64,000 nucleotides of DNA, from NCBI GenBank assembly GCA_973895155.1, contig OZ316896.1, positions 10,737,525 through 10,801,524 of the forward strand. The letters run 5' to 3'. The DNA comes from Marsupella aquatica. Taxonomy: Eukaryota; Plantae; Marchantiophyta. Numbering within the stretch: position 1 is the stretch's first letter; each line of letters starts with the position of its first letter. Both the position numbers and the translations under genes were made by a program. Below the pieces are notes generated by a model. The model was not told where the DNA came from, did no database searches, and saw only the letters and a list, made by a program, of their open reading frames with translations. Positions 1-64,000 of the stretch are shown here, piece after piece.

Positions 1-730
1 GAGTAAAAGACACACGAGTATCACGAAGTGGAATCTGTCCAGAGGCCCTACAACCAATCGCCTCTATTTTACGAAGGATAGTGAATGCCTGAGCCCTTTG
101 AAGTGTCATTCGCACCCTCTGTCTGAAGTAGACGTGAGGATATAGAGAGGGGGAATAAGATCTTTACTCAATAGAAAAATTCGCACAAGCTCTAAGATAC
201 TGATCAAAGGTAGGGTACAGTGCACCAAAATCCCCTAGAGCAAAAGGGTAGAACAAATCCCTAAAAAGGATGTAGTTAATAATATGTGTCACACTTCCCA
301 AAGAACAAAAAGCTCCAAACTCGGAGCCCAAAGACCCAATAAAAGGGAGAGAAAACAAACCAGGAACACCAACCAGCCCAAGAGTCCCCTTACAATAGCA
401 AAGGAACTAAGGCCCTACTCACCATCAAACTCAAAAGCCAGGTAAAATTCAAGAGTGAACTCATAGGAGGGTCACTAAGAAAAAATTGTCTAGGGGCCTT
501 AAAACCAACCGCCACTCTCTCTCTCCAAATAAAAGTGAATGTCTGAACCCTCTCTACACTAGTGTGAAAGACACCCACCTACTGAAGAAGGTAGTGAGAG
601 TAGAAGCTGGGCGAGAAGGCCTACCCTCTATGCCAAAGACCACGTACTGTGCTTCTATGAAACGGTCAAAGATGGAAGAATTTGTCTAGAGGCCCTAAAA
701 CCAAGAGCCTCTACCCTTCCAGGAATAGTG

Positions 731-2688
731 TGTCACCTGCTTATCAAACGATTTACACGACAAATATCTATTTCCTCCTACTAAAATCATTTGTTATCGT
801 ATGACGAGAACGTGGAGGGACGCTATTCGGATTCTATTGCATGTAGGATGAGTATGTTTATTTCCGCTCCTGGAAATATAATTTTTGATCAAGTCTACCG
901 ACTAGCCTCTCTGCTTTTGATCAAGTCCCATGGACTACGCCACACACCCTTCTGCTAGTCGCTGGTGGAGTGCTGTCACCACCCCTCCTACTCACATGGT
1001 TGACCAATCCGTGCAAGGATTCCTTAGACACTTCTTGGGGAAAGAACACAATCGTGAAACAGAAAAGATAACGCCACACCAAAACTTAAGGAATCAAACC
1101 AAATCCATATCTTTTGGTAAAAAGTCGTAACATATTGCAAGGACAACCCGGCCTCCTGCCGTCTGCCCAACTCATGCCTCACTGGGACAAGTGCTACACC
1201 TCTACCTCACTACTTTGGCTTGATTCCCTCCTCTGGCTATGAGATAACTTCCCTAAGCAAACACTAGACTGAGTTCCCCCCCCCCACTACTCCGGGGCTC
1301 TCCCCCTACATACTGAAAAAACACACCAAAGCACCCCTTACGGGGTCACAACGATGGCGACCACCCTAGCGGCGCCGCAAAAAAACCTTCCACGAGGAAT
1401 CCCTAACCTAAAACATGCGGCACACACATGCTCCTAACACCCTAATCTAACTATGGGACCGTCGGTGCCTTCGACGATGCCAACCACACTTGGTAGTCAC
1501 GGGGAAGTGAGGGGGCCACTCAAGGTTGAAACCCTCAACCATTTTGAACTACTCCCCTGAGCGGGGCCCTGGATAGCTCTGCTCCTCCTGATCACGAATC
1601 CGTAAACGGCTCCGTAAACGGACTCCGGACAACCAAGTTACGAATGTTTGAATCCTTAATACGCCCGAGCTCATAACTTCTTCATCTTGACTCCGTTCTG
1701 GGCGTGCCACACCTTGCTGGAATCAGCTCCTCGAGCTCCTTCCAACAAGCCCGTGATTCCTCTCATCCAAGGTGTTGCATAATTCAAAATCCGTACGACC
1801 AACGTCCGTACGCCTCACTAGTCTTCCCCCGACTCGCTCACGGAACCGGGACTCCACCCCCGGGAATCCTCATTGCCGGCACCCTCCGCTGATGTGGGTG
1901 TAACACCTACTATTCTCCTTGTTGGGGGAGTCCTTCTCGGGGCCTGGCCAAAGGCTCCCCGTCTCCCGATCAAGAACCACTCTCAATTCCCAGAAGTCAC
2001 CCAATACTGCCACTGTTGCTATCGTCACAAGATCTCAATCAAATTTCATAGCTCTCCAAGCCAAGCGTCAAGGGAATACTTCAAAAAAAATGGGGAGATA
2101 TGTCGAGAGCTTTCCGCAATGAGGTGTGTGAAAGAAAATGCATTTGCTTTCGGCACTTGGGTGAGTTACTCCCGGCTTGCGGCCTCCTCCTTGCGCCTAC
2201 TACCCCACTCGTGGGAGCTTTTACTCTTGCTTGCCTTCTCCTGCCGGGGCTCGCTACTCCCGGGGCGGCCCTCCGTCTCGCACCTGCTGCCTCCCAACTT
2301 GCGGGCACGCAGCCTTACGCTGGGCCCTCCACCTGGCGCCCCATGGCTCGTGGGCTCCTCCTCCCCGACTGACTCCACCATATTACACCGCGGCCAAGAA
2401 AAATTGTCGGGGTCTCCAAATATTAATTGGTGGTATCCCCTTAAGATGCCTAATTTTCTTCTCCCACAACGACAAGACCCAAGAGAGCAAAGGGTCAATT
2501 AAAAAAATAGTTACTCCCGGGTTCAAATAGCTTCGGCCCTCCAGAGCAACATGAACACACACCGGGATGATTAACTTTTAAGAAATTAAAAAAAATTGAA
2601 AAACTCTTGTGTATATTGGCTTATTTATTTACATGCATCTTGCCAATAACACCTAATGGTGAATTTTCGAGACGGGGACCCCGTCACG
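731..2688 (+). mobile_element. Solo-LTR-like non-coding element with 5-bp target-site duplication
   Basis: Starts TGTCAC (731) and ends GTCACG (2688). TAGTG flanks it on both sides (726-730, 2689-2693). It interrupts a flanking repeat (…gaatagtg | aatgtctgag…). Its first ~1.1 kb is homologous, in reverse orientation, to 40.4-41.5 kb. Confidence 0.7.
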
Positions 2689-2879
2689 TAGTGAATGTCT
2701 GAGACCTCTCGAAACCCCTCTCTAGAATGACAGACACCAGTTATCTAAAGAAAGTAGTGAACACGAGAGTGAACAAACAAACTAAAATAAGGCTATGCAA
2801 AAGACCACAAGCACTCGTGTGAATCTATCAAAGATGGAGTGTAGAGCATGAAGGACCTGCAAATTAAGGACTCCGGTAA

Positions 2880-3480
2880 ACAAGTCCCCAAAGATAGCAA
2901 GAAACATAGGTCTCCCTCTTGAGCCAGGCTACAACATGGCCTGGTTCATGGGCAGCAACCACAACATTGCTCCCATCAGTAGGATCTGCAATGACCACAT
3001 CCCAAAGGGCATGAACTTTTGCCCCAAGAAATATAAGATCAGCCTGTGGTGTATATGATCCCGTGTGTCAGCACATGTCAATGGTCTATTGTAGCATGAT
3101 ATCCCAAAGTCATAGGCAATAGTTGTTATCACATCACAGTTGTAAGTCATCATGTGTGATAGTACTCTCACTTTCATGACCACACTGGGGTACATGTCCT
3201 CTCACTCCCATGACCACACTTGGGGGTATAATTATGAACTCACTCTCGCTACAACGATGCCCCACAAACACAAGTGGGTTGGTCCAGGAGGCACGGGGTG
3301 GAGTAGACCAAATCAAGGGCTCATGGACATGGAAAAGATAAATGAAATCATACTCCACAACTGCAACCAAAACTCTTAATTTGTGATGTAGCATCTTATG
3401 TGGAACCTTTGAGATATCTGTAAACTCTCAAATACTCATCCAAATCGCAACCCAACTAACAGGTGAGTAGCAAACATCCT
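2880..3480 (-). pseudogene. Decayed CRE-like (RLE-type) non-LTR retrotransposon 3' fragment
   Basis: The minus strand gives remnants of the Zn-knuckle (CVCG…CGHGSE…HDD) and a restriction-like endonuclease motif (PDLIF…DVVIADPT), with stops and frameshifts. Confidence 0.6.
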
Positions 3481-4485
3481 GATCAAGTTTAGTCACCACA
3501 GTTAGCAAATCCCCTAAGAACATTTTTCACATAAGAGAAAACTTTGCATGCATCAATGATTTTGCAACACAAAAAACTGGGAGCTGGACTTTGCAGTCCA
3601 ATGCCCCTCGGTGCATGACTTGCACTTGATCCACATCTCCCATTGCAAAGGGAACATCCAAATCATATTGATCTTTAAGATTGTACAATAAGTGATTGCT
3701 TAAGGTTTTATTGTTCTTTGAATCCACCATGGAAACAAGGGAAGTCTGGTTGAAAGTCATTGCTCACTTGATCTGTCCATGAAACTCAACTAATTTGCCA
3801 ATATCATGATTTGGACAGTGGTTAGTGTACGACATCAATTTAAGGATAATTATGGATATCTCTCCTTACCCATATTTTTCTTTTTGGTAAATGCAAATAC
3901 TCTCTACTATGCCATGTGACACATGCCCATGCACGCATTGGATGGATTTTCAAACCATTCAAACCAATTTTTGTTTTCTATCATTAAGTTTAATTCTTTC
4001 AACATGACCAACTACATCCTAGACTGTTACTTTATGATGTGCAATTACCATATGGTGCATATTCCTTAGCTTTCCAAGTAGCAAATTGAAAAACCATTGT
4101 GTTCATTACCATTACACATTGCATCCATTGAGGATGGTAATAAATTTGGGCACCAGTATCTTGGTTTTCTCTACCCTACATACCCATCACATTTGGGGTG
4201 ATGGGTCCCTAGAAGTGCCATAATTGCACTGTCATGCTTTCAACGCTTGTTGCCCTTCAATGACTGCCTGAGCCGTGGGCACATGATTTTGAGATGAAAA
4301 CAAAGAATGGGATATGTAAATTTGTCCAACAGATGTGGGTATTGTGGTCAACCATTTCGGTGCGCCGTCCGAGATGTTGTGTTCAGAATACCTAGAGATA
4401 TTACATTTTTTTACACAAACCCCACCTAGGGTTACCCTCTTGAAGGGGCCCTGTTTGCATTGGCTCATCTTTGGGCTCTTTGGAC

Positions 4486-4760
4486 CTCAAGGGTCTCACT
4501 ATATGGGGACCTCCCCATCACCTGCGACGTTTTTAGGCCTCAAACCCCTTAAAATGCAAGAAATTTTTTTGTTTTTTAACCCCTATAAAGTTGGAATATT
4601 CTTGGAATATTCCAAAGGATAAAAGACCCTAATGTTCTTATAAGTCATTTACAAGACCCTATTTTTGCAAAAATTCTTAAGTCTTCCCTTAGAACCAGTA
4701 AATCAACCCTATCCTTTGTCACACGTGATATGTCATTTTTGTGGAAGTGAAACCCCCAAG
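4486..4760. mobile_element. MITE (CTCGGGGGTCTCACT-type TIR family), 8-bp TSD
   Basis: Degenerate TIRs ctcaagggtctcact…agtgaaacccccaag. TSD CTTTGGAC at 4478-4485 and 4761-4768. Internal sequence closely matches 14440-14735. Confidence 0.85.
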
Positions 4761-5516
4761 CTTTGGACCTCCTCGGCTGCATTCCTGGATTGCTTGTTCT
4801 CATCAATTGTTGTTGATACACATCTGTTAAGAATTGACTCAAGTTCCTAGCTTCTATATAGTTTGGCCTTATTAGAGTTACTTAACTGTAGATGGGACCA
4901 TGGATTACATAAGGATAAGATCCGCTTAGTTTAGACCCACACATCTCGGCCCCCTTGGGGGGTATAGGTTGGAGGGAGAGCATTCTCTCTGTCATTCTTC
5001 ACATGCACTTCTCATGACCTATGGATCCTTCAAGAGTTTCTCCATCGTGGTGTCTTGTTGGTGTAGTGTGAGATTAAGCTCATGTTTTGCATTGCTGTCT
5101 AATCTAGAGCCAACAGTTTTTTACAATCTTGTGGGGCCAATTGTGCTTTTGGGGGGGCAATACCCACTTTGTTAACCAGCTGGCTCTCCTAGGTTGGTTC
5201 TCCAACCCAAAAATTGTGGGGTCTGCCCCCCATCCCCTTCAGAACTCTTTGCCCACCCCGTCAATATTCACATTCGGATTAAGGGCATTTGGGTCTTGCG
5301 AGTGCCCATTGATGGGCCTGCCTTTGAGCAAAATTTTCTTCAGGCGACTTTGTCCCAGGATTGACCAGTTAGTGATGTTAGGAGATGTCCAATGGCTTTC
5401 TTGATTCTGGTCCTTTGCTTCGTTGTCACCTATCCTACCTTCTCCGGACAGTAGCCCCCATTGTCATGGTTTTATCTTTGTTCACTTCATTTAATTCCAA
5501 GGTTATGGGGTTTTTG

Positions 5517-5815
5517 CTTGGGGGCCTCACTCCAAGGGAGGTCCCATATCACGCGCAAAGTTTTCAAGTAATAAATACCCTAAAACTTAAGAAAATAAAG
5601 TAGATTTTCAGTATTTTTTCATCCCTAACTTTATGGAATATTCTCAGACTATTCCCACATTTGGTATTAAAAAAACCCCTATATAGTTCTTACAATTCTC
5701 AAAATTGGATTCAAACATCCCTATATTTCTTCAACAAAATTATTAGAGTCTTCCGCACAATTGAATTAAAAAAACACTAACTTCTTCACGTGCAATGAGT
5801 CAGGGGGACCCTGAG
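5517..5815. mobile_element. MITE, diverged member of the same family, 8-bp TSD
   Basis: Ends cttgggggcctcact…gggggaccctgag. TSD GGTTTTTG at 5509-5516 and 5816-5823. Length and internal AT-rich motifs are similar to the other copies. Confidence 0.75.
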
Positions 5816-8800
5816 GGTTTTTGGTCACCTTGTTGGCCCAAGAGCCCTCATGGAGATGAGGCTCTTTTGCTGCCCTACAAGCATTGCTATGCCATCTTGG
5901 GAGGACATGGGGTGGCTTTGGCAATGGCCAGTGCCCCATTGCGTTCCTTGGCTACAGTTGAGCGCGATTGTCTCTTGCTCTGGCTTGTTGTTTCATTGTG
6001 GACCTTTGGCCTATCCTCTCATTATGTCATGAGAGTGGAGAACGAAGCTCTTCCATTTCATGCATAGCTTTGTAATGTCTGGTCCTTGTTGCCCAAGGAT
6101 GTTTAGAATGCGATTCTTGCTTTTGAGGGAGTTTTTTTCACTTGGACAGTCCGTAACAAGTTCAATAGGCAATTTTTGAAGGCAAACACACCTTTTCTAA
6201 CATGCTCTCAAAGGTAACTTTGGACTTGGTTGGGCCCGTCTTCAACCCAGTTTGGGCTTCAGTTCAGGTGCTTGGCTTTCAAGTAGTCCAGTGTGGGCCC
6301 CTTTTTGCATGAGTTCTTTAATCTTCACAATGTCCATGGATCTCTAGCTTGGCCTTGGTACCCTACACCCGTGCCTCTTGGGCCAGTCACGTGTGTTTGT
6401 GGGGCGTCCTTGGATAGGGAGAGCATCCTTATTCTTTGTGTGATCGCGGTAATGAGAAGACAAAGACACACAATGACATTTGAGATGTGGTGGCAACTGC
6501 TACCCACGACTCTTGATACCATGCCTTGATAGACCAGTAACCTCAGTAACCTGTGTTTCCACCCCAAGATGGAGTCCTAGATCAATGTCATGCAGATCTG
6601 GTATTTTCTTGGGGGCTGGTGTTTGAGCCCTTGAGGATGTGCTCATGGTGGACCCTACTAGTGGGACCAATTATATGGCGGTTGCCCATATTCCGGGCCA
6701 CATAGATATATGTGAGGCTGTGCGGTTCAAGGATATGTTGTGCGTTACCCTGGAGACCTTTTCTATCTGTTTGTTGTAGAGGTCTTGGGGGCTCTTCACC
6801 TGACCTCGGACCGGTTCTTACTTTCATGTGCAATTAATTATGTCTTGAAATATGCTTAGTGATGACCTTAGTTATCCCCTGGTGTCTGTCACCATTGCCT
6901 TCGTTGCCTCTTAAGTGCGGAAAAGTGTGTCTATCTCACTTCAGTGGGCTAGTGCATCTACTCTTCTTCCTTGGGGTGAGGTGATTGGTTTTAGGACCTC
7001 TAGTCAAATTCCCTTGCTTGACCCTCTTACGCAGTTCACCACGGAGCTTTGCAAGGCTCTTCAGTATGCTGTTTGGTAGGGTTTTGGGTGGTTTCTCCTG
7101 GTTGCTTTTGTGGCCGTGTTTTGTCTGGGATTATTGGGCCATTTGGCTTGTTTTTTGCCTCCCCTTGAATGGGTCTCCCATTAGATTTTCAATCTGAGAA
7201 TGATGCTACCATTGATCCAGCCCATGAACCATGCAATCTCTCTCTCACATGGTTACGAGCTGGGTCCATAGGCCTTTCACACCAATAGTTGACACCCTTC
7301 TTGTTGCCAACAAGGTTTTCAAAAGCAAATTGTGATCTTCAATATCTGCCTTGATATCTTACAAAACCATCTCTTCTTAGGCGGCTTAGAAGCCTTAGAA
7401 TATATTTCCAACCCATTTAACATCATGCAGAATTGAGTGACATGTAAATTTCTAAAGAGTACTCCATAATTCACTCTCCACTCTTTGCATTTCCAAAAGT
7501 TTATTAGTAGTCAACTTTGACATTCATTATCTCAGTCTCTATCCAATAGAATATGACTTTTGGGGTTTGCTATAAATTGCCTGGAAAGATCTTTCCTATG
7601 AGTTTAATGTAATAAAATATAATGGAGAAACCTGCAAATATCCCAAGATGATTGTGTGCTTCACCTTGCCACATTTCACTCATATATGTACTATATGACC
7701 AGGAAAGGGGGTCCATCCGAGTTTGAAAAGTCTATCCAAACACTTAGTCAAACATGGAGGTCCATCCAAGCTCAATTTCCAATGTTGGTGAACGAGAGCA
7801 AAAGTACTTAATAACATATATGAATTTCAGAAAGAATTAAATCTGGAGACGGTTAAAGAAAAAAGTTGCATCTGAAAGAGACAAAATGAACAAGTTTAGT
7901 GACAGTGGCAAAACTCTATACACAAATAAAAGGAAAAAATACAAAGAGGACTAAAGAGAAAGGTGTAGGGTAACCCATGGTCCCAAGGAGGGTATGGACT
8001 TAATCCCCATGGGTTAGAGCCATGGCCCCCGAATGTACTGTAGTTTGCTCCATTTCTGACCCAAAAATTGTGCCTAAATTTGGATAAACCTCCGGACAGG
8101 TTAGCCATGGGCCTAAATCTCATAACCCAGTTAAATTGACAATGATATTATGGCTCATAACCACCAGAAACCCAACTAATAAAGCTCACTCAAAAGTTAT
8201 CCCTGACCTACTCTCTAGAGTAAAGTCTTTAGACTGAGGGTATCAGTGTTCAATGCCCCTTAGTTATTTTTTTTCCTTGGAAAAACTCAGTGCATTCTGG
8301 GAGCATAATGATTCAAGATCTATGTAGATCACCTCGTCAAGAATATTCTGTCTGCTTTTATGAAAGTTGGAAAAAAATATCTCAGGCTTCCCTAAGTGTA
8401 GTAAGGGTCTAATTCTCGGAGCATTATGGCCAATAGCCTCTCAAAACACAGGCAAAGTTTTCCCGGCATTATATCTCACAATGCACTCTAAACAATATTT
8501 CACACAAGAAAAACAAGGATTGGACAAAGATCAACACAGAATATCACCAATTTTATTTTATTTTTGCAATTTTATTTTTACTCTTTATCTCTATTTTCGT
8601 TCAATGAGGGGGTAATCATGCTAGTCCAATGAAAATACTAGTTGAGACTTGAGTGTACTAGGGGGAGGTGAAAATGTGAAATGGAGAAAAAATTGTACAG
8701 CACAGGAAACGAGATTCCAACAATAAAACTGTTTTCCCAAAAGTACTGCGCTAAACCAATCAGGGGGCAGTAAGCACGGGGGATACTTGTTGTCGAGATT

Positions 8801-9092
8801 CAAAGAAAGTCTCAAGGACGGGCAGATCCGTCCCCACCAACTCCTGAACCACGTTTCCACTAAATTTAATGCTCTTCACGATCACTCACTCTGTCGAAAT
8901 CGACGGCAGGTTCTGCTTCTCAACGAATTCTCACCGTTCGATCTCACTCATAGGGCAATGTCTGCACTAAAATTATAGATAACATTTGCGGGTTGTCAAG
9001 TACTGTACTTATCCGTGGCAAACGGAATAATTTTGAGCAGTGGGTCCAGTCAGCAGGCGGCTGATATTGTCAGCCCACTCAACTTCCGTCCT

Positions 9093-9310
9093 CCACGTGG
9101 TGACGCCCTCGTGGCAGTACAGAACTAGTCAATCATTTGTTGGCAACGTACTGTCTGCCCGCGGGCAGGAAAAGAATCCCGTACTTCCCGTGTGCTTTCC
9201 CGTCCGGTCCAGTCCGGAGCCGGAACGAACGTGTTTTCGTACTTCCGTCCCTCCCGGCGCGGCCCGAACCGCAGTGCAGCCCAGCTTCGGGACGCGCTAC
9301 AACACGCGCG
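9093..9310 (+). promoter_or_regulatory. Candidate G-box/ABRE and CGCG-box elements upstream of the ERD15-like gene
   Basis: CCACGTGG at 9093-9100, and GACGCG/CACGCG at 9291-9308, in a CpG-rich region upstream of the gene. Function is inferred only. Confidence 0.35.
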
Positions 9311-9917
9311 GGGGTTTGGTGGTAATAATATTATGTAACAATTGGGATAGACTACGGTCCTTCACGAGTCACGACATCGAGTACTTATTAGGCCTCGCTC
9401 GAAAGTCGAATGGAATGCTTCTAGTCTTCTTCTTCGCTTGTCGAGTGCCATCTTTCTCCTCACCGACGTCATCGTTGTCATTCTAGAGACAGGAGCGGCG
9501 AGCAATTCTTGCGACGGGACTACCACGGCGAAACTGCTGGGTCGTTAGGAAGCTCAATTCGGGACCCTGTTGCGGAGAGAATGATGCAGTCGTGACGAAG
9601 CGCGGCTGATTGATTGATTTGGGTCTTTGTTTGAAGGGAAGATTTCCGAGCGCTGGAGAGGAATCGGAGCGGATTCGGGATATAGATGTCAATTTTCTTA
9701 CGTTCGCGGATAGCAAGGATTTGAACAGTTCCGATAGAAGAAGGGATTGGTGTGTGGTTTCCGGCATTGGCGGAGCGAGACGTCGGTCGTGTTGCACCTG
9801 CTCTGCTGTCGTTGGAGGTGTCTGTCTGTTGAGAACTGCAATTGCAAGAAACGTGCTCCGTCTTAGTGAAAGTTTGCTGAGTTGTTGTGTTGACGGTACT
9901 CGCTGAGTGGAGACACA

Positions 9918-11643
9918 ATGGTGGAAACGATGCCGAGAATGTCGTCTACTTTGAATCCTAACGCCCCTTTGTTTGTGCCGGCGTCGTACCTTGCAACGGA
10001 GGACTTTTCGCCCGAGTGGTGGCACCTTATTCAAACGTCTCCCGCGTTTCGTGACTATTGGTTGATAGAGAGGTCCGAAATTTTGGAGGAGGAAGGGTCT
10101 GCGGCAGCTGCTTCTCCCGTGGACGATTCTGATCACTTTGAAGACCTTCTGGATATCGAGTTTCAATTCGAGGAGGCGGAGAATGCCGGGCTCACGCAAG
10201 AAAATGGTACGGTTCCCCACCGAAAGCGTGCATTGACGATGATGTGTTTTCTGTGATATTATCGGTTCTCTCTTGGTTTCTCCTCTTGTCGAAGCGATTC
10301 GGGCTTCTGTGTGTCAGGAGCAGAGATGTTAACACACGCCAGGTGTGACTTTGGCGAAAGATCTGTCTTGCGGCAGTCATTTCAGAAGCTATCTTGATTT
10401 CTAAGTTTGGAGTCCGTTGCCTCTTCTTGTAAAGGGGTTGCTCTCGAGGTGCATAAGCATCGACTGCTTCATGGGCCTTGAGAAGTAGTCCAATGTACGG
10501 GACGCTGTGTTCAATGGGACCAATTTGTCTTCTAATTTTGGTCGGTCTTCACTTTCTGCGAGCTTGGTCCTGTAGTTCGCCCGGTCTGTGTCCAACGAGA
10601 CTTTAGTCTTTCTGGACTAAACGATGCATATCTCGAGGAATGTTTGGGCGTCGTCTTCACGCACTGCATAACTCGATCACGTCGTCTTCAAAGTGATCAG
10701 AATGCAACGGGTCATCGAGGTTGAATGCGTGCCAATTTGGCGTTTGGGCAATCTCAATGGATTGCTCCGGAATGTCGTTTAGGTTGCAAACGGGCCTTTA
10801 TTCCAACTCTGTTCGTCGATGAGGTTTGGAAGCTGGCCCCGTGATACCACGGGGAATGTATCACCGAAGCCCTATCTGCCGCTTTATGAGAAGGCCTTAA
10901 TGTGGGTACAAAGGTTTTGGTGTTCTCTTCGTTTCGCCCACAACATTCGCTCATCCAGATGATGACCCATCCACAGGATATCGACTGTTCTCTCGATATC
11001 TTCTGATTACTTTCCGAATATGGCTCCTCTTGAACAATCTGTCGAAACATGACTCGTCTTGTGTACGAATTTGCATATCGTCTTTTGATTTCGATGAGAT
11101 CATGCGACCAGAAGAGGTTGGGGGCCTTTAGACTCGGCCTAAGTTATCTTATGTCTTGTAGAGCTCTTATCTGCCTCGGAGAACTGTCAGCCAGCAAGCA
11201 CTACAGTGGCCGTATAGTGGCGGATGCGCTTTTCTCGGGCGGAAAGTAGGCAACGATATTCCTCCCTCGTTCTGCCCCAAGCTTGAGATATGGGATTGAT
11301 TCGCTCGTTACCCATATCGTTTGCACTAGAGTCCACGCTTCGCTAGAAGGACAGTTGCTGTGTTGTTTTTTCTTCCTGGTTGCAATGTCTAGAGTCTCGT
11401 TACTTCTCCCTGTTACCTGGACCCTGACTAACTGGCCGGTTTGATTTCGTTGCAGGCGCCGTGCGCGATGTTGAGAAGGAAGTCTTATCCGCTCTTGCCG
11501 GTCTTGGTGTGAACGACCTGAAGTCCCAGCAGCGTATTTGGCGCGAGCCGCTGAAGCACCACGAGAAAATCTTAAACAAGACTCCAAGAAGTCCCGGGAA
11601 ATGCGGCGCAAATCAGTTTCGTATTCAACAGCCTCGTGCCTGA
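9918..11643 (+). CDS. ERD15: ERD15/CID-like PAM2-motif protein; exons 9918-10206 and 11456-11643
   Basis: PAM2 motif [12 protein letters not shown], then [21 protein letters not shown]. Phase-compatible GT-AG intron (g|gtacgg … ttgcag|gc). Conserved C-terminal IQQPR. Confidence 0.9.
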
Positions 11644-13689
11644 TTCTTCCAGTAGCCACCAACTTGTACTGTTACGAGATGGTACATTGTCGAGCACCAC
11701 AGCGAGTCTGTTGCCCATGCAATCTGCTCTTTAACAACCCAAATGAAACTTGGCTTTCTTTGGGAATGTTCTTGAACCCACATTTTTCCAGTCTAGGTGT
11801 AACGTGTTAGATTCATTGTAAATTTTTCTAGCAGTAGTTAGTTGTGGATATGCAATGACACCTTGTCCGCAGAGAGAAATCTAGGACAGCTGCACGTTAA
11901 TTGCGGCTTGTAATTACCATGTAATCAAGGGAAGTAAAGTTGTCAAGCAGTCTCGATGGCTTTCACAGTGTATGTTGGTTCTCGTATATGGTTACAGCTC
12001 AACGTCTCTTCACATCTCGCTCTTGATCAGCGGCCAGGAGTGCCTGCATCTCAACTGCAGACGTTACTTGTTTCCTCGGTCATTGATGTGTCGGTGACAT
12101 TGCTCGTAGAAGGAGATGAGCTCCTTATGTTAGAAGCAATCTTTCGAGGCAAAGAAGAAATACTTATTCTTCATTGGATACGGTGGCTGGGTACGTTCTG
12201 TTGAAATGGTGCGCGTTATGCATAATACTCCGTTTACATTGCATCTCATTTGTGGCGACGAGAAATTTTCAAATTGCATTTCGACTGGATGACGCTAAAA
12301 GATAGCCTCGTAGCCTGCGAATCATTCTCAACATCGTTTTTTGTGGTGGGGCCTGCAACTCCCCAAATAAGGCTGGTAGTTTTCTCCTGACATGAAAGCA
12401 CATCCTCTCAATTTAATTTTGAACTGCGTGCTGGTAATTTTCTCGTGACATGAAGCACATCCTCTCAATTTAATCACTAGTGCGTGTTCAAGTGGATTAC
12501 TGTACAAATGAAGTTCAACCGTCCTTCGCTATGTCGGTGGAGACTTTTCGAACGTTTCGCCCACTGCATGCTGAGATTTTGCGTACTATTGGGCACTTAG
12601 ATTTTCTTTTGCACTCCACTCTTAGATACGAGTATGGAGAAATCGGCAGAATCGAAGTTGACAGCCAAATGTAGAGTACAACACCGACGGTTCTCAAATT
12701 TGGTTGCAGTTTGATCTCTTGAAAGATTACTCTCCCGGAATGTCGATCCAGAATCGCCTTCAGTAGCAATGGTCACAAGGTCTGTACCAAGCAGATTTCT
12801 TACGAGTCGGTGTTTGCTTTCCTCGTCTGAAATTCAAATAGGACTCATTCTTTCTTCGCGTATTTGAATTTCTTAGCGTATTTTATAGCGTGAGCCACTA
12901 TAAAATGGCATTGATTGTTCACTAATTATCAGATGTCAGAGCCACTATAAATGGCATTGAATGTTCACGAATTATCATATTCCAGACACAAATCCCGAAC
13001 ATAAAAGTGTGAATCACCCAAACTGCCCTACGGCGGAACCCTTTATAGTCCTATTTGAATTTCTTGTTATATAATTTTATCCTAAGTTAACATAGTATCT
13101 TGTTTTATTTGGGTTTCTTGCCTCTCAATGAAGATATACTATTGCCAAGATTACTTTCCCTAATGATTTAAAGAGACCGGAATCCAAAGTGCTACAAGGA
13201 AGCGACTAATGCAAGGTATTTTAAGTATTACTTAATCCGTGCCTAATTCCAAAGTGGTACACCGAAGCAATCAAAAGGATACAAGGCGTTTTTAAATGCT
13301 TACTCCAAACGGTAGCCAAATTTATAAATCTGCCCCTAAGGAGTATCATTATCTCCATTCTGAGAATACTTGTCCTGCACATACTAATGACATCCTGTTC
13401 TGCTTCTTCAGCCTTGATATTCCATCCAATTACCTCAGGTTGCGTGTTGGTTCTTTTAGTCTTGACATTTCTCTTAGTTCTGCGGGTCAGCATTTTGTTG
13501 GAGCTTTTGTTGTAGCTGATGTTGGAGTTTAAGTTGCACGCGCTGAAGGTTGAGGCCGACTTAGAGCTCGACCTACAACAATCTATAGTTTAACTTGAGC
13601 GGGAGTCTCAGGCTCTTCATCATTGTTGACTAGGACATAGAGCTTGATCATAGGGTTCTGGGCACATCGTTTACCATGAGGAACTTGGT

Positions 13690-14400
13690 TTAAGACAGCC
13701 TTGTCATGGAATGTGAGGAAGACAACTGGGGAAGTAAAAGAAAATGAGACATGGCAACTACAAATGAATGTGAAAAGGGCCAATCAACAAATGTGGTGTG
13801 TGAAAACCTCAATTATGTTCACCTTATTCTGAACACACAAAGTTGACTAGAGCCACGGGAACCTTTTGCTCAAATGATTATGAAGGTTGAGAATACACTG
13901 CAATGTATTGTGCAACTACCTTGGGGTGTTGACAAACTAATAGATTCCCGATGCTGAGCTACTATGGGTATAGTTTCCAATCTTACAACACAGCAATTTG
14001 CAAGGCCAATTTTACCATTGCATTCCTTGACCTTCATGCAATGTACAACACAAGTCCAATTCATGCTGAATTTCACAAATGCAAGGTGCACCTGGTCGAA
14101 TGAGCTAATTTCCAATAGTTAACGTAAAGGAGGCAGGATCTGTCATGGATCTGTCTTCATGACGAATGTAATCACTTTGTTTTCATGTGATGTGATGTGT
14201 CCTGTCCCATGACCTTCTTGGATCAGCTTCTAGGAAATTTAGGATGAAGTAATTTGTCGTCAATCCTGTTGCCATTCATGTTATCCTCCATTGACTTAAC
14301 CAAAATATGATATATAGTTAAAACAATGCCACAATCATTCAGATTTGTACTTGTATGCAAAGTAGACATGTGGGATCTTATGCTCACCTTCAATCAGTAC
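13690..14400 (+). pseudogene. Possible highly decayed LINE fragment
   Basis: Only ALSWNVR (AP-endonuclease start-like, ~13695) and YLGV (~13917) remnants are visible, with many stops. Confidence 0.3.
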
Positions 14401-14407
14401 TCTCCAA

Positions 14408-15581
14408 GAGCACCATCGTCTAGCCAAGGTATATGTTTGCTCGGGGGTCTCACTATATGGGGACCTCCCCATCGCCTGCGACGTTTTTAGGCCTCGGACC
14501 CCCTAAAATGTAAGAAAAAAAATTATTTTTTAACCCCTATAAAGTTGGAATATTCTTGGAATATTCTAAAATTTGGATTAAAAAGACCTTTATATTCTTA
14601 TAAGTCTCAAAATTGAATTTAAAAGACCCTATTGTTCTTCTACAAAAATTCTTAAGTCTTCCCTTAGAACCAATAAAATGACCCTATCCTTCGTCGCACG
14701 TGATATGCCATTTTTGTGGAAGTGAGACCCCCGAGTATGTTTGATGGGACCCCTACCAATTTGAAACAAATTTATGTGATAGCCCTTACAATTTTTTGTT
14801 ATAATCTAGGCCCCCTCCGACACTTTTGTGTCAAATGTTCTTGTAACAGTTCCTACAAGAAGTTCTAGCTTGATATTATCACCAACAAGAGCTACAGTAA
14901 TTTAGAGTTCTATATTAGTGAAGACAATATGGTTTATGTTTTCATGTTTAAATTTTGATCACATTGTCCATCTTCATCTGTATAGGGTTTGCATGATGTT
15001 TTGACATTTCTCTTTGTACTTTTGTCTAAGTATGAAATGTCTCTACTTTTGGCTGTTGGCCCATACTGCAACTTTCAAAAATTGTCAAAGTGGAACAAAG
15101 ACAACATGGATGTTGTCTTGTCACATCTAGACCCCAAATTTGTCTAAAATGGAAGAAACCAAAGATCTTCTACTTTTGGCTGTTTGCCCTCGTTGCAACT
15201 TTCAAAAATTATTAATTTAGGAAACGAAGACAACGTAGAGTCAATCATAATGGGAAAGATTTGCTAGCCTGCAAGAACTAGACTCTAAATGTTCTACAAA
15301 CCCCTTATCATGCAGCCGTGGATCCTCTAAAACTCGACAACCATGTGAAGATTATCCATTATGTCTTCAAGCATAGACGTACATGCGGTGGACTATGATT
15401 CGGTGTGTGGTGGAGTGCGGTGGGAAATGTACGGGACCTAGCTACATAGGGGCCTAGTTTGTAACAATATTTTTGTGGGGGGCCTGGTTTGCAACAAAAG
15501 TTTCATAGGGGCCCATGACGTAAATTTTGTTTTGGCAAGGTCCCCATTAGGCAGATACCTCCATCTAGCTGATGAATGCTC
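14408..15581. mobile_element. Non-autonomous PIF/Harbinger-like element with long imperfect inverted ends
   Basis: GAGCA…TGCTC termini. 14745-14815 is an inverted match to ~15478-15545. A related subterminal copy lies at ~35270-35480. The 14440 MITE is nested inside the left end. Confidence 0.5.
14440..14735. mobile_element. MITE with perfect 15-bp TIRs and 8-bp TSD
   Basis: TIR CTCGGGGGTCTCACT / AGTGAGACCCCCGAG. TSD TATGTTTG at 14432-14439 and 14736-14743. Confidence 0.92.
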
Positions 15582-15649
15582 AATGAGATCATTCTTTAGG
15601 TAAAGATAAGAATCCTTATTGTGGATATTCCTGTTTGTCTGAAGAGTCC

Positions 15650-16640
15650 AATACACTCAAGTATGGATTGAATTGTTCATTTCTTTCACCCTTGAATAAT
15701 GTAGTGGAGCACAACACAAGCTAGCTATGAGGATATTAGTCAGGTTACTCTCAAACCAAGACCTCTTACGCCTTTTTACAATTTCAAACCTGGATTGTAA
15801 ATCCCCAAAGGTCCTCTCCCATGTCCTTCCCAGCCACCTCCTGATACTTTGCAAAGTGACATAATTTCTATTTTTGTGGTGCATGATTACTTGAAATGAA
15901 CATGGACCACTCAAGGTAAATCCCATCAACTAGCAAACAAGCTCACTTGTACTCAGCACCATTTACATGAAAGACAATGGTAGAGTCATTCACCTACCAT
16001 TCATTCAAGAGTGGTGGCCTGTCCAAAACTTGCTAATCATTGTTACCTATGCCAACTCCAAAGCTCTTGATCTACAATACATTATCGTAGGTTTTAAAAA
16101 TCCTATGCAGCCAATAGGCTTTCTCAAATAATGATCCTGGTACAATTCTCAGGTGCCTTTCTCAAACCCGTACAAAGCCTCTAAAGCAGTGGTCTCTCCA
16201 ATCCTACAATGTTTGTCCATGGCATCAGCTCCAATCCTAGTGTCTGGTTGCCGCAATGTTGATGTGATGTTGTTGATGTGATGTTATGATGTGGAGACAA
16301 GTTTGACTTTCTCGTAACATCAAGCTTGAACTGAAGGTATTGTAATGTGCACAATCTAGAATGATTTATTGAACAACCTCCTGCTCATACAAAACCTTCT
16401 TCTGCATTTCAACTCCTTGTACACAAGATCCCCCCAAAAGTAATCATCCCACAAATCTAGAGCACCCTTCTCTCTATTCGTGTTACATTTACATCTTTCA
16501 CCTATTCTGGACCCCCTGATTTCTCTCTCCTCCAGATGCTACAATGTTTTTGATGGATCGATTGTGGCTCACGATACAAATTCACCTCCGAATCTCTTCT
16601 TCATCCCAGACTTCTTCATCTTCTTGGATCACTTTTTTGA
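15650..16640 (-). pseudogene. PIF/Harbinger DDE transposase pseudogene
   Basis: Remnants CRRRFCMSRRLF (~16400), DAMDKHCRIGETTALEAL (~16200) and ERTFGDLQSRFEIV…LTNILIA (ORF 15657-15929) match the plant Harbinger transposase pattern. Confidence 0.75.
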
Positions 16641-16859
16641 AATTTTGTGTCCTTTGCTCCATAGCATCCACGAAGGGCAATATTTTACAGATCTCTAAAA
16701 TTTGAAGAAGTCCGATGAGCGTATAGACTATAAATGATTTGAATGGACACAACCTACAATGAGCAAAGGCAAATGGCTTGAACAAAAGTATGTTTGAGGT
16801 GTGATGACAACAAAACTCTCAACAATCAGGGCTATGGCTGCTCTTGATGGACGATCTCG

Positions 16860-18230
16860 TGCGCATACACATCGCTACATAATATATATTGCATGTCACA
16901 CACATCCAGACATAAGCACAACAAACATAAGAGAATAGGATACAAGTGGAACTAATGTCCACACATGTCCAAAACCCACAATAATCAAACAATGATTGAT
17001 ACCAAAATACAACACACAACCAATCACGCCCAATCCGATCACACACATATGTCAAGCCACACACACCTTGCACTCAAGGAATCCATGTTATGCACACAAA
17101 TTTGGCCGACCACACCATAATTGCCAGCTCATGCTTAAAGTCTCAAAATCAAAAGATGAGGCCTTCAAATCACCACAAAGATATATCTATTCCCTCCAAA
17201 CGTAGAGAAATTCTAAAGTGCTCAAACAGCACACATATGAAAGCTCTAAACTCAGACAACACAATATACTATAGTAGCACTCATAGTGATGTAACAAAGA
17301 AGCTTGCGCAAAGGATACAAACTAGGACAAATGAACACTAGCATGAACCTGCATGCTTCAACTTCAACTCAGGTTAAGAGATGGCGGCTAGGATAAAGGG
17401 CAATCTGTTGTGATTCAAGATGAAAAATGGGGGTGCTACTATTTTGCTGGCCTCCAAACCGTTAGACAAATTTGGGAATATCCGTCACTAGCAGCAGAAC
17501 CAGTGGAAATGTCCAAGTCTAGCGTAGGATTTGAAGGTATACTCAAGTTAATTTTGTCACCCATAAAATACTGTACCTATCAAGTACAACTTAAGTAAGT
17601 GTACTGTCTTCTCTTTTACCCACATTCTCTTTTACCCACATTCCCACACGGTACTACACCTATATGACCAAGATTAGGAGGGTACATTCAAGTGAGTGTA
17701 CTTACCGTTCACCTATAAATATACCTATAAGGTACTCAAACTCAAGTTAGTATACTTCTCCTTCACCCAAAAAATACCATACCGAGAAATATTACTCTCT
17801 TTACACAATATTTAGTCTCACCAAAAAATTAGTGTCACACCATTGTGAGTGTTAGTAGAGTATTGTACTATTCAGGTATATCATTTTTGTATGTATATTA
17901 TATGAGCTGATAAGGTTCAATCTGAAGGCCTCATCTTTGATGCTAAGACTTCAAGCATGAGCTTTGGAGGCTATGGTGTGACCGACAAGGTTGTTGCATT
18001 TGAAAGTGGATTTCTTGATGCAAGGTTTGTTTGGCTTGACATACATGTGTGATCGGACCGGGCATGATTCGTTGAGTGTTATCGTCATCGGCCGCTATGC
18101 AATTATTGTGAGTTTTGGACATATGTGAACATGAGTTCCACTTGTATCTTGTTCTCTTATGGTTCTGATGTTGGATTGTGCCTCGACGTGGATGTGTTTA
18201 TGTTGGGTAGCCATGTGTATGCACACAACA
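16860..18230. repeat. ~300-bp imperfect inverted repeat pair (16860-17175 / 17915-18230)
   Basis: For example aaagatgaggccttcaaat vs atctgaaggcctcatcttt, and ccgatcacacacatatgtcaagcc vs ggcttgacatacatgtgtgatcgg. Confidence 0.8.
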
Positions 18231-20639
18231 TTAATGACATTTTCCCATGAATTTCAGGCAAGTGAGACTTTGATGTCACCCATATTTAAAAAAATTCATC
18301 TAATGTATTGAAGAAACTGATAATTAGAGGAGCAATTTTTTTTTGGTAACCCTAAACAGAATCCACTCCAATGTTATGCAGAGCAGTATATAGCCACATA
18401 AGCTTGTGTGTATGTAGGCAGTAAAGCTTTCCTTCTGTTCTGGCTTGTCAGTTTTTTTGAGAGATTAAGTGATTGAGAACATGGTGGAATGGGGATCACC
18501 CATCATAGCTGGATTTGAATCTCCTTTTTGTCCGTGTTTGTTCCACTAGCAAGTTTCAAGTCCTGGAAAATGTGTTTTACGGTATCACAAGATTATATTC
18601 TTTTCTTAAAGCAACCAGATAAATACCCATTTTGTACCTGTTTCTTATTGTTGATGAAAACTCTCAATCCTTGTACCATTCAAAGCGTCTTAAGATGTGC
18701 TTTCAAATTAGCCCAACATTGCCAATTTTCATTGAGCATCAATGCAATACAAACTTCCAAAGTTAACTGTCTTCTCTTGAATTTTTATAGATCTTCTGCG
18801 ATCAACAATGATAGACTTTTGACTTCTCCCTGATTAATGGATGATAATTGTCAATCCTTGTACCACTATCTGAAAACTCTCTTATTGTCAATACTCCAGA
18901 TAAGACAAAACAGTATTTGTTGCTGAATAAGTTAAAGTAGCTATGTTTTAGAGTGAGCCAGCTATTTTCAGCTGCCTTGAATTCTCTCAATGTATCTTTC
19001 CTCATCTTCACACGAATACAATGTCAAGGGACCCAAATTGTGCTGACAAGAGTGAGATTATAGTTAGGATTCAAGCAAAGGAGTTTGGATAGTACAGCCC
19101 CAAATTGATGTGGAGAGCAACCATTTGTTTGACATCTACAGACTACTCCCACATTTGAGGTGCAAAGGGAAAACTTACTGGATTTCTTCTTATTTGAAGT
19201 AGATTACTGAACCTCTTTGCCCTCCAAGAGCTAGTGTGCCTTTTAATCCATGGGAGTCTATTGTCCTCATGCTGTAATTAGCCAACAATGGGCCTGGATT
19301 TAAACTTCTTTGTCTCAACATTGCAAATGAACACGATGCCATCATTTGACCTTGCAGCTATTGGACATACTGGGCCTGGCTTAGTGTATGTCCACCCTTC
19401 TGAGCGTTTTATGCTGCCTGTCCTAGTCGCTCAGCTTGGAAAACAACCAGCAACATTTATATTGTAGTAATTTCAACCTAGGTGATATTTCAGATTTGTC
19501 TTCATATTTTGTAGGGAAGCTAATGTGTCCTCGAGTGAAAGGAGAAGCTGCTAAGAATATATATTATCAAATGTTCTTAATTTCTGACCCTTAGATTTCC
19601 CTAGATTTAGGATAGGCTGGAAAATGGCTACTCTAAGACGAAAGAGCTGACAATTTTTGCCAAAAGTGGAGAGAAATTTTAAGAGAGGTGGAATTTGGAG
19701 ATATTTTGCCACTAGAAAACACCAGTTGAAACTGAGGAAATGCACCAGCCAAGACAAATGACAAGGCAGCAGGTGTCCAGTCTACCCCATGACCAGATAC
19801 TTTTGCTCCAGTTTCAGGTCTAGTTACTCTAAAATGTTTTGGAACATGTTTAATAGATGTTGGGTGTTGTGCGTCACAAATGATGTTAGTAGTAATGGTA
19901 CAGCTAGTTGCATAGCTTACTCAAGGGTGGTTTCCTCTTTGAAAATGAAAGGAGAAACCAAAACCAAAGTAATCTATGAAGTTTTGGGAACAAGCAGAAG
20001 CAAATTCATGAGAGAGAAACCAAAAAGTAAACGTGAGAATGATGTACTTCCATTTATTTCAAAAATGGGCCCAACAAAGTACAATGTAGTAAAGTAACAA
20101 GAATAATTCAACACGAAAAGCAAAATAGAATGTCATGAGTGAAAAGAAACCAGCAGAAATAGAAATAGGAAGAGGTCAAGAGCAAAACAGAATGTTGTCG
20201 GAGAGAATAAACCAAAAGCTAACAAAGAGTAAAAGTTATTTCACGAGATTATGGTATTTGGAAATTATGATATAAAAGACATAAACCAAGGGTTCAAAAT
20301 ACCTGGACTATGTCTTTCCATTGCCTCCCGTGCCAAAAAATAAAATGGACTACAGTAATGCGGGGTATTGTCGGTCCCCAAAATGAGGGCTTTAGTCCAA
20401 GTTTCGATGGGATGTTATTGCCCATAATGATAGTTAAGTGGCAAGTACTTAGAGTATTTGTTTTCCTTTGCGTTGCCTTAAACATGAAGTCACATTTGGT
20501 TCTTCTTGCCAAACTAATCTTCCTTGTCAATCTTCCTTGTTTGTAATCAATAGTGGCTGATGTGACTACATGTGCTTCCAGGAATTCTGGAAGGACTTAC
20601 CATGGGGGTCCATAAAAGTGATTGGATTAAGGATTTGGT

Positions 20640-21958
20640 AGTCCATAAAATTTCCTGTCCTTAATTTTAACCACCAAGTTAAAGTCCATCAAATTTGAGA
20701 CCCCCCAATAAGGACTATCAAGTGGGGCCAGATGGTGAATTGAACAGAAGCAATAAGCAGAGGACTACTTTCTTTGTCAGTAGAGCAACAGAGTCCTTGA
20801 TTTTAACTACTAACCTAAGGTCCATCAAATTTTGAGATTTGGGACCCCCCCATAAGGACTATGAAGTTGGGCCAGCTGGTTAGAGAACTGAAACTTAAGA
20901 CAATAATCAGAAGACTACAGTCTTTTTCAGTAGAGCAGCAGAGTCCTTGATTTCAACTACTAACCTAAGGTTTATCAAATTTTGAGATTTGAGATTTTGA
21001 GATTTGGGAACAGAGACAATAATCAGAGGACTACAGTCTTTTCAGTAGAGCAGCAGAGTCCTTGATTTTAACTACTAACCTAAGGTCCATCAAACTACCA
21101 GATTTGAGACCCCCCAATAGGGACTATGCAGTGGGGCCAGCTGGTTGGAGAATTGAAAAGACAATAAGCAGAGAACTACAGTCTTTTGCAGTAGAGCAGC
21201 AGAGTCCTTGATTTTAACTATTAACCTAAGGTCCATCAAGTTACCAGATTTGAGACCCCCCAATAAGGACTTTGAAGTGGGGCCAGCTGGTTCGAGAACT
21301 GAACAGAGACAATAATCAGAGCACTACAGTCTTTTTCAGTAGAGCAGCAGAGTCCTTGATTTTAAGTACTAACCTAAGTCCATCCAATTACCAGATTTGA
21401 GCCCCTCCCCCCCCCCCCCCCCTCCCCATGAGAGGACTATGAAAGTGGGCTGCTGGTTCGAGAACTGAACAGAGACAATAATCAGAGAACTACAGGCTTT
21501 TCAGTAGAGCAGCAGAGTCCTTGATTTTAAGTACTAACCTAAGGTCCATCAAATTACCAGATTTGAGACCCCTCCAATAAGGACTGAGATGGGGCCAGCT
21601 GGTTGGAGAATTGAAAAGACAATAATCAGACGACTACAGTGCTTTTCAGTAGAGCAGCAGAGTCCTTGATTTTAACTACCAACCTAAGGTCCATAAAATT
21701 TTGAGATTTGAGACCCCCCAATAAGGACTATGAAGTGGGGCCAGCTGGTTGGAGAACTGAACAGAGACAATAATCAGAGCACTACAGTCTTTTCCAGTAG
21801 AGCAGCAGAGTCCTTGATTTTAATTACTAACCTAAGGTCCATCAAATTACCAGATTTGAGACCCCCCTATAAGTACTATGAAGTGGGGCCAGTTGATTGG
21901 AGTATTCAAAAGACAATAAGCAGAGAACTACAGTCTTTTTCAGTAGAGCAGCAGAGCT
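20640..21958. repeat. Tandem array, ~147-bp unit, ~9 copies
   Basis: The anchor GTAGAGCA(G/A)CAGAG recurs at 20780, 20930, 21045, 21191, 21339, 21504, 21649, 21797 and 21943. Periods are mostly 145-150 bp. Confidence 0.95.
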
Positions 21959-22650
21959 CCTCAAGACGAACTCACTACGAGTCCAGTCTGAGATCGTCTA
22001 GTCTCCACATTCCATCTCCATGGAGATGATGATGAGTGCCCACAAAGCAGAGCAAGAGAAGAAGAAGGAATCGAGGTCGAAGTCGAGGTCGGGCAATCGA
22101 CTCATCATCATCCGCTGCTGCTCGTCGAAACGCCACGAACGAGAGTCATCGTCGTGGTCGTGGTCTTCGTCATGTAGGAAGATTGGGATTCCGAAACGCA
22201 ATGAGGGCGGAAGAGGAGATGCTGCTTGGTGCGTCTTGTCTACAACAGCGGTGGCAGGAGGAGCAGTCTCCGATGAGGAGTTATGATTACTTCTGCTTGT
22301 GATTAGATGAAGATGGAGAAAGATGGTGAGATGTGTTCGAGAGAAGGCGGACTGGTTCGCTCGTGGATTGAGGGGAGACGTAGATGTAGAGAGACTGGTT
22401 TACGATTGGGGTGGATTGCTTTGTTTTGGTGTGTTGATTTGAGGTGAGTCGCGGTGAGTCTAGTGAAATAGGGCGGGGGATTCTTATTTCAGTCGAATCG
22501 AACGGAATTCGGTCAGTATGATAGATTTGATCAGACAAACGTAGGCCGAGTGAGAAAGAATTGACTCCGATCGAAAAAATTCGTGGACATTGCGGAGGCA
22601 TACCGAGAAAGGGGCGCTTGATAGGTTCAGAGCGAGAGAGAGAGGAAGAG

Positions 22651-25361
22651 ATGAAGGGAGCTCCTAAGGTCCGGGCTGCAATGCGGAGGAGAGTTGCCCT
22701 TGGAGGCAGTGCAGCACGGTGCTGCTACCGATTCTGTTACATTATGCTGGTTGTGGCAGCTGTTGCTACCCTGACTTCTCGATTGAGGGGTGCTCGGCTA
22801 CCACCCGTGGTGTCAAACAAAATGGGTGAGTCAAGAAGAAGACCTGCTCGTCTCCTATTCTGGAAGCACTCTTGCACTTGCCACTTTGAAGTGTCTTATG
22901 ATGTGATGAAGTACAATAAGGCAAATGTCGGCCGGCAAGCAGGCAGTCTGTATGCAATGTATACTCAGCTGGGAATAGTAATACAAAGTACCGGAGAATT
23001 TGGATCTACTGTTTGAAGATCATGCAAATGTTGCTGTCAGTCTCTAACGAAAATTTCAATAAGAGGGGCAAAGCATGAAGCAGGGTGTCGAGATGCTAAA
23101 CTGCGGTGTGTAAGATTGGAAAAGGTCCCTTGGAAGATGAGGATGGATGGAAGAAAGGTGAGAGAGACGAACATACGTCTTAAGATGGACGTGATGAGAG
23201 GTTGTAACACTGCTACGTTACTCACATTGCAGTGGTTCTGGGTTTGACACAAGTGGCTAGTGACTTTTTTGTGCCTGCCAAACAATAAGACAAGTGATTT
23301 GGTTTTGGCTCTGGCAGGCGAGAACATGGGAAGCGAAAGAAGAGACAATAGTGGAGACCATTTGTCCCTAGATGTTGGACAGGATCCCAAGCAGGAGCAT
23401 CTGCGTAGATGGATTGTCAACCCCAATTCGCTGTGTTTTGGGAAAGGAAACATTACCATTCTCTCTGTTGCGATCGGCCTGCCCCAGGTAACAAACGATC
23501 TCTACTGTACACCTTCTCTGAGCGTTATGAAGCATTTAAAAGTAATGTTACTGTTTCTACGCAGACGTGGCAACTTCGGGTCAAGTCTTCATGTCGGACG
23601 ATTAGGCTGGAATTCACACAAATAAGACCGAAGATCATTGCGGAATTTTTGCTTCAGCTGTCTTTGACAGAAGATTGTCTCAACTTTAAATCTACTTGCA
23701 CAGTTATATCCGTACCATGTTGCTGCTGTGTTCGTATCAGGTTCCGAGTTTCTGTTGTATCCAACTTATCTCTTTGTTAGACGACTCAAACCTGCGACAT
23801 CATAATTTTCCATTCCTTCTCTCAATTTTTTTTGATACTTATAGAGCTACCCTTTTCCCATCCTAAGAGGGCTAGGGCTTCCTGTGTCGAAAAAATGATT
23901 CTTGAGAAAGCCAGGTTCGAATAAGTTCCCACAGTTTCCTTTTCACAACTTCATAGTGTGTGTTGCCAGTAGCTGTCAACACTAGTATCTATAACGTCAC
24001 TGTAGATAGCTCTAGCGTCCAAGAGCCCGAGCGAGCTACTGTGGGTTTCTCGTCGAATTGCTTCTATATAACAGTGTAAATGAGGCATGCTGCGTTGGCA
24101 GCCGATGCCCCAAGGTTTACCTATTTTTTCATTTCTGTGTGTTTGTGTGAATCTCCAACGGAAGCCGTTTTACACACTTGCTGAGATCGTTTCTGTTCGA
24201 CCTGAACTCGTCATATCATGGCACATGCCTTTGTGTCACATTGTTGTACCTGATTTGATAGATTTAATGTAGTAAAGAACTTTTGCGGAAGCTTGCTGTC
24301 TGGCACGTTGTCTTTTAAATTTTCAGGTTTTCTTTGCAACTAAGCGACTCACAACTGACTTCTGGTCCGGATGTAGGAGTATCTCGAGCTGTTACGAAGC
24401 AACCGACTTGCATACGCAGGCACACATAACTACCGCTACTGTGAAGTACAAACGGTCCTTGATTTTAATAGACATCCTCACTGGACGAAAGTTAAAGCGA
24501 CATCACTACTACTCAGCTTTGCAGACACAGTGATGCACATTGATGCAGATGCCCTCATCGTTAATCATTCTGTAACCATTCAGAGCATCATGGAGGCACC
24601 AACTCTGAACTTATCAGGGAAAGATGTTATCTATACTAGTGATTTCAAGCAAAAGCAAGATGGTGGAGTGGATGCCAAGTCCCATATCAGCTCCGCAGTC
24701 TATATAATGCGAAGTACTGCCTGGAGCAAGGTCTACTTCTTCATCGTTTTCCCTGCACCTGACTTCGTTTGATATCTTGTAAGCTATGCATACGTTACTT
24801 GCTTTCTCGTTATAATTATCCGTCGGCGACCTCTATTCCGTGTATAAAAGACATTAGGGTGCAGGAAATCTCAGCACCCGAGTTTCTGCAATATTTGAAT
24901 GGGTTACTCGATTCCTGTATGGCAGGCGTTATTGGAAGCTGAACATAAGTTCTATAGGGAGTCATCGTTGTTCAATACGTATGAGGAGATGGATGCTCTG
25001 AACCTGTACCGTATGAAGCATTCTGAGGAATATGCTCATCATGTGGGTATCGTTCCTTTCCGGTAAGTTTCCATGATCAGAACTGCGCATATATCCAGTT
25101 CTGCTCTATTGCATGAACCTGGCTTGAATTTCTTGAAGTCTCTATTGTGCTACTTGACCGGTGTTGTTCATGTGCAGGTACATGAACAGCCCTTGCAGTG
25201 AAAACTACAATTATTACGAACCTGGAGATTTCATTGCCCATTTTACAGAAGGAAAGACCCCTGAAAAATATGTCCACTTAGCCTCCCGCTTCAAATCAAA
25301 AAGTCCTCATGAAAAAGGTTGCTCAACGTGCGAGTGCTTTTTAGAGACGCCTGAGATTTGA
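22651..25361 (+). CDS. GT34 (GMA12/MNN10-like) glycosyltransferase; exons 22651-22825, 23318-23487, 24377-24730, 24926-25062, 25178-25361
   Basis: N-terminal TM helix (FCYIMLVVAAVATL). Motifs NRLAYAGTHNY, WTKVK, IDADAL (DxD), SSAVYIMRSTAWS and PGDFIAHF. All four introns are GT-AG and phase-compatible. Confidence 0.85.
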
Positions 25362-25737
25362 TTGTAGTGTAGTTGGACGAAACCATGTTTTTGAAGCGTT
25401 TAGCTTTTTTTAATGAAAGATCGATAGAAAAGGTTTCTTAGAAAATCAGTGATCTAGTGTTGATTGTCTATCCTTGTGACTGGCCAGCACTTTGTACATC
25501 ATCGAAAATGGAGAGAACGAAAGAGTGCACACCAGAAAACGCCTTTTCAGAAGGGTTCCAGAGATCCCAAACTACCATTTCTACAGTCAAGGGATCCTCA
25601 ACTTCTGTATATGGAGTAAAAATATAGCTCCTGAACAGCTGTCGTAGTGGTCACTGGCCTCAATTCTTAACAGCTTTGTCGCAGCAGTTCTATTTAAGCA
25701 CTGGCTTAGGTGACTGAATGAGTGAATCCTCCACTGC

Positions 25738-25945
25738 GTACTAAGAAAATTCTGGTCTTGAATTAAAGTTCCCACGCTTAGCCCAACCAGGAAGCTTGGC
25801 CGGCCCAAAATTGCGATTCAATCCGGTGATGGGTACGAAGATTGTTCTGGTCTTGACGTAAAGTTCCCGTGCTGAAAGTCCAACCAGGAAGCTTTGCCGA
25901 CTCAAAATGCGAGTCAATCCTGTGATGGGTACTGAGACTGCTTTT
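25738..25945. repeat. ~96-bp tandem repeat (2+ copies)
   Basis: Units begin gtac at 25738, 25833 and 25929. The two full units share ttctggtcttga, aaagttccc, ccaaccaggaagctt and tcaatcc.gtgatgg. Confidence 0.75.
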
Positions 25946-26449
25946 GGGTTCCAGAAGGACAGTTGCTGTGATTCTTGAACACCATAGGCGAGTGACAAAT
26001 AAACTCAACTTGTTGTCAATCTCCGTTTGGTAATGGAGGCAGGCAGGGAAACTGTCAGAATTGACGAGACCTCCATCAATCCTTTCAACCCACTTCAGCT
26101 GTCGGGGCCTAAGAGAAAAGATACTAATTTCCATGGAGTTCTTAGAGGACATTTAAATTTTTTATGATCCTTGACAAGTGCTGATCTTTTGTGCAGTCGT
26201 AGTGTCATTGAAAAACTGTATGCGACCCTGTAACTCACTAAAGCGTTATGTGGAATTTCGTGAGTACTTGCTGTACTAAAGATATTTGAGACACGGTTAG
26301 TGTCTAAAACGCAAAATCTGAATATTTGACCCTGCTACGTATGAAATTAGGAGGATATTATTTTTGGAAGCCTGAGCATTCGATTTCTGTCGAGAATTTC
26401 AAGCATGAGTAAACTTAGAGAACCGGGAGGTTCCATGAGTATATTTGAT

Positions 26450-29400
26450 TCAACTAGAGTATGTTCTTGATTCCTCGGCGGCGTTTTTAATACGTTCATC
26501 GTCATTTTGGCACAAATAGCATCCTGAAGTTAAGTCTCGACGTTTGGGGCAAAGATCCAACTTTCTAACACTCAGTTGCTGGCACATAACGCTTCTGAAA
26601 TATCGGCAGTCCCCAGATAAAGAACAGAGTTGCAACTCTGATCAGTCGCTACATCTCCATTCAGAAACTTACTTGCGGTCACCAGCAAATCTTGTAGAAA
26701 AGGTTCTCAAAAGAATTCGAGGGACTCATGTTGCAAGGGTTAAGCTCCGGGTGGAGCATAATGATCGAGTCTCTGTTACCGGTTTGAGAAAGTATTCACA
26801 ACCTTCAACTAATCGCAAAGGTTGCGCGCAGTGACCGTCTAAGCACAAAGCCTTCAAATCACACCAAAAAGCTCTTGCGAACCATCAGATCTCTTTTCTC
26901 GTTGGTACAGTAGAGAAGTGCTAAATCCGAAAGCTCTGGCAAACCATCAAGATCTTTTTCTCGTTGATACAATAGAAAACTGCTAAATCCGGAATCCATA
27001 CACAGGATTCTTCAAATATTGATTTCTGGTAATGTTGTTTTCAAAATTGTATATGACATTTGAGTTTAAGGTGTCGCGACACCTTGAAAGAATTCAGAAC
27101 TGCAGCATCTCATTTGCAGGTAGCTACCAGCCTCACATCGAACTACCTCTGGCGTATTCTCCTGGACGAAGGTCCCAACATTAACCCTCTAATCAAAGAT
27201 ATGCACTTGGAGGAGCACGGTTCTGTTAGTCCATACTGCCTGCAGTAGCTAAAATGTTCAGACGTTGTGAGCCTTAGCCCCTGATTTGGTAGGACGTCTC
27301 GGTATCTGCAAAAAGAGCCTCTTCTGGTGGTTTAAATTTAGGACGTATCTATGGTGGATATTTACGAGGCTAACACATTTCAATAGAAATTTGTTCTCTC
27401 AGTCACCTGGCAATTGTCGCCTTACTAACACAAGTAAGATGAAGCTTAGGTGTGAGCTACCAATAATTATGGCACACGTTATAAGTCTTGAGGGTTGCAG
27501 CTCCCGTTTGATGGACTACTTTGAAATAAAAAATCTCTCCTCTGGCCACCTGCACAGAAGGCATGCTTTCCACGAGACTGGACGATATGCATCCCTTCCG
27601 TGATACAACAGATTTATTGAACTTGGAATGCAGGAATGTATGGGGTTTTGGCATTAGCTTCAGACGTAGGCTTGAAAATCGATGCCAACCTCAACTTTTG
27701 ACTCTGGCAGATTTCACTCACCAAATTATGATGGTGATCAAGTACTCCAATTGCAAGCCAGGTAGGAGTCTCTGGTACCAGTGATCGAGGTCATGTTCAG
27801 CTGCTTCAAAATTGCCAGAATGCTTTCATAATCTTCAATAATCTTGGGCAGGTCGATCCAATCTGTGAGCTTTCCGTCCACTGGATCCATGATCGAGAGT
27901 TCAGCTCTAAACGAACGGCCCAATTGAATTGGCCTGCTACAGTTCCCAGGCCATCTTCACAGAGTCTCCTGTCCCACGCATGCCGTATCGTCTCCTCGTG
28001 TAATCTCTGAGAGATGTGTCGTTCTTGGCACAGTGGCTAGTCTCCCAGCCCGGGGGCTTGGTGGCCTCAGGGCCCACTCCTTCAGGTCGGTCCCGGGAGT
28101 TCAAGTTCTTGCGCTCCTTCCAATCCACTACATAAGTGGAAGCCCTCTTTGCGAATTTTTTCTCGAATTCGCTCCACGCTTGATACTTGTAGTGATTCAC
28201 AACCGATCGCCGAGGATCGAGGTAGACTGACTGGTATTGGGGCTTCAAGTGGAAGTGATGGATCACGTTCTGGAGAGAGCTCTGCAGCGCTGGGAAATAC
28301 ACCATGGATTTGTGCCTCTGCTCCCCCAGGTCTCTGCAAGTGTACCCCTGCGTCACTCCCTCGGAAGGACTCGTGGTTCTACCTGAGGGCCCAAAATTTC
28401 TGCACAGGAACGAAATCTGTCCTACTTGCAGAGAAGGAGCACGCTTGATCGACTCAGCAGTAGTACCTATGGAACCCTGTTTAACAGCACGCATCGTCAC
28501 CCTCTTGATGGTATCTTCGATGAGAGATGCCAGAGGACTAGCTGATACTGGAGGCCTAGCTTCTTCTTCTTCTTCTTCTTCTGCTGCTGGAGCTGCTGCT
28601 GGAGCTGCTGGTCCTGTAGTTTCAGGCTCTTCCGTGAGTTCAAGCCATCGTTTGGGGAAAAGGTACTCATCCACATCGGTAAACAAAATCCACGTGCACT
28701 CTCGCTGAGCCTCGATGGCACAATTAGAGAAGCCAGCCTCCTGTGTCTTCACCCACGGCCAGTTTATTCTCGTCACATTGTACTCGGAAAGCTCGCTCAC
28801 CACCCTCCGGATATCATCCTCGCTGTTGTTGTCGTACAGGAAGAATTTCTCCACCCCTAGATCAGAGTTGAAGAGCACCCACTCTTTGAGAAACTTGGCC
28901 ACATTCCAGATCATCGTGCAGGAGCACACAAGATGCTTCTTTTTTTGCGTTGTCACCCCACCCCCAAAATTCAACCTGCTTGAGCCCGCCTCCATATTCC
29001 CACTCCCTGCTGCCACTACTCTCACCGGGAGAGTGGATGCTCCGGCTCCCCGAATGGGTTCGTAGTAGGCAACTGAAGGAATGGTCTTGCCTTTGTAGAT
29101 CAGATGCACTTTCACTCTGGTGACGAATATTGTGGGTTGATTCACACTAGGAAACTCGCACCGAAAAACCTCTTGGGCACCTGCTGTGACAGGAGTTTCC
29201 ATCGCCTCCCCAAACCTGCAACTGAAATTCTCCAGCTCAGTGTACTCCGTCGTCTTTCTCCGTGATGAATCGAAGAGGTTCTTCACGTAGATAACGACAT
29301 CCACCTCCGTTACCTGCACTGCATAGACTAGAGCCTTATCCCACCGAGCTGGCTTCAGAGTTCCACCCTTGTTTGGCAGTAGGAGAGCTGCATCGCCCAC

Positions 29401-32243
29401 GGCGCTGTCCAGCTCCAGAGACACACTTTCAACATTCAATGTAGTCTGCATGCGCAGGGAGGGCGGTCTTGTGCATGAGACACCCAGTCTGCGGTCAGGT
29501 AACAAATCCACCACGCGAGGGGCCGATTTCAGCTCAGGCTCCGCTCCATAACTACACGCAGAAATCCTCGCTCCGTGCACTGAGGAGCCATGCCTCACAA
29601 TGAACAAATCCAAGTCCTCCGGAAGGATTACAATATCTTCGATGAAAGGAGTGGAAGAAGGCTTGGTTAAGCTTCCATCCCCATGACTCGTGAGTGATCT
29701 GGGATGGGTTTGGGATCCAGCACCGGACCCCCTTCTCTGACGGAGGGCGTTGAACGAGAAGGCAAACATTTGCTCTGTTCGACGCTCCCATAGCAATTGC
29801 GCGGATGGTCCAGAGTCGCGAGGATACGAGAGAATCAGCTTCCTAGGATAGAAAATCTTAGCTGCATCATCAACGTCACCACAATAACAGTCAGCTCTGG
29901 TGAAGATGGCAACTCAATCCCTCGAGGTTACATTTGCAATTCATCATGTAGATGCAGTTAATCCTGCCAAGTCTTCGAAATTACTTAAGAATGACGTCGA
30001 TGGGGTCACCTAGCTAGGTTCTCAAAAGATAGACCAGAAGTGAAGGTGTACCCTAAGGACAGACCAGACATACAAAAGATCAACGAGGACTACATGGTGG
30101 TCATTACGACGCCGATTGAGTCCAGATATGATCCGCTACATTAGATGGCAACACCGATATCCACGGTATCGACTGGGATGTCGAAGATTGACAAGAGATC
30201 ATTTGTCGGTCGTGTTGTCGAAACCAGGCTAGAATGAGACCATTCGCTACGATGACGACCATGTCTTCGTAATACCTCGACCATCCGAAATGTGATACAC
30301 CCAATAGAGCTAGGCGTTCTCAGCAAGCGGGATCCTGATCTCCACCAAATTTCTCAGCAAGTATGGATGATGGTGGAAGATTTCACCACCCCTCGAATTT
30401 CGGGTTCTTATTTTCTTCACGTATTAAGAGTGCTCCATACCTGGAGTCGTGGCCAAGGATTACGATTCTCGTGGATCCCCGAGACAAAATTTCTCATTAG
30501 TGTACAATTTTGCTTAGTCTGACAAATCTAGACCCCGAACCCGTGGTCATGGCTCGAGCTAAATGAGCTCTCACCGATCCGCTTGTTCATTAACTTTGCC
30601 ATGCCGGATTGAAACTAATACAACCGTCATGATCCAGCTCGGATTATATGCTCGCATTACCCAGTACATTGAGCTCTTTCATGCCATGCCACAGCTGATC
30701 CGACACTCTACGATCCACCGGTTCATTAAGTTGCCATGCTTGATTGAAACTAGTGCCTCAAACTGGTTCCCTTCGGTTACGGGATGCCAATCACAGAAAA
30801 GCACAGAAAACGAAATAGATAGTAAATTGCGGGCTCCATGCTAATCAGAGTACGAACCGCCGAGACTTGAAGTTACGGCAATGGTCAGGATCGGCGGCGC
30901 TGAAAATCAGCAGACACCGGTTCTCACTGCAGTACAACTCTTGTCGGAAGATGATCTCTCTAGTTCAATTGTATCCGGACCCGTGACGACTTCTATTATT
31001 TGAGTACTGACACAAGCCCGAACAACTTTCCAAACTGCTGGAACTGGCAAGACTTATGAACATAACGCGGTTTTCAGGAAAAGAGGGTCATTGCATCGAT
31101 ACTAACGCTACTACTGCTGCACTCTTGCACTCGTCATAGCACCAGGGTCCACAGCTACAATCCGTAGGTGACCGCATATCCCGGGGAGTTTCAAAGGAAA
31201 GGAAAAGCAAGTTCAGCTCGTCGCGTGTAACCATAATGCTCAATTTGCTGGCTGTCAGAATGACGGGTCCACAGCGTGCTAATCTCGAATAGCTGCTACG
31301 CTATGGGTGGTCTACGGGGCTTGTGATCTCAGGAAGTCCTTACTCATGTCTACCGTCCGAATCAAAATCACCCGCACAAAGGGGGGGGGGGGGGTGGAGA
31401 GAGAGTCTGTTCCTCAAGCGAGCGAGTAGGGTCTCAGACTCTCTCATGGATGCAATGAAAGGATTCATTCCCCCTATCACACGGCCTACGCGACGACCAA
31501 AAATGGCATTTCTCGTGAAGGAAATATGTGAACAGGAAAGTACGAGCAACACTAAGGCAACCGTTCTGATAGTAGAGGCGCAAATCGTGATGCTGAAGCT
31601 CCGACGAAATCTCGAAGAGAGTTCATGGCTTTAAACTCTCTCTCGTTACTAAGAACTAACGGCGAGAAAAAAGTTACTGGGAATAATTGAGCCGAAATTG
31701 AAGTACGCAGAGTGTCTGTTGCACGACTTCATCTTTCGATGTACACAATCATCGAGTTGCGGGTCGATGTACAGCAAAGTGTGTGAGTAACGTGCGATGC
31801 CATCCGTGCTGTTACCAGAAAACGGTGTCACCTCCCAAGTGTCAGGCAGCTCGTGCCCAAAATCCATACCAGGAGAAAAGACGATCAATGGACTGAACGA
31901 GTGGAAATGCATAGAAGGGGAGGGGAGACGGGAGGCGTTGAGTACCTTGAATTGCGTTGCCCATGGGCGTGACTGAGGTCAATAAACAAAGAGATGCCAG
32001 GGTAACCACGAAGATCCATATTCGGGTGAGACACCATCGCCTCCTCCCAATTTGATCCAGCGGTTTCCTGTGGGCTCCAGAATAATGACTCAAACTGTAG
32101 TGAGCTCCGAATCCTTTCTCCAGCCCTCCACGCCCCATTCTAGGCTTTTTCCCCCTTGAGTTCGCTCCTGGCCCGGCCGAGCGAGCGACTCTCTCCCAAA
32201 AATGCTCCCCGACGCCATCAAATTCATCGACACCGCCCTTCAT
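26450..32243 (-). CDS. Multi-exon gene for an uncharacterised type II membrane protein (exon chain only partly resolved), interrupted by the GT92 ORF
   Basis: ATG at 32243 and TM helix IWIFVVTLASLCLLTSV. Short phase-compatible introns at 31869-31809, 31706-31650, 30107-29964 and 29931-29862. Further exon-like blocks downstream of GT92 at 27933-~27776, ~27550-27460, ~27240-27150, ~26770-26690 and ~26605-26450. Confidence 0.55.
27937..29769 (-). CDS. Glycosyltransferase family 92 (DUF23) protein, intronless ORF
   Basis: CSCTMIWNVAKFLKEWV…GVEKFFLYDNNSED, WPWVKTQEAGFSNCA, WILFTDVDEY (DxD), FGPSG, HKSMV, NVIHHF and VNHYKYQAW. First ATG is at 29769 (the track's 29796 start is a TTG). No N-terminal TM helix of its own. 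Confidence 0.92.
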   Translation of the reverse strand: MFAFSFNALRQRRGSGAGSQTHPRSLTSHGDGSLTKPSSTPFIEDIVILPEDLDLFIVRHGSSVHGARISACSYGAEPELKSAPRVVDLLPDRRLGVSCTRPPSLRMQTTLNVESVSLELDSAVGDAALLLPNKGGTLKPARWDKALVYAVQVTEVDVVIYVKNLFDSSRRKTTEYTELENFSCRFGEAMETPVTAGAQEVFRCEFPSVNQPTIFVTRVKVHLIYKGKTIPSVAYYEPIRGAGASTLPVRVVAAGSGNMEAGSSRLNFGGGVTTQKKKHLVCSCTMIWNVAKFLKEWVLFNSDLGVEKFFLYDNNSEDDIRRVVSELSEYNVTRINWPWVKTQEAGFSNCAIEAQRECTWILFTDVDEYLFPKRWLELTEEPETTGPAAPAAAPAAEEEEEEEARPPVSASPLASLIEDTIKRVTMRAVKQGSIGTTAESIKRAPSLQVGQISFLCRNFGPSGRTTSPSEGVTQGYTCRDLGEQRHKSMVYFPALQSSLQNVIHHFHLKPQYQSVYLDPRRSVVNHYKYQAWSEFEKKFAKRASTYVVDWKERKNLNSRDRPEGVGPEATKPPGWETSHCAKNDTSLRDYTRRRYGMRGTGDSVKMAWEL

Positions 32244-32399
32244 ATACGAACTCTAAATCTTCCAACGTCGAAATGCTGTTCTGCCAACTACAGATAAACG
32301 TCGTTCGGAAATCAATCAATTCTTCCTGGAGCCAGCGAAGGCCTGCTTGTCTGCTCGTTGCCTGTCGAGGTGACTGAAAGACGGAATGAATGACTATTC

Positions 32400-34170
32400 G
32401 AAGGTCAGGCCACAGAGGCAGCGAACTGACAAACCCATCAGATCAACAACCTGGACCTGCATTCCTACCTGTCTGCGTTTCCTGCAAGATTGACGCCAGC
32501 CAGCCCCTGAGATCGCCTGGAGTGTTCTACTTAATCAGACCATGTCACATCAACCAGTGAACAAGAAGAAGAAGAGCATTAGTGCACGCCTCGCAAGCGA
32601 AGTGAAATAGTATCATTCACCTCCCAAAGAAGGGAACCGTTCTACGAGTGACACCGCCATCGATCTTCCGTTCATGGCCGCTGTGTGAAGAAGGATTTGT
32701 TCGGCATTTGGCAACCTCAGTCTCGCTGACATGACAGCAGGCTTCGATACCGTCGCACGCGTACCGCGGAATGGAGTTTCATCAAAGCGGTGCAAGTAGG
32801 GGAGAGACTTCCTCTCCTCCTACCTCCTGCCGCCGCCCCGAGCAGAGCGGTACATTGGATCAGTCCCGACTTGTACAGCTTTGCTAGCTTGCTTACTTCG
32901 TCGCTCGCACGAGAAAACGCCTTGCTAAGTCACACCCCTATACTACCGCAAGAAAACCTCTCCGGAGAAGTGAATCTCGGTCAGCTTCATGGGAAGACCA
33001 TTTTTAGCCGTAGAATTCTTTTGGCTCCGTCGAAGTGCTATAAAGTTTCTGGCCAGGAACGGCATTCCAGCACACTGACCGAAAAGTACTTAGCGTTGCG
33101 TACCGTCGACTGTTCAAGCTCGTTCATCAGTCAACCTGCCCCTAGTCACAATTCATCCATTGCATCACGTGCATATCAAAGAGAGCTAGGCAACCGTCTC
33201 CATCGTCCGTCAAGACAATCCCAGCGGCCCAGCCAGCCCCGCCTGATGATTCATACCCGGATTCACCCCCGGATTCACCCCCGGATTCACAAAGAAAACG
33301 TACGCAGAATTGATTGTCACATTGCCTTCGAAGAATAATGGTACGGTACTGAACTGATGAGTTCTCTTCTGTCGACTGTGCGAGAGAGCTGGTCCCACAG
33401 AATGAGCTTTGAACGTCACTGCATGAAAGCCTTGAAGGCTTGAAAGGATCACTAGGGCCTGCTGTTGCTGTTGAGAGAATCGGCGTTGTAGGGCCCAATG
33501 CAGCTTTGCTTCGCGGGCTGCAAGTACATCATTCTGGAGCTAACCACTACCCTGTCCAAAAAGGCGAAGGTCGTTGGAATGAAGTGTGATTCTCAAGGCA
33601 AGGCCAAGAAAAAAAAAGAAAAAAGCCAAGGTGGAAGTTCAACCTCGTCATCCCCTGCTCCACTTTCCTCCTAGTCTAGTGCTCTATTACAAGCTTGCGA
33701 AGTCATTCAAGCTGACCGCCCATCAACCAACATCAGCGATGACCGTTAATAAGCAAGCACAGCAGTCACGAAATAGAAATCGTTATCGTCGACTCTCCTT
33801 CCTTTCCTGTTGCTGGCCACAACGAGACAGGACCATTTGTCTCCGGGAAGATTCCCTCGTATCTTTCCATACCTCTTCAGGATTCAAACTGTAAATCCGC
33901 AAGACCGAGAATTTACATCGGCAACCGTGCAGCAGCCTGTCATCTCATGTCATGTCCTTTGCACAATTATTAGTAGTAAAATTATGGAGCCCAGAGCCCT
34001 CCGAATTGCCAGCTGCTGCTTCGAAAGAGCACGAGGAAGAGGGTGGACCAGGCAATGGATCGACCGGCGTGCCGCAAGGCAACGCTACTGAACTTTGCTC
34101 CTCCTTTCTCCGCAAGTCCAGGTTCCCCTCAGACACTGACCAATTCCCAGCGGGTTCTCCGTGCTCCATC
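32400..34170 (-). other. Possible additional multi-exon gene or pseudogene, unresolved
   Basis: CpG-rich, coding-like segments with splice-like borders (e.g. ~33550-33300, ~33890-33750, ORF 33945-34169). I could not build a continuous model or recognise a family. Confidence 0.25.
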
Positions 34171-37100
34171 CAGGCCTACTTCTGCGTCAAGTCATGTACT
34201 CTACTTGAGCCAGTCTGTTTATTGCCGCAGTCGGAGGCGTGCATCGCTCATTCTAACCAGGAGATCCTCTCGACTCTCGAGCGCATTCATTCAACTTCCT
34301 CCAACTCCACATATTTTCGAGATAAAGCAACTCATCATTCTCCTCCAGTCTGTTCGTTGCCGCAGTCGGAGGCGTGCATGACTGCATGGCTCGAAAGAGA
34401 TTAGAGAAGCTCCTCTCGAGCCCATTCATCATTACGTCCTCCGACTAGACACATTTTCGTGATGATAGTAATGGCGGATCTCATGCACAGAAAATTAATT
34501 CGCTCTCGCTCTCACATCTCTGATCTCTATCATCTCAGCATTGATCACTGATCAGAGTCAGTTCTTTCGTACAGCTCTGGTCAATGATCCAGCTCAACTC
34601 GATAAAGTCGATGGATTTTTATTTACATGTAAAGTCAACTGTTGTAAAGTCAGATATTTAATTACTGTCGACAGTCCATAACTGCAGCGTTTATGAGTGC
34701 ATTATGTGGATATCTGCAGGTCGGCCGTCTAATCCCATAATATTATGGTATTTGTTTGTCGTAAATCCACCAAAAAATAGAATGTTTGTAAACGACACTA
34801 AACGATGTCACTAAACGACAAAGATATAATTGCATTTTGGTCTATACGAGTGCACATGCACTAATCAATTAGTGCACACATCTGTTCGAAGCATCAGTAA
34901 CAAGTGCCACGAACAATTATACATGGTAGTTTTATGTACTTATTCAATTCAATCAATTGAATGGTGCACTATGAGTATTTGGGGTATGAGGAGGAGTCAT
35001 GGGTTTCTTTTTGTTCTTTTGTCGTTTGTAGATGGGTTTATTTTTGTTCAGGGTCAATAGTAGAGGGTTCATTGCATACTTAGACAAAAGAACAAAAAGA
35101 AATTCCAAAACATCATGCAAAGAACAAAAAGAAATGCCAAAACGTCATGCAAACCCCTGTGCATTGGTTTTGTGAAACAAACCAAAGATTACATTCAAAC
35201 CTGAAGACATGAACCATATTGTTTCACTTAGTAACTCATGATTTGCACCATGGCTGCCAGTGATCTAGGGTTCCCCCAAGGATGTAGTTTGTCATTCATC
35301 ATTGTTTGACTCTAAATTTTACAGTAGCTCTTATTGGTGATAATATCAAGCTAAAACTCTTTATAGAAACTTTACAAGAACATCTAACACAAAAGTGTGA
35401 GAGGAGGCCTAGTTTGTAACAAAAGTTTCATAAGGGCCTATCACCTAAATTTGTTTTGGCAGGGATCCCATCAAGCATATCCCTCCCCAATGAGTGTAAT
35501 TTAGTTTCAGGGGGTGAAGCTGCAGCTGCACTGCAAGTCAGACAAATAGTTTTTCTATCATGGACCCACTATTTGATGCCCAGCCGGCACATGTCCACTG
35601 GCTGGTCTCTCAAAGCTCAAATACCACTCCTTATGCAGTAGTAAGTAGTCTTGTTTAGCTCCTTCCTTGTGAAGTCTGCTTTTCTCCTAGCATGGGCCTC
35701 CTGGTTCTCTAGACTGTTCTTTGGTCCCCCAGGTGCCAACCCCTTTTGTGGGCCCACCCATATTGTATGCTGGCTTTTTTAATGAAATTCATTGAGTTTT
35801 TTTAGGCCAAAAAAATGCAACAAACCAATTGGCTTTAGTAAGTTGGCCAGAGGATGAGCCTAGTTTTAGGCAAAAAAAATGCAACAAACCAACTGGCTTT
35901 AGTTCAGTTGGCCAGAGGATGAGCCTAGAGCCGATAGGTCCTAGGTTCAATCCTCCCTCCACACATAAGGGGTGTGTAGGGTGTGTGTGTGTTGTAGTGG
36001 TGGGAGTATTGATTATCTTCTCAGCCCTGGTTGCCCACTTTAGGTTCTGGTTTAATCCTCTCTCCGTCCTGGTTTGGGTCCCTGTCTCATCCCTGGGTAT
36101 TGTCCCCTTGTGGTTGCCCTACATAGAAATGCATGCTCCAAAGCAAGACATCTATCCTCTGTTGGATGGGCCTGCATTCAGTTTTCAAGGCAAAAAAATT
36201 AAAAATGCAACATGCACATATGGAGAATTGCATAAATGATGTTCATGCAAGTATGACATAGTGTGTAAGGGGATAAGTGCAAGTTTGGGGTGTCTCCATG
36301 GGAGCCTGCAATAGACACATAGACTATACTATAACTCAAAGCTTGTCCTTTGGGAGCCACCAACTATTTTGGGGATTCTCATAACCATACATCAAAATAT
36401 GACATATATTGCGTATGACATCACTCCATACCATGATAAATCTCCTTGTTTCTTTAAATCAATCAAAATATGACATATATTGTGAATGACATCACTCCAT
36501 ACCATGATAAATCTTCTTATTACTTTAAATGCGTGTACATCACTCCATATCATGATAAATCTCCTTATTTTAATTTACATAGTATATTATCACATTTTAA
36601 TGTGTGATTACCAACATGGCTATTTTTGGCTAAATTTCACCCCCTTGAAAAGTCTTGTTCACTTTTGGCTAAAATTACCTACACTTTGTTGTCGTTCATT
36701 TACCATTCTTCCACCTAGTCCAGACCAGACGACTGTAGCTCCTTAGATTTTATGATAACGCTGAGAGACCCCAACTACTGTAGTCCTTGGAATCTAGTGG
36801 TCTTCGTCAAATCTAAGGAGATGAGAAAGTAATCTAGGAAAAGTACATAACGAATCCATGAGGCTATAAACCCAATCAAGGGATAGCAACAAAAGAGCCA
36901 AATTAAAGGCCCCTCATTCGAAACATTTATGCCACCCTTGTTGAAAAGGAAAAAACCTTAAATAAAGCTGGAGCCCACCGTGGTTTATTTTGAGTATCCT
37001 AACGTAGCCCTTCCAGGTTTTTTTTCTTTTACAAAAATCAGGTCAGGTCAGGTCTTCCTGGGCCCCCATCACTTCTGGTTTCTTTTAATCAGTAAGCCCT

Positions 37101-37759
37101 CAAAATCTCCCTATGTGATAAATTTTTTAAAAAACTCAGATGAGCCCACTCACCACTCAACTCAAGCTGACTCGACTCAAGTCAGTTGTCCAACTGAAAA
37201 CTCAGGTCAGGTTGTCAATTGGGAGCCCATCACCTGTGGTTTCTTTTTCTTGTAAGTAGTGTTAACTTTCCCTTTCAGATGAAAAACTAAAAAACGGTTA
37301 GCTCTTTCATCAACTCAACTCAAGGGCAACTCAGGTCAGTTTCTGCATCATGCATCTTAAGGGCCAACTTGCATGTTGACCCTCCTTCACAATGTGGCCC
37401 TTAGACTGCAACATGTTGTCATGAGACTGGAAGATTCTCCAATCCTGTAAGCCCCTCCTTCTGGTCTGCTTTTGTTTTCTTTAGTATCAATGCCCAGATT
37501 GGGAGAGCACAAATCTTTCCTTAAACTGCCAGTGCCCACCAGGTTTGGGAAGGACAAAATAGTGCACATTTGTACTTTCTAGAGAACATTATTGACTTAT
37601 CCACCAGGTTTTGCTTCGGGGACACTGACCTTTTAACACCTTTCATGGTTTTTTTCTTTGTAGTTTATGTGCTTTATGGAGACAAATGCATGTTCCAAAT
37701 TGGGAAGGGGACATTATGAAACTCTCACTCTAGTTTTTACTACTTAAGAACATGGTGCA

Positions 37760-38650
37760 TGAACACCATATTTGATGATGGTGACAATAGGGGGATAAAT
37801 TACACTGAAAATGAACTGAAGCAGGATTGCTGCAGTGTGTTGCATGTCTCACAGGATCCGTGCCTAGGTAATGCCCTACAAGCTGAGAGATTTTGGGATG
37901 AGTCTTATGAGAGGCAGAAGCTGAAGGATGTTGAGATGAGGGGTCCATCAAAGGAAAGTGGCGGACATGAAGCATGATTTATCCAACTTTATTGGTTGTT
38001 ACCATCAAGTAGATGCTAGGCAGGCGTTGGGCACTAAGAGGCTGACAATTTTGAGCTGCCTATGAATTGTATAAGGACCTAATCATTCAAAGGAGCAGAG
38101 TTTCACCTTCAAGGCCACCTTCTGGATTTTGAAGGAGTGCCCCAGGTGGTGCAATCTAATAGACAATGTAGCAAAGGGAAATTTGAAGAAGAAGGTGTTG
38201 GCAAGGGAGGAGACACAGACAAGAAGAATTTCAGGCCCAATCCCAAAGTGCTCACTACTTCAGATGATGATAACAATGCAGAAGACTCCTGGAATTGCTT
38301 GACATTCAAGAAGTGTCCCAACAGATGGGCCAAAGATAGTAGGCTAGTTGTGGCAATTGTGCTGTGATTTTTCTGATGTGGAGACAAGCGTGGATTTCCT
38401 CCAACATCAAACTTCAACTGAAAATACTTGTCATGTGCACAAATAACTTATTTTATGAAAATTTATGAAACAACCTAGTAAGTGCACAATCATATGAAAC
38501 CTTCTTCTTAATTTCAACTCCCCATGAGTAGTATTTTCCAAAAGTAATCATTCCACAAATCTCTAGCACCCTTCTCTCTATTTTTCTTTGCATTACGACT
38601 TGTACGTATTCTGGACCCTTTTCACTCCACGTTGCATTTGGGTTGCAACT
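37760..38650. pseudogene. PIF/Harbinger relic: Myb/SANT-like ORF1 (+) converging on a transposase fragment (-)
   Basis: RGINYTENE…LHVSQDPCLGNALQAERFWD and FTFKATFWILKECPRW match the Harbinger ORF1 pattern. 38540-38640 resembles 16430-16520. Confidence 0.65.
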
Positions 38651-39404
38651 TCGTTGGCTGCACATGTTGTGTTGTGAGTTTGGGAGGGTGACCTGGTATA
38701 GCAAGTCACCTGTAGGGATGACCTGTTCACCCAGGTTACCATGCCCTTTTTCCATGGGGGTATACCTTGAAGAATGAGGATTAGCTCCTCATTCTTCCAA
38801 GTTGAACCTTCCGGCACTAGTAGAGCTCGTGTGAGTGTAGCTATGGTGAGAGAGACATAGAGTGTATGCCGGCTGGCATGTAAAGGGACATTAACAAGGT
38901 TCTGCTACGTGTATAGACTTGGAGCGGGGTGAGTTTGGCTTGATGTGACATTGCCCCAAACCCGATAGTATTTTAGTGATAACTTATAATTGCATATATA
39001 AGTAGAAAGACAAGTAGGTGTAGCAAAAGTGGTTGGATTTTTAATTTTTTTAGTTTTTGTTAGTTCTAATAAATTGATGCGACAACCGGAGGCTGGAGTT
39101 GAGAGGGGTGTTGGGCGGTGATGGATGACAATGGAGCCAGTGAGGGGGCAAGGAGGCCAAAAGGCAGCCCAAGGACTTGGAGGCCAAGGTGTGGGCATCT
39201 TGGAGAGGTGGGGGCTGGTCGGAGGCTCTATGTAAGGCGCAAAACAGGAAGAATGACCAAAATATAGAAAATGTTGAAAATTAAAATAGACGTTGTTGCG
39301 CTAGTACTATTCCAAAAATGGTCATGTTTGAATTCATTTTGAAGCCCTCAATGAGCCCCATGTGAAACTGACGTTCTCTAGTTGATTTTAGGTCTATATC
39401 AAAC

Positions 39405-41498
39405 AGTGACATCTTGAGGGACCTCAACGTCTGTAAAACAACAAACTAGACAATCTTGGAGTAGTAATGGTGGGAGGGCCTTAGAAGAAAGGGACTCCCA
39501 CAATTTCCCTTCCTCAATCCGTAGTTTCCAACAATTTTCCTTCCCCACTACGTAGAAGGGGCACTCCATAGAAGGGGCACTATGTAGAAGAACACATCCG
39601 TAGAAGGGGCCCCCACACTTTGTTCCTCCCATTTTTCTCTATTCTCATTTGTGAGTTTCTCACCCATTCCTAAACCCTAAACTTTTTCCCTATTGTGCTT
39701 GCTTTCAACGTGTGTACAGACCTTGGTTGTACGAACATCAGTTTTTTGGCCATCTCAAAATCAGGAGTCTATGGGCTTGTTGGAAAGAGCTCGCCAAGAT
39801 GAATCCAACAATGTGTCACACGGCCAAAACGGAGCTAAGATGGGAGAGATACAACAGATCGCGTTTTTTGATAATACGGGGGTTTTGAGGTCGTACGGAC
39901 GTCCGTATTGCAGGAGGTCCCGGCTTTGCAAGGGAAGGAGGAGGTAGCAGCACATATGGGGAACCTTGATCCATGCTTTTCAAAGTTGGGGCCCCCTGGT
40001 GTTGTATGGACGAAACGGAGGGAGACGGTGCCCCGTAAAAACTTAAACGATCATATCTTGGCCGTTTGACCTCCGTTTTGTGCATCGTTTACGGAGCCGT
40101 GATCAGGAAGAGGAGAGCTCCTCAGATATGTTTTCAGAAGTGAATTCTGAGAAAATTTTAGTTTCGACAATTGTAGGGGGCCCCTCCTTTTATGGCGGAC
40201 CAGTGGTGGCGATCAGGAGGATTGAGGCTAGTAGGTAGGATAGATAGATAGGATAGGAGGTGGTGGACTCAAGTGAGTCCTTGTTTAGCGGGGTGGTATT
40301 CACTCAAGAAAGTGATGAGGATGCTAACTCACTGGGCTCAAGCCATGACACTGTGAGTGATGAGGAGGAAGAGTAGTATGGGCGTACGGACTTGGTCGTA
40401 CGGCCTTTCAATTTTGAATTTTTTTGAAAGTTTGGGTACTCACAGGCTTGTTGGAAACAACTCGCGGAGCTGATTCCAACAAGAGGCGGCGCTCCTCAAA
40501 TGGAGCCAGGACGAGAAAGTTAGAGCCCCACGAAGTTGGTCAGTACGGGATACTAAAATGGCCATAACTTGGTCGTCCGATGTCCGTTTCGGGAGAGGTT
40601 TGGTGATTCATGATCAGGAGGAGCAGGGCTACCCAGGAATGTGCTCAGAGGTGCAATCAGAGTGGCACCAAGTTTTGGGCAATTGTGGAGTCCCTTGTAT
40701 TTTCGCGGTTTACGGAGTGATTTTGTGGGGCACCGTCAAAGGCACCATGGGCCCCTTGGTTAGGTAGGGTTTAGGGGTATGTGTGTGCCACATACCGCTA
40801 GGGTTTAGTTGACATTTATCTGTTGGTGATAGGATTTTAGGCGGCGCCGTTAGGAGAAAGTGGCAGCATCCAAGTGCCATCGGGGTGCTTGGGTGTTTTG
40901 GTTTGTGATATTTATGGGGGGAGCCCCGTAGTAGTTAGGGGGAAACTCAGTTTGAAGTTAGAGGGAGGATAGCGGATAGCATTAGGAGCTTGAGAGTGTG
41001 TTCAGAGTAGTGAGGTGGAAGCCATACTCATTGTCCAGGGAGGCAGGAGTTGGGTAGACGGCAGGAGGCCGGGTTACTCATGCAATGTGTATCACTTTCA
41101 CCAAAAGATATGGATCTGGACATTTTACTTGATGGATTTCTTTTGTGTGATTCCTCTCCCTCTGCCTTCTCCGTAGTTGTGTTCTCACTTGTATGATTTG
41201 AAGACACTTGCATGGTTTGGGTCGGCCTTGTGAGTAGGGGTGGTGACAACACCCTTTGGATGACCCTGAGTGGAAATGAGAAGAGAGTAGTCGGCAGGAC
41301 TTGATCAAAAGCTGTGGGGTGGAGTAATCGGTAGACTTGATCAAAACGTACATTTCCGGGAGCGAAAACTAAACTACTCATCCTTGGTGTAAGAATAATC
41401 CAAATAGCGTCCCTCCGTCGTAACCCGTACACGATACAAATGATTTAGTAGAGAAAACCACGTAGTTGTCGTCTTAATCATTTGATAAGCAAGTGACA
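39405..41498 (-). mobile_element. LTR-like element, same family as 731-2688, inverted orientation
   Basis: The minus strand starts TGTCACTTGCTTATCAAA (vs TGTCACCTGCTTATCAAA at 731). Shares ttttgatcaagtctaccga and aacccggcctcctgccgtct blocks. No TSD found. Confidence 0.65.
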
Positions 41499-44400
41499 CT
41501 TGACTTAGTGATACCTTGCGGCGGAATTCCATTTTGCAAGAGATTGTTATGGATGTTGGTGTACCTGTGTTGTGTGTTGTGTGATTATATTTTTCTTGTT
41601 TACATGGTGTGCCGCGATGTGAGTTGTGTATGGATGTGTGTCCACACGACTCCCCCATGCTTTCTCTTCCACATGCTAAACTATTGATGGGGAGCAGCCC
41701 ATGGTACATATTCAGCTCCCAAAAGCCTCTCTCTTCTTCATCTTAGTCTTCTTTATTGTCTGAGATCATTTTCTGGAAATTTGCAGTCTATTGCTCCATA
41801 GCATCCACTGAGGGAAATATCTCACAAATCCCTAAAATTCCACCATGTCCGATGAGCCTACACACTGGAAATGGTCTGAATGAAACCAACCTACTATAAG
41901 CAGAGGCAATGGCACAAACAAAAAGGATCTTCAATGTTTGATAATACCAAAGATTAGAGTGATGGTTGCTTCTCATCAAAAGAAGCTTGCGCATGGGATG
42001 CCAACCAGGACAACTGAACACAGTTTGAACCAGTCCTGGATGCTTTGATTTTAGCTCATGTTAACCAATGTTCAAATAGTGGTCAACCGATGGTGATTCA
42101 AGCTTGAAATGGGGCTGAAATGGGGACACTGCTATCTTCTGACCTCCAAATGGGGAAGCAAATTTGCGGATAGTGGTCATAGTTGGCCCTGGAGATGCTC
42201 TTAGAAGCTAAGCACTTATTTGATAGCAAAATGACAAGTGGGGAGGGCTTTAAAAGTGGTTGGGGCAACACCTTGTTAGGCAATGAGCATTGGGAGGGCC
42301 ATGCATGAACAATGAGGAGAGGGCACAGTCAGGTACCAAGCCACCAAAAACTAATTTATGGTTGTGTTAAGGTGATTCATAAAACATAATCTTAACTCAA
42401 AAAAGGAATGATTCATTATTCTTCTCAGCATCAAAAACTTTTTGAACGGGAAACACTAGAATTAACAAGCTAATTCACTCTCGTGTGTGGATCGTCAAAG
42501 CTTTAGTTCTCTTGAAAAAGAGTTTTGTTGATTCATCTAGATGGGATAACCTAAAATCTTTCTAACAAGATTTGGGGAAGGTTGCCTGAATTTTGAGCAA
42601 CCTTATAGAGAACCCATACCTGCTAGGAATGAACATTTTTTTTTTTTTAATTTTTAATTTTGGTTTTTTTTTTTTTTTTTTTTTTAATGTTTTGACTTGC
42701 CCAGGTCTTTCATTTGATTATCATTTTTTGATCTCGTGTTTCAAGTAACCCCTTCACAGTATTTTTGGAACTTTTTGTCTTTCCCAGTCAGCCACTTATT
42801 TCTTAGTTTGAAATGGACACTGTCTAGAGGAGCACTCAAACACCCCTCAATAAAAATGTCCACAACACCTGTGCTTGCTTAGGACGGAACCTTCTACCTT
42901 TTGGTTGCCAACAACCATGCACACCACACCTTTTTGTTCCCAACAACTATGTATACCACGGTATTTTCTGGATGATTGTTAAAATTTTAACAATAAAAGA
43001 ATTTAATGGAAAAATTAGTGTAAGAGTAGATTTGTATACATTATTCACATAATATCTTCAGTTGGTAGCATTGATTATTACTTTCACAAGTTGACTTACA
43101 GTAGTTGGCCAGAAGCCAGCGCCAGAGCGTGCCCTTTTTTGTCACTATGCAATAATACATATATTATAGACATTATTGTTCTCTTCAGGAATAATGCTAT
43201 TATTCTATCTTATTGTATCATTAAGATAGAATAATCGCATGTTTAATTTGCTTTAGAACAAGATTCTGAAGCAAGTTCCAGGATTAACATGTTATTTCCA
43301 TAGACACAACCTCTTTCCTATCTTGTGAATTTACTCAGCTAGAGGAGAGGCTGACTAGGTCCCGTATTAATCCTCTGTCCCTTATAGCTAGAATGAAATT
43401 TGTTCTATTGGACTACTGTTTGGAATTCCCTCCAGACCTGAGCCTACTTTTCTGTTTTTTTAATTTAGTTTTAATTTGTTGCCTATTGTTCTGTAGTCCT
43501 CATATAATTTGTACTTTATCTTGCTAAGGTCTTGTTTCTGTTTTTTAAGAATCATCCATGTGAAATTTGATGTTGACCCCCTTACACATTTTCAATTTTG
43601 TTTTTCCCCCAATTTTATGCCAACTTCCTAAAATTATTATTGGTTTTTTTCCATGACTAGCCCCGACTACTTGTTCTTTGAACATGAATTTAATAAGTAT
43701 ACATGTCAAACCGTATGGCTTGCACGGTGGTAATCATAGTCGTAAATTTGACCAAGCCGCTCATTTTGGCGCATTCCAAACTATTTGTTTTAAAACTGTA
43801 TTCGACATATTTTTCCGTTTGGTCTTTTTGGGACTTGATGTTTGAGGAGAGCGGAGGTTGGAGGAGAGCGCACAAATGAATGTGATGTGGAAAAGCACTG
43901 CCAGGACAAAGGGTTTGGGAGGAGCTAATGATGGCAAAGTTGAATCAAGGGAGTCTTGGTGTTTATTTTAATTGTTGGAGGCATTGGGGGTTTGTTATGG
44001 GATCTTAATTGCAATTTTGAGTCATTGTTCTCCTTTGTCCATTGTATCTTAGAACAAATTTTGTCATTTTCTCCCCTTTGAATTCAAGACAGGGCTAGGC
44101 AATAGCATTTCAACTCTAGGCAATCACCATTATTTAGCTTAGACTCCAATTCAATCAAAATCAGATGTGAACAATTCACCCCTATTGGCTGTTGGACTCC
44201 AATTAGACCTACTTGGAGCTGATGAGTCAGGGCCGAAGTAGTCAGATACCCCGTCAAACTCTCTTGTTGTGATGAACTTTTCTGTAGCAATGAGCACTTG
44301 AGTTTGTTTAAACCATAGTGACAACAAGTTTAGCAGCACATGTCAGGGAGGAGCAATTGCAATTCTACTTGAATGAAGTCTCAAATGGCAATGCTCCAAC

Positions 44401-44519
44401 AATTTGAAATGGTGTGCAAATTTGGAAGGGTGTGTGCAGTTGGGTGCAATGTGCCATTTACCCCAAACAAATGGCACCCTATTTGCAAATAACTACATTG
44501 CTGACAAATATGCTAAGTG

Positions 44520-44900
44520 TACGTAATCTGAAGACGACGTTCACAATGTCTTCCAAAACCACCAGTGTTGACCATTCACCCCTGCCCTAATGGTATGGGT
44601 GAGCAAAACATACTCTCACTAAGACTTGAGTATAAGTGTGATCTTGAGACAATATGGACATTGTCTTCTAAAACCACTAGTATTGGTTAGTCACCCCTGC
44701 CCTAACAGCACGGGTGAGCAAAAATTGTTCTTGCTGCTAAGTGTGATCTGAAGACAATATGGACATTGTCTTCCAAAAACACACAGGCGTTGGCCATTCC
44801 CCCCCCCCCCCCCGGCCATGCCCAAATGGCATGGGTGAGCAAAATTTGCTCTCGCTGCTAAGTGTGATTTGTGACATTGTGTTCCAAATCCACTAGTGTC
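44520..44900. repeat. ~110-bp degenerate tandem repeat (~4 copies)
   Basis: Recurrent gtgtgat…gacaatatggacattgtcttc…aaac…gggtgagcaaaa units. Confidence 0.75.
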
Positions 44901-46515
44901 ACCGACATGACACAACGTATTGCCTCCTGACTTGTCAAACCCTAAACTCTGAAATAATTTGAATCCATAATCCATAATGTCCTTACCCAAAACTGCATAC
45001 ATGCAGCCCCTGCATGCCACACTTAGTATTGTACCATGGGTTGTACTCCCTTAGGAAATAGTTGCTTTTTAGCCGGTTCTATTTTCCAACTCCCAGAAAA
45101 AAGTTCGATTCTATTCTTCTATGATCTTCTCATGCTGCACACTCTTGGGGCAAGGTTGATAGTTGTGTGCACCTTTTGAACAATGGATATTGAGTCATGG
45201 TCTGGTTGTGTACATGGATGCGATTATTGTTGGGCAGAAGGTGGAATGAAATACTAGAACTCTGCAACTTGCTGCATCCTGTCAGCATGCTTATACAAAT
45301 TTGCTTATTGGGGCTTTACAATGAGAGGACAAACAGTATACATTTGTTAGAATATAGCTTCCAAGCTTCTGAAGTACTGAGGGGCTTGGGTGGAGAAGGC
45401 AATAATGTATTTCAAGAGTTTGACAAGACAAACTATTATGATACCCTTGAGGTGGTCAAAATTTTGGCCACAAAATAGTGTACAGGTCACCATTTTGGCA
45501 TTACTCACCAGGACAAGGGCCATGTAGGTTCAGGCATACTAGTGTTGAAGTGACTACCATGAGTCTATTGTTTACAGTAAAGTATTGGTCAAACTTTGGA
45601 TCAGCTCAATATGAAAGTTATTCTATGTTTTTACTAAAATTAGCAAAAACAAATTTCTTCTTAGGCTTTGAAGTGTATTAAGGTCCTGAAAACTACAAGG
45701 TCTACAGCATTACGGGCAATAATGTCCAGGCTACCTTATGGCCATTATGGGCAATAGCAGCCCCTCAGAACTCCAGCCAGAGCTCCCTTGTTTTGGGGTA
45801 TTATAGCACACAATGCCTCACTGTAAATATGACTTTACTACATACATAATGCCCTCATTCTAGGTGATTTTTTTATTTAGGAAAACCCTCTCAACCTTGA
45901 AGCAACCCAATGCCCTAGGTGTGGGACATCACCAAAAGTTAAAGCACCTTTGGCCAAAGCCATCTACACTGTTAATTGTGATTAGTGTTACTAACACTAA
46001 TTCAAGGCAGAGATTAAATTATGCGCTCTACTTATGGATTAATATTACTCACACTGGTTCCTGACTTCTTTTCTTCCAAGGTAGCACATGTGAAGGTTTT
46101 TTGGGGGGGTTTAGCAAAAGAGTTAAACAAATTGTGGAAGAATATTAGGGGTGTTTGAATTCAGTTTTGAGAATTATGATAATTATAGGTTTTTCTTAAA
46201 AAAACATGAGAATATTCCAAAAAGTTTGGCGTAAAAATCCCCTTTTAAAAACTTTATTTTGTAAGTTTTAGGGGTTTTGTAGGCTCAATGTCAACCTTGC
46301 AGCAGCACAATCCAGCAGCTATGGCAGCAACACAGCATCATGATGAAGCGCCGATGCTGGGGCAGCAAGTAGCAAAGTGAAGCGGAGCTGAGGCAGCAAG
46401 GTCATCCAAAGCCACGGCAGCGATGACCCTGTTACTTACAAAGGTAGTGCAATGTGCCCTCATTTTCTTGTGAGAAAACGAGGCCCGATGCTCATCAGCG
46501 CCGTGAGCTCGACTG

Positions 46516-48100
46516 TGAGGACCCGTGATGCCTGGAAGGAGTCGCGGAACTCGACTACCTTAACACTTAGCTCCGGCGTCGTTGACTCTGACGCCAAGCT
46601 CCCTTATGGTCCAGGCCCGGATAGGCCATCTGGGGAGGACTTAGCATGGGGAGACATGTGGGCAATGAGACGTGGCACTAGCGAAGGCAAGGCGCCGAAC
46701 TGGTGACACACACTAAGGACTCAGACTAGATGGGAGCTGGTCGGTCAAGGGGAAAAGGGTCAGGCTCAAAGTTGACCGTTCGGACCCCTGGATGCACTTT
46801 GAGTTCTGAGGGCTTGAGTGAGAGCTCCTCTTGGGCCCAAGGCCAATGGAGTTGACGCCTGGGGCAACGGATGCTTGGGGCGCTAGTTATGGCCCGATCC
46901 GAGTTTGGCCAATCGGGGGCCCTGAGCGGCGATGAGATCTGAGGGCCTAGGCATGAGCACTGGGTTGGCCCGATCATAACGGGCTAAGGCACTCTGCTTG
47001 CGAACGCCTAACTAGGAAGTTATGGGCGTTGCTAGTTGGTGGCGCGCCCAGACATGCGGGATAGGATCTGGGTTGCGGCCAAAAAAGTTGAGGACCAAAG
47101 TTGGTCCGGGGGTGGCAGGTCTCCAGAAGCATATATGAGGGAAGTGGTGTCTCCCTAGGGGCTAAGGGCGAGCCAAAGTCGTGAGCCGCGGTGGTCGCGA
47201 CACTAAGGGAAAATGCCAAACGGAAACGACGATATCTTCCCAATGGTGCATTGGAAAGCTCTCAAGGAGGGCGACATACTCCTAAGCTCAGTTGGGTCTT
47301 GAGGAGCCATGGGTTCTCAAGGTTTGCGGGTGTTATCACGCCCGCTTGCCAAATCCTACCGAAACAGCAGCCAAGCCACGTTCAGTCCAAAGCTTGCGTT
47401 GGGGAGGCAAGGCCAAGTAGGTGTGGAGGTTGAGTTCCAAGGGCACTTGGCCCCTAGACCATCAGTGGGGCGAGAACCGGGAGTTGGTTGCTAGAGTCGG
47501 GGCCATTCTGGTCCCGACGTGTTGGGACAAGCTTGGGGCAAGCTTTAGGACAAGCTACGCTATTTGGGCCATGAGCATGTCCTGGGGTCAGGGCGGTCAA
47601 TTGGGGATGGATAGGTACAAGGGGGAACCCGGGCCGAGCCCAAGGAGGGAGTTGTTCCGGACAAACAGTGGGCGTTGGTTTGGTTCAGGCTTATGGCATC
47701 GGGAGGACCTATCGCTGACCTACTTACCAATGTCTGTTGAGCTTGAGTTAGGATGCTAGACTTGGGGATATCTAGATCCTGAAGGGTTACTTACCGAGAC
47801 GTTTGGTTGCTTGTGCACACAGTGAGGACCGTTGAGTAGCGGTCGTGTCGGAGAGCAAGTGCGGCTTCGTATGGGAGGGGCCGCTGGTGGTGCTAGGGCA
47901 CTAGGTTGCTTGCTCGAGGTATTCTGTGGAGACGTTCGAACACCAGGGGCACTTAGGCATAGGTGCTGGGATTGGTGAAGGCGCCCGGTGGCTGGACTGC
48001 ACAAACCTGCCAAATGAGGGCCGACCCAGGTTAGAGTGAGGGGAAGGGGGCCTGCTGGATTTTCCCCCAGAAACATTTTGGATTGTTGGATGATGCGTAG
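46516..48100. mobile_element. GC-rich LTR-like repeat fragment
   Basis: Begins TGTGAGGACCCG and is non-coding. Contains ggaaagctctc and gttatggc modules like those in the other LTR-like elements. Boundaries are uncertain. Confidence 0.35.
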
Positions 48101-48459
48101 TTAACTAGGGGTGGTGAACTAAACTGGAGTCTGGAAAACAGTGGCATTGTAGTCAATACACTAAAAAGTGTGGCACATTGTGATATTCGGACTAATAAGG
48201 TGACAATCTAGTAAAAACCAGTTTTGAAAAATTCACAAGATTTAATGTTACTTTAAACTCAAGATCACCTATTTTAGCTAGCGCCTGAAACCAAAGTGAA
48301 AAAAGTATTTTGGAAAACTGACAAGAATTAAGGTTACTTTTGACTCAAGATCACTTTCACCAAAATTAGTGTTAGTTACAATAACTTGGTAGTAGTGCTA
48401 ATTTTTACATAATACTAATTAGTGTGAAGTGTTGCTTTGTTGGGGAGAACTGCTGTCAG

Positions 48460-48920
48460 TAGTGCCTTTGGCATCAGGGCCCTTTCTGGAGTATCTGCAG
48501 CCCCTCTCCACTGATTGAAAGCCCCTCTAGCTTTATTTGGGAGAACGAGTGCCTTTGGCATCAGGGTCAATTTTTTTAGTATCTGCAGCCTCTTTCTCCA
48601 CTGATTGAAGGCCCCTCTGGCTAAAGCCCTCAGTCGACAGTAGCTTTATTTGGGAAAACGAGTGCCCTTGGCATCAGGGTAATTTTTTTGGAGTATCTGG
48701 GGCACCTCTCTCCACTAGTTAAAAGCACCTTTGGGTAAAGCCTTTAGCTTTACGTGGGAGAACGAGAACCTTTGCCATGAGCGTCGCTTTTTTGGAGTAT
48801 CTGCAGCCCTGTCGCCACTTATTGAAAGCCCCTTTTAAAGCCCTCCAACTTCATTTGGTCGACCAGTGCCTTCGGCATCAGGGTCGTTTTTTCGAGTACT
48901 TGTAGCCCCTCTCTCCACTA
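48460..48920. repeat. ~90-113-bp degenerate tandem repeat (~5 copies)
   Basis: agtgcc(t/c)ttggcatcaggg…gagtatctgcagcc…tctccact recurs near 48461, 48548, 48661, 48766 and 48865. Confidence 0.8.
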
Positions 48921-51900
48921 CAGTAGAACCTCATAGATGCCCATCCCTGAAAATTTATAGTATCTCCAGCCAGTAGAATCTAGACCTCCTTCTCTCTACT
49001 GCATCCCTATGGATCCTCATGCTTGCCCATGCTGGTTCAACAAACTAAATATTCCCAACAAGAGCCAAACTATAGGGATCGTAGCCCTGATCCTCCAATC
49101 ATTCCCAGAGATGACTTTTCTCAAAATGATCTGCATAACTCATATCCAGCTAACTTACAATGTGAGCATTCATCTCAGATAGCCCCTTCCCAGCACTCAA
49201 ACTTCGGTATTTTATATTATGGATGGATGTTCTCTTCACCGAACACAACATAAAGCAACAAATCAAAAAGGCATGTGTAGCATAAAGCAACGGATAGAGA
49301 AAACAGGAAAAAAAGACACGGCCCACCTTGGGGTTGAACAGGAAGAACACGCCATATCCCACTAGCCCCACCTTGGAGGGGAAAAGGAAGAAAACCCAGT
49401 TTAGTACAACCGTACCTGTGGGGCACGGTGGCAGCTGGTGTGGGACCCTGGGTGTCAGGTGGACTAAGTGCCATACCAATGTACTCCAGATGGACCAGAT
49501 GGATACTTTGAATAACACAAGCGCATTCCCAGGAATGTTTCTATATCTGACTGAGTCCTTACAAGAAGACTGTCTCTCTAATGGTAGCCATTCAAATGGG
49601 GGAACAGGTCTTCAAGATTGGGGGACAATCTGGCAAACCAATACCAATCAATGTCACCTTCAAGTGGTGTTTTTTTTTTGCTGATGTTTACTTATAAAAA
49701 ACTTAGACCAGCTCAATCTCTAAAGAATGGATAGCTTGGTCCATTTCTATTCATGGTCTTGCGTTTAGTACCTCCAGTCCTGGCACATTTTGGCTCGGGC
49801 TTGTTGACTTCAGTGTATGCAATGGGTGAATGGCCACTATTTGTGCCTTAACGTTGTTGTAAAGCCCCCCTCAGAAAATGAGTGAGTGGCTAATTGAGGC
49901 TTTACCTGGCATTTATTTGAGCGGGGGATCAAGAGCTGCAGCACACAAACAGAGGCTCGTCCACATAGGTTCCCATTCATTTTCAATTTTATGAGGGCCC
50001 TTCAAGTCTCCTATGATGAGACAGTCCAAAGAAACAAGGGGATGGTGGAGGAGTTCCCCACACTGTCTTGCCTGCCAAGTCGATCTGGCATGCACAGAGC
50101 AAACTATGTGAGGCCCTGAGAACGGCTATAAAGGTGGAGCAATTTGGTCAAGATTCAAATCTAAATTGTCAAGGTCTGACTCCCTTATCTCGTCACCTGC
50201 CTGGGTGTCTACAATGCTGGTGGGAGTGCTCTAGGAACAGGAGAAGAAGAAGGAGGGGGAGGGTGAGGAGGGGGAGGAGGAGGAGGAGGAGGAGGGAAGA
50301 AAACTTTTACTAGGCCTTTCTCCAAACAAGTCTATCCCATTTTTCCATAGTGGGCATAAAATTGACAACTAAATCTTTGTCCTTAAATAGGCAAAACCAA
50401 GGGATGAGCAAAACAAAGGCTGGATTTTCCCCCCATTTTCAGCCTGTCCCTTGTGCCCAATCTATGGATAGATGGACCTGAGCTGATGATGAAGTGTATG
50501 ATCCAAGTGCTAAGAGCATTCCCACCGGGGACGACATTGCTGACTATATCATCACATTGGTGATTCTAAAACTAAGAATTTAGCTGCCATCAAGTGACTA
50601 CATCTAGGTTCAAGGTAGGTTGGGATCACAGATCTAGTGACTACTATGAAAATTGCGGCAGATGTGATGCTTCCTTTATAGTCACTACTATTCATTTGTG
50701 ATGTAAGTACTTGATAGCAGGCTTGATAGGGAAATCATTGAATGATGGAGGGCCATTCATTGAGGATTGACTAGATTAGTTCTATTCTGGCACTTTATTT
50801 CCATTTTGGCACCATTTTGCCCTGCAGATGGAAGGAAGGACAAAAATATGAACCTATCCAGCTCGGTGTGAATCCTGCCATAGTTCCTTCCCCCTGTTTT
50901 GCCCTGTGGATAGAAGGAAGGAAATGCTGTGCTGAGCTTTCCTACAATCTTTTCCCCTGTTGCCCACCATTTTGTTTAGTCCCTATTACCCCCTAGTTAG
51001 ATGAAAGGAAGTGCTCTGCTGGGCCTTCATTCAATCCTTTGCCCAGATGCCCACCATTTGGCAACACTGCTGTAATCCCTATCACCCTTTATTTCCACAA
51101 AATCTTTAGTTTGCATAACAATATACTTTCTGCAATGATATATTTTTTTTCTCTTTGGCACAATGACCTCTTTATGAAATATATCCTCAATATAATCTTT
51201 TATGCAACGTCATCTTTTGGGTAACGATGTCTTTTACACAATAACATATTTTGTATAACAACATCTCTCGTGTAAGGCTTAGATATTGAGATACTTCTGC
51301 ATAATGACCAATCACCCAAACCTTCAAATATGTTTTGTATAGCCCTTACTGGCTGATGGTAGGAATTATAAAACATTATCAAAAAATAAACTGAGAAATT
51401 AGTATCAACTAAGACTTTCCCCTCAAGTGCTTTCAATACTTAATGGTTCACCATTGGATCAATCCAAACTAGCCAGAGTTTCATCAACAGTGACAAAAAA
51501 GTCAAAATATCATGATTTAACACAAATAGTGACAAAGTATCCAATTCTATCCTTTTGGTGCCCCTCAACCCTATGATTGACCTAGGATGCGGTACACAAC
51601 AAGAACACACAAGAATCTGTAAATCAGGTTGGACTTATCTAGACACAGGTTGGACTTATCTGGACAATCTCATAAACAAGTTGCTATAATGGTGAATCCA
51701 CCTTTCAAATTTTGTCTTATCCATATTTTTTGTGTCATGTATTTTTATTTAAATGTGCCTTATCAAGGGGCAGCCTTTGTAACATATATATTTTCCATTG
51801 ATTTTTAGACCCCTTTAATTTTAGGTATTCTAGAGTATTTTGAATTTATTTTGGCAGCCCCCTTCTAACTTTTAAAGTTTGGGATCTCTTAGAGATGAAA

Positions 51901-52829
51901 CCAACGAGCTTTGAGCTCCTGTCTATAGGTTTTGAGCTCCTGGCCATGGAGTTCAGACTGTAGCACAGTTTTTGCGTCATTTTGACTACCCTCTCGCACT
52001 CAGTTTTTCTCGGAATCCATTTTTCTCAATTGCGTTAGCTTGCTCTTGCCGAGGCGCATCAAAATTGATATAAAACACGTCAAAAACGGTGTCGTATCGA
52101 CATACTTATGGTCACATTCGTTTTCGCTGTTTTTCAGCCATTTTTCTATGATTTTTGCCTTCCTTTCGACGATCATATCTTGGTCAATCTTTCACGGATT
52201 TCAGATTTCTCAAGTGCTTTGTATAGCTCTTCTCCGGGAGAATCAGATTGATCCCAAGAGCGGTCCAATTGGTCTCATATTGCCCCGATTGGACTTTGAT
52301 TAGCTTTCACATTTTTTTTCAAGTTCAACCGTACTCACTTTCAATTAGCTTTGGGGTCCTATAGCAGTTCCTCGTTCACGGAATCAGGCATTCTCATGTG
52401 ATTTGGCCAGCTCTTGTCCAGGAGTGCAACATCTATCCCTACCGCGGTCCTTTTGGTGACATATCAACCACTTTCGGCTCCGATTACGATTCTGATTTAC
52501 TCCTCCATTTTTGGTGACGGTTTCCCTTGATCAACTTTGGAGCATTCTTGTATTGCCACGTTTCTCCTCCGATGGAGTGTGATTGCCCATCAACCAAGCA
52601 AAACTTGCTTGTGCACTAAAGCTGACTAAGCCAACTTCATCATTTAGATCATTTTGTGCTGTCTAAATTCATTTCTATTGCAATGGATACAAATAGCTGC
52701 AATGGATACAAATAGATGGTCTATTTTGGTGGAATCTTAGTACTAATGAAGGCCAAATTTGAGAATTAAACAAATGTCAGTGAATGATTAGCTTTCCACA
52801 TAAGATACATATTGGGACACAAATGCATT

Positions 52830-53380
52830 CTAAGCCAATTTACCTAAGCCGACTTTAAGCCAATTTGACCTAGGAAAATTAGACCTGAGCTGACCTCACC
52901 TACTCCAATCTGACCAGAGAAAACCTTGGCTAAGCCAAGTTGGCCTTTGCCAACCTAATCTATGTAAGCCAACTTCAAAATTTAGACCTGTCCAGCTTTG
53001 CGCATTTTTAATTTCATTTCTATTGGCTAAAAAGGTGTGAATTTATTGCCTGATAGTACAGACATAGCCGTGTACTCTGGTAAAAGATCAGTGCCACTAG
53101 AGCTTGAAGTTGAGAAATAAAAATGTACAAAGATATATAAAATAGACTCAAAAATAGACAAAGCTAACCAGTGATCAGTTTGCCGCACTATACACAAATG
53201 TCTTCTATGTAAGGCCAATGACACCTAAGATGATTTCACCTAAGGCAGCTGATTTACCTAAGTTGACCTTAAGTTAACCTGACCTAAGCAGATCTGACCT
53301 CAGCCAAAATTTATCTGGTTAGTTTGTCGCAAAAGACATGATTAATGCCTTCTAAGCTGATTTGACCTAAACCCCAATTT
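52830..53380. repeat. Cluster of short (G/T)ACCTAAG-like repeats, possible subterminal region of the large element
   Basis: More than 10 variants, e.g. tacctaagttgaccttaagttaacctgacctaagcagatctgacctcagcc at 53256-53305. Confidence 0.55.
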
Positions 53381-53639
53381 AAGGAAAACCGAACTTTGGA
53401 AATTCCGAAAATCACTAAATATTATTATTTTAATAAAAAGGGGGCGACATGACGCGTGGCTGCACGTGAAACCCTGAAAATGACTGCAACGTCACATTTT
53501 AACCAATCCAACTTGACGGGACCAAGAGACATGCTCACGCGAATAATAATAATAATAGAGAAATAAATCTTTGAGATCCTTTATATATGATAACCAGTAT
53601 ATAAGGAGTTTACAAATAGTTTCTAGAACGACATACAAA

Positions 53640-54368
53640 TTAATCTGATCTCATGTTGACTATTATTTTGGAAGCGTCCAAAATTGGGCGTTTGTTAAAT
53701 TGCTCTACTAGATATCTATCTCCATGCCTCTGAATCACAGGGTCTTCCCATAGAGTATGATTATAATCATAATCTCTAAAAATAGATTTAACTGACCAAT
53801 CTGGATAATCTCTTCCATTGGCAATGACAAGCGGCTCACAAGAGTTTGCTAGCTTGCTAAGATACGGAATCAGCAAGTTAATCAGGAAACTATCGTCGAC
53901 CGACCCAAAATATTTGGGCGGAAATAATGATCCAACAACAGGATCTAAACAAGCATGAAATGCATTGGATTCGATAAGCATTATATTTTGCTGCAGATAC
54001 GCCTTCGTATAAATTCAAACCTTCTCAAAACACTTCAAAAATATCCGCTTATTTGATGTCACCCCATCGCATAAGTAACAATGAGACTGATCCCAAATAT
54101 ACTTAAATGAGGCCATTTCTATCACAGTAAAAATAGATGCTAAAATCTGATCTAAATGGTTCTTCCCAAGAGAGGACCAGATCCCTACATCGAAATTCTC
54201 AAAACAGAATCTCAAGAATTCGTGAAGATGAGGCCTTGGAAAAACGTATATATTCCCAATCCGAATTCCAGTTGAGACCGCCATCAGTTGGGAATGCAGT
54301 GCACTGTAACAGAGTAGATGCTCCACGTCTAAAACTAAGAGCCCATTTTCTCTGCTGCAATGAATCTC
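53640..54368 (-). pseudogene. FCP1/NIF-like HAD phosphatase domain (copy 3)
   Basis: LLVLDVEHLLC…RPHLHEFLRFCFENFDVGIWSS…YIWDQSHC…FLK…NIMLIES…DDSFL…LIPYL. In-frame TGA at 54015 and a frameshift near the 5' end. Preceded by the acceptor tctctatag. Confidence 0.8.
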
Positions 54369-54454
54369 CTATAGAGAAACACAAGAAGATGCATGAGCCC
54401 GTATGGATGTAGTCACGCGAATGGTCGCGTCACATATTACAGAGAAAACATCCT

Positions 54455-55161
54455 CTACACTCTGGCCATTGATAAGTGACGTCTGTTGAAGTGCTTGATA
54501 AGAACTTGATCCGCATGTCTCTACACGTACAGATGCTCCCATATATCCTCGTTCAGATCCCAATCTCGATGTAGATTTCTAATCGACCAGATGGGATAAT
54601 CAAACTTGTTAGCGAACGCAAGACAAAGCCCTGAATTTGATAGCTTTCGTAAATATGGAATGAGGTCATCCCTCAAAAAGACATCATCCAACGATCCTTG
54701 AAACGACTTAGCGAACAATAATCCGCATACAGCTGTCTGGCATGTATGGGAAGGACAGGCATCAATCTGGATTATATTCTCTGGTCGATAATCTTGAAAA
54801 TATCACGTAGTCTCTCGATAGATTTGAAGACAATAGTCTTATAATTTTTTTTCACATAACCAAGATTCCAGCAATGATCCCGCGTGAACACATATATCAG
54901 CTGCGACAGGTCGGTGCTCGACAACACTTCTGAAAGTATCTGATAAACCAGTTTATCGTCGAGAATAGACCAGACCATCACATCAAAATGATCATAACAG
55001 AATTTTATAAGATCATGAAGATGCGGCCTCGAAACGACACATAGAGATCCGATACGAATTCCGGGTGTCGACTTGAGCTGAGGAGTATATTTTGAAACAG
55101 AGCACAGGAAGTTTTCCAGTCCTAAAACTAGAAGTTTACGCGACCTGCTCCACTTAGACAC
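54455..55161 (-). pseudogene. FCP1/NIF-like HAD phosphatase domain (copy 2)
   Basis: KLLVLGLENFLC…RPHLHDLIKFCYDHFDVMVWS…VFTRDHC…FKSI. Frameshift near 54790 into ENIIQIDA…DDVFLRDDLIPYLRKL. TAG at 54521, after which homology to copy 3 continues. Confidence 0.8.
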
Positions 55162-55286
55162 CTGTAAATGAACAATTCGATTCTCATATTATGCAATTGC
55201 AAACAACCACGCGACCCGGCGCGTCACTCCCAAAAGTTCAATTTCAATCAATTTATAAATAATAATTGATAATAAACAATAAACGT

Positions 55287-55880
55287 TTACTTATTGGACT
55301 TATCCCGGGCTTCTATAGCACGGTCTTTTTTGGCAGATAAGTATTTCATAAATTCGTCAAACTTTTCTAAATGGTCTTTATTCCCCTGATTACGAATGAT
55401 CACGTTTCTCCTCCAAAGATTCGTCTTATCAATATAATCTTTCTCAAGATTTTCTTGAGAGAACATTGGAATCCCATATCCACTAAGGAGCTCGCGGAAT
55501 GTCAACTTGTCAATTGACATGTCACATAGATATGGATATAGTTTCTTTCTAAAAAATAGGTCATCATCGAGCCCAGAATATGCATCGGGATACATCGATG
55601 AATAGAAGTCATTAAGGCTCGTCTTATATGCAGCGTCATCGATAAGAATGACATTCTCGATGTTGTAATCTTTAATATCGGCGACAATGTTCGAGAGACA
55701 TTTGACAAATAAAGGGATGTCATTATTATTCTTCCCAATAAGTCGAGTTGATTCTTGTCCCCATATAAATTTAATACATTTCAAAACTTCGGGTCAAAGT
55801 ATCAGCCTTACACAAGATAGAATATTCAGTTTGAACATGCACGACCAGATCGCAATGTCGTATAGATCTGCCACCTGGGA
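55287..55880 (-). pseudogene. FCP1/NIF-like HAD phosphatase domain (copy 1, 5'-truncated)
   Basis: YDIAIWS…(TGA 55794)…FIWGQE…FVKCLS…NVILIDDAAYKTSLN…DDDLFFRKKLYPYL. The N-terminal DxD segment is missing. Confidence 0.75.
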
Positions 55881-56112
55881 TTAGGCGCCATCTGTACCTG
55901 TGATTTTTGTGCTGCAGGGTTTGGAGAACGTACTAGAACGGTCTGTTTGTTTCTCGCCTCCGGACGATCACCGGACTTCCGGACTGGTGCCTTCGATACT
56001 CGATCAGGGGGTTTTGGGATAGGCTCTTGTAAAACATTAAGAAATGAAAATAAGTTTATAACGCAAACGGTCGCGTGACTACAAAGAGAGATACTGAAAT
56101 GAAGTGTATTAC

Positions 56113-56901
56113 CTGTACAAGACGGTCGTTCAGTGCTGGAATTCCACCAAAAATGTCAATCATAGCAGCATGGATCCCGGTAACTAGGTTACTTGCGGAC
56201 GTCAGCTTGCGGAAGTCCATGTCAAATAACGACAAGACTATCTCCCTACGGAATTTCTCAATTTAATCCGCGGCTAAATTAATTCCGTTTCCTTGACACA
56301 AGCACTTGGCGTATCTCAAGATAAACACACCACAACTATGGTCGTCACTCTGGTGAGGAATATCATTCCGATATATCCGTTCCCAACCTGAGAGATCCAA
56401 GTTGACACCAGTTCTCCAGCCAATTTTGTCGGCGTAGTACTTCCCAACAATATCTAGCACCCCAGGATTTTGTCGATTATGAACTAGAGAATCTAGGTAC
56501 TCCAGCCGTTTCTCCTTCGGATACAAGACTACCAATGACCAATGTTCTTTCACAGCATTGTGTACTGGAAAGACCAGTTTCTCGTATTCACTGATTTTTA
56601 GCGGAAACTCCTTTGTCCAAGCTACTCTCTCCTCGTCGAAAATGGTAGGATCCATGGAGAGAAGCTCAAAATGGTGTGTTTGGAAGAATTTGACAAGGTC
56701 TAACTTTCCAACTCTATCGAGAATCAGTTCGAGAAAACTCAAATAAGCGTTAATTATATCATCGGTGAGCAACTTGCGCGGTCTCAGACACATCATATGT
56801 TTCCTCTGGATCGAGTGTTGTAAGAACTTGGTCAATAGCTCTTCCATATCCTTAGAAGGATCAAGGCATTGATCTATTCGACTAGCCAAATTTTCAAAAA
56901 A
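56113..56901 (-). pseudogene. Ulp1/SENP (peptidase C48) domain, exon of the large gene
   Basis: LLTDDIINAYL, FPVH…EHWSLVV, YLDSL and PHQSDDHSCGVFIL: the His-Asp-Cys triad and oxyanion Gln are present. An in-frame TAA at 56263 is followed by IEKFRREIV. Exon is bounded by cag|ttt and cag|gtaata. Confidence 0.9.
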
Positions 56902-57919
56902 CTGCAAAAAATAGAGATTTCAGTACGCCTTCAAATAACGTACTGAGGTTGTAGCCTAAGGGTTGTAGCCTCAGAAAACAGAAACAATAACAGATCAATA
57001 ATAAAATAATGACGTCTATAATAGAAACTTTAAGCTTATAGCTTGCGAATGACCTTTGGATTGGGTGGATCCGGCCTTTTCGCAGCTGATCTCTTGGGTG
57101 CCTCAATCGCAACAACATCCTTCAGCCCTCCTCGAGACCGCAGTGATCGCTCCACCTGACCAGTTTGCGAAGGTTGGAGCGATGAGGCGGGAAGACCTTC
57201 AAATGGTTGTGGCATTTGATTCAAATATTCCACAATCTGGGAATCCGATTCCAAAATATCCGCTGCCACAATTTCTGCGCGAGTCATCTCTGCAATATAT
57301 CGGGGTCGAGACCACGAACCCGGTCGGGTCAAGTCAGCTGTTAGTCTCTTAACGACTTGAGCCGAGTCTGGTGCCAAAAACGTTCCCATGTCTTGCACTC
57401 GATTCTCGGAAAAGCGGACATTATTGATGATTGTCTCCATTCTGGATGCAGTGGCAGTCTTCTCCTCGGTAATCAAAAGACCCTTCCAATATTGCAAAGC
57501 AAGGACTGCTTGGACTCGGAGCTGCTCCAGTGAATATTTATTCCAATCATCCAACGAGACCGTACTTAAGGGTGGATCATTAAATTCAAACTTCGGGTGA
57601 AGAAAATAGTCTAATATTTTCTTCTTAACTGCAACTGAGGGTGAAGAAGGCTTCTTCAAATTCAGCCTTATTTTTGGTAGATGTTGTGCCTCAGGATTAA
57701 GCGAAAGATCCTTGGCCCTCTCGGCCTCCTTCCTCGCTGCCTCCAGTCTTGCGGCTTCTTCTCTCTCCAGTCTTGTGGAATCGACCTTTTCCGCCTCCAA
57801 CTTCTCTACCTCCACCCTCTTTGGTCTTGCGGTCTCGTCCGCCATCCTCTCGGCCAGCAGCCTCTCAGCCGCCACACTCTCCGCCTTGGCCCTATTTTCC
57901 TCTGTCACTAAAAGGACTC

Positions 57920-58625
57920 TCGCAGCCTCCGCTTTCTCAGCCTGGGCTTTCTCAGCCTCAACATTCTCGGCCTCTACTTTCTCCGCCTGGGCTTTCTCAG
58001 CCTGGGCTTTCTCAGCCTGGGCTTTCTGAGCCTGGGCTTTCTAAGCCTGGGCTTTCTCGGCCTCCGCTTTCTCAGCCTCCGCTTTCTCAGCCTGGGCTTT
58101 CTGAGCCTGGGCTTTCTCAGCCTCCGCTTTCTCAGCCTCCGCTTTCTGAGCCTGGGCTTTCTGAGCCTGGGCTTCCTCAGCCTCCGCTTTCTCAGCCTGG
58201 GCTTTCTCAGCCTCCGCTTTCTCAGCCTGGGCTTTCTCAGCCTGGGCTTTCTCAACCTGGGCTTTCTCAGCCTGGGCTTTCTCGGCATCCGCTTTCTCCG
58301 CCTGGGCTTTCTTAGCCTGGGCTTTCTCAGCCTGGGCTTTCTCCTTCTTCTTCGCGGCAGTTGCTTTTCTAGTTGTTGCCTTTTTCTTCTTAACCTCCTT
58401 CTTTTGAAGCTCCTCTTGTCGGGCCGCCTCTTGTCGGGACGCCTTCTCTTGCCGGCCGCCTCCTTCTTTTGAAGCTCCTCTTGCCGGGCCGCCTCCTGCC
58501 GGGCCGCCTCCTTCTTTTGAAATTCCTCTTGCCGGGCCGCCTCCTGCCGGGCCTCCTCCAGCCTGGCCTCCTCCTGTCGGGCCGCCTCCTCTCTGGCCTT
58601 CTCCTGCCGAGCCGCCTCCTCTCGG
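57920..58625 (-). repeat. Coding tandem repeats: 15-bp (EKAQA/EKAEA)n and EAARQE(E) repeats
   Basis: More than 25 units of GAGAAAGC(C/G)(C/G)AGGCT at ~57920-58345. GAGGCGGCCCGGCA(A/G)GAG units at ~58400-58625. Confidence 0.95.
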
Positions 58626-61600
58626 TCCACCTCATGTCAAGGCTCCTGTGTGGCCTCTTCATCAGAGTCCTCAACGTCCTCGGAACCCTCCATCTCCTCG
58701 TCCTCTTCATCAGCGTCCTCAGCGTCCTTCATCTCCTCTCCGTCACTCTCTTCATCTCCTCTATTGTCGGAATCTCCGACGTCGTTCTGCGTATCGGTCA
58801 TCCACTCTGGATCTTGGTCATTGACATCCCCATCCGCATCACCTTCCGCGTCACCTTCCCTCTCACCATCCGCATCACCATTTCTCCCTGCATCCTCAAC
58901 ATTGAAGCCGCAGTCGACTTGATCTGAATAAAATCAGATCATTTGATAAGAATGACTCACGTGCATATTCGCGTGAAAAGAAATGTTATGAATGTCCACG
59001 CGCATGTTCGCGTGACGCAATAAAAAGTAAGAGGTTTCAAAAGTAACTTACCTTGGATTGGCCCACTAGGGTACTCCGTTGGTCGAATGTACAATCAATC
59101 GGAATCTTCAGAGAGTGCATACTCTTGCAATAATTGATTACAAATATTATCAGGGATATGTTGTTCGTGGAGGACATCCAAAACATCAGCCCTGAGAGCT
59201 GTTACGGATGGACGGTACTTCATTAATTTATCTATACATTTTTCTATACTAGCCCGTATTGGGTCAATCAATGACAGCATTGTATCAATTGTCGCCGTGG
59301 TGTGTTGCAAGAAACAAGACAACTCCCTATGCGTTGCCACAGGGCAGTAATATTTTACATTGGATTCAGCATCCTGTAAAAAAAGCCGAAATTAGTTCAC
59401 AATATTAATTGAGAATATAATAATCTAAATAATCTTAAAATCAAAACCCCAAAATATAAATCTCAAAACTTACCATTAAGCACTGGATCAAGTTCGTTCC
59501 CTCACCGAAGCATATAGCCCATTCCCCACATTGGACGAATTGACTAACAATACTTTCAAAGAATGGAAGTATCTTTTCTGGGGAAGGTGTCGTGAACTCG
59601 CCACTCTCTTCAAAATTGGCTATCTTCTCAATCTGATATTTGGAGACCAATTGGAACTCGAGGGCTTGTGGATCGCCCATTGTGCTGAAGGCCAAGCTGT
59701 GAAAAGCGTAGGTTACAATAAGCTTCTTCTCCTTCGGTCGCTTCTAAATATGATGGCTATCGATAGCAACGTAGTGTGTGTACTTCCCTAATTCTCGTTT
59801 GATTAAGTAAGACTCAACGGGAGAGGCTACAATAATAACCACATGGTGTGGTTTTGTCCCTATCTCGCTAGTAGCACGAAATAACCCCTCATAGAATGAG
59901 CAATTTGGCGGACGCAAATCTCCCATTGATGAGGGATCAAAATAAATCAAGCTCACAAAGTTCTTGTCTTTACGTATGATACAGTCTGCAAACCCAGCAT
60001 TTTGTATATCCTGCAAGGATCACAATTTCAGCCTCTCACCGACCGGCCGCACTAGTTGGTTTCCTTGACTATCAACTGATTTCTGTATTCCTTCGACCAA
60101 CCTGTAGAATATAGGGTCGATCTCCTTCAACAAATTATCATTACTAATATTTACATTTAAGCACTTCTTCAGATAACCACTCAACGCATCTCTCAACTGC
60201 TTCAGCACCATCTTGTCGAGCTTAAAGCGATCAATCATTCCTTTGACCCGCAATTTCCGCGTTGAATCTGTCAGAATTTTCAGCTCCGTCCGGGTGGATG
60301 TTTCCCCGTTGATTTTACTCAATAATAAAATCTCAAACTCAACTTTCATCTTCTTCTTTATACAGAATTGCTCCAAACTCATGCTGGTCGTTGACAACAC
60401 TGGAGCCTCAGAGGACTTCCTCGCCTTCCCAGATTTCACTTTGATGCTTCGGTTTTTGAGTATAGACAGTCTTCCGCTCAACATATATTCCGCTGCCTTT
60501 CAAAGAACCGAGTCTGAGCACCCTTGACAAGAACGGAATGTCATCTTCAAAAGATGATAAGCACACGGATTATCCGCAATTTTGACGGCGTCCCTCTGTA
60601 AAATTCCGTTGTAAATTACAAGCTCTCCTGTCCTTGATAGTTTGTAGACCTCCATCCACTTCTTGAATGTTTTGTCCTCCATTGTAAAGAGAAACGGAGC
60701 CAATTCTCCAAATTTCATCATTTTGTTCTTCCCCATTTGAGCCCATGGGCAAACAAAACTCGTAGCTCTCATAAATACCTGAAAAACAATGGAAACATGA
60801 CAATTTAAGCTTGACGCGACCGTTTGCATGACAAAAGTTTATACGATAATGTGATCGAAGAGGGTTATTTATATACCTTCCAATTTGGATGATGATAATG
60901 TGATCCAGGCCGCCCAAATGAGTTCCAGATATTACGACACTGTCGTACAATGGTGAGAAACTGTCCTTCTTCCATTGATGTTTGATGACAATGGTTCAGA
61001 GCTTTCGATAATCCCATCAAATGAACATTATTGTCGTTGTTGAGCGTTGCCCAAAACATTACAGCTTCTACAGTACCGCAAGCGTCTCGTACAACTTGGT
61101 TGACTTTGTCGTCCTCTCTCAGCAATTTGTACGCCATTATTGTGTGCTGGCCTCTGAGTATCCAAAAATGACTGGTCATAATGTCCTCCTCCTTTGGCAA
61201 TGAATCGTAGGGCGTCCCATTGTAGTCGGGATCTCTGTCGGCCTCCGACTGAACCCACTTCACAGGGACTAAAAAGCAGCATCGCTTCTCGAAGTTTATA
61301 GCCGAATGAGAGAGGAGTGAATTCTTTAGCCTATCTGTGTAATCCTGATTCCACTCTCGGCACTTGATGTGGTCCGGTGCAAGATGACAACGTGATGTCT
61401 CAACAAAAAATGACTTGCTGTTAAATATATTCACAACACTATATTCTTTGAGGAAAGAATCGAACAGAGCCCCAACATTTGCTGAGGTAATTACTTTCGG
61501 AAGATTCTCCGTCGAGTATACTTCAACCTTGCTCACTGGCGGGGCCTTACCCAAGCGAAATCCCTGGTTGAAAGGAACTCTCTGGAACTCAAGTACGTCC

Positions 61601-61951
61601 ATAATGTATTGACAAATCAAATCTCCCGTTGATGCCTCTGGATCGGAAGGATATCCCACACTAGTAACCTTTTCCAAGGCGTGCCTTGCACCTAGAAGAT
61701 CATTGATTCTGGGCTGATTGAAGGTTACATATTGCGTTCAATCCAAACAAATGCTTATTTTGTCTTCCTGCTGGTCGTCGCTGACTAGCAGAACCAATCC
61801 CTCTGTACACTCTTTAACTTTCATGTTCTTCTCAAAGAAACACCCGAGAATTTTTTATCTCTCCAAAACTGTAGCTTTATCATTTCTTGCCACCACAAGA
61901 CGGACAGCCCCATTGCGAACGACTATTCCAAAATCGGATATCTCAGTCGAT

Positions 61952-62458
61952 TCAAAGAGATGGATACTCTTTTTCATCTAACCAAAACCAAAGGTTCCTA
62001 AACGTGTCAAGTTCAGATCCTTCAAATCCACCCAGAATGTCCAGCGGTGGGAGAGTTCTGATGGATTCTGTAAATCCTAATGCTACACTCCGTGAAGTCA
62101 AATGCCTTCGAAGCGATTCATATCCTGGTCTATCAGTGAAGTCGTAAGCTACCAAGGTGACCGTCGCCCAAGTACTACTATAAGTAACTATGTGGCACCA
62201 CTTCTTACTGACTGTTCGAATGGTGATCAAGTCCATGACCCGATTTTTAATCGTAGTATCCGACAAATTCCCAAGATAGTGGAAAAACTCTTTGACTAAT
62301 GGCCAAATATATTTCTCGACAATATCGTCCGGAAGACCGGGTATCAGGTCTTCAGCTTGACTCCATATCATGTTTCGGTTCATAACCTTTGCACGTGCAA
62401 TGCGCTCCATCATCATTTGACGATGAGATTTTTGATTCATGTCAAAGGATTGCAGCAT
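61952..62458 (-). CDS. F-box-like protein (tandem copy 3)
   Basis: LIPGLPDDIVEKYIWP…LITIRTVSKKWCHIV…W. Uninterrupted 168-aa ORF. Confidence 0.75.
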   Translation of the reverse strand: MLQSFDMNQKSHRQMMMERIARAKVMNRNMIWSQAEDLIPGLPDDIVEKYIWPLVKEFFHYLGNLSDTTIKNRVMDLITIRTVSKKWCHIVTYSSTWATVTLVAYDFTDRPGYESLRRHLTSRSVALGFTESIRTLPPLDILGGFEGSELDTFRNLWFWLDEKEYPSL

Positions 62459-62492
62459 AATATGGAAAAGATTAAGAACAAGAACCTATCCA

Positions 62493-63059
62493 TTAAGAAC
62501 TTGGACCACCAAGATTCTGAGAAAATCTACCAAACCTTTCGATTAGGACATCTCGTTCTTCCTCATCTAAATTGTTATATTTGTTCGTAAACAATGCGAT
62601 TTCGTCAGAAGTAGTAGTCCCAAGAACAGATATTTCTGGAAGCATAGAAATATCCTGTCGAATAACTCGACAGACTGAGTCAAACTCCAACTCGTCAGTT
62701 TCGGGTATGTCGTAAAGAGCATCATTTGCGACATCGACAATCCGGTTTGCTTGTTTGAGGATAGCCCATAACTTTGTATTTGTAACTAAAAAGTTCCACT
62801 TCTTGCTACAAGCTCCAAGCCGAATAAGGTCTCGGACCCTATCGATAACCAAATTGTTATCGAGGTGTCGATATCCACGCAATCTTTCAATTGAAATAAA
62901 GTGTTCATAGAGTATTGGCCAAATGTTTGAAATGACCAAAACATCTGGTATTCCTCCAATGAGACTAGAGGAGGTTTCATCCAGCGTATCCCATATTGTT
63001 TTCTGTTTCTTTTCATGAGTTGAAAGGAAATCTTGAGCCTCATTCAAAAGTTGGCTCAT
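62493..63059 (-). CDS. F-box-like protein (tandem copy 2)
   Basis: LIGGIPDVLVISNIWP…LIRLGACSKKWNFLV…LW. Uninterrupted 188-aa ORF. Confidence 0.75.
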   Translation of the reverse strand: MSQLLNEAQDFLSTHEKKQKTIWDTLDETSSSLIGGIPDVLVISNIWPILYEHFISIERLRGYRHLDNNLVIDRVRDLIRLGACSKKWNFLVTNTKLWAILKQANRIVDVANDALYDIPETDELEFDSVCRVIRQDISMLPEISVLGTTTSDEIALFTNKYNNLDEEERDVLIERFGRFSQNLGGPSS

Positions 63060-63124
63060 CCTGCTTTTATCATATCACAAAACATTGTTAGAAGACATAC
63101 GACGCGCTTGGTCACGTAAGTTAA

Positions 63125-63676
63125 CTAGAATTCCTTAAAAGCATAGATGTCACCCTCAAGGTATCCAACTTCGTGGCATCTGATTGTAAATTTCCATTTT
63201 TCAAGAGGGTGAAGAGCATCGTAAGTCTTTGTGAAGAGTTCCCTAAGATCTCTGGACATTGACCCCATGAATTTAATTCTTGGGTATTTTTGGAAGAAAC
63301 TTTGAACTGTCGATGAGAGAGACTCATTTCCGATCGGTTTAGTAGGATTTCCTGGGAAAGCCAAATCTAATAAACTCAACTTGATTACACCCAGAAGATA
63401 GGTATTCCCAACAAGGTGACGCCATCTGCGACACACCGAAGATAGTCCTACAAACTCATCCAATTCCTTTATTGAGAAATTTCCTGCATTAGCCGAGGAA
63501 TTAAAAGTCTCCTGGATCCGAGGCCATATCAATTCCGCGACAATGAAATCTGGAAGTCCAGGTAGTAGTGTTTCAATAAATACAGAATATCCCGCCAGTA
63601 GACCATCTTGGCTTCTGTCCAAAACGTCAAATATTGGGCATAGATATCTGAAGCTCTTCAGACCAGGTTTGCCCAT
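63125..63676 (-). CDS. F-box-like protein (tandem copy 1)
   Basis: LLPGLPDFIVAELIWP…VGLSSVCRRWRHLV. Uninterrupted 183-aa ORF. Confidence 0.75.
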   Translation of the reverse strand: MGKPGLKSFRYLCPIFDVLDRSQDGLLAGYSVFIETLLPGLPDFIVAELIWPRIQETFNSSANAGNFSIKELDEFVGLSSVCRRWRHLVGNTYLLGVIKLSLLDLAFPGNPTKPIGNESLSSTVQSFFQKYPRIKFMGSMSRDLRELFTKTYDALHPLEKWKFTIRCHEVGYLEGDIYAFKEF

Positions 63677-63716
63677 GACTCTTTTCAGCCAAATGATATA
63701 TCCTAGAGATTATTTT

Positions 63717-63977
63717 CACGCGACTGGTCGCGTCTACAAATCAGAATGCATAAACAATTCTTTGAGAGACTAATTTTTTCGGGTCACAACGTGAAAAATC
63801 ATAAATGTTGCTTCGTCCTCTAACAGAACCAGTCAATGAGAGAGCAACCTCAGACGCGACTGGTCGCGTCAACTGAACCTAAACAACTATATCCACTGAA
63901 CCTTCTGTGGAGATTTGGATATGGTACGCGCTCAGTAAATCTATCCAGTTTCCTTCTCACACGCGACTGGTCGCGTC
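63717..63977. promoter_or_regulatory. Three copies of the dyad ACGCGACTGGTCGCGTC upstream of the cassette
   Basis: Identical 17-mer within 63717-63734, 63853-63870 and 63960-63977. A regulatory role is inferred. Confidence 0.6.
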
Positions 63978-64000
63978 AACTGGTCCTAAAAGGAACCTTA

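What the first reader, a model, noticed from the sequence alone, without database searches (positions are those of the whole stretch)
53400..64000. Compact cassette of ubiquitin/SUMO, CTD-phosphatase and DNA-methylase-like modules: candidate undescribed giant mobile element
Seen: ~10 kb of co-oriented minus-strand coding sequence, in the order 3 F-box ORFs, then ParB-like/MTase-like/coiled-coil/Ulp1, then 3 NIF domains. The cassette has its own recurring dyad and is unlike the rest of the window. Established: Ulp1 proteases are carried by some plant Mutator-like (Kaonashi) and CACTA elements. F-box, NIF and Ulp1-like genes also occur in large DNA viruses. Inference: every module could act on host silencing or transcription machinery (SCF, SUMO, Pol II CTD, DNA modification), so this may be a counter-silencing toolkit. 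I do not recognise this combination from any described element.
Basis: partly seen in the sequence, partly recalled or inferred. Interest (0 to 1): 0.88.

Follow-up and report, generated by a model that had tools for sequence, protein, structure and literature searches.

The report
Cargo arm of giant plant transposon
This is one sharply bounded end of a repeated, decaying piece of plant DNA, likely a large DNA transposon of a liverwort-like host, carrying F-box-like genes, a ParB-fold/SUMO-protease gene and phosphatase-like repeats, with one palindromic motif in its non-coding gaps that an element-encoded protein is predicted to bind to resist silencing.

Summary
The cassette is real and is the left 10.6 kb of a multi-copy element. 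Public contigs pile up from position 53,370, and copies start there with unlike flanks. It runs off the window through a ~185-bp tandem array. No transposase lies in the visible part, so the superfamily is open. Confirmed: a ParB/sulfiredoxin fold, Ulp1 with intact catalytic residues, three NIF paralogues, three weak F-box paralogues, and the dyad ACGCG-N6-CGCGT (11 of 11 sites non-coding). ParB to Ulp1 is one predicted ~1,790-codon intron-containing gene, with relatives in the liverwort Calypogeia fissa. Not supported: the methylase and 'CTD phosphatase' (the NIFs are UBLCP1-like and lack DxDxT/V). This copy is decayed (10 in-frame stops). The layout resembles Arabidopsis VANDAL/Kaonashi anti-silencing elements, but with a ParB-fold protein where VANC would be. 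Anti-silencing is inferred, not tested. Verdict: new variant of a known kind; interest 0.55.

The parts
53370..64000 (.). Left 10.6 kb of a multi-copy element, most likely a DNA transposon; continues beyond the window
   Evidence: Summed contig depth 4,250-14,027 (X1) and 1,492-3,016 (X2) over 53.2-63.4 kb, against 32-53 and 57-108 at 48.4-50.8 kb
53370..53435 (+). Left terminus, beginning AACCCC; shared by contigs that diverge further in; no hairpin; the CACTA at 53,413 lies 43 bp inside
   Evidence: Depth jumps from 90-246 to 1,375-4,311 in 4 of 4 runs; contigs start at 53,369/53,370 with unlike flanks, agreement 0.50-0.65; folding z 0.49, -0.17, 0.45
53452..53467 (.). Subterminal dyad ACGCG-N6-CGCGT; imperfect here, perfect in most other copies
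   Evidence: position 53,464
53640..54368 (-). NIF/HAD-IIID-like domain 3; no DxDxT/V; one in-frame stop
   Evidence: Pfam E 4e-12; UBLCP1 E 1.4e-4; TIGR02245 E 1.7e-6
54441..55161 (-). NIF-like domain 2; no DxDxT/V; frameshifted in this copy
   Evidence: Pfam E 7e-8; other contigs carry one more base at 54,799
55287..56025 (-). NIF-like domain 1, C-terminal half recognisable, N-terminal part degenerate
   Evidence: tblastn to NIF2/3, E 7e-8 and 5e-13
56113..56901 (-). Ulp1/C48 SUMO-protease exon; catalytic His, Asp, Cys and oxyanion Gln present; one stop after the domain core
57054..58923 (-). Acidic tract plus 15-bp-unit Ala/Glu/Lys repeats and a linker (exon 4); two stops, one frameshift
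59052..59373 (-). Exon 3, no family match
59474..60778 (-). Exon 2: conserved region of unknown fold (the claimed MTase-like part, not supported); three stops
   Evidence: 50% identity to the stop-free relative P0041
60877..61971 (-). Exon 1: N-terminal region plus ParB/sulfiredoxin-fold domain; family motif GGQHT lacks the GxxR arginine; two stops
61952..62440 (-). F-box-like ORF 3, no stop
   Evidence: Pfam E 0.0024, below cut-off
62493..63059 (-). F-box-like ORF 2, no stop
   Evidence: Pfam E 0.0029, below cut-off
63125..63675 (-). F-box-like ORF 1, no stop
   Evidence: Pfam E 0.015, below cut-off
54415..63117 (.). Seven internal dyads (54,415; 55,209; 56,061; 58,959; 58,998; 60,814; 63,102), each in an intron-like or intergenic gap
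63718..64000 (.). Three perfect dyads (63,718; 63,854; 63,961) and the start of a ~185-bp tandem array that runs off the window
   Evidence: contig joints 64,000 back to 63,816, and depth 58,783 (X1) and 5,533 (X2) in the last bin

Best explanation
Positions 53,370-64,000 are the decayed cargo-bearing arm of a multi-copy element, likely a large cut-and-paste DNA transposon of a liverwort-like plant, whose transposase would lie beyond the window and whose ParB-fold/Ulp1 protein is predicted to bind the element's own palindrome and shield copies from silencing. Shown: many copies, a base-precise left end, the domain content, a dyad confined to non-coding gaps and a tandem array, and decay of this copy. 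Inferred: one ~1,790-codon gene from ParB to Ulp1 (four phase-compatible GT-AG introns; the first junction is spanned by two liverwort gene models). Inferred by analogy with VANDAL/VANC/Kaonashi: the protein would dock on the dyads, and Ulp1 would strip SUMO from silencing chromatin nearby. The F-box-like and catalytically degenerate NIF modules would act as adaptors or decoys for the ubiquitin/proteasome machinery. I put about 0.8 on 'DNA transposon of some kind' and about 0.4 on 'the dyad is an anti-silencing docking site'.
For: Depth step and unlike flanks at 53,369/53,370 in 4 of 4 runs, including 6,598-nt and 1,830-nt low-depth contigs that end in the terminus. High depth across the cassette, F-box part included. 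Single contigs at depth 852-873 against 35 (X2), and 505-591 against 10-20 (X4), suggest tens of copies; this is a rough estimate. Three relatives lie on three different large Calypogeia fissa contigs. Dyads; two imperfect dyads are perfect in most other copies. Introns; P0042 and P0020 span exons 1 and 2. Decay: 10 stops in 2,055 codons, with Arg in relatives at three of them. Precedent: VANC binds short motifs in introns, intergenic and terminal non-coding regions, often in tandem repeats (PMC5735166, passages), and some VANC genes carry Ulp1 (PMC13317346, passages).
Against: No transposase, recombinase or Rep/helicase in six frames of the visible part. No second end, TIR, TSD or empty site could be seen. 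No listed contig spans the whole cassette. The runs may include the source sample, and summed depth is not copy number. The terminus fits none of the patterns I could read: Sola2, CACTA and Kyakuja, Helitron1. Nothing shows that the ParB-fold protein binds DNA: no helix-turn-helix was identified and the exon-2 model was uninformative. Transposases and TnpA can themselves bind such motifs (bioRxiv 10.64898/2026.08.24.746577, passages). The Ulp1-NIF and NIF-NIF junctions are not phase-compatible in this copy.
Confidence: 0.6

Rival explanations
1. The same transposon, but the dyads are sites for the unseen transposase or for a host CGCG-binding factor, and the ParB, Ulp1, F-box and NIF modules are passengers or helpers of transposition with no anti-silencing role.
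For: Dyads also sit 82 bp from the end and in a tandem array. TnpA and MuDR transposases act on cognate copies through their own motifs. The family's ParB motif lacks the arginine used for nucleotide binding (role of that Arg recalled).
Against: Seven dyads lie deep inside the cargo region, one or two per gap, which matches the VANC pattern better than a purely terminal one.
Confidence: 0.2
2. A rolling-circle (Helitron-type) or tyrosine-recombinase element that captured these genes.
For: No inverted copy of the terminus lies in the window; the flank side of the boundary is A/T-rich; the mobility gene is unseen.
Against: No terminal hairpin on either strand and no TC or CTRR end as described for Helitron1. 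An earlier unchecked note from another genome links a ParB-like gene, FCP1-like repeats and a palindrome to a DDD transposase.
Confidence: 0.1
3. An endogenised fragment of a large DNA virus.
For: F-box, NIF and Ulp1-like genes occur in large DNA viruses (recalled). The element is gene-dense (about 86% coding) and less CpG-depleted than the rest of the window (0.88 against 0.56).
Against: GT-AG introns, with the first intron position shared by relatives. The only named true relatives are from a liverwort. 0 of 45 and 0 of 45 candidate stretches in viral contigs were relatives. No viral hallmark in Pfam or PHROGs.
Confidence: 0.05
4. An ordinary host gene cluster, or a segmental duplication.
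For: F-box, Ulp1 and NIF are all host-type domains.
Against: Tens of copies sharing one base-precise end with different flanks, and pseudogene decay.
Confidence: 0.05

Closest known systems
VANDAL / Kaonashi (KIU) non-TIR Mutator-like elements of Arabidopsis (PMC5735166, PMC13317346; passages read)
   Same: Large plant DNA element; long accessory gene with internal repeats and a Ulp1 domain; short family-specific motif in introns, intergenic and terminal non-coding regions and in tandem repeats.
   Different: No VANC or MULE-transposase match in the visible part. The accessory protein starts with a ParB/sulfiredoxin fold. The motif is a 16-bp CG-rich palindrome, not an asymmetric 8-9-mer. It adds F-box-like and NIF-like triplets. 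The host is liverwort-like.
Sola elements (Sola1 is listed for Physcomitrella in PMC9033089; Sola2 ends in PMC3627910 and its file S11)
   Same: An earlier unchecked note (e1-7364000) reports a Sola-like transposase with a ParB-like gene, tandem FCP1-like domains and one palindrome in another moss-like genome.
   Different: No transposase is visible here. The end reads AACCCC, whereas the Sola2 ends I saw are an AWWT duplication followed by G. Sola1 ends could not be consulted (paper not held).
Zisupton/KDZ transposons (PMC12062965, PMC12730594; passages read)
   Same: Precedent for an F-box in a transposon protein, and for transposons carrying chromatin-modifying cargo; a SUMO protease in Zisupton is recalled.
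   Different: No CxC or KDZ domain was hit; the end is not CA as in Kyakuja; TSDs untestable.
Bacterial and phage ParB/Srx superfamily (PadC, KorB, SerK, sulfiredoxin); fungal DUF3723
   Same: Same fold and language-model neighbours; ParB binds 16-bp palindromes (recalled).
   Different: 9-15% identity, no GxxR arginine, no HTH identified, spliced, and fused to a eukaryotic Ulp1.

Membership tests
Class II DNA transposon (any) | Dispersed copies with a shared precise end | tested here: met
   depth step and unlike flanks at 53,369/53,370 in 4 of 4 runs
Class II DNA transposon (any) | Transposase or recombinase gene | tested here: inconclusive
   None in six frames of 53,370-64,000; the element continues past the window; several DDE families have no Pfam model (PMC5751038)
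Class II DNA transposon (any) | Second end, TIR, TSD, empty site | not testable with these tools
   No genome held; collection scans found no true copy
VANDAL/Kaonashi MULE | MULE transposase (VANA) and VANC protein | tested here: inconclusive
   No MULE hit in the visible part; VANC similarity was not searched directly
VANDAL/Kaonashi MULE | Ulp1 domain in a long accessory gene | tested here: met
VANDAL/Kaonashi MULE | Short motif concentrated in non-coding regions and tandem repeats | tested here: met
   11 of 11 sites non-coding; tandem array
VANDAL/Kaonashi MULE | Protein binds the motif and demethylates cognate copies | not testable with these tools
   needs EMSA/ChIP and methylome data
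Sola2 | AWWT 4-bp TSD followed by a G-initial short TIR | tested here: not met
   End reads AACCCC with a variable preceding base, against the DFa/PPa ends in file S11 of PMC3627910
Sola (1/2/3) | Sola DDD transposase | not testable with these tools
   Would lie outside the window; only an unchecked note from another genome
CACTA/EnSpm | 5'-CAC terminus | tested here: not met
   CACTA at 53,413 is 43 bp inside the boundary and occurs 138 times in the window
Helitron1/2 | Terminal hairpin; TC and CTRR ends (Helitron1) | tested here: not met
   No hairpin beyond shuffles; definition from PMC3627910; only one end seen
KDZ (Kyakuja/Zisupton) | KDZ transposase with CxC cluster; 7-8-bp TSD; CA..TG ends (Kyakuja) | tested here: inconclusive
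   No hit in the visible part; end is not CA; TSD untestable
ParB/sulfiredoxin superfamily | ParB/Srx fold | tested here: met
   Top 8 of 55 matches, best Z 8.6, rmsd 2.7, 96 aligned; consistent Foldseek and Atlas leads
ParB CTPase | GxxR nucleotide-binding arginine (motif recalled) | tested here: not met
   Family motif GGQHT
Ulp1/C48 protease | His-Asp-Cys triad and oxyanion Gln | tested here: met
   alignment to SENP1
FCP1/SCP CTD phosphatase | DxDxT/V catalytic motif | tested here: not met
   GLENFL and DVEHLL in the two complete copies; closest to HAD-IIID/UBLCP1
N6A/N4C DNA methyltransferase (beta class) | Significant profile or fold match with DPPY and FxGxG motifs | tested here: inconclusive
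   Not above shuffled controls; fold model unusable; only two query sequences
F-box proteins | F-box motif above the family cut-off | tested here: inconclusive
   3 of 3 ORFs hit at E 0.002-0.015, below the gathering score; two in one frame sum to 23.2 bits
Endogenous giant virus | Capsid, PolB, packaging ATPase; viral relatives | tested here: inconclusive
   None in the visible part; no viral-contig relatives; the rest of the element is unseen

The most novel reading that the evidence does not exclude
A bryophyte lineage of giant transposons has recruited a bacterial-type ParB/parS-like system as its anti-silencing device. The ParB-fold protein loads at the 16-bp CG-rich palindromes placed in introns and gaps, spreads along the element, and delivers a SUMO protease plus F-box and pseudo-phosphatase adaptors. 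That would be a solution independent of VANC and TnpA, possibly in a transposon superfamily with an end not yet described.
Probability: 0.2. Interest if true: 0.85.

Novelty: new variant of a known kind. Interest (0 to 1): 0.55.

Why it matters
The sequence-specific transposon anti-silencing systems I read about (VANC, TnpA, AtMu1) are from Arabidopsis. This element offers a candidate protein and a candidate target motif in an early-diverging plant lineage, so the open question of how widespread such systems are becomes testable by a binding assay and a methylome. A ParB-fold domain fused to a eukaryotic SUMO protease inside a plant repeat is also unusual, and its host gene models are currently unnamed. 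Against that, cargo-laden plant transposons with Ulp1 are well known, this copy is decayed, and its mobility gene is unseen.

Tried and rejected
Whole genome: none held. Sequencing runs: no RNA holder listed, which is no evidence on expression. The small-share runs X5 and X6 cover the cassette thinly; I draw no species-range claim from them. Searches for longer, full-length ParB relatives found none (weak evidence). Metagenome scans: terminus pattern 0 hits; ParB alignment 1 of 39 candidates, a 1.2-kb uninformative contig. Viral contigs: 0 of 45, 0, and 0 of 45. Prokaryote genomes: 0 of 27, and one 20-base chance match. P0005 and P0027 among the 26 hits are repetitive, unrelated-looking proteins and were left out of all alignments. 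Methylase: Pfam, PHROGs, NCBIfam, PDB sequence, phage tblastn, Atlas, AlphaFold/Foldseek and a custom 33-sequence profile were all negative or at chance; one locus (L057) was dropped for an internal stop, and 34 of 75 loci were chosen to cut redundancy. The best local alignments did fall where a beta-class fold would put them, so a degenerate domain is not excluded. CACTA at 53,413 was rejected as the terminus. A parS look-alike near 53,460 (consensus recalled) was rejected, because other copies read as the ordinary dyad there. Rfam found nothing in 46-64 kb. The F-box ORFs have 0 stops in 532 codons against 10 in 2,055 elsewhere; about 2.6 would be expected, so this is not significant. Seven look-ups of earlier findings gave one lead or nothing, as did. 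Bao 2009 and Kojima 2019 were not held.
Full report
Context. The window is land-plant nuclear DNA: it holds a PAM2-motif gene, a GT92 gene and a weak GT34-like hit. No whole genome is held. The only named true relatives of the cassette's ParB-like gene are three unnamed proteins of the leafy liverwort Calypogeia fissa, on contigs of 24.1, 9.1 and 17.2 Mb. A liverwort-like host is therefore inferred, not shown.

Observation. Ulp1 is solid (Pfam E 9e-16; SENP1 E 2e-15 with His, Asp, Gln and Cys aligned). Two NIF domains pass Pfam (E 7e-8, 4e-12) and a third, N-terminally degenerate one matches them (E 7e-8, 5e-13). Their best matches are HAD-IIID/UBLCP1, and the two complete copies read GLENFL and DVEHLL in place of DxDxT/V (motif recalled), so 'CTD phosphatase' is not supported. 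Three F-box-like ORFs each hit F-box models below cut-off and are paralogues. A search of 1.84 billion representatives gave 26 hits for the ParB-like exon, 24 of them family members by my reading. Its model (pLDDT 57 overall, above 70 in most of the core) matched ParB/sulfiredoxin-fold chains in the top 8 of 55 places (best Z 8.6), and the Atlas pointed to DUF3723 and ParB_N, with a recognition score below its threshold. The family motif is GGQHT, without the ParB arginine. The methylase claim failed every test: no database hit, an unusable model (pLDDT 35), and chance-level scores against 33 beta-class methylases (hhalign 0.3%, score 15.8 against a null 95th percentile of 19.0; 19 of 500 and 148 of 500 shuffles). 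With only two query sequences, a degenerate domain is not excluded.

Gene structure and decay. Four GT-AG introns join exon 1 (ParB), exon 2, exon 3, the repeat exon and the Ulp1 exon in compatible phase, about 1,790 codons in all. Liverwort gene models P0042 and P0020 span the first junction. The Ulp1-NIF, NIF-NIF and F-box gaps end in AG, but my candidate junctions are not phase-compatible in this copy (4 of 8 tested). There are 10 in-frame stops in 2,055 codons (6 TGA, 2 TAG, 2 TAA), with Arg in relatives at three of them. At one of these all laid contigs differ from this copy (position 60,022). That fits methylation-driven C-to-T decay of a silenced copy (inference).

The dyad. ACGCG-N5-TCGCGT has 9 sites, all between 54,415 and 63,976, against 0.10 matches expected. 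The looser ACGCG-N6-CGCGT gives 12 of 14 sites inside the element. Dropping one overlapping site, 11 of 11 lie wholly outside coding sequence, where 12% of start positions would; I drew the exon limits knowing the dyads, so the formal P (about 1e-10) is optimistic. Two imperfect dyads are perfect in most other copies (53,464; 58,962), so the motif appears maintained in the family. Contig joints from 64,000 back to 63,816 and a depth rise in the last bin show a ~185-bp dyad-bearing tandem array running off the window.

Mobility. Four public runs hold about 45% of the sampled words; they come from two studies and may include the source sample. Summed contig depth is 4,250-14,027 (X1) and 1,492-3,016 (X2) over the cassette, against 32-53 and 57-108 at 48.4-50.8 kb. 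At fine scale it jumps from 90-246 to 1,375-4,311 at 53,358-53,383 in 4 of 4 runs. Contigs begin at 53,369/53,370 with disagreeing flanks (agreement 0.50-0.65), among them 6,598-nt and 1,830-nt low-depth contigs. Single-contig depths suggest very roughly 25-50 close copies; depth is not a copy count, and no listed contig spans the cassette. The end reads AACCCC. It has no hairpin, is not the CACTA 43 bp further in, and does not fit the Sola2 ends in file S11 of PMC3627910, Kyakuja or EnSpm ends (PMC12730594) or Helitron1 ends. No transposase, recombinase, Rep, PolB or capsid lies in the visible part. Scans for longer loci failed. An earlier AI note from another genome (e1-7364000) describes a Sola-like transposase with a ParB-like gene, FCP1-like repeats and one palindrome. 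It is a lead that I could test only in part: the cargo agrees, and the Sola2-type end does not.

Mechanism. Best reading (0.6): the cargo arm of a large DNA transposon whose long accessory protein binds the dyad and counters silencing. The model is VANDAL: VANC binds short motifs in introns, intergenic and terminal non-coding regions and in tandem repeats (PMC5735166, passages), and Kaonashi-type VANC genes carry Ulp1 (PMC13317346, passages). Copy number, the end, domains and motif placement are shown. The transposase, DNA binding and any effect on silencing are inferred. The main rival (0.2) is that the transposase or a host factor binds the dyads, as TnpA and AtMu1 act on their own elements (bioRxiv 10.64898/2026.08.24.746577, passages; its supplements were not seen). 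Helitron or recombinase element 0.1, virus 0.05, host cluster 0.05.

Comparison and novelty. It works like VANDAL/Kaonashi in layout but cannot be filed there: no MULE transposase or VANC was seen. F-box domains are known in Zisupton (PMC12062965, passages). A ParB-type HTH fused to an adenine methylase is described for chlorophytes and chytrids, a different architecture (PMC4738411, passages). Ten literature searches listed no paper on a plant transposon with ParB-fold, Ulp1, NIF and F-box cargo. Other papers were seen as passages only: PMC9033089, PMC5751038, PMC5753468, PMC4455052, PMC10398659; file S6 of PMC3627910 was irrelevant.

Verdict. Observation partly confirmed; interpretation partly supported; new variant of a known kind; interest 0.55. 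Most novel reading: a ParB/parS-like anti-silencing system in bryophyte transposons, probability 0.2, interest 0.85 if true.

Noticed in passing
window 46,000-48,400: A separate, far more abundant repeat (summed contig depth up to about 244,000 in X1), GC 51%, with no Pfam hit in six frames and no Rfam hit. Unclassified.
   Followed up: partly
window 51,400-52,600: Another multi-copy repeat just left of the element (depth 2,400-9,600 in X1/X2), with no meaningful Pfam hit.
   Followed up: partly
window 52,600-53,369: Low-copy segment with a 414-bp-spaced duplication, into or next to which the element has inserted.
   Followed up: no
window 53,370-53,505: Several contigs share the first 40-135 bp of the terminus and then diverge (loose ends at 53,411, 53,435, 53,503-53,505): probably related or non-autonomous families using the same end.
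   Followed up: no
window 62,054-62,236: One contig (X1, depth 180) skips 181 bp inside F-box-like ORF 3: a deletion variant among copies.
   Followed up: no
window 9,918-10,253; 24,377-24,769; 27,940-29,796: Host genes: a PAM2-motif protein, a GT34-like exon and a single-ORF GT92 glycosyltransferase.
   Followed up: partly
P0017, P0021, P0034: More distant members of the ParB-like family (27-29% identity) from unnamed contigs end at the same intron position, suggesting several old subfamilies.
   Followed up: no

Follow-up and report, generated by a model that had tools for sequence, protein, structure and literature searches.

The sequence-specific regulators that transposons encode for themselves have been worked out for the VANDAL elements of Arabidopsis and for Spm elements, and a locus of Marsupella aquatica (Marchantiophyta) raises the question of which protein, if any, would read a palindromic motif that recurs throughout a repeated element. 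The window, i.e., the whole stretch of 64,000 nucleotides that was analysed, ends inside this element (Table 1), which is multicopy, is likely transposable, and may be a DNA transposon.

All 11 sites of the dyad SACGCG-N6-CGCGTS that the original prediction had listed have been located, letter for letter. A search of the whole 64-kb window with at most two mismatches returned 13 matches against 1.25 expected from 100 dinucleotide shuffles (sd 0.93, largest 4), the two additional ones lying at 53441, which overlaps 53451, and at 9291; six of the 11 sites are perfect, two carry one mismatch, and three carry two. For the stretch 53400-63815, four perfect dyads and six with at most one mismatch compare with 0.0 and 0.01 in 300 shuffles of the same stretch. 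The fixed 6-bp spacing has been borne out as well: with at most one mismatch in the 10 core bases, a scan of spacers 0-20 across 53-64 kb gave nine matches for spacer 6 and 0-1 for every other length, and none for spacer 6 in 1-53 kb. At up to two core mismatches further spacers score too (nine matches for spacer 1, five for spacer 8), all but three of the other-spacer matches overlapping the 11 sites. With a leave-one-out weight matrix, each site scores above all positions in 1-53000 (dyad 1 reaches 10.7 versus a background maximum of 4.8), and both this matrix and the spacer scan at up to one mismatch find no dyad in the 53 kb of host DNA, which includes genes, and other repeats. The predicted number of about 11 repeats stands as a count of sites but is too high for independent ones, of which there are at most nine, because the last three (63717, 63853, and 63960) belong to a ~187-bp tandem array.

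The dyad extends to a 20-mer with the half-site TSACGCGAC, in which T stands outside the arm in 16/22 half-sites, A directly inside it in 16/22, and C at the following base in 12/22, so that the spacer, formerly described as variable, is in fact partly fixed next to the arms. Six of the eight deviations from the arm consensus are transitions of the CpG type, in line with the predicted prevalence of CpG deamination, and 38/44 arm CpGs are intact. The only degenerate arm position that can be read in other copies, 58962 in dyad 5, carries the consensus base there (1488/1488 depth in X1, 4343/5488 in X2, and 15/15 in X5); the deviation is private to this copy. The dyads form GC-rich islands within gaps of 29% GC, compared with 44% in the coding blocks. 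Ungapped flank identity does not exceed 42% in any of the 55 site pairs, and thus the dispersed sites are not remnants of a recent larger duplication; the 20-mer is the sole sequence shared by the eight dispersed sites, none of which lies within repeats. As the spacing is fixed and the halves vary independently, which follows from the pairing of the outer S bases in only 3/11 sites, a site for a dimeric protein, as had been predicted, would be the best fit to the sequence. An intronic RNA hairpin that acts as a signal for splicing or small RNAs, or a neutral remnant derived from the array, is very unlikely: the dyad can form a short stem, does so in the predicted structure of three out of six motif-bearing gaps, and has a ready source of copies in the array, but no gap folds clearly better than its shuffles (z −1.64 to 0.98), no Rfam match exists in 51-64 kb, the outer bases rarely pair, the dispersed sites have unrelated flanks, the arms hold where spacers differ, and most arm CpGs survive.

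The claim that the motif is confined to non-coding DNA holds in part. All 11 sites fall in inferred gaps, and the nine sites tested (9/9) lie in the non-coding 11% of a gene model that is partly circular, having been drawn with the dyad positions known. The intron of dyad 7 has been confirmed by a homolog (P0022), a single uninterrupted protein that aligns with the exons on either side. Two placements, however, are ambiguous, since dyads 54413 and 56059 may also lie in in-frame run-ons of upstream ORFs; the inferred intron around the latter is GT-AG and AT-rich but has an alternative in-frame reading that ends with the stop codon at 56056. Moreover, a weak twelfth site at 57313, inside an ORF, scores 12.9 with both CGCG cores missing (next best position 5.9), and at least two of the introns that were inferred are without a dyad (59374-59473 and about 56904-57053).

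Table 1. Positions of the element, its open reading frames, and the dyad sites within the window
Feature	Position	Strand	Remarks
Multicopy element holding dyads and ORFs	51800..64000	.	Right end beyond window
Dyad 1	53450..53469	.	One CpG-type deviation, atypical spacer; downstream of last NIF-like ORF
NIF/CTD-phosphatase-like blocks	53640..55793	-	Two with Pfam matches (E 7e-08, 4e-12), third similar by eye
Dyad 2	54413..54432	.	Perfect; between two NIF-phosphatase blocks; inferred intron/gap about 54370-54440
Dyad 3	55207..55226	.	Perfect; AT-rich gap, after stop 55287, before AG acceptor near 55163
Dyad 4	56059..56078	.	Two deviations; inferred intron about 56026-56112 following ULP1 domain
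ULP1 (Peptidase_C48) SUMO-protease domain	56266..56919	-	Pfam, E 9e-16
Further exons	57036..59373	-	Short exon, acidic stretch, charged repeat of 15-bp period; frameshifted in this copy
Weak dyad-like site	57312..57331	.	Inside an ORF; absent from earlier list
Dyad 5	58957..58976	.	One deviation; inferred intron 58924-59051
Dyad 6	58996..59015	.	Perfect; inferred intron 58924-59051, shared with dyad 5
Next exon after ParB-like exon	59474..60778	-	435 codons, three in-frame stops; degenerate methyltransferase-like motifs by eye only
Dyad 7	60812..60831	.	Two CpG-type deviations; intron 60779-60876 of ParB-like gene
Predicted ParB/Srx-fold exon	60877..61737	-	Motif W-I-x-x-G-Q-H-T; gene begins further up, past in-frame stop 61738
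Three F-box-like ORFs	61952..63709	-	Weak; all under Pfam cut-off (E 0.002-0.02)
Dyad 8	63100..63119	.	Two deviations; between first and second F-box-like ORFs
Dyad 9	63716..63735	.	Perfect; immediately upstream of first F-box-like ORF, array edge
Dyads 10 (63853) and 11 (63960)	within 63816..64000	.	First unit of ~187-bp tandem array
Tandem array, first unit	63816..64000	.	~187 bp, two dyads per unit, continues past window end

The joint of the tandem array, which leads from 64000 back to 63816 with two letters between, is seen in X1, X2, and X5, and depth in the last bin, at the array, reaches 5377 in X1 and 56040 in X2; some array copies join 63998 back to 63711 and thereby take in dyad 63717. 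Among the 40 differences listed out of about 1800, 24 lie inside the element, 15 of these 24 are of C-to-T type, and 14 of the 15 so listed affect CG or CHG cytosines, two contexts that together account for 36% of cytosines. The copy in the window is decayed and bears the marks of host methylation in this CG/CHG-type decay. In the part of the element that the window covers, no transposase (16 ORFs scanned), terminal repeat, or target duplication has been found, nor a VANC-like domain, MuDR transposase, TnpA, or TnpD among the same ORFs, nor ParA anywhere in the window, and CACTA ends could not be placed, the array possibly being near the right end. Tyrosine-recombinase sites consist of two arms flanking a short centre, an arrangement that the two arms around 6 bp recall, and the two dyads per array unit would likewise suit a transposase or recombinase site for movement, with the array serving for synapsis in a subterminal or internal position while the dispersed sites help to fold the element. 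We regard this as decidedly unlikely, as the left end region (51.8-53.4 kb) is without a dyad, the dyad centre differs between sites, crossing over at sites in so many introns would remove segments of the element, and no recombinase match exceeds its cut-off, the only one being Phage_integrase at E 0.073 (13.3 bits versus a cut-off of 27.1).

The site might also belong to the host, as that of a transcription factor recruited as an enhancer, e.g., two TGA bZIP dimers in an ocs/as-1-like arrangement, or CAMTA, which we consider unlikely. In ocs/as-1 elements, 12 bp separate the centres of the two octamers, and this geometry is that of the dyad (octamer, 4 bases, octamer). TGA factors recognise TGACG as well as tandem repeats, with an effect of spacing (PMC9360754). 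The S-A-C-G start of the halves resembles bZIP C-box and G-box halves, and the density of TGACG is 2.1 per kb in the element versus 1.0 outside. However, TGACG starts only 6/22 halves, is found in both halves of none of the 11 sites, and is missing altogether from five of them; unlike in ocs/as-1 the core is ACGC and not ACGT, the latter occurring in just three halves, each via a CpG-type deviation, and no dyad occurs in the gene-bearing 53 kb of host DNA. A host factor of another kind might bind the dyad all the same. The CAMTA consensus reads vCGCGb or MCGTGT, which fit 4/22 and 0/22 halves, respectively, and the suggested pairing of CAMTA CGCG boxes finds no support on this count.

Regarding the proteins of the element itself, the predicted model of the ParB-like exon (pLDDT 77) was compared with 48,161 chains, which placed KorB on top (Z 6.6, rmsd 2.7, 84 aligned), followed by PadC (Z 6.4, rmsd 3.0, 85 aligned), SerK (5.5), Pnob8 ParB (5.1), and sulfiredoxin (5.0). 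Proteins of the ParB/Srx fold, to which we take SerK and Atu1540 to belong by their family names, make up seven of the top eight matches, at moderate strength, with all Z-scores below 8 and thus in a range that the comparison tool calls common; Foldseek returned nothing at E 0.001 or better. The element is accordingly predicted, by modelling, to encode a ParB/Srx-fold domain, and the earlier ParB-like label is supported for the fold, whereas the arginine of the GxxR P-motif appears to be missing in this family: G-Q-H is invariant and followed by T or S in 10/10 aligned members at the position of GxxR in ParB, as mapped by strand-helix position. In ParB-fold proteins, NTP binding is lost once this arginine is replaced by alanine (10.1101/2025.10.10.680097). 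The dyad may possibly be a parS clamp-loading site. About two dozen relatives of the family occur in public assemblies (24/26 matches, two spurious ones dropped). By features, the nearest Atlas cluster is DUF3723 (PF12520; 0.95, 171/256 shared), with a recognition score of 2076 that is under the tool's mark of 2300, and none of the 24 aligned members has a PF12520 match in Pfam; DUF3723 is presumably linked with tyrosine-recombinase Starship elements, and this likeness counts in favour of a recombinase site. No HTH or other DNA-binding domain has been identified after the ParB-like domain (no Pfam match; exon model pLDDT 31). The long gene of the ParB-like exons is predicted to run on into the ULP1 domain as its C-terminal portion, a join that we infer.

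Interrupted palindromes are typical methyltransferase sites. The exon that follows the ParB-like one, at whose donor a homolog 50% identical to it (P0041) also leaves the match, had been labelled methyltransferase-like, and it reads by eye D-P-S-S and then F-G-E-G-T, in the order of two beta-class motifs and in the same layout as a phage ParB-N6/N4-methyltransferase fusion (L068). The motifs expected of N6/N4 DNA methyltransferases (PF01555) are DPPY/SPPY and FxGxG, of which these would be degenerate forms. The sole homolog, however, reads D-C-S and F-S-E-G at these positions, the tests against Pfam, PHROGs, PDB sequences, and Atlas were negative, and hhalign gave a methyltransferase probability of 0.15, a weak comparison of alignments of two and four sequences. 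The label thus finds no support in these tests, weak as they are, and since a site of 16-18 bases also far exceeds the usual target length, it is most improbable that the element encodes a DNA methyltransferase (4mC or 6mA) that targets the dyad and marks the element as self.

By analogy with VANC and TnpA, we see about an even chance that the dyad is the operator of a dimer which the element encodes and which maintains the activity of the family. Like VANC and TnpA, such a protein would bind every copy, here at the dyads, and hold the copies in a transcribed or unsilenced state, and selection on active copies would have placed the dyads; that binding is dimeric and that the binder is the element's own product are both what we infer. 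In Arabidopsis VANDAL elements, VANC motifs occupy introns, the gaps between genes, and tandem repeats and are dense, non-palindromic words of 8-9 bp in one orientation, e.g., YAGTATTAY (PMC5735166), and in KIU Vandal elements the DNA-binding anti-silencing gene (VANC) is fused to Ulp1 (PMC13317346). The locus is similar in that a methylated plant repeat has a short family-specific motif in its predicted non-coding parts and in a tandem array, along with a ULP1 domain as in KIU elements. The VANC analogy of the original prediction stands for placement but not for motif form, the dyad being a 20-bp palindrome at about one per gap; unlike in the VANC system, the candidate binder has a predicted ParB/Srx fold. 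Motifs of the Spm/CACTA protein TnpA (e.g., CCVTCGCAAA for TnpA-Spm1), whose binding leads to hypomethylation and activation (bioRxiv 10.64898/2026.08.24.746577), are CG-containing and family-specific like the dyad, and CACTA-ULP elements exist (PMC2528002), whereas TnpA binds termini and the dyads are internal, and neither VANC nor TnpA motifs are long palindromes.

Long palindromes spread over one mobile element, together with a ParB/Srx fold (predicted here), are instead shared with KorB of plasmid RK2, whose 16-bp OB operators, 12 in number according to a reference title, serve gene control (PMC11790492), though the present element is eukaryotic and intron-bearing, has G-Q-H-T for GxxR, and differs in site sequence. 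The predicted ParB-like...ULP1 protein is the best visible candidate binder, a tentative choice with the chances rather against it, and it has about the same likelihood as a transposase or another protein whose gene lies outside the window. The candidate would sit at each dyad as KorB does at its operators, and its SUMO protease would thereby be carried to chromatin. It is rather doubtful that a bacterial-type ParB/KorB system has been taken up, in which the ParB-fold protein fused to a SUMO protease would load on a parS-like palindrome, found in the majority of introns and multiplied by a tandem array of nucleosome-length units, and shield the family from host silencing.

No description of such an element has been found among open-licence papers. 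The long dyad and the gene of predicted ParB fold, in an unrelated element, narrow to a single 20-bp site with a single candidate protein as a sharp pair. Should this ParB-fold protein read the site, a bacterial partition or repressor fold would work on eukaryotic chromatin, and, if this holds true, anti-silencing would have arisen again from different parts, independently of VANC and TnpA, in the form of a eukaryotic ParB-operator pair.

All eleven dyads claimed in the original prediction for the element, the multicopy and likely transposable unit at 51.8-64 kb, have been found at their positions. With up to two mismatches allowed, the dyad pattern is matched 13 times in the window, compared with 1.25 matches expected and at most 4 in any of 100 shuffles, and the last 10.6 kb hold 12 of the 13. 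As predicted, the 6-bp spacer is fixed, and a spacer scan has given an independent signal at this length only. Shuffles of the element itself, by which its richness in CpG is controlled for (observed/expected 0.7-1.07, against 0.17-0.31 over the adjoining 4 kb on the left), contain 0.0 perfect sites, whereas 53400-63815 contains four. The arms of the 18-bp motif first described have held, but its length has not: the half-site reads T-S-A-C-G-C-G-A-C with a nearly invariant A-C-G (22, 21 and 22 of 22 half-sites), and the full motif is thus 20 letters long, with 4 bases separating two octamers. In a leave-one-out matrix every one of the eleven sites outranks all positions in 1-53000, and an additional weak dyad-like site appears at 57313, inside an ORF. 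The eleven repeats resolve into eight dispersed sites, which have no flanking sequence in common, plus a tandem array. Six of the eight arm deviations are of C-to-T type in the CpG sense, as had been proposed. The dyad is a real, well-defined cis-element. Matches of the array 20-mer in three metagenome loci and of the dyad in 61 viral loci have been treated as chance, because tblastn with eight element proteins has found no match in any of them, the metagenome loci have 65-68% GC, and a second dyad is present in 1 of the 61 viral loci.

The claimed confinement to introns and spacers has been borne out in part. Under the gene model all nine sites in 53400-63815 fall in the non-coding 11% of this stretch, for which the chance is about 7e-10, or 7e-9 if one is counted per gap, figures that overstate the case as the gene model was drawn with the dyad positions known; besides the weak site in the ORF, however, those at 56060 and 54414 are readable in frame. 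Several findings support the placement independently: the homolog P0022 continues across the 60779-60876 intron, the match of P0041 ends at the 59473 donor, the dyads at 55208 and 63101 come after stop codons, and the gaps, with the dyad letters removed, have 29% GC vs 44% for the coding blocks. Two inferred introns carry no dyad. In the NIF blocks a gap with a dyad precedes each downstream block, the dyad lying about 44 bases before an AG acceptor. The DxD motif of the middle NIF block looks altered.

As proposed originally, the dyad is best read as a site in double-stranded DNA to which a dimeric protein would bind: its spacing is fixed, it has two-fold symmetry, its halves vary independently (the outer bases pair in 3 of 11 sites), it gives no folding signal, and it recurs in AT-rich gaps that are otherwise unrelated. 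An RNA hairpin or a neutral spread of the motif appears highly improbable, as the dyad-bearing gaps do not signal folding and Rfam has no match in 51-64 kb. The geometry of the dyad resembles that of the as-1 element, which would speak for a host factor as the reader. We consider a host-factor site unlikely, with TGACG found in only 6 of the 22 halves, against TGA factors (PMC9360754), and the CAMTA consensus fitting 4 of 22, which gives the suggested paired CAMTA CGCG boxes no support. A transposase or recombinase site seems more unlikely still.

An element-encoded dimer may instead recognise the dyad as an operator, a reading that is favoured by these dimer-site features together with the parallels to VANC, TnpA-Spm1, KIU and KorB, and that we give an even chance, its steps from binding onward being inferred. 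The best visible candidate for such a reader would be the predicted ParB-like...ULP1 protein of the long minus-strand gene, a tentative and rather doubtful assignment, in which we infer that the ULP1 domain (E 9e-16) belongs to this gene. The ParB-like exon has 26 matches among 1.84 billion representatives, two of them judged spurious; P0005 and P0027 were excluded from the alignments as repeat-driven, P0007 and P0020 are not in them, and P0034 was added via cluster look-up. None of the ten relatives looked up bears an informative name. A model built from 10 sequences (pLDDT 77) was compared with 48,161 chains, among which KorB, PadC, SerK, a Pnob8 ParB and sulfiredoxin rank highest (best Z 6.6); in Foldseek no match has reached E 0.001, ParB 6sdk having the highest, not significant, probability among the rows shown (0.47). 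The ParB-like label may thus stand by predicted fold, but the family has G-Q-H-T/S in place of the ParB GxxR. No longer proteins have been found to match the ParB exon, and the search with ULP1 has returned one weak match, an RT-ULP1 protein. The methyltransferase reading of the 435-codon exon consists of two degenerate motifs, and the dyad as a methyltransferase target is the least probable of the alternatives, as every search with this exon has been negative, although the tests are weak: the ParB alignment has also missed the phage ParB-methyltransferase alignment, so the profile test is insensitive.

Features of the element, the remaining window and the phage comparison sequence
Feature	Position	Strand	Remarks
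Element genes		all minus	F-box-like ORFs, long broken gene, then NIF-type phosphatase blocks
F-box-like ORFs (three)		minus	weak matches
Long broken gene		minus	ParB-like exon, 435-codon exon, acidic stretch, 15-bp-period repeat and, putatively, ULP1 domain
15-bp-period coding repeats	57923-58633		between acidic stretch and ULP1 domain; 28 units K-A-Q/E-A-E, then A-A-R-Q-E units
NIF/CTD-phosphatase-like tandem blocks	53640-55793	minus	
Short ~10-bp repeats (ACCTAAG-like)	52620-53380		between left end and genes; depth dip to 449 in run X1
GC-rich repeat, distinct from element	46600-48400		extremely abundant; depth about 190,000 in X1; also in X5, X6
Dispersed repeat, long inverted copies	678-1756 and 39773-41499		70-86% alike
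~146-bp repeat array	20650-21990		CpG-poor stretch
Glycosyltransferase family 92 gene	27937-29913		intact, single-exon, minus strand
Phage ParB-N6/N4-methyltransferase fusion	L068:1444-2607		comparison sequence

The stretch 51.8-64 kb is a repeat, as contigs from four public runs show. Over 53.2-63.4 kb vs 48.4-51.4 kb the depth adds up to 1540-3150 vs 57-176 in run X1 and 4260-14490 vs 31-119 in X2; these values are no copy number and are taken to mean no more than that there are at least tens of copies. Pieces of 95-100% identity also occur in X5 and X6, runs labelled as other organisms; X7, with the species label of X1, contains only 0.02 of the element's words. In three runs position 64000 is joined, across 2 intervening letters, to 63816, and thus a ~187-bp tandem array exists, whose unit carries two dyads; less common joints return to 63711 and so include the 63717 dyad. 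The left end (51810-52560) consists of 3-4 degenerate repeats of ~184-188-bp period, about 70% alike, which have no sequence kinship with the right array unit. Its first ~200 bp, of very high depth (33,500 in X1 at 51845), may be a terminus common to short derivatives. No Helitron or CACTA ends have been identified, and no locus of related DNA has been confirmed among 2 viral-contig and 52 metagenome-contig candidates. KDZ/Zisupton is a tentative candidate for the element class.

The present copy contains in-frame stops and frameshifts. Among 24 listed differences inside the element, from a tool-chosen subset (40 of about 1800), 15 are of C-to-T type, 14 of these in CG or CHG context. Only one deviant arm position, 58962, is readable in further copies, and these carry the consensus base, which, for this one position, fits near-perfect dyads in active copies. 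This CG and CHG decay and the glycosyltransferase gene at 27.9-29.9 kb make the window look like land-plant nuclear DNA.

The analogy to VANC motifs drawn originally has held for the restriction to the element within the window and the amplification in a tandem array, but the motif form differs (PMC5735166, which also reports tandem peptide repeats in VANC proteins, similar to the 15-bp-period coding repeats). TnpA-Spm1 follows the same logic, but at the termini (10.64898/2026.08.24.746577), and KIU elements have VANC fused to Ulp1 (PMC13317346). KorB, a regulator with the ParB fold, has numerous palindromic operators within a single mobile element (PMC11790492), a likeness limited by the GxxR feature. 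The dyad may work like VANC/TnpA motifs; we assign it to neither system because it takes another form than these motifs and because no gene for VANC, MuDR or TnpA has been found in the part of the element inside the window. Neither a plant element with a ParB-like + ULP1 gene nor DUF3723 with ParB has been found described in the open-licence literature. In the available parts, the only ParB-HTH methyltransferase fusions named by PMC4738411 are those of chlorophytes and chytrids, and 10.1101/2025.10.10.680097 mentions eukaryotic ParB-like domains without transposons; the supplements of both could list the family. The element family is apparently undescribed so far, and its dyad would add a variant of transposon self-regulation.
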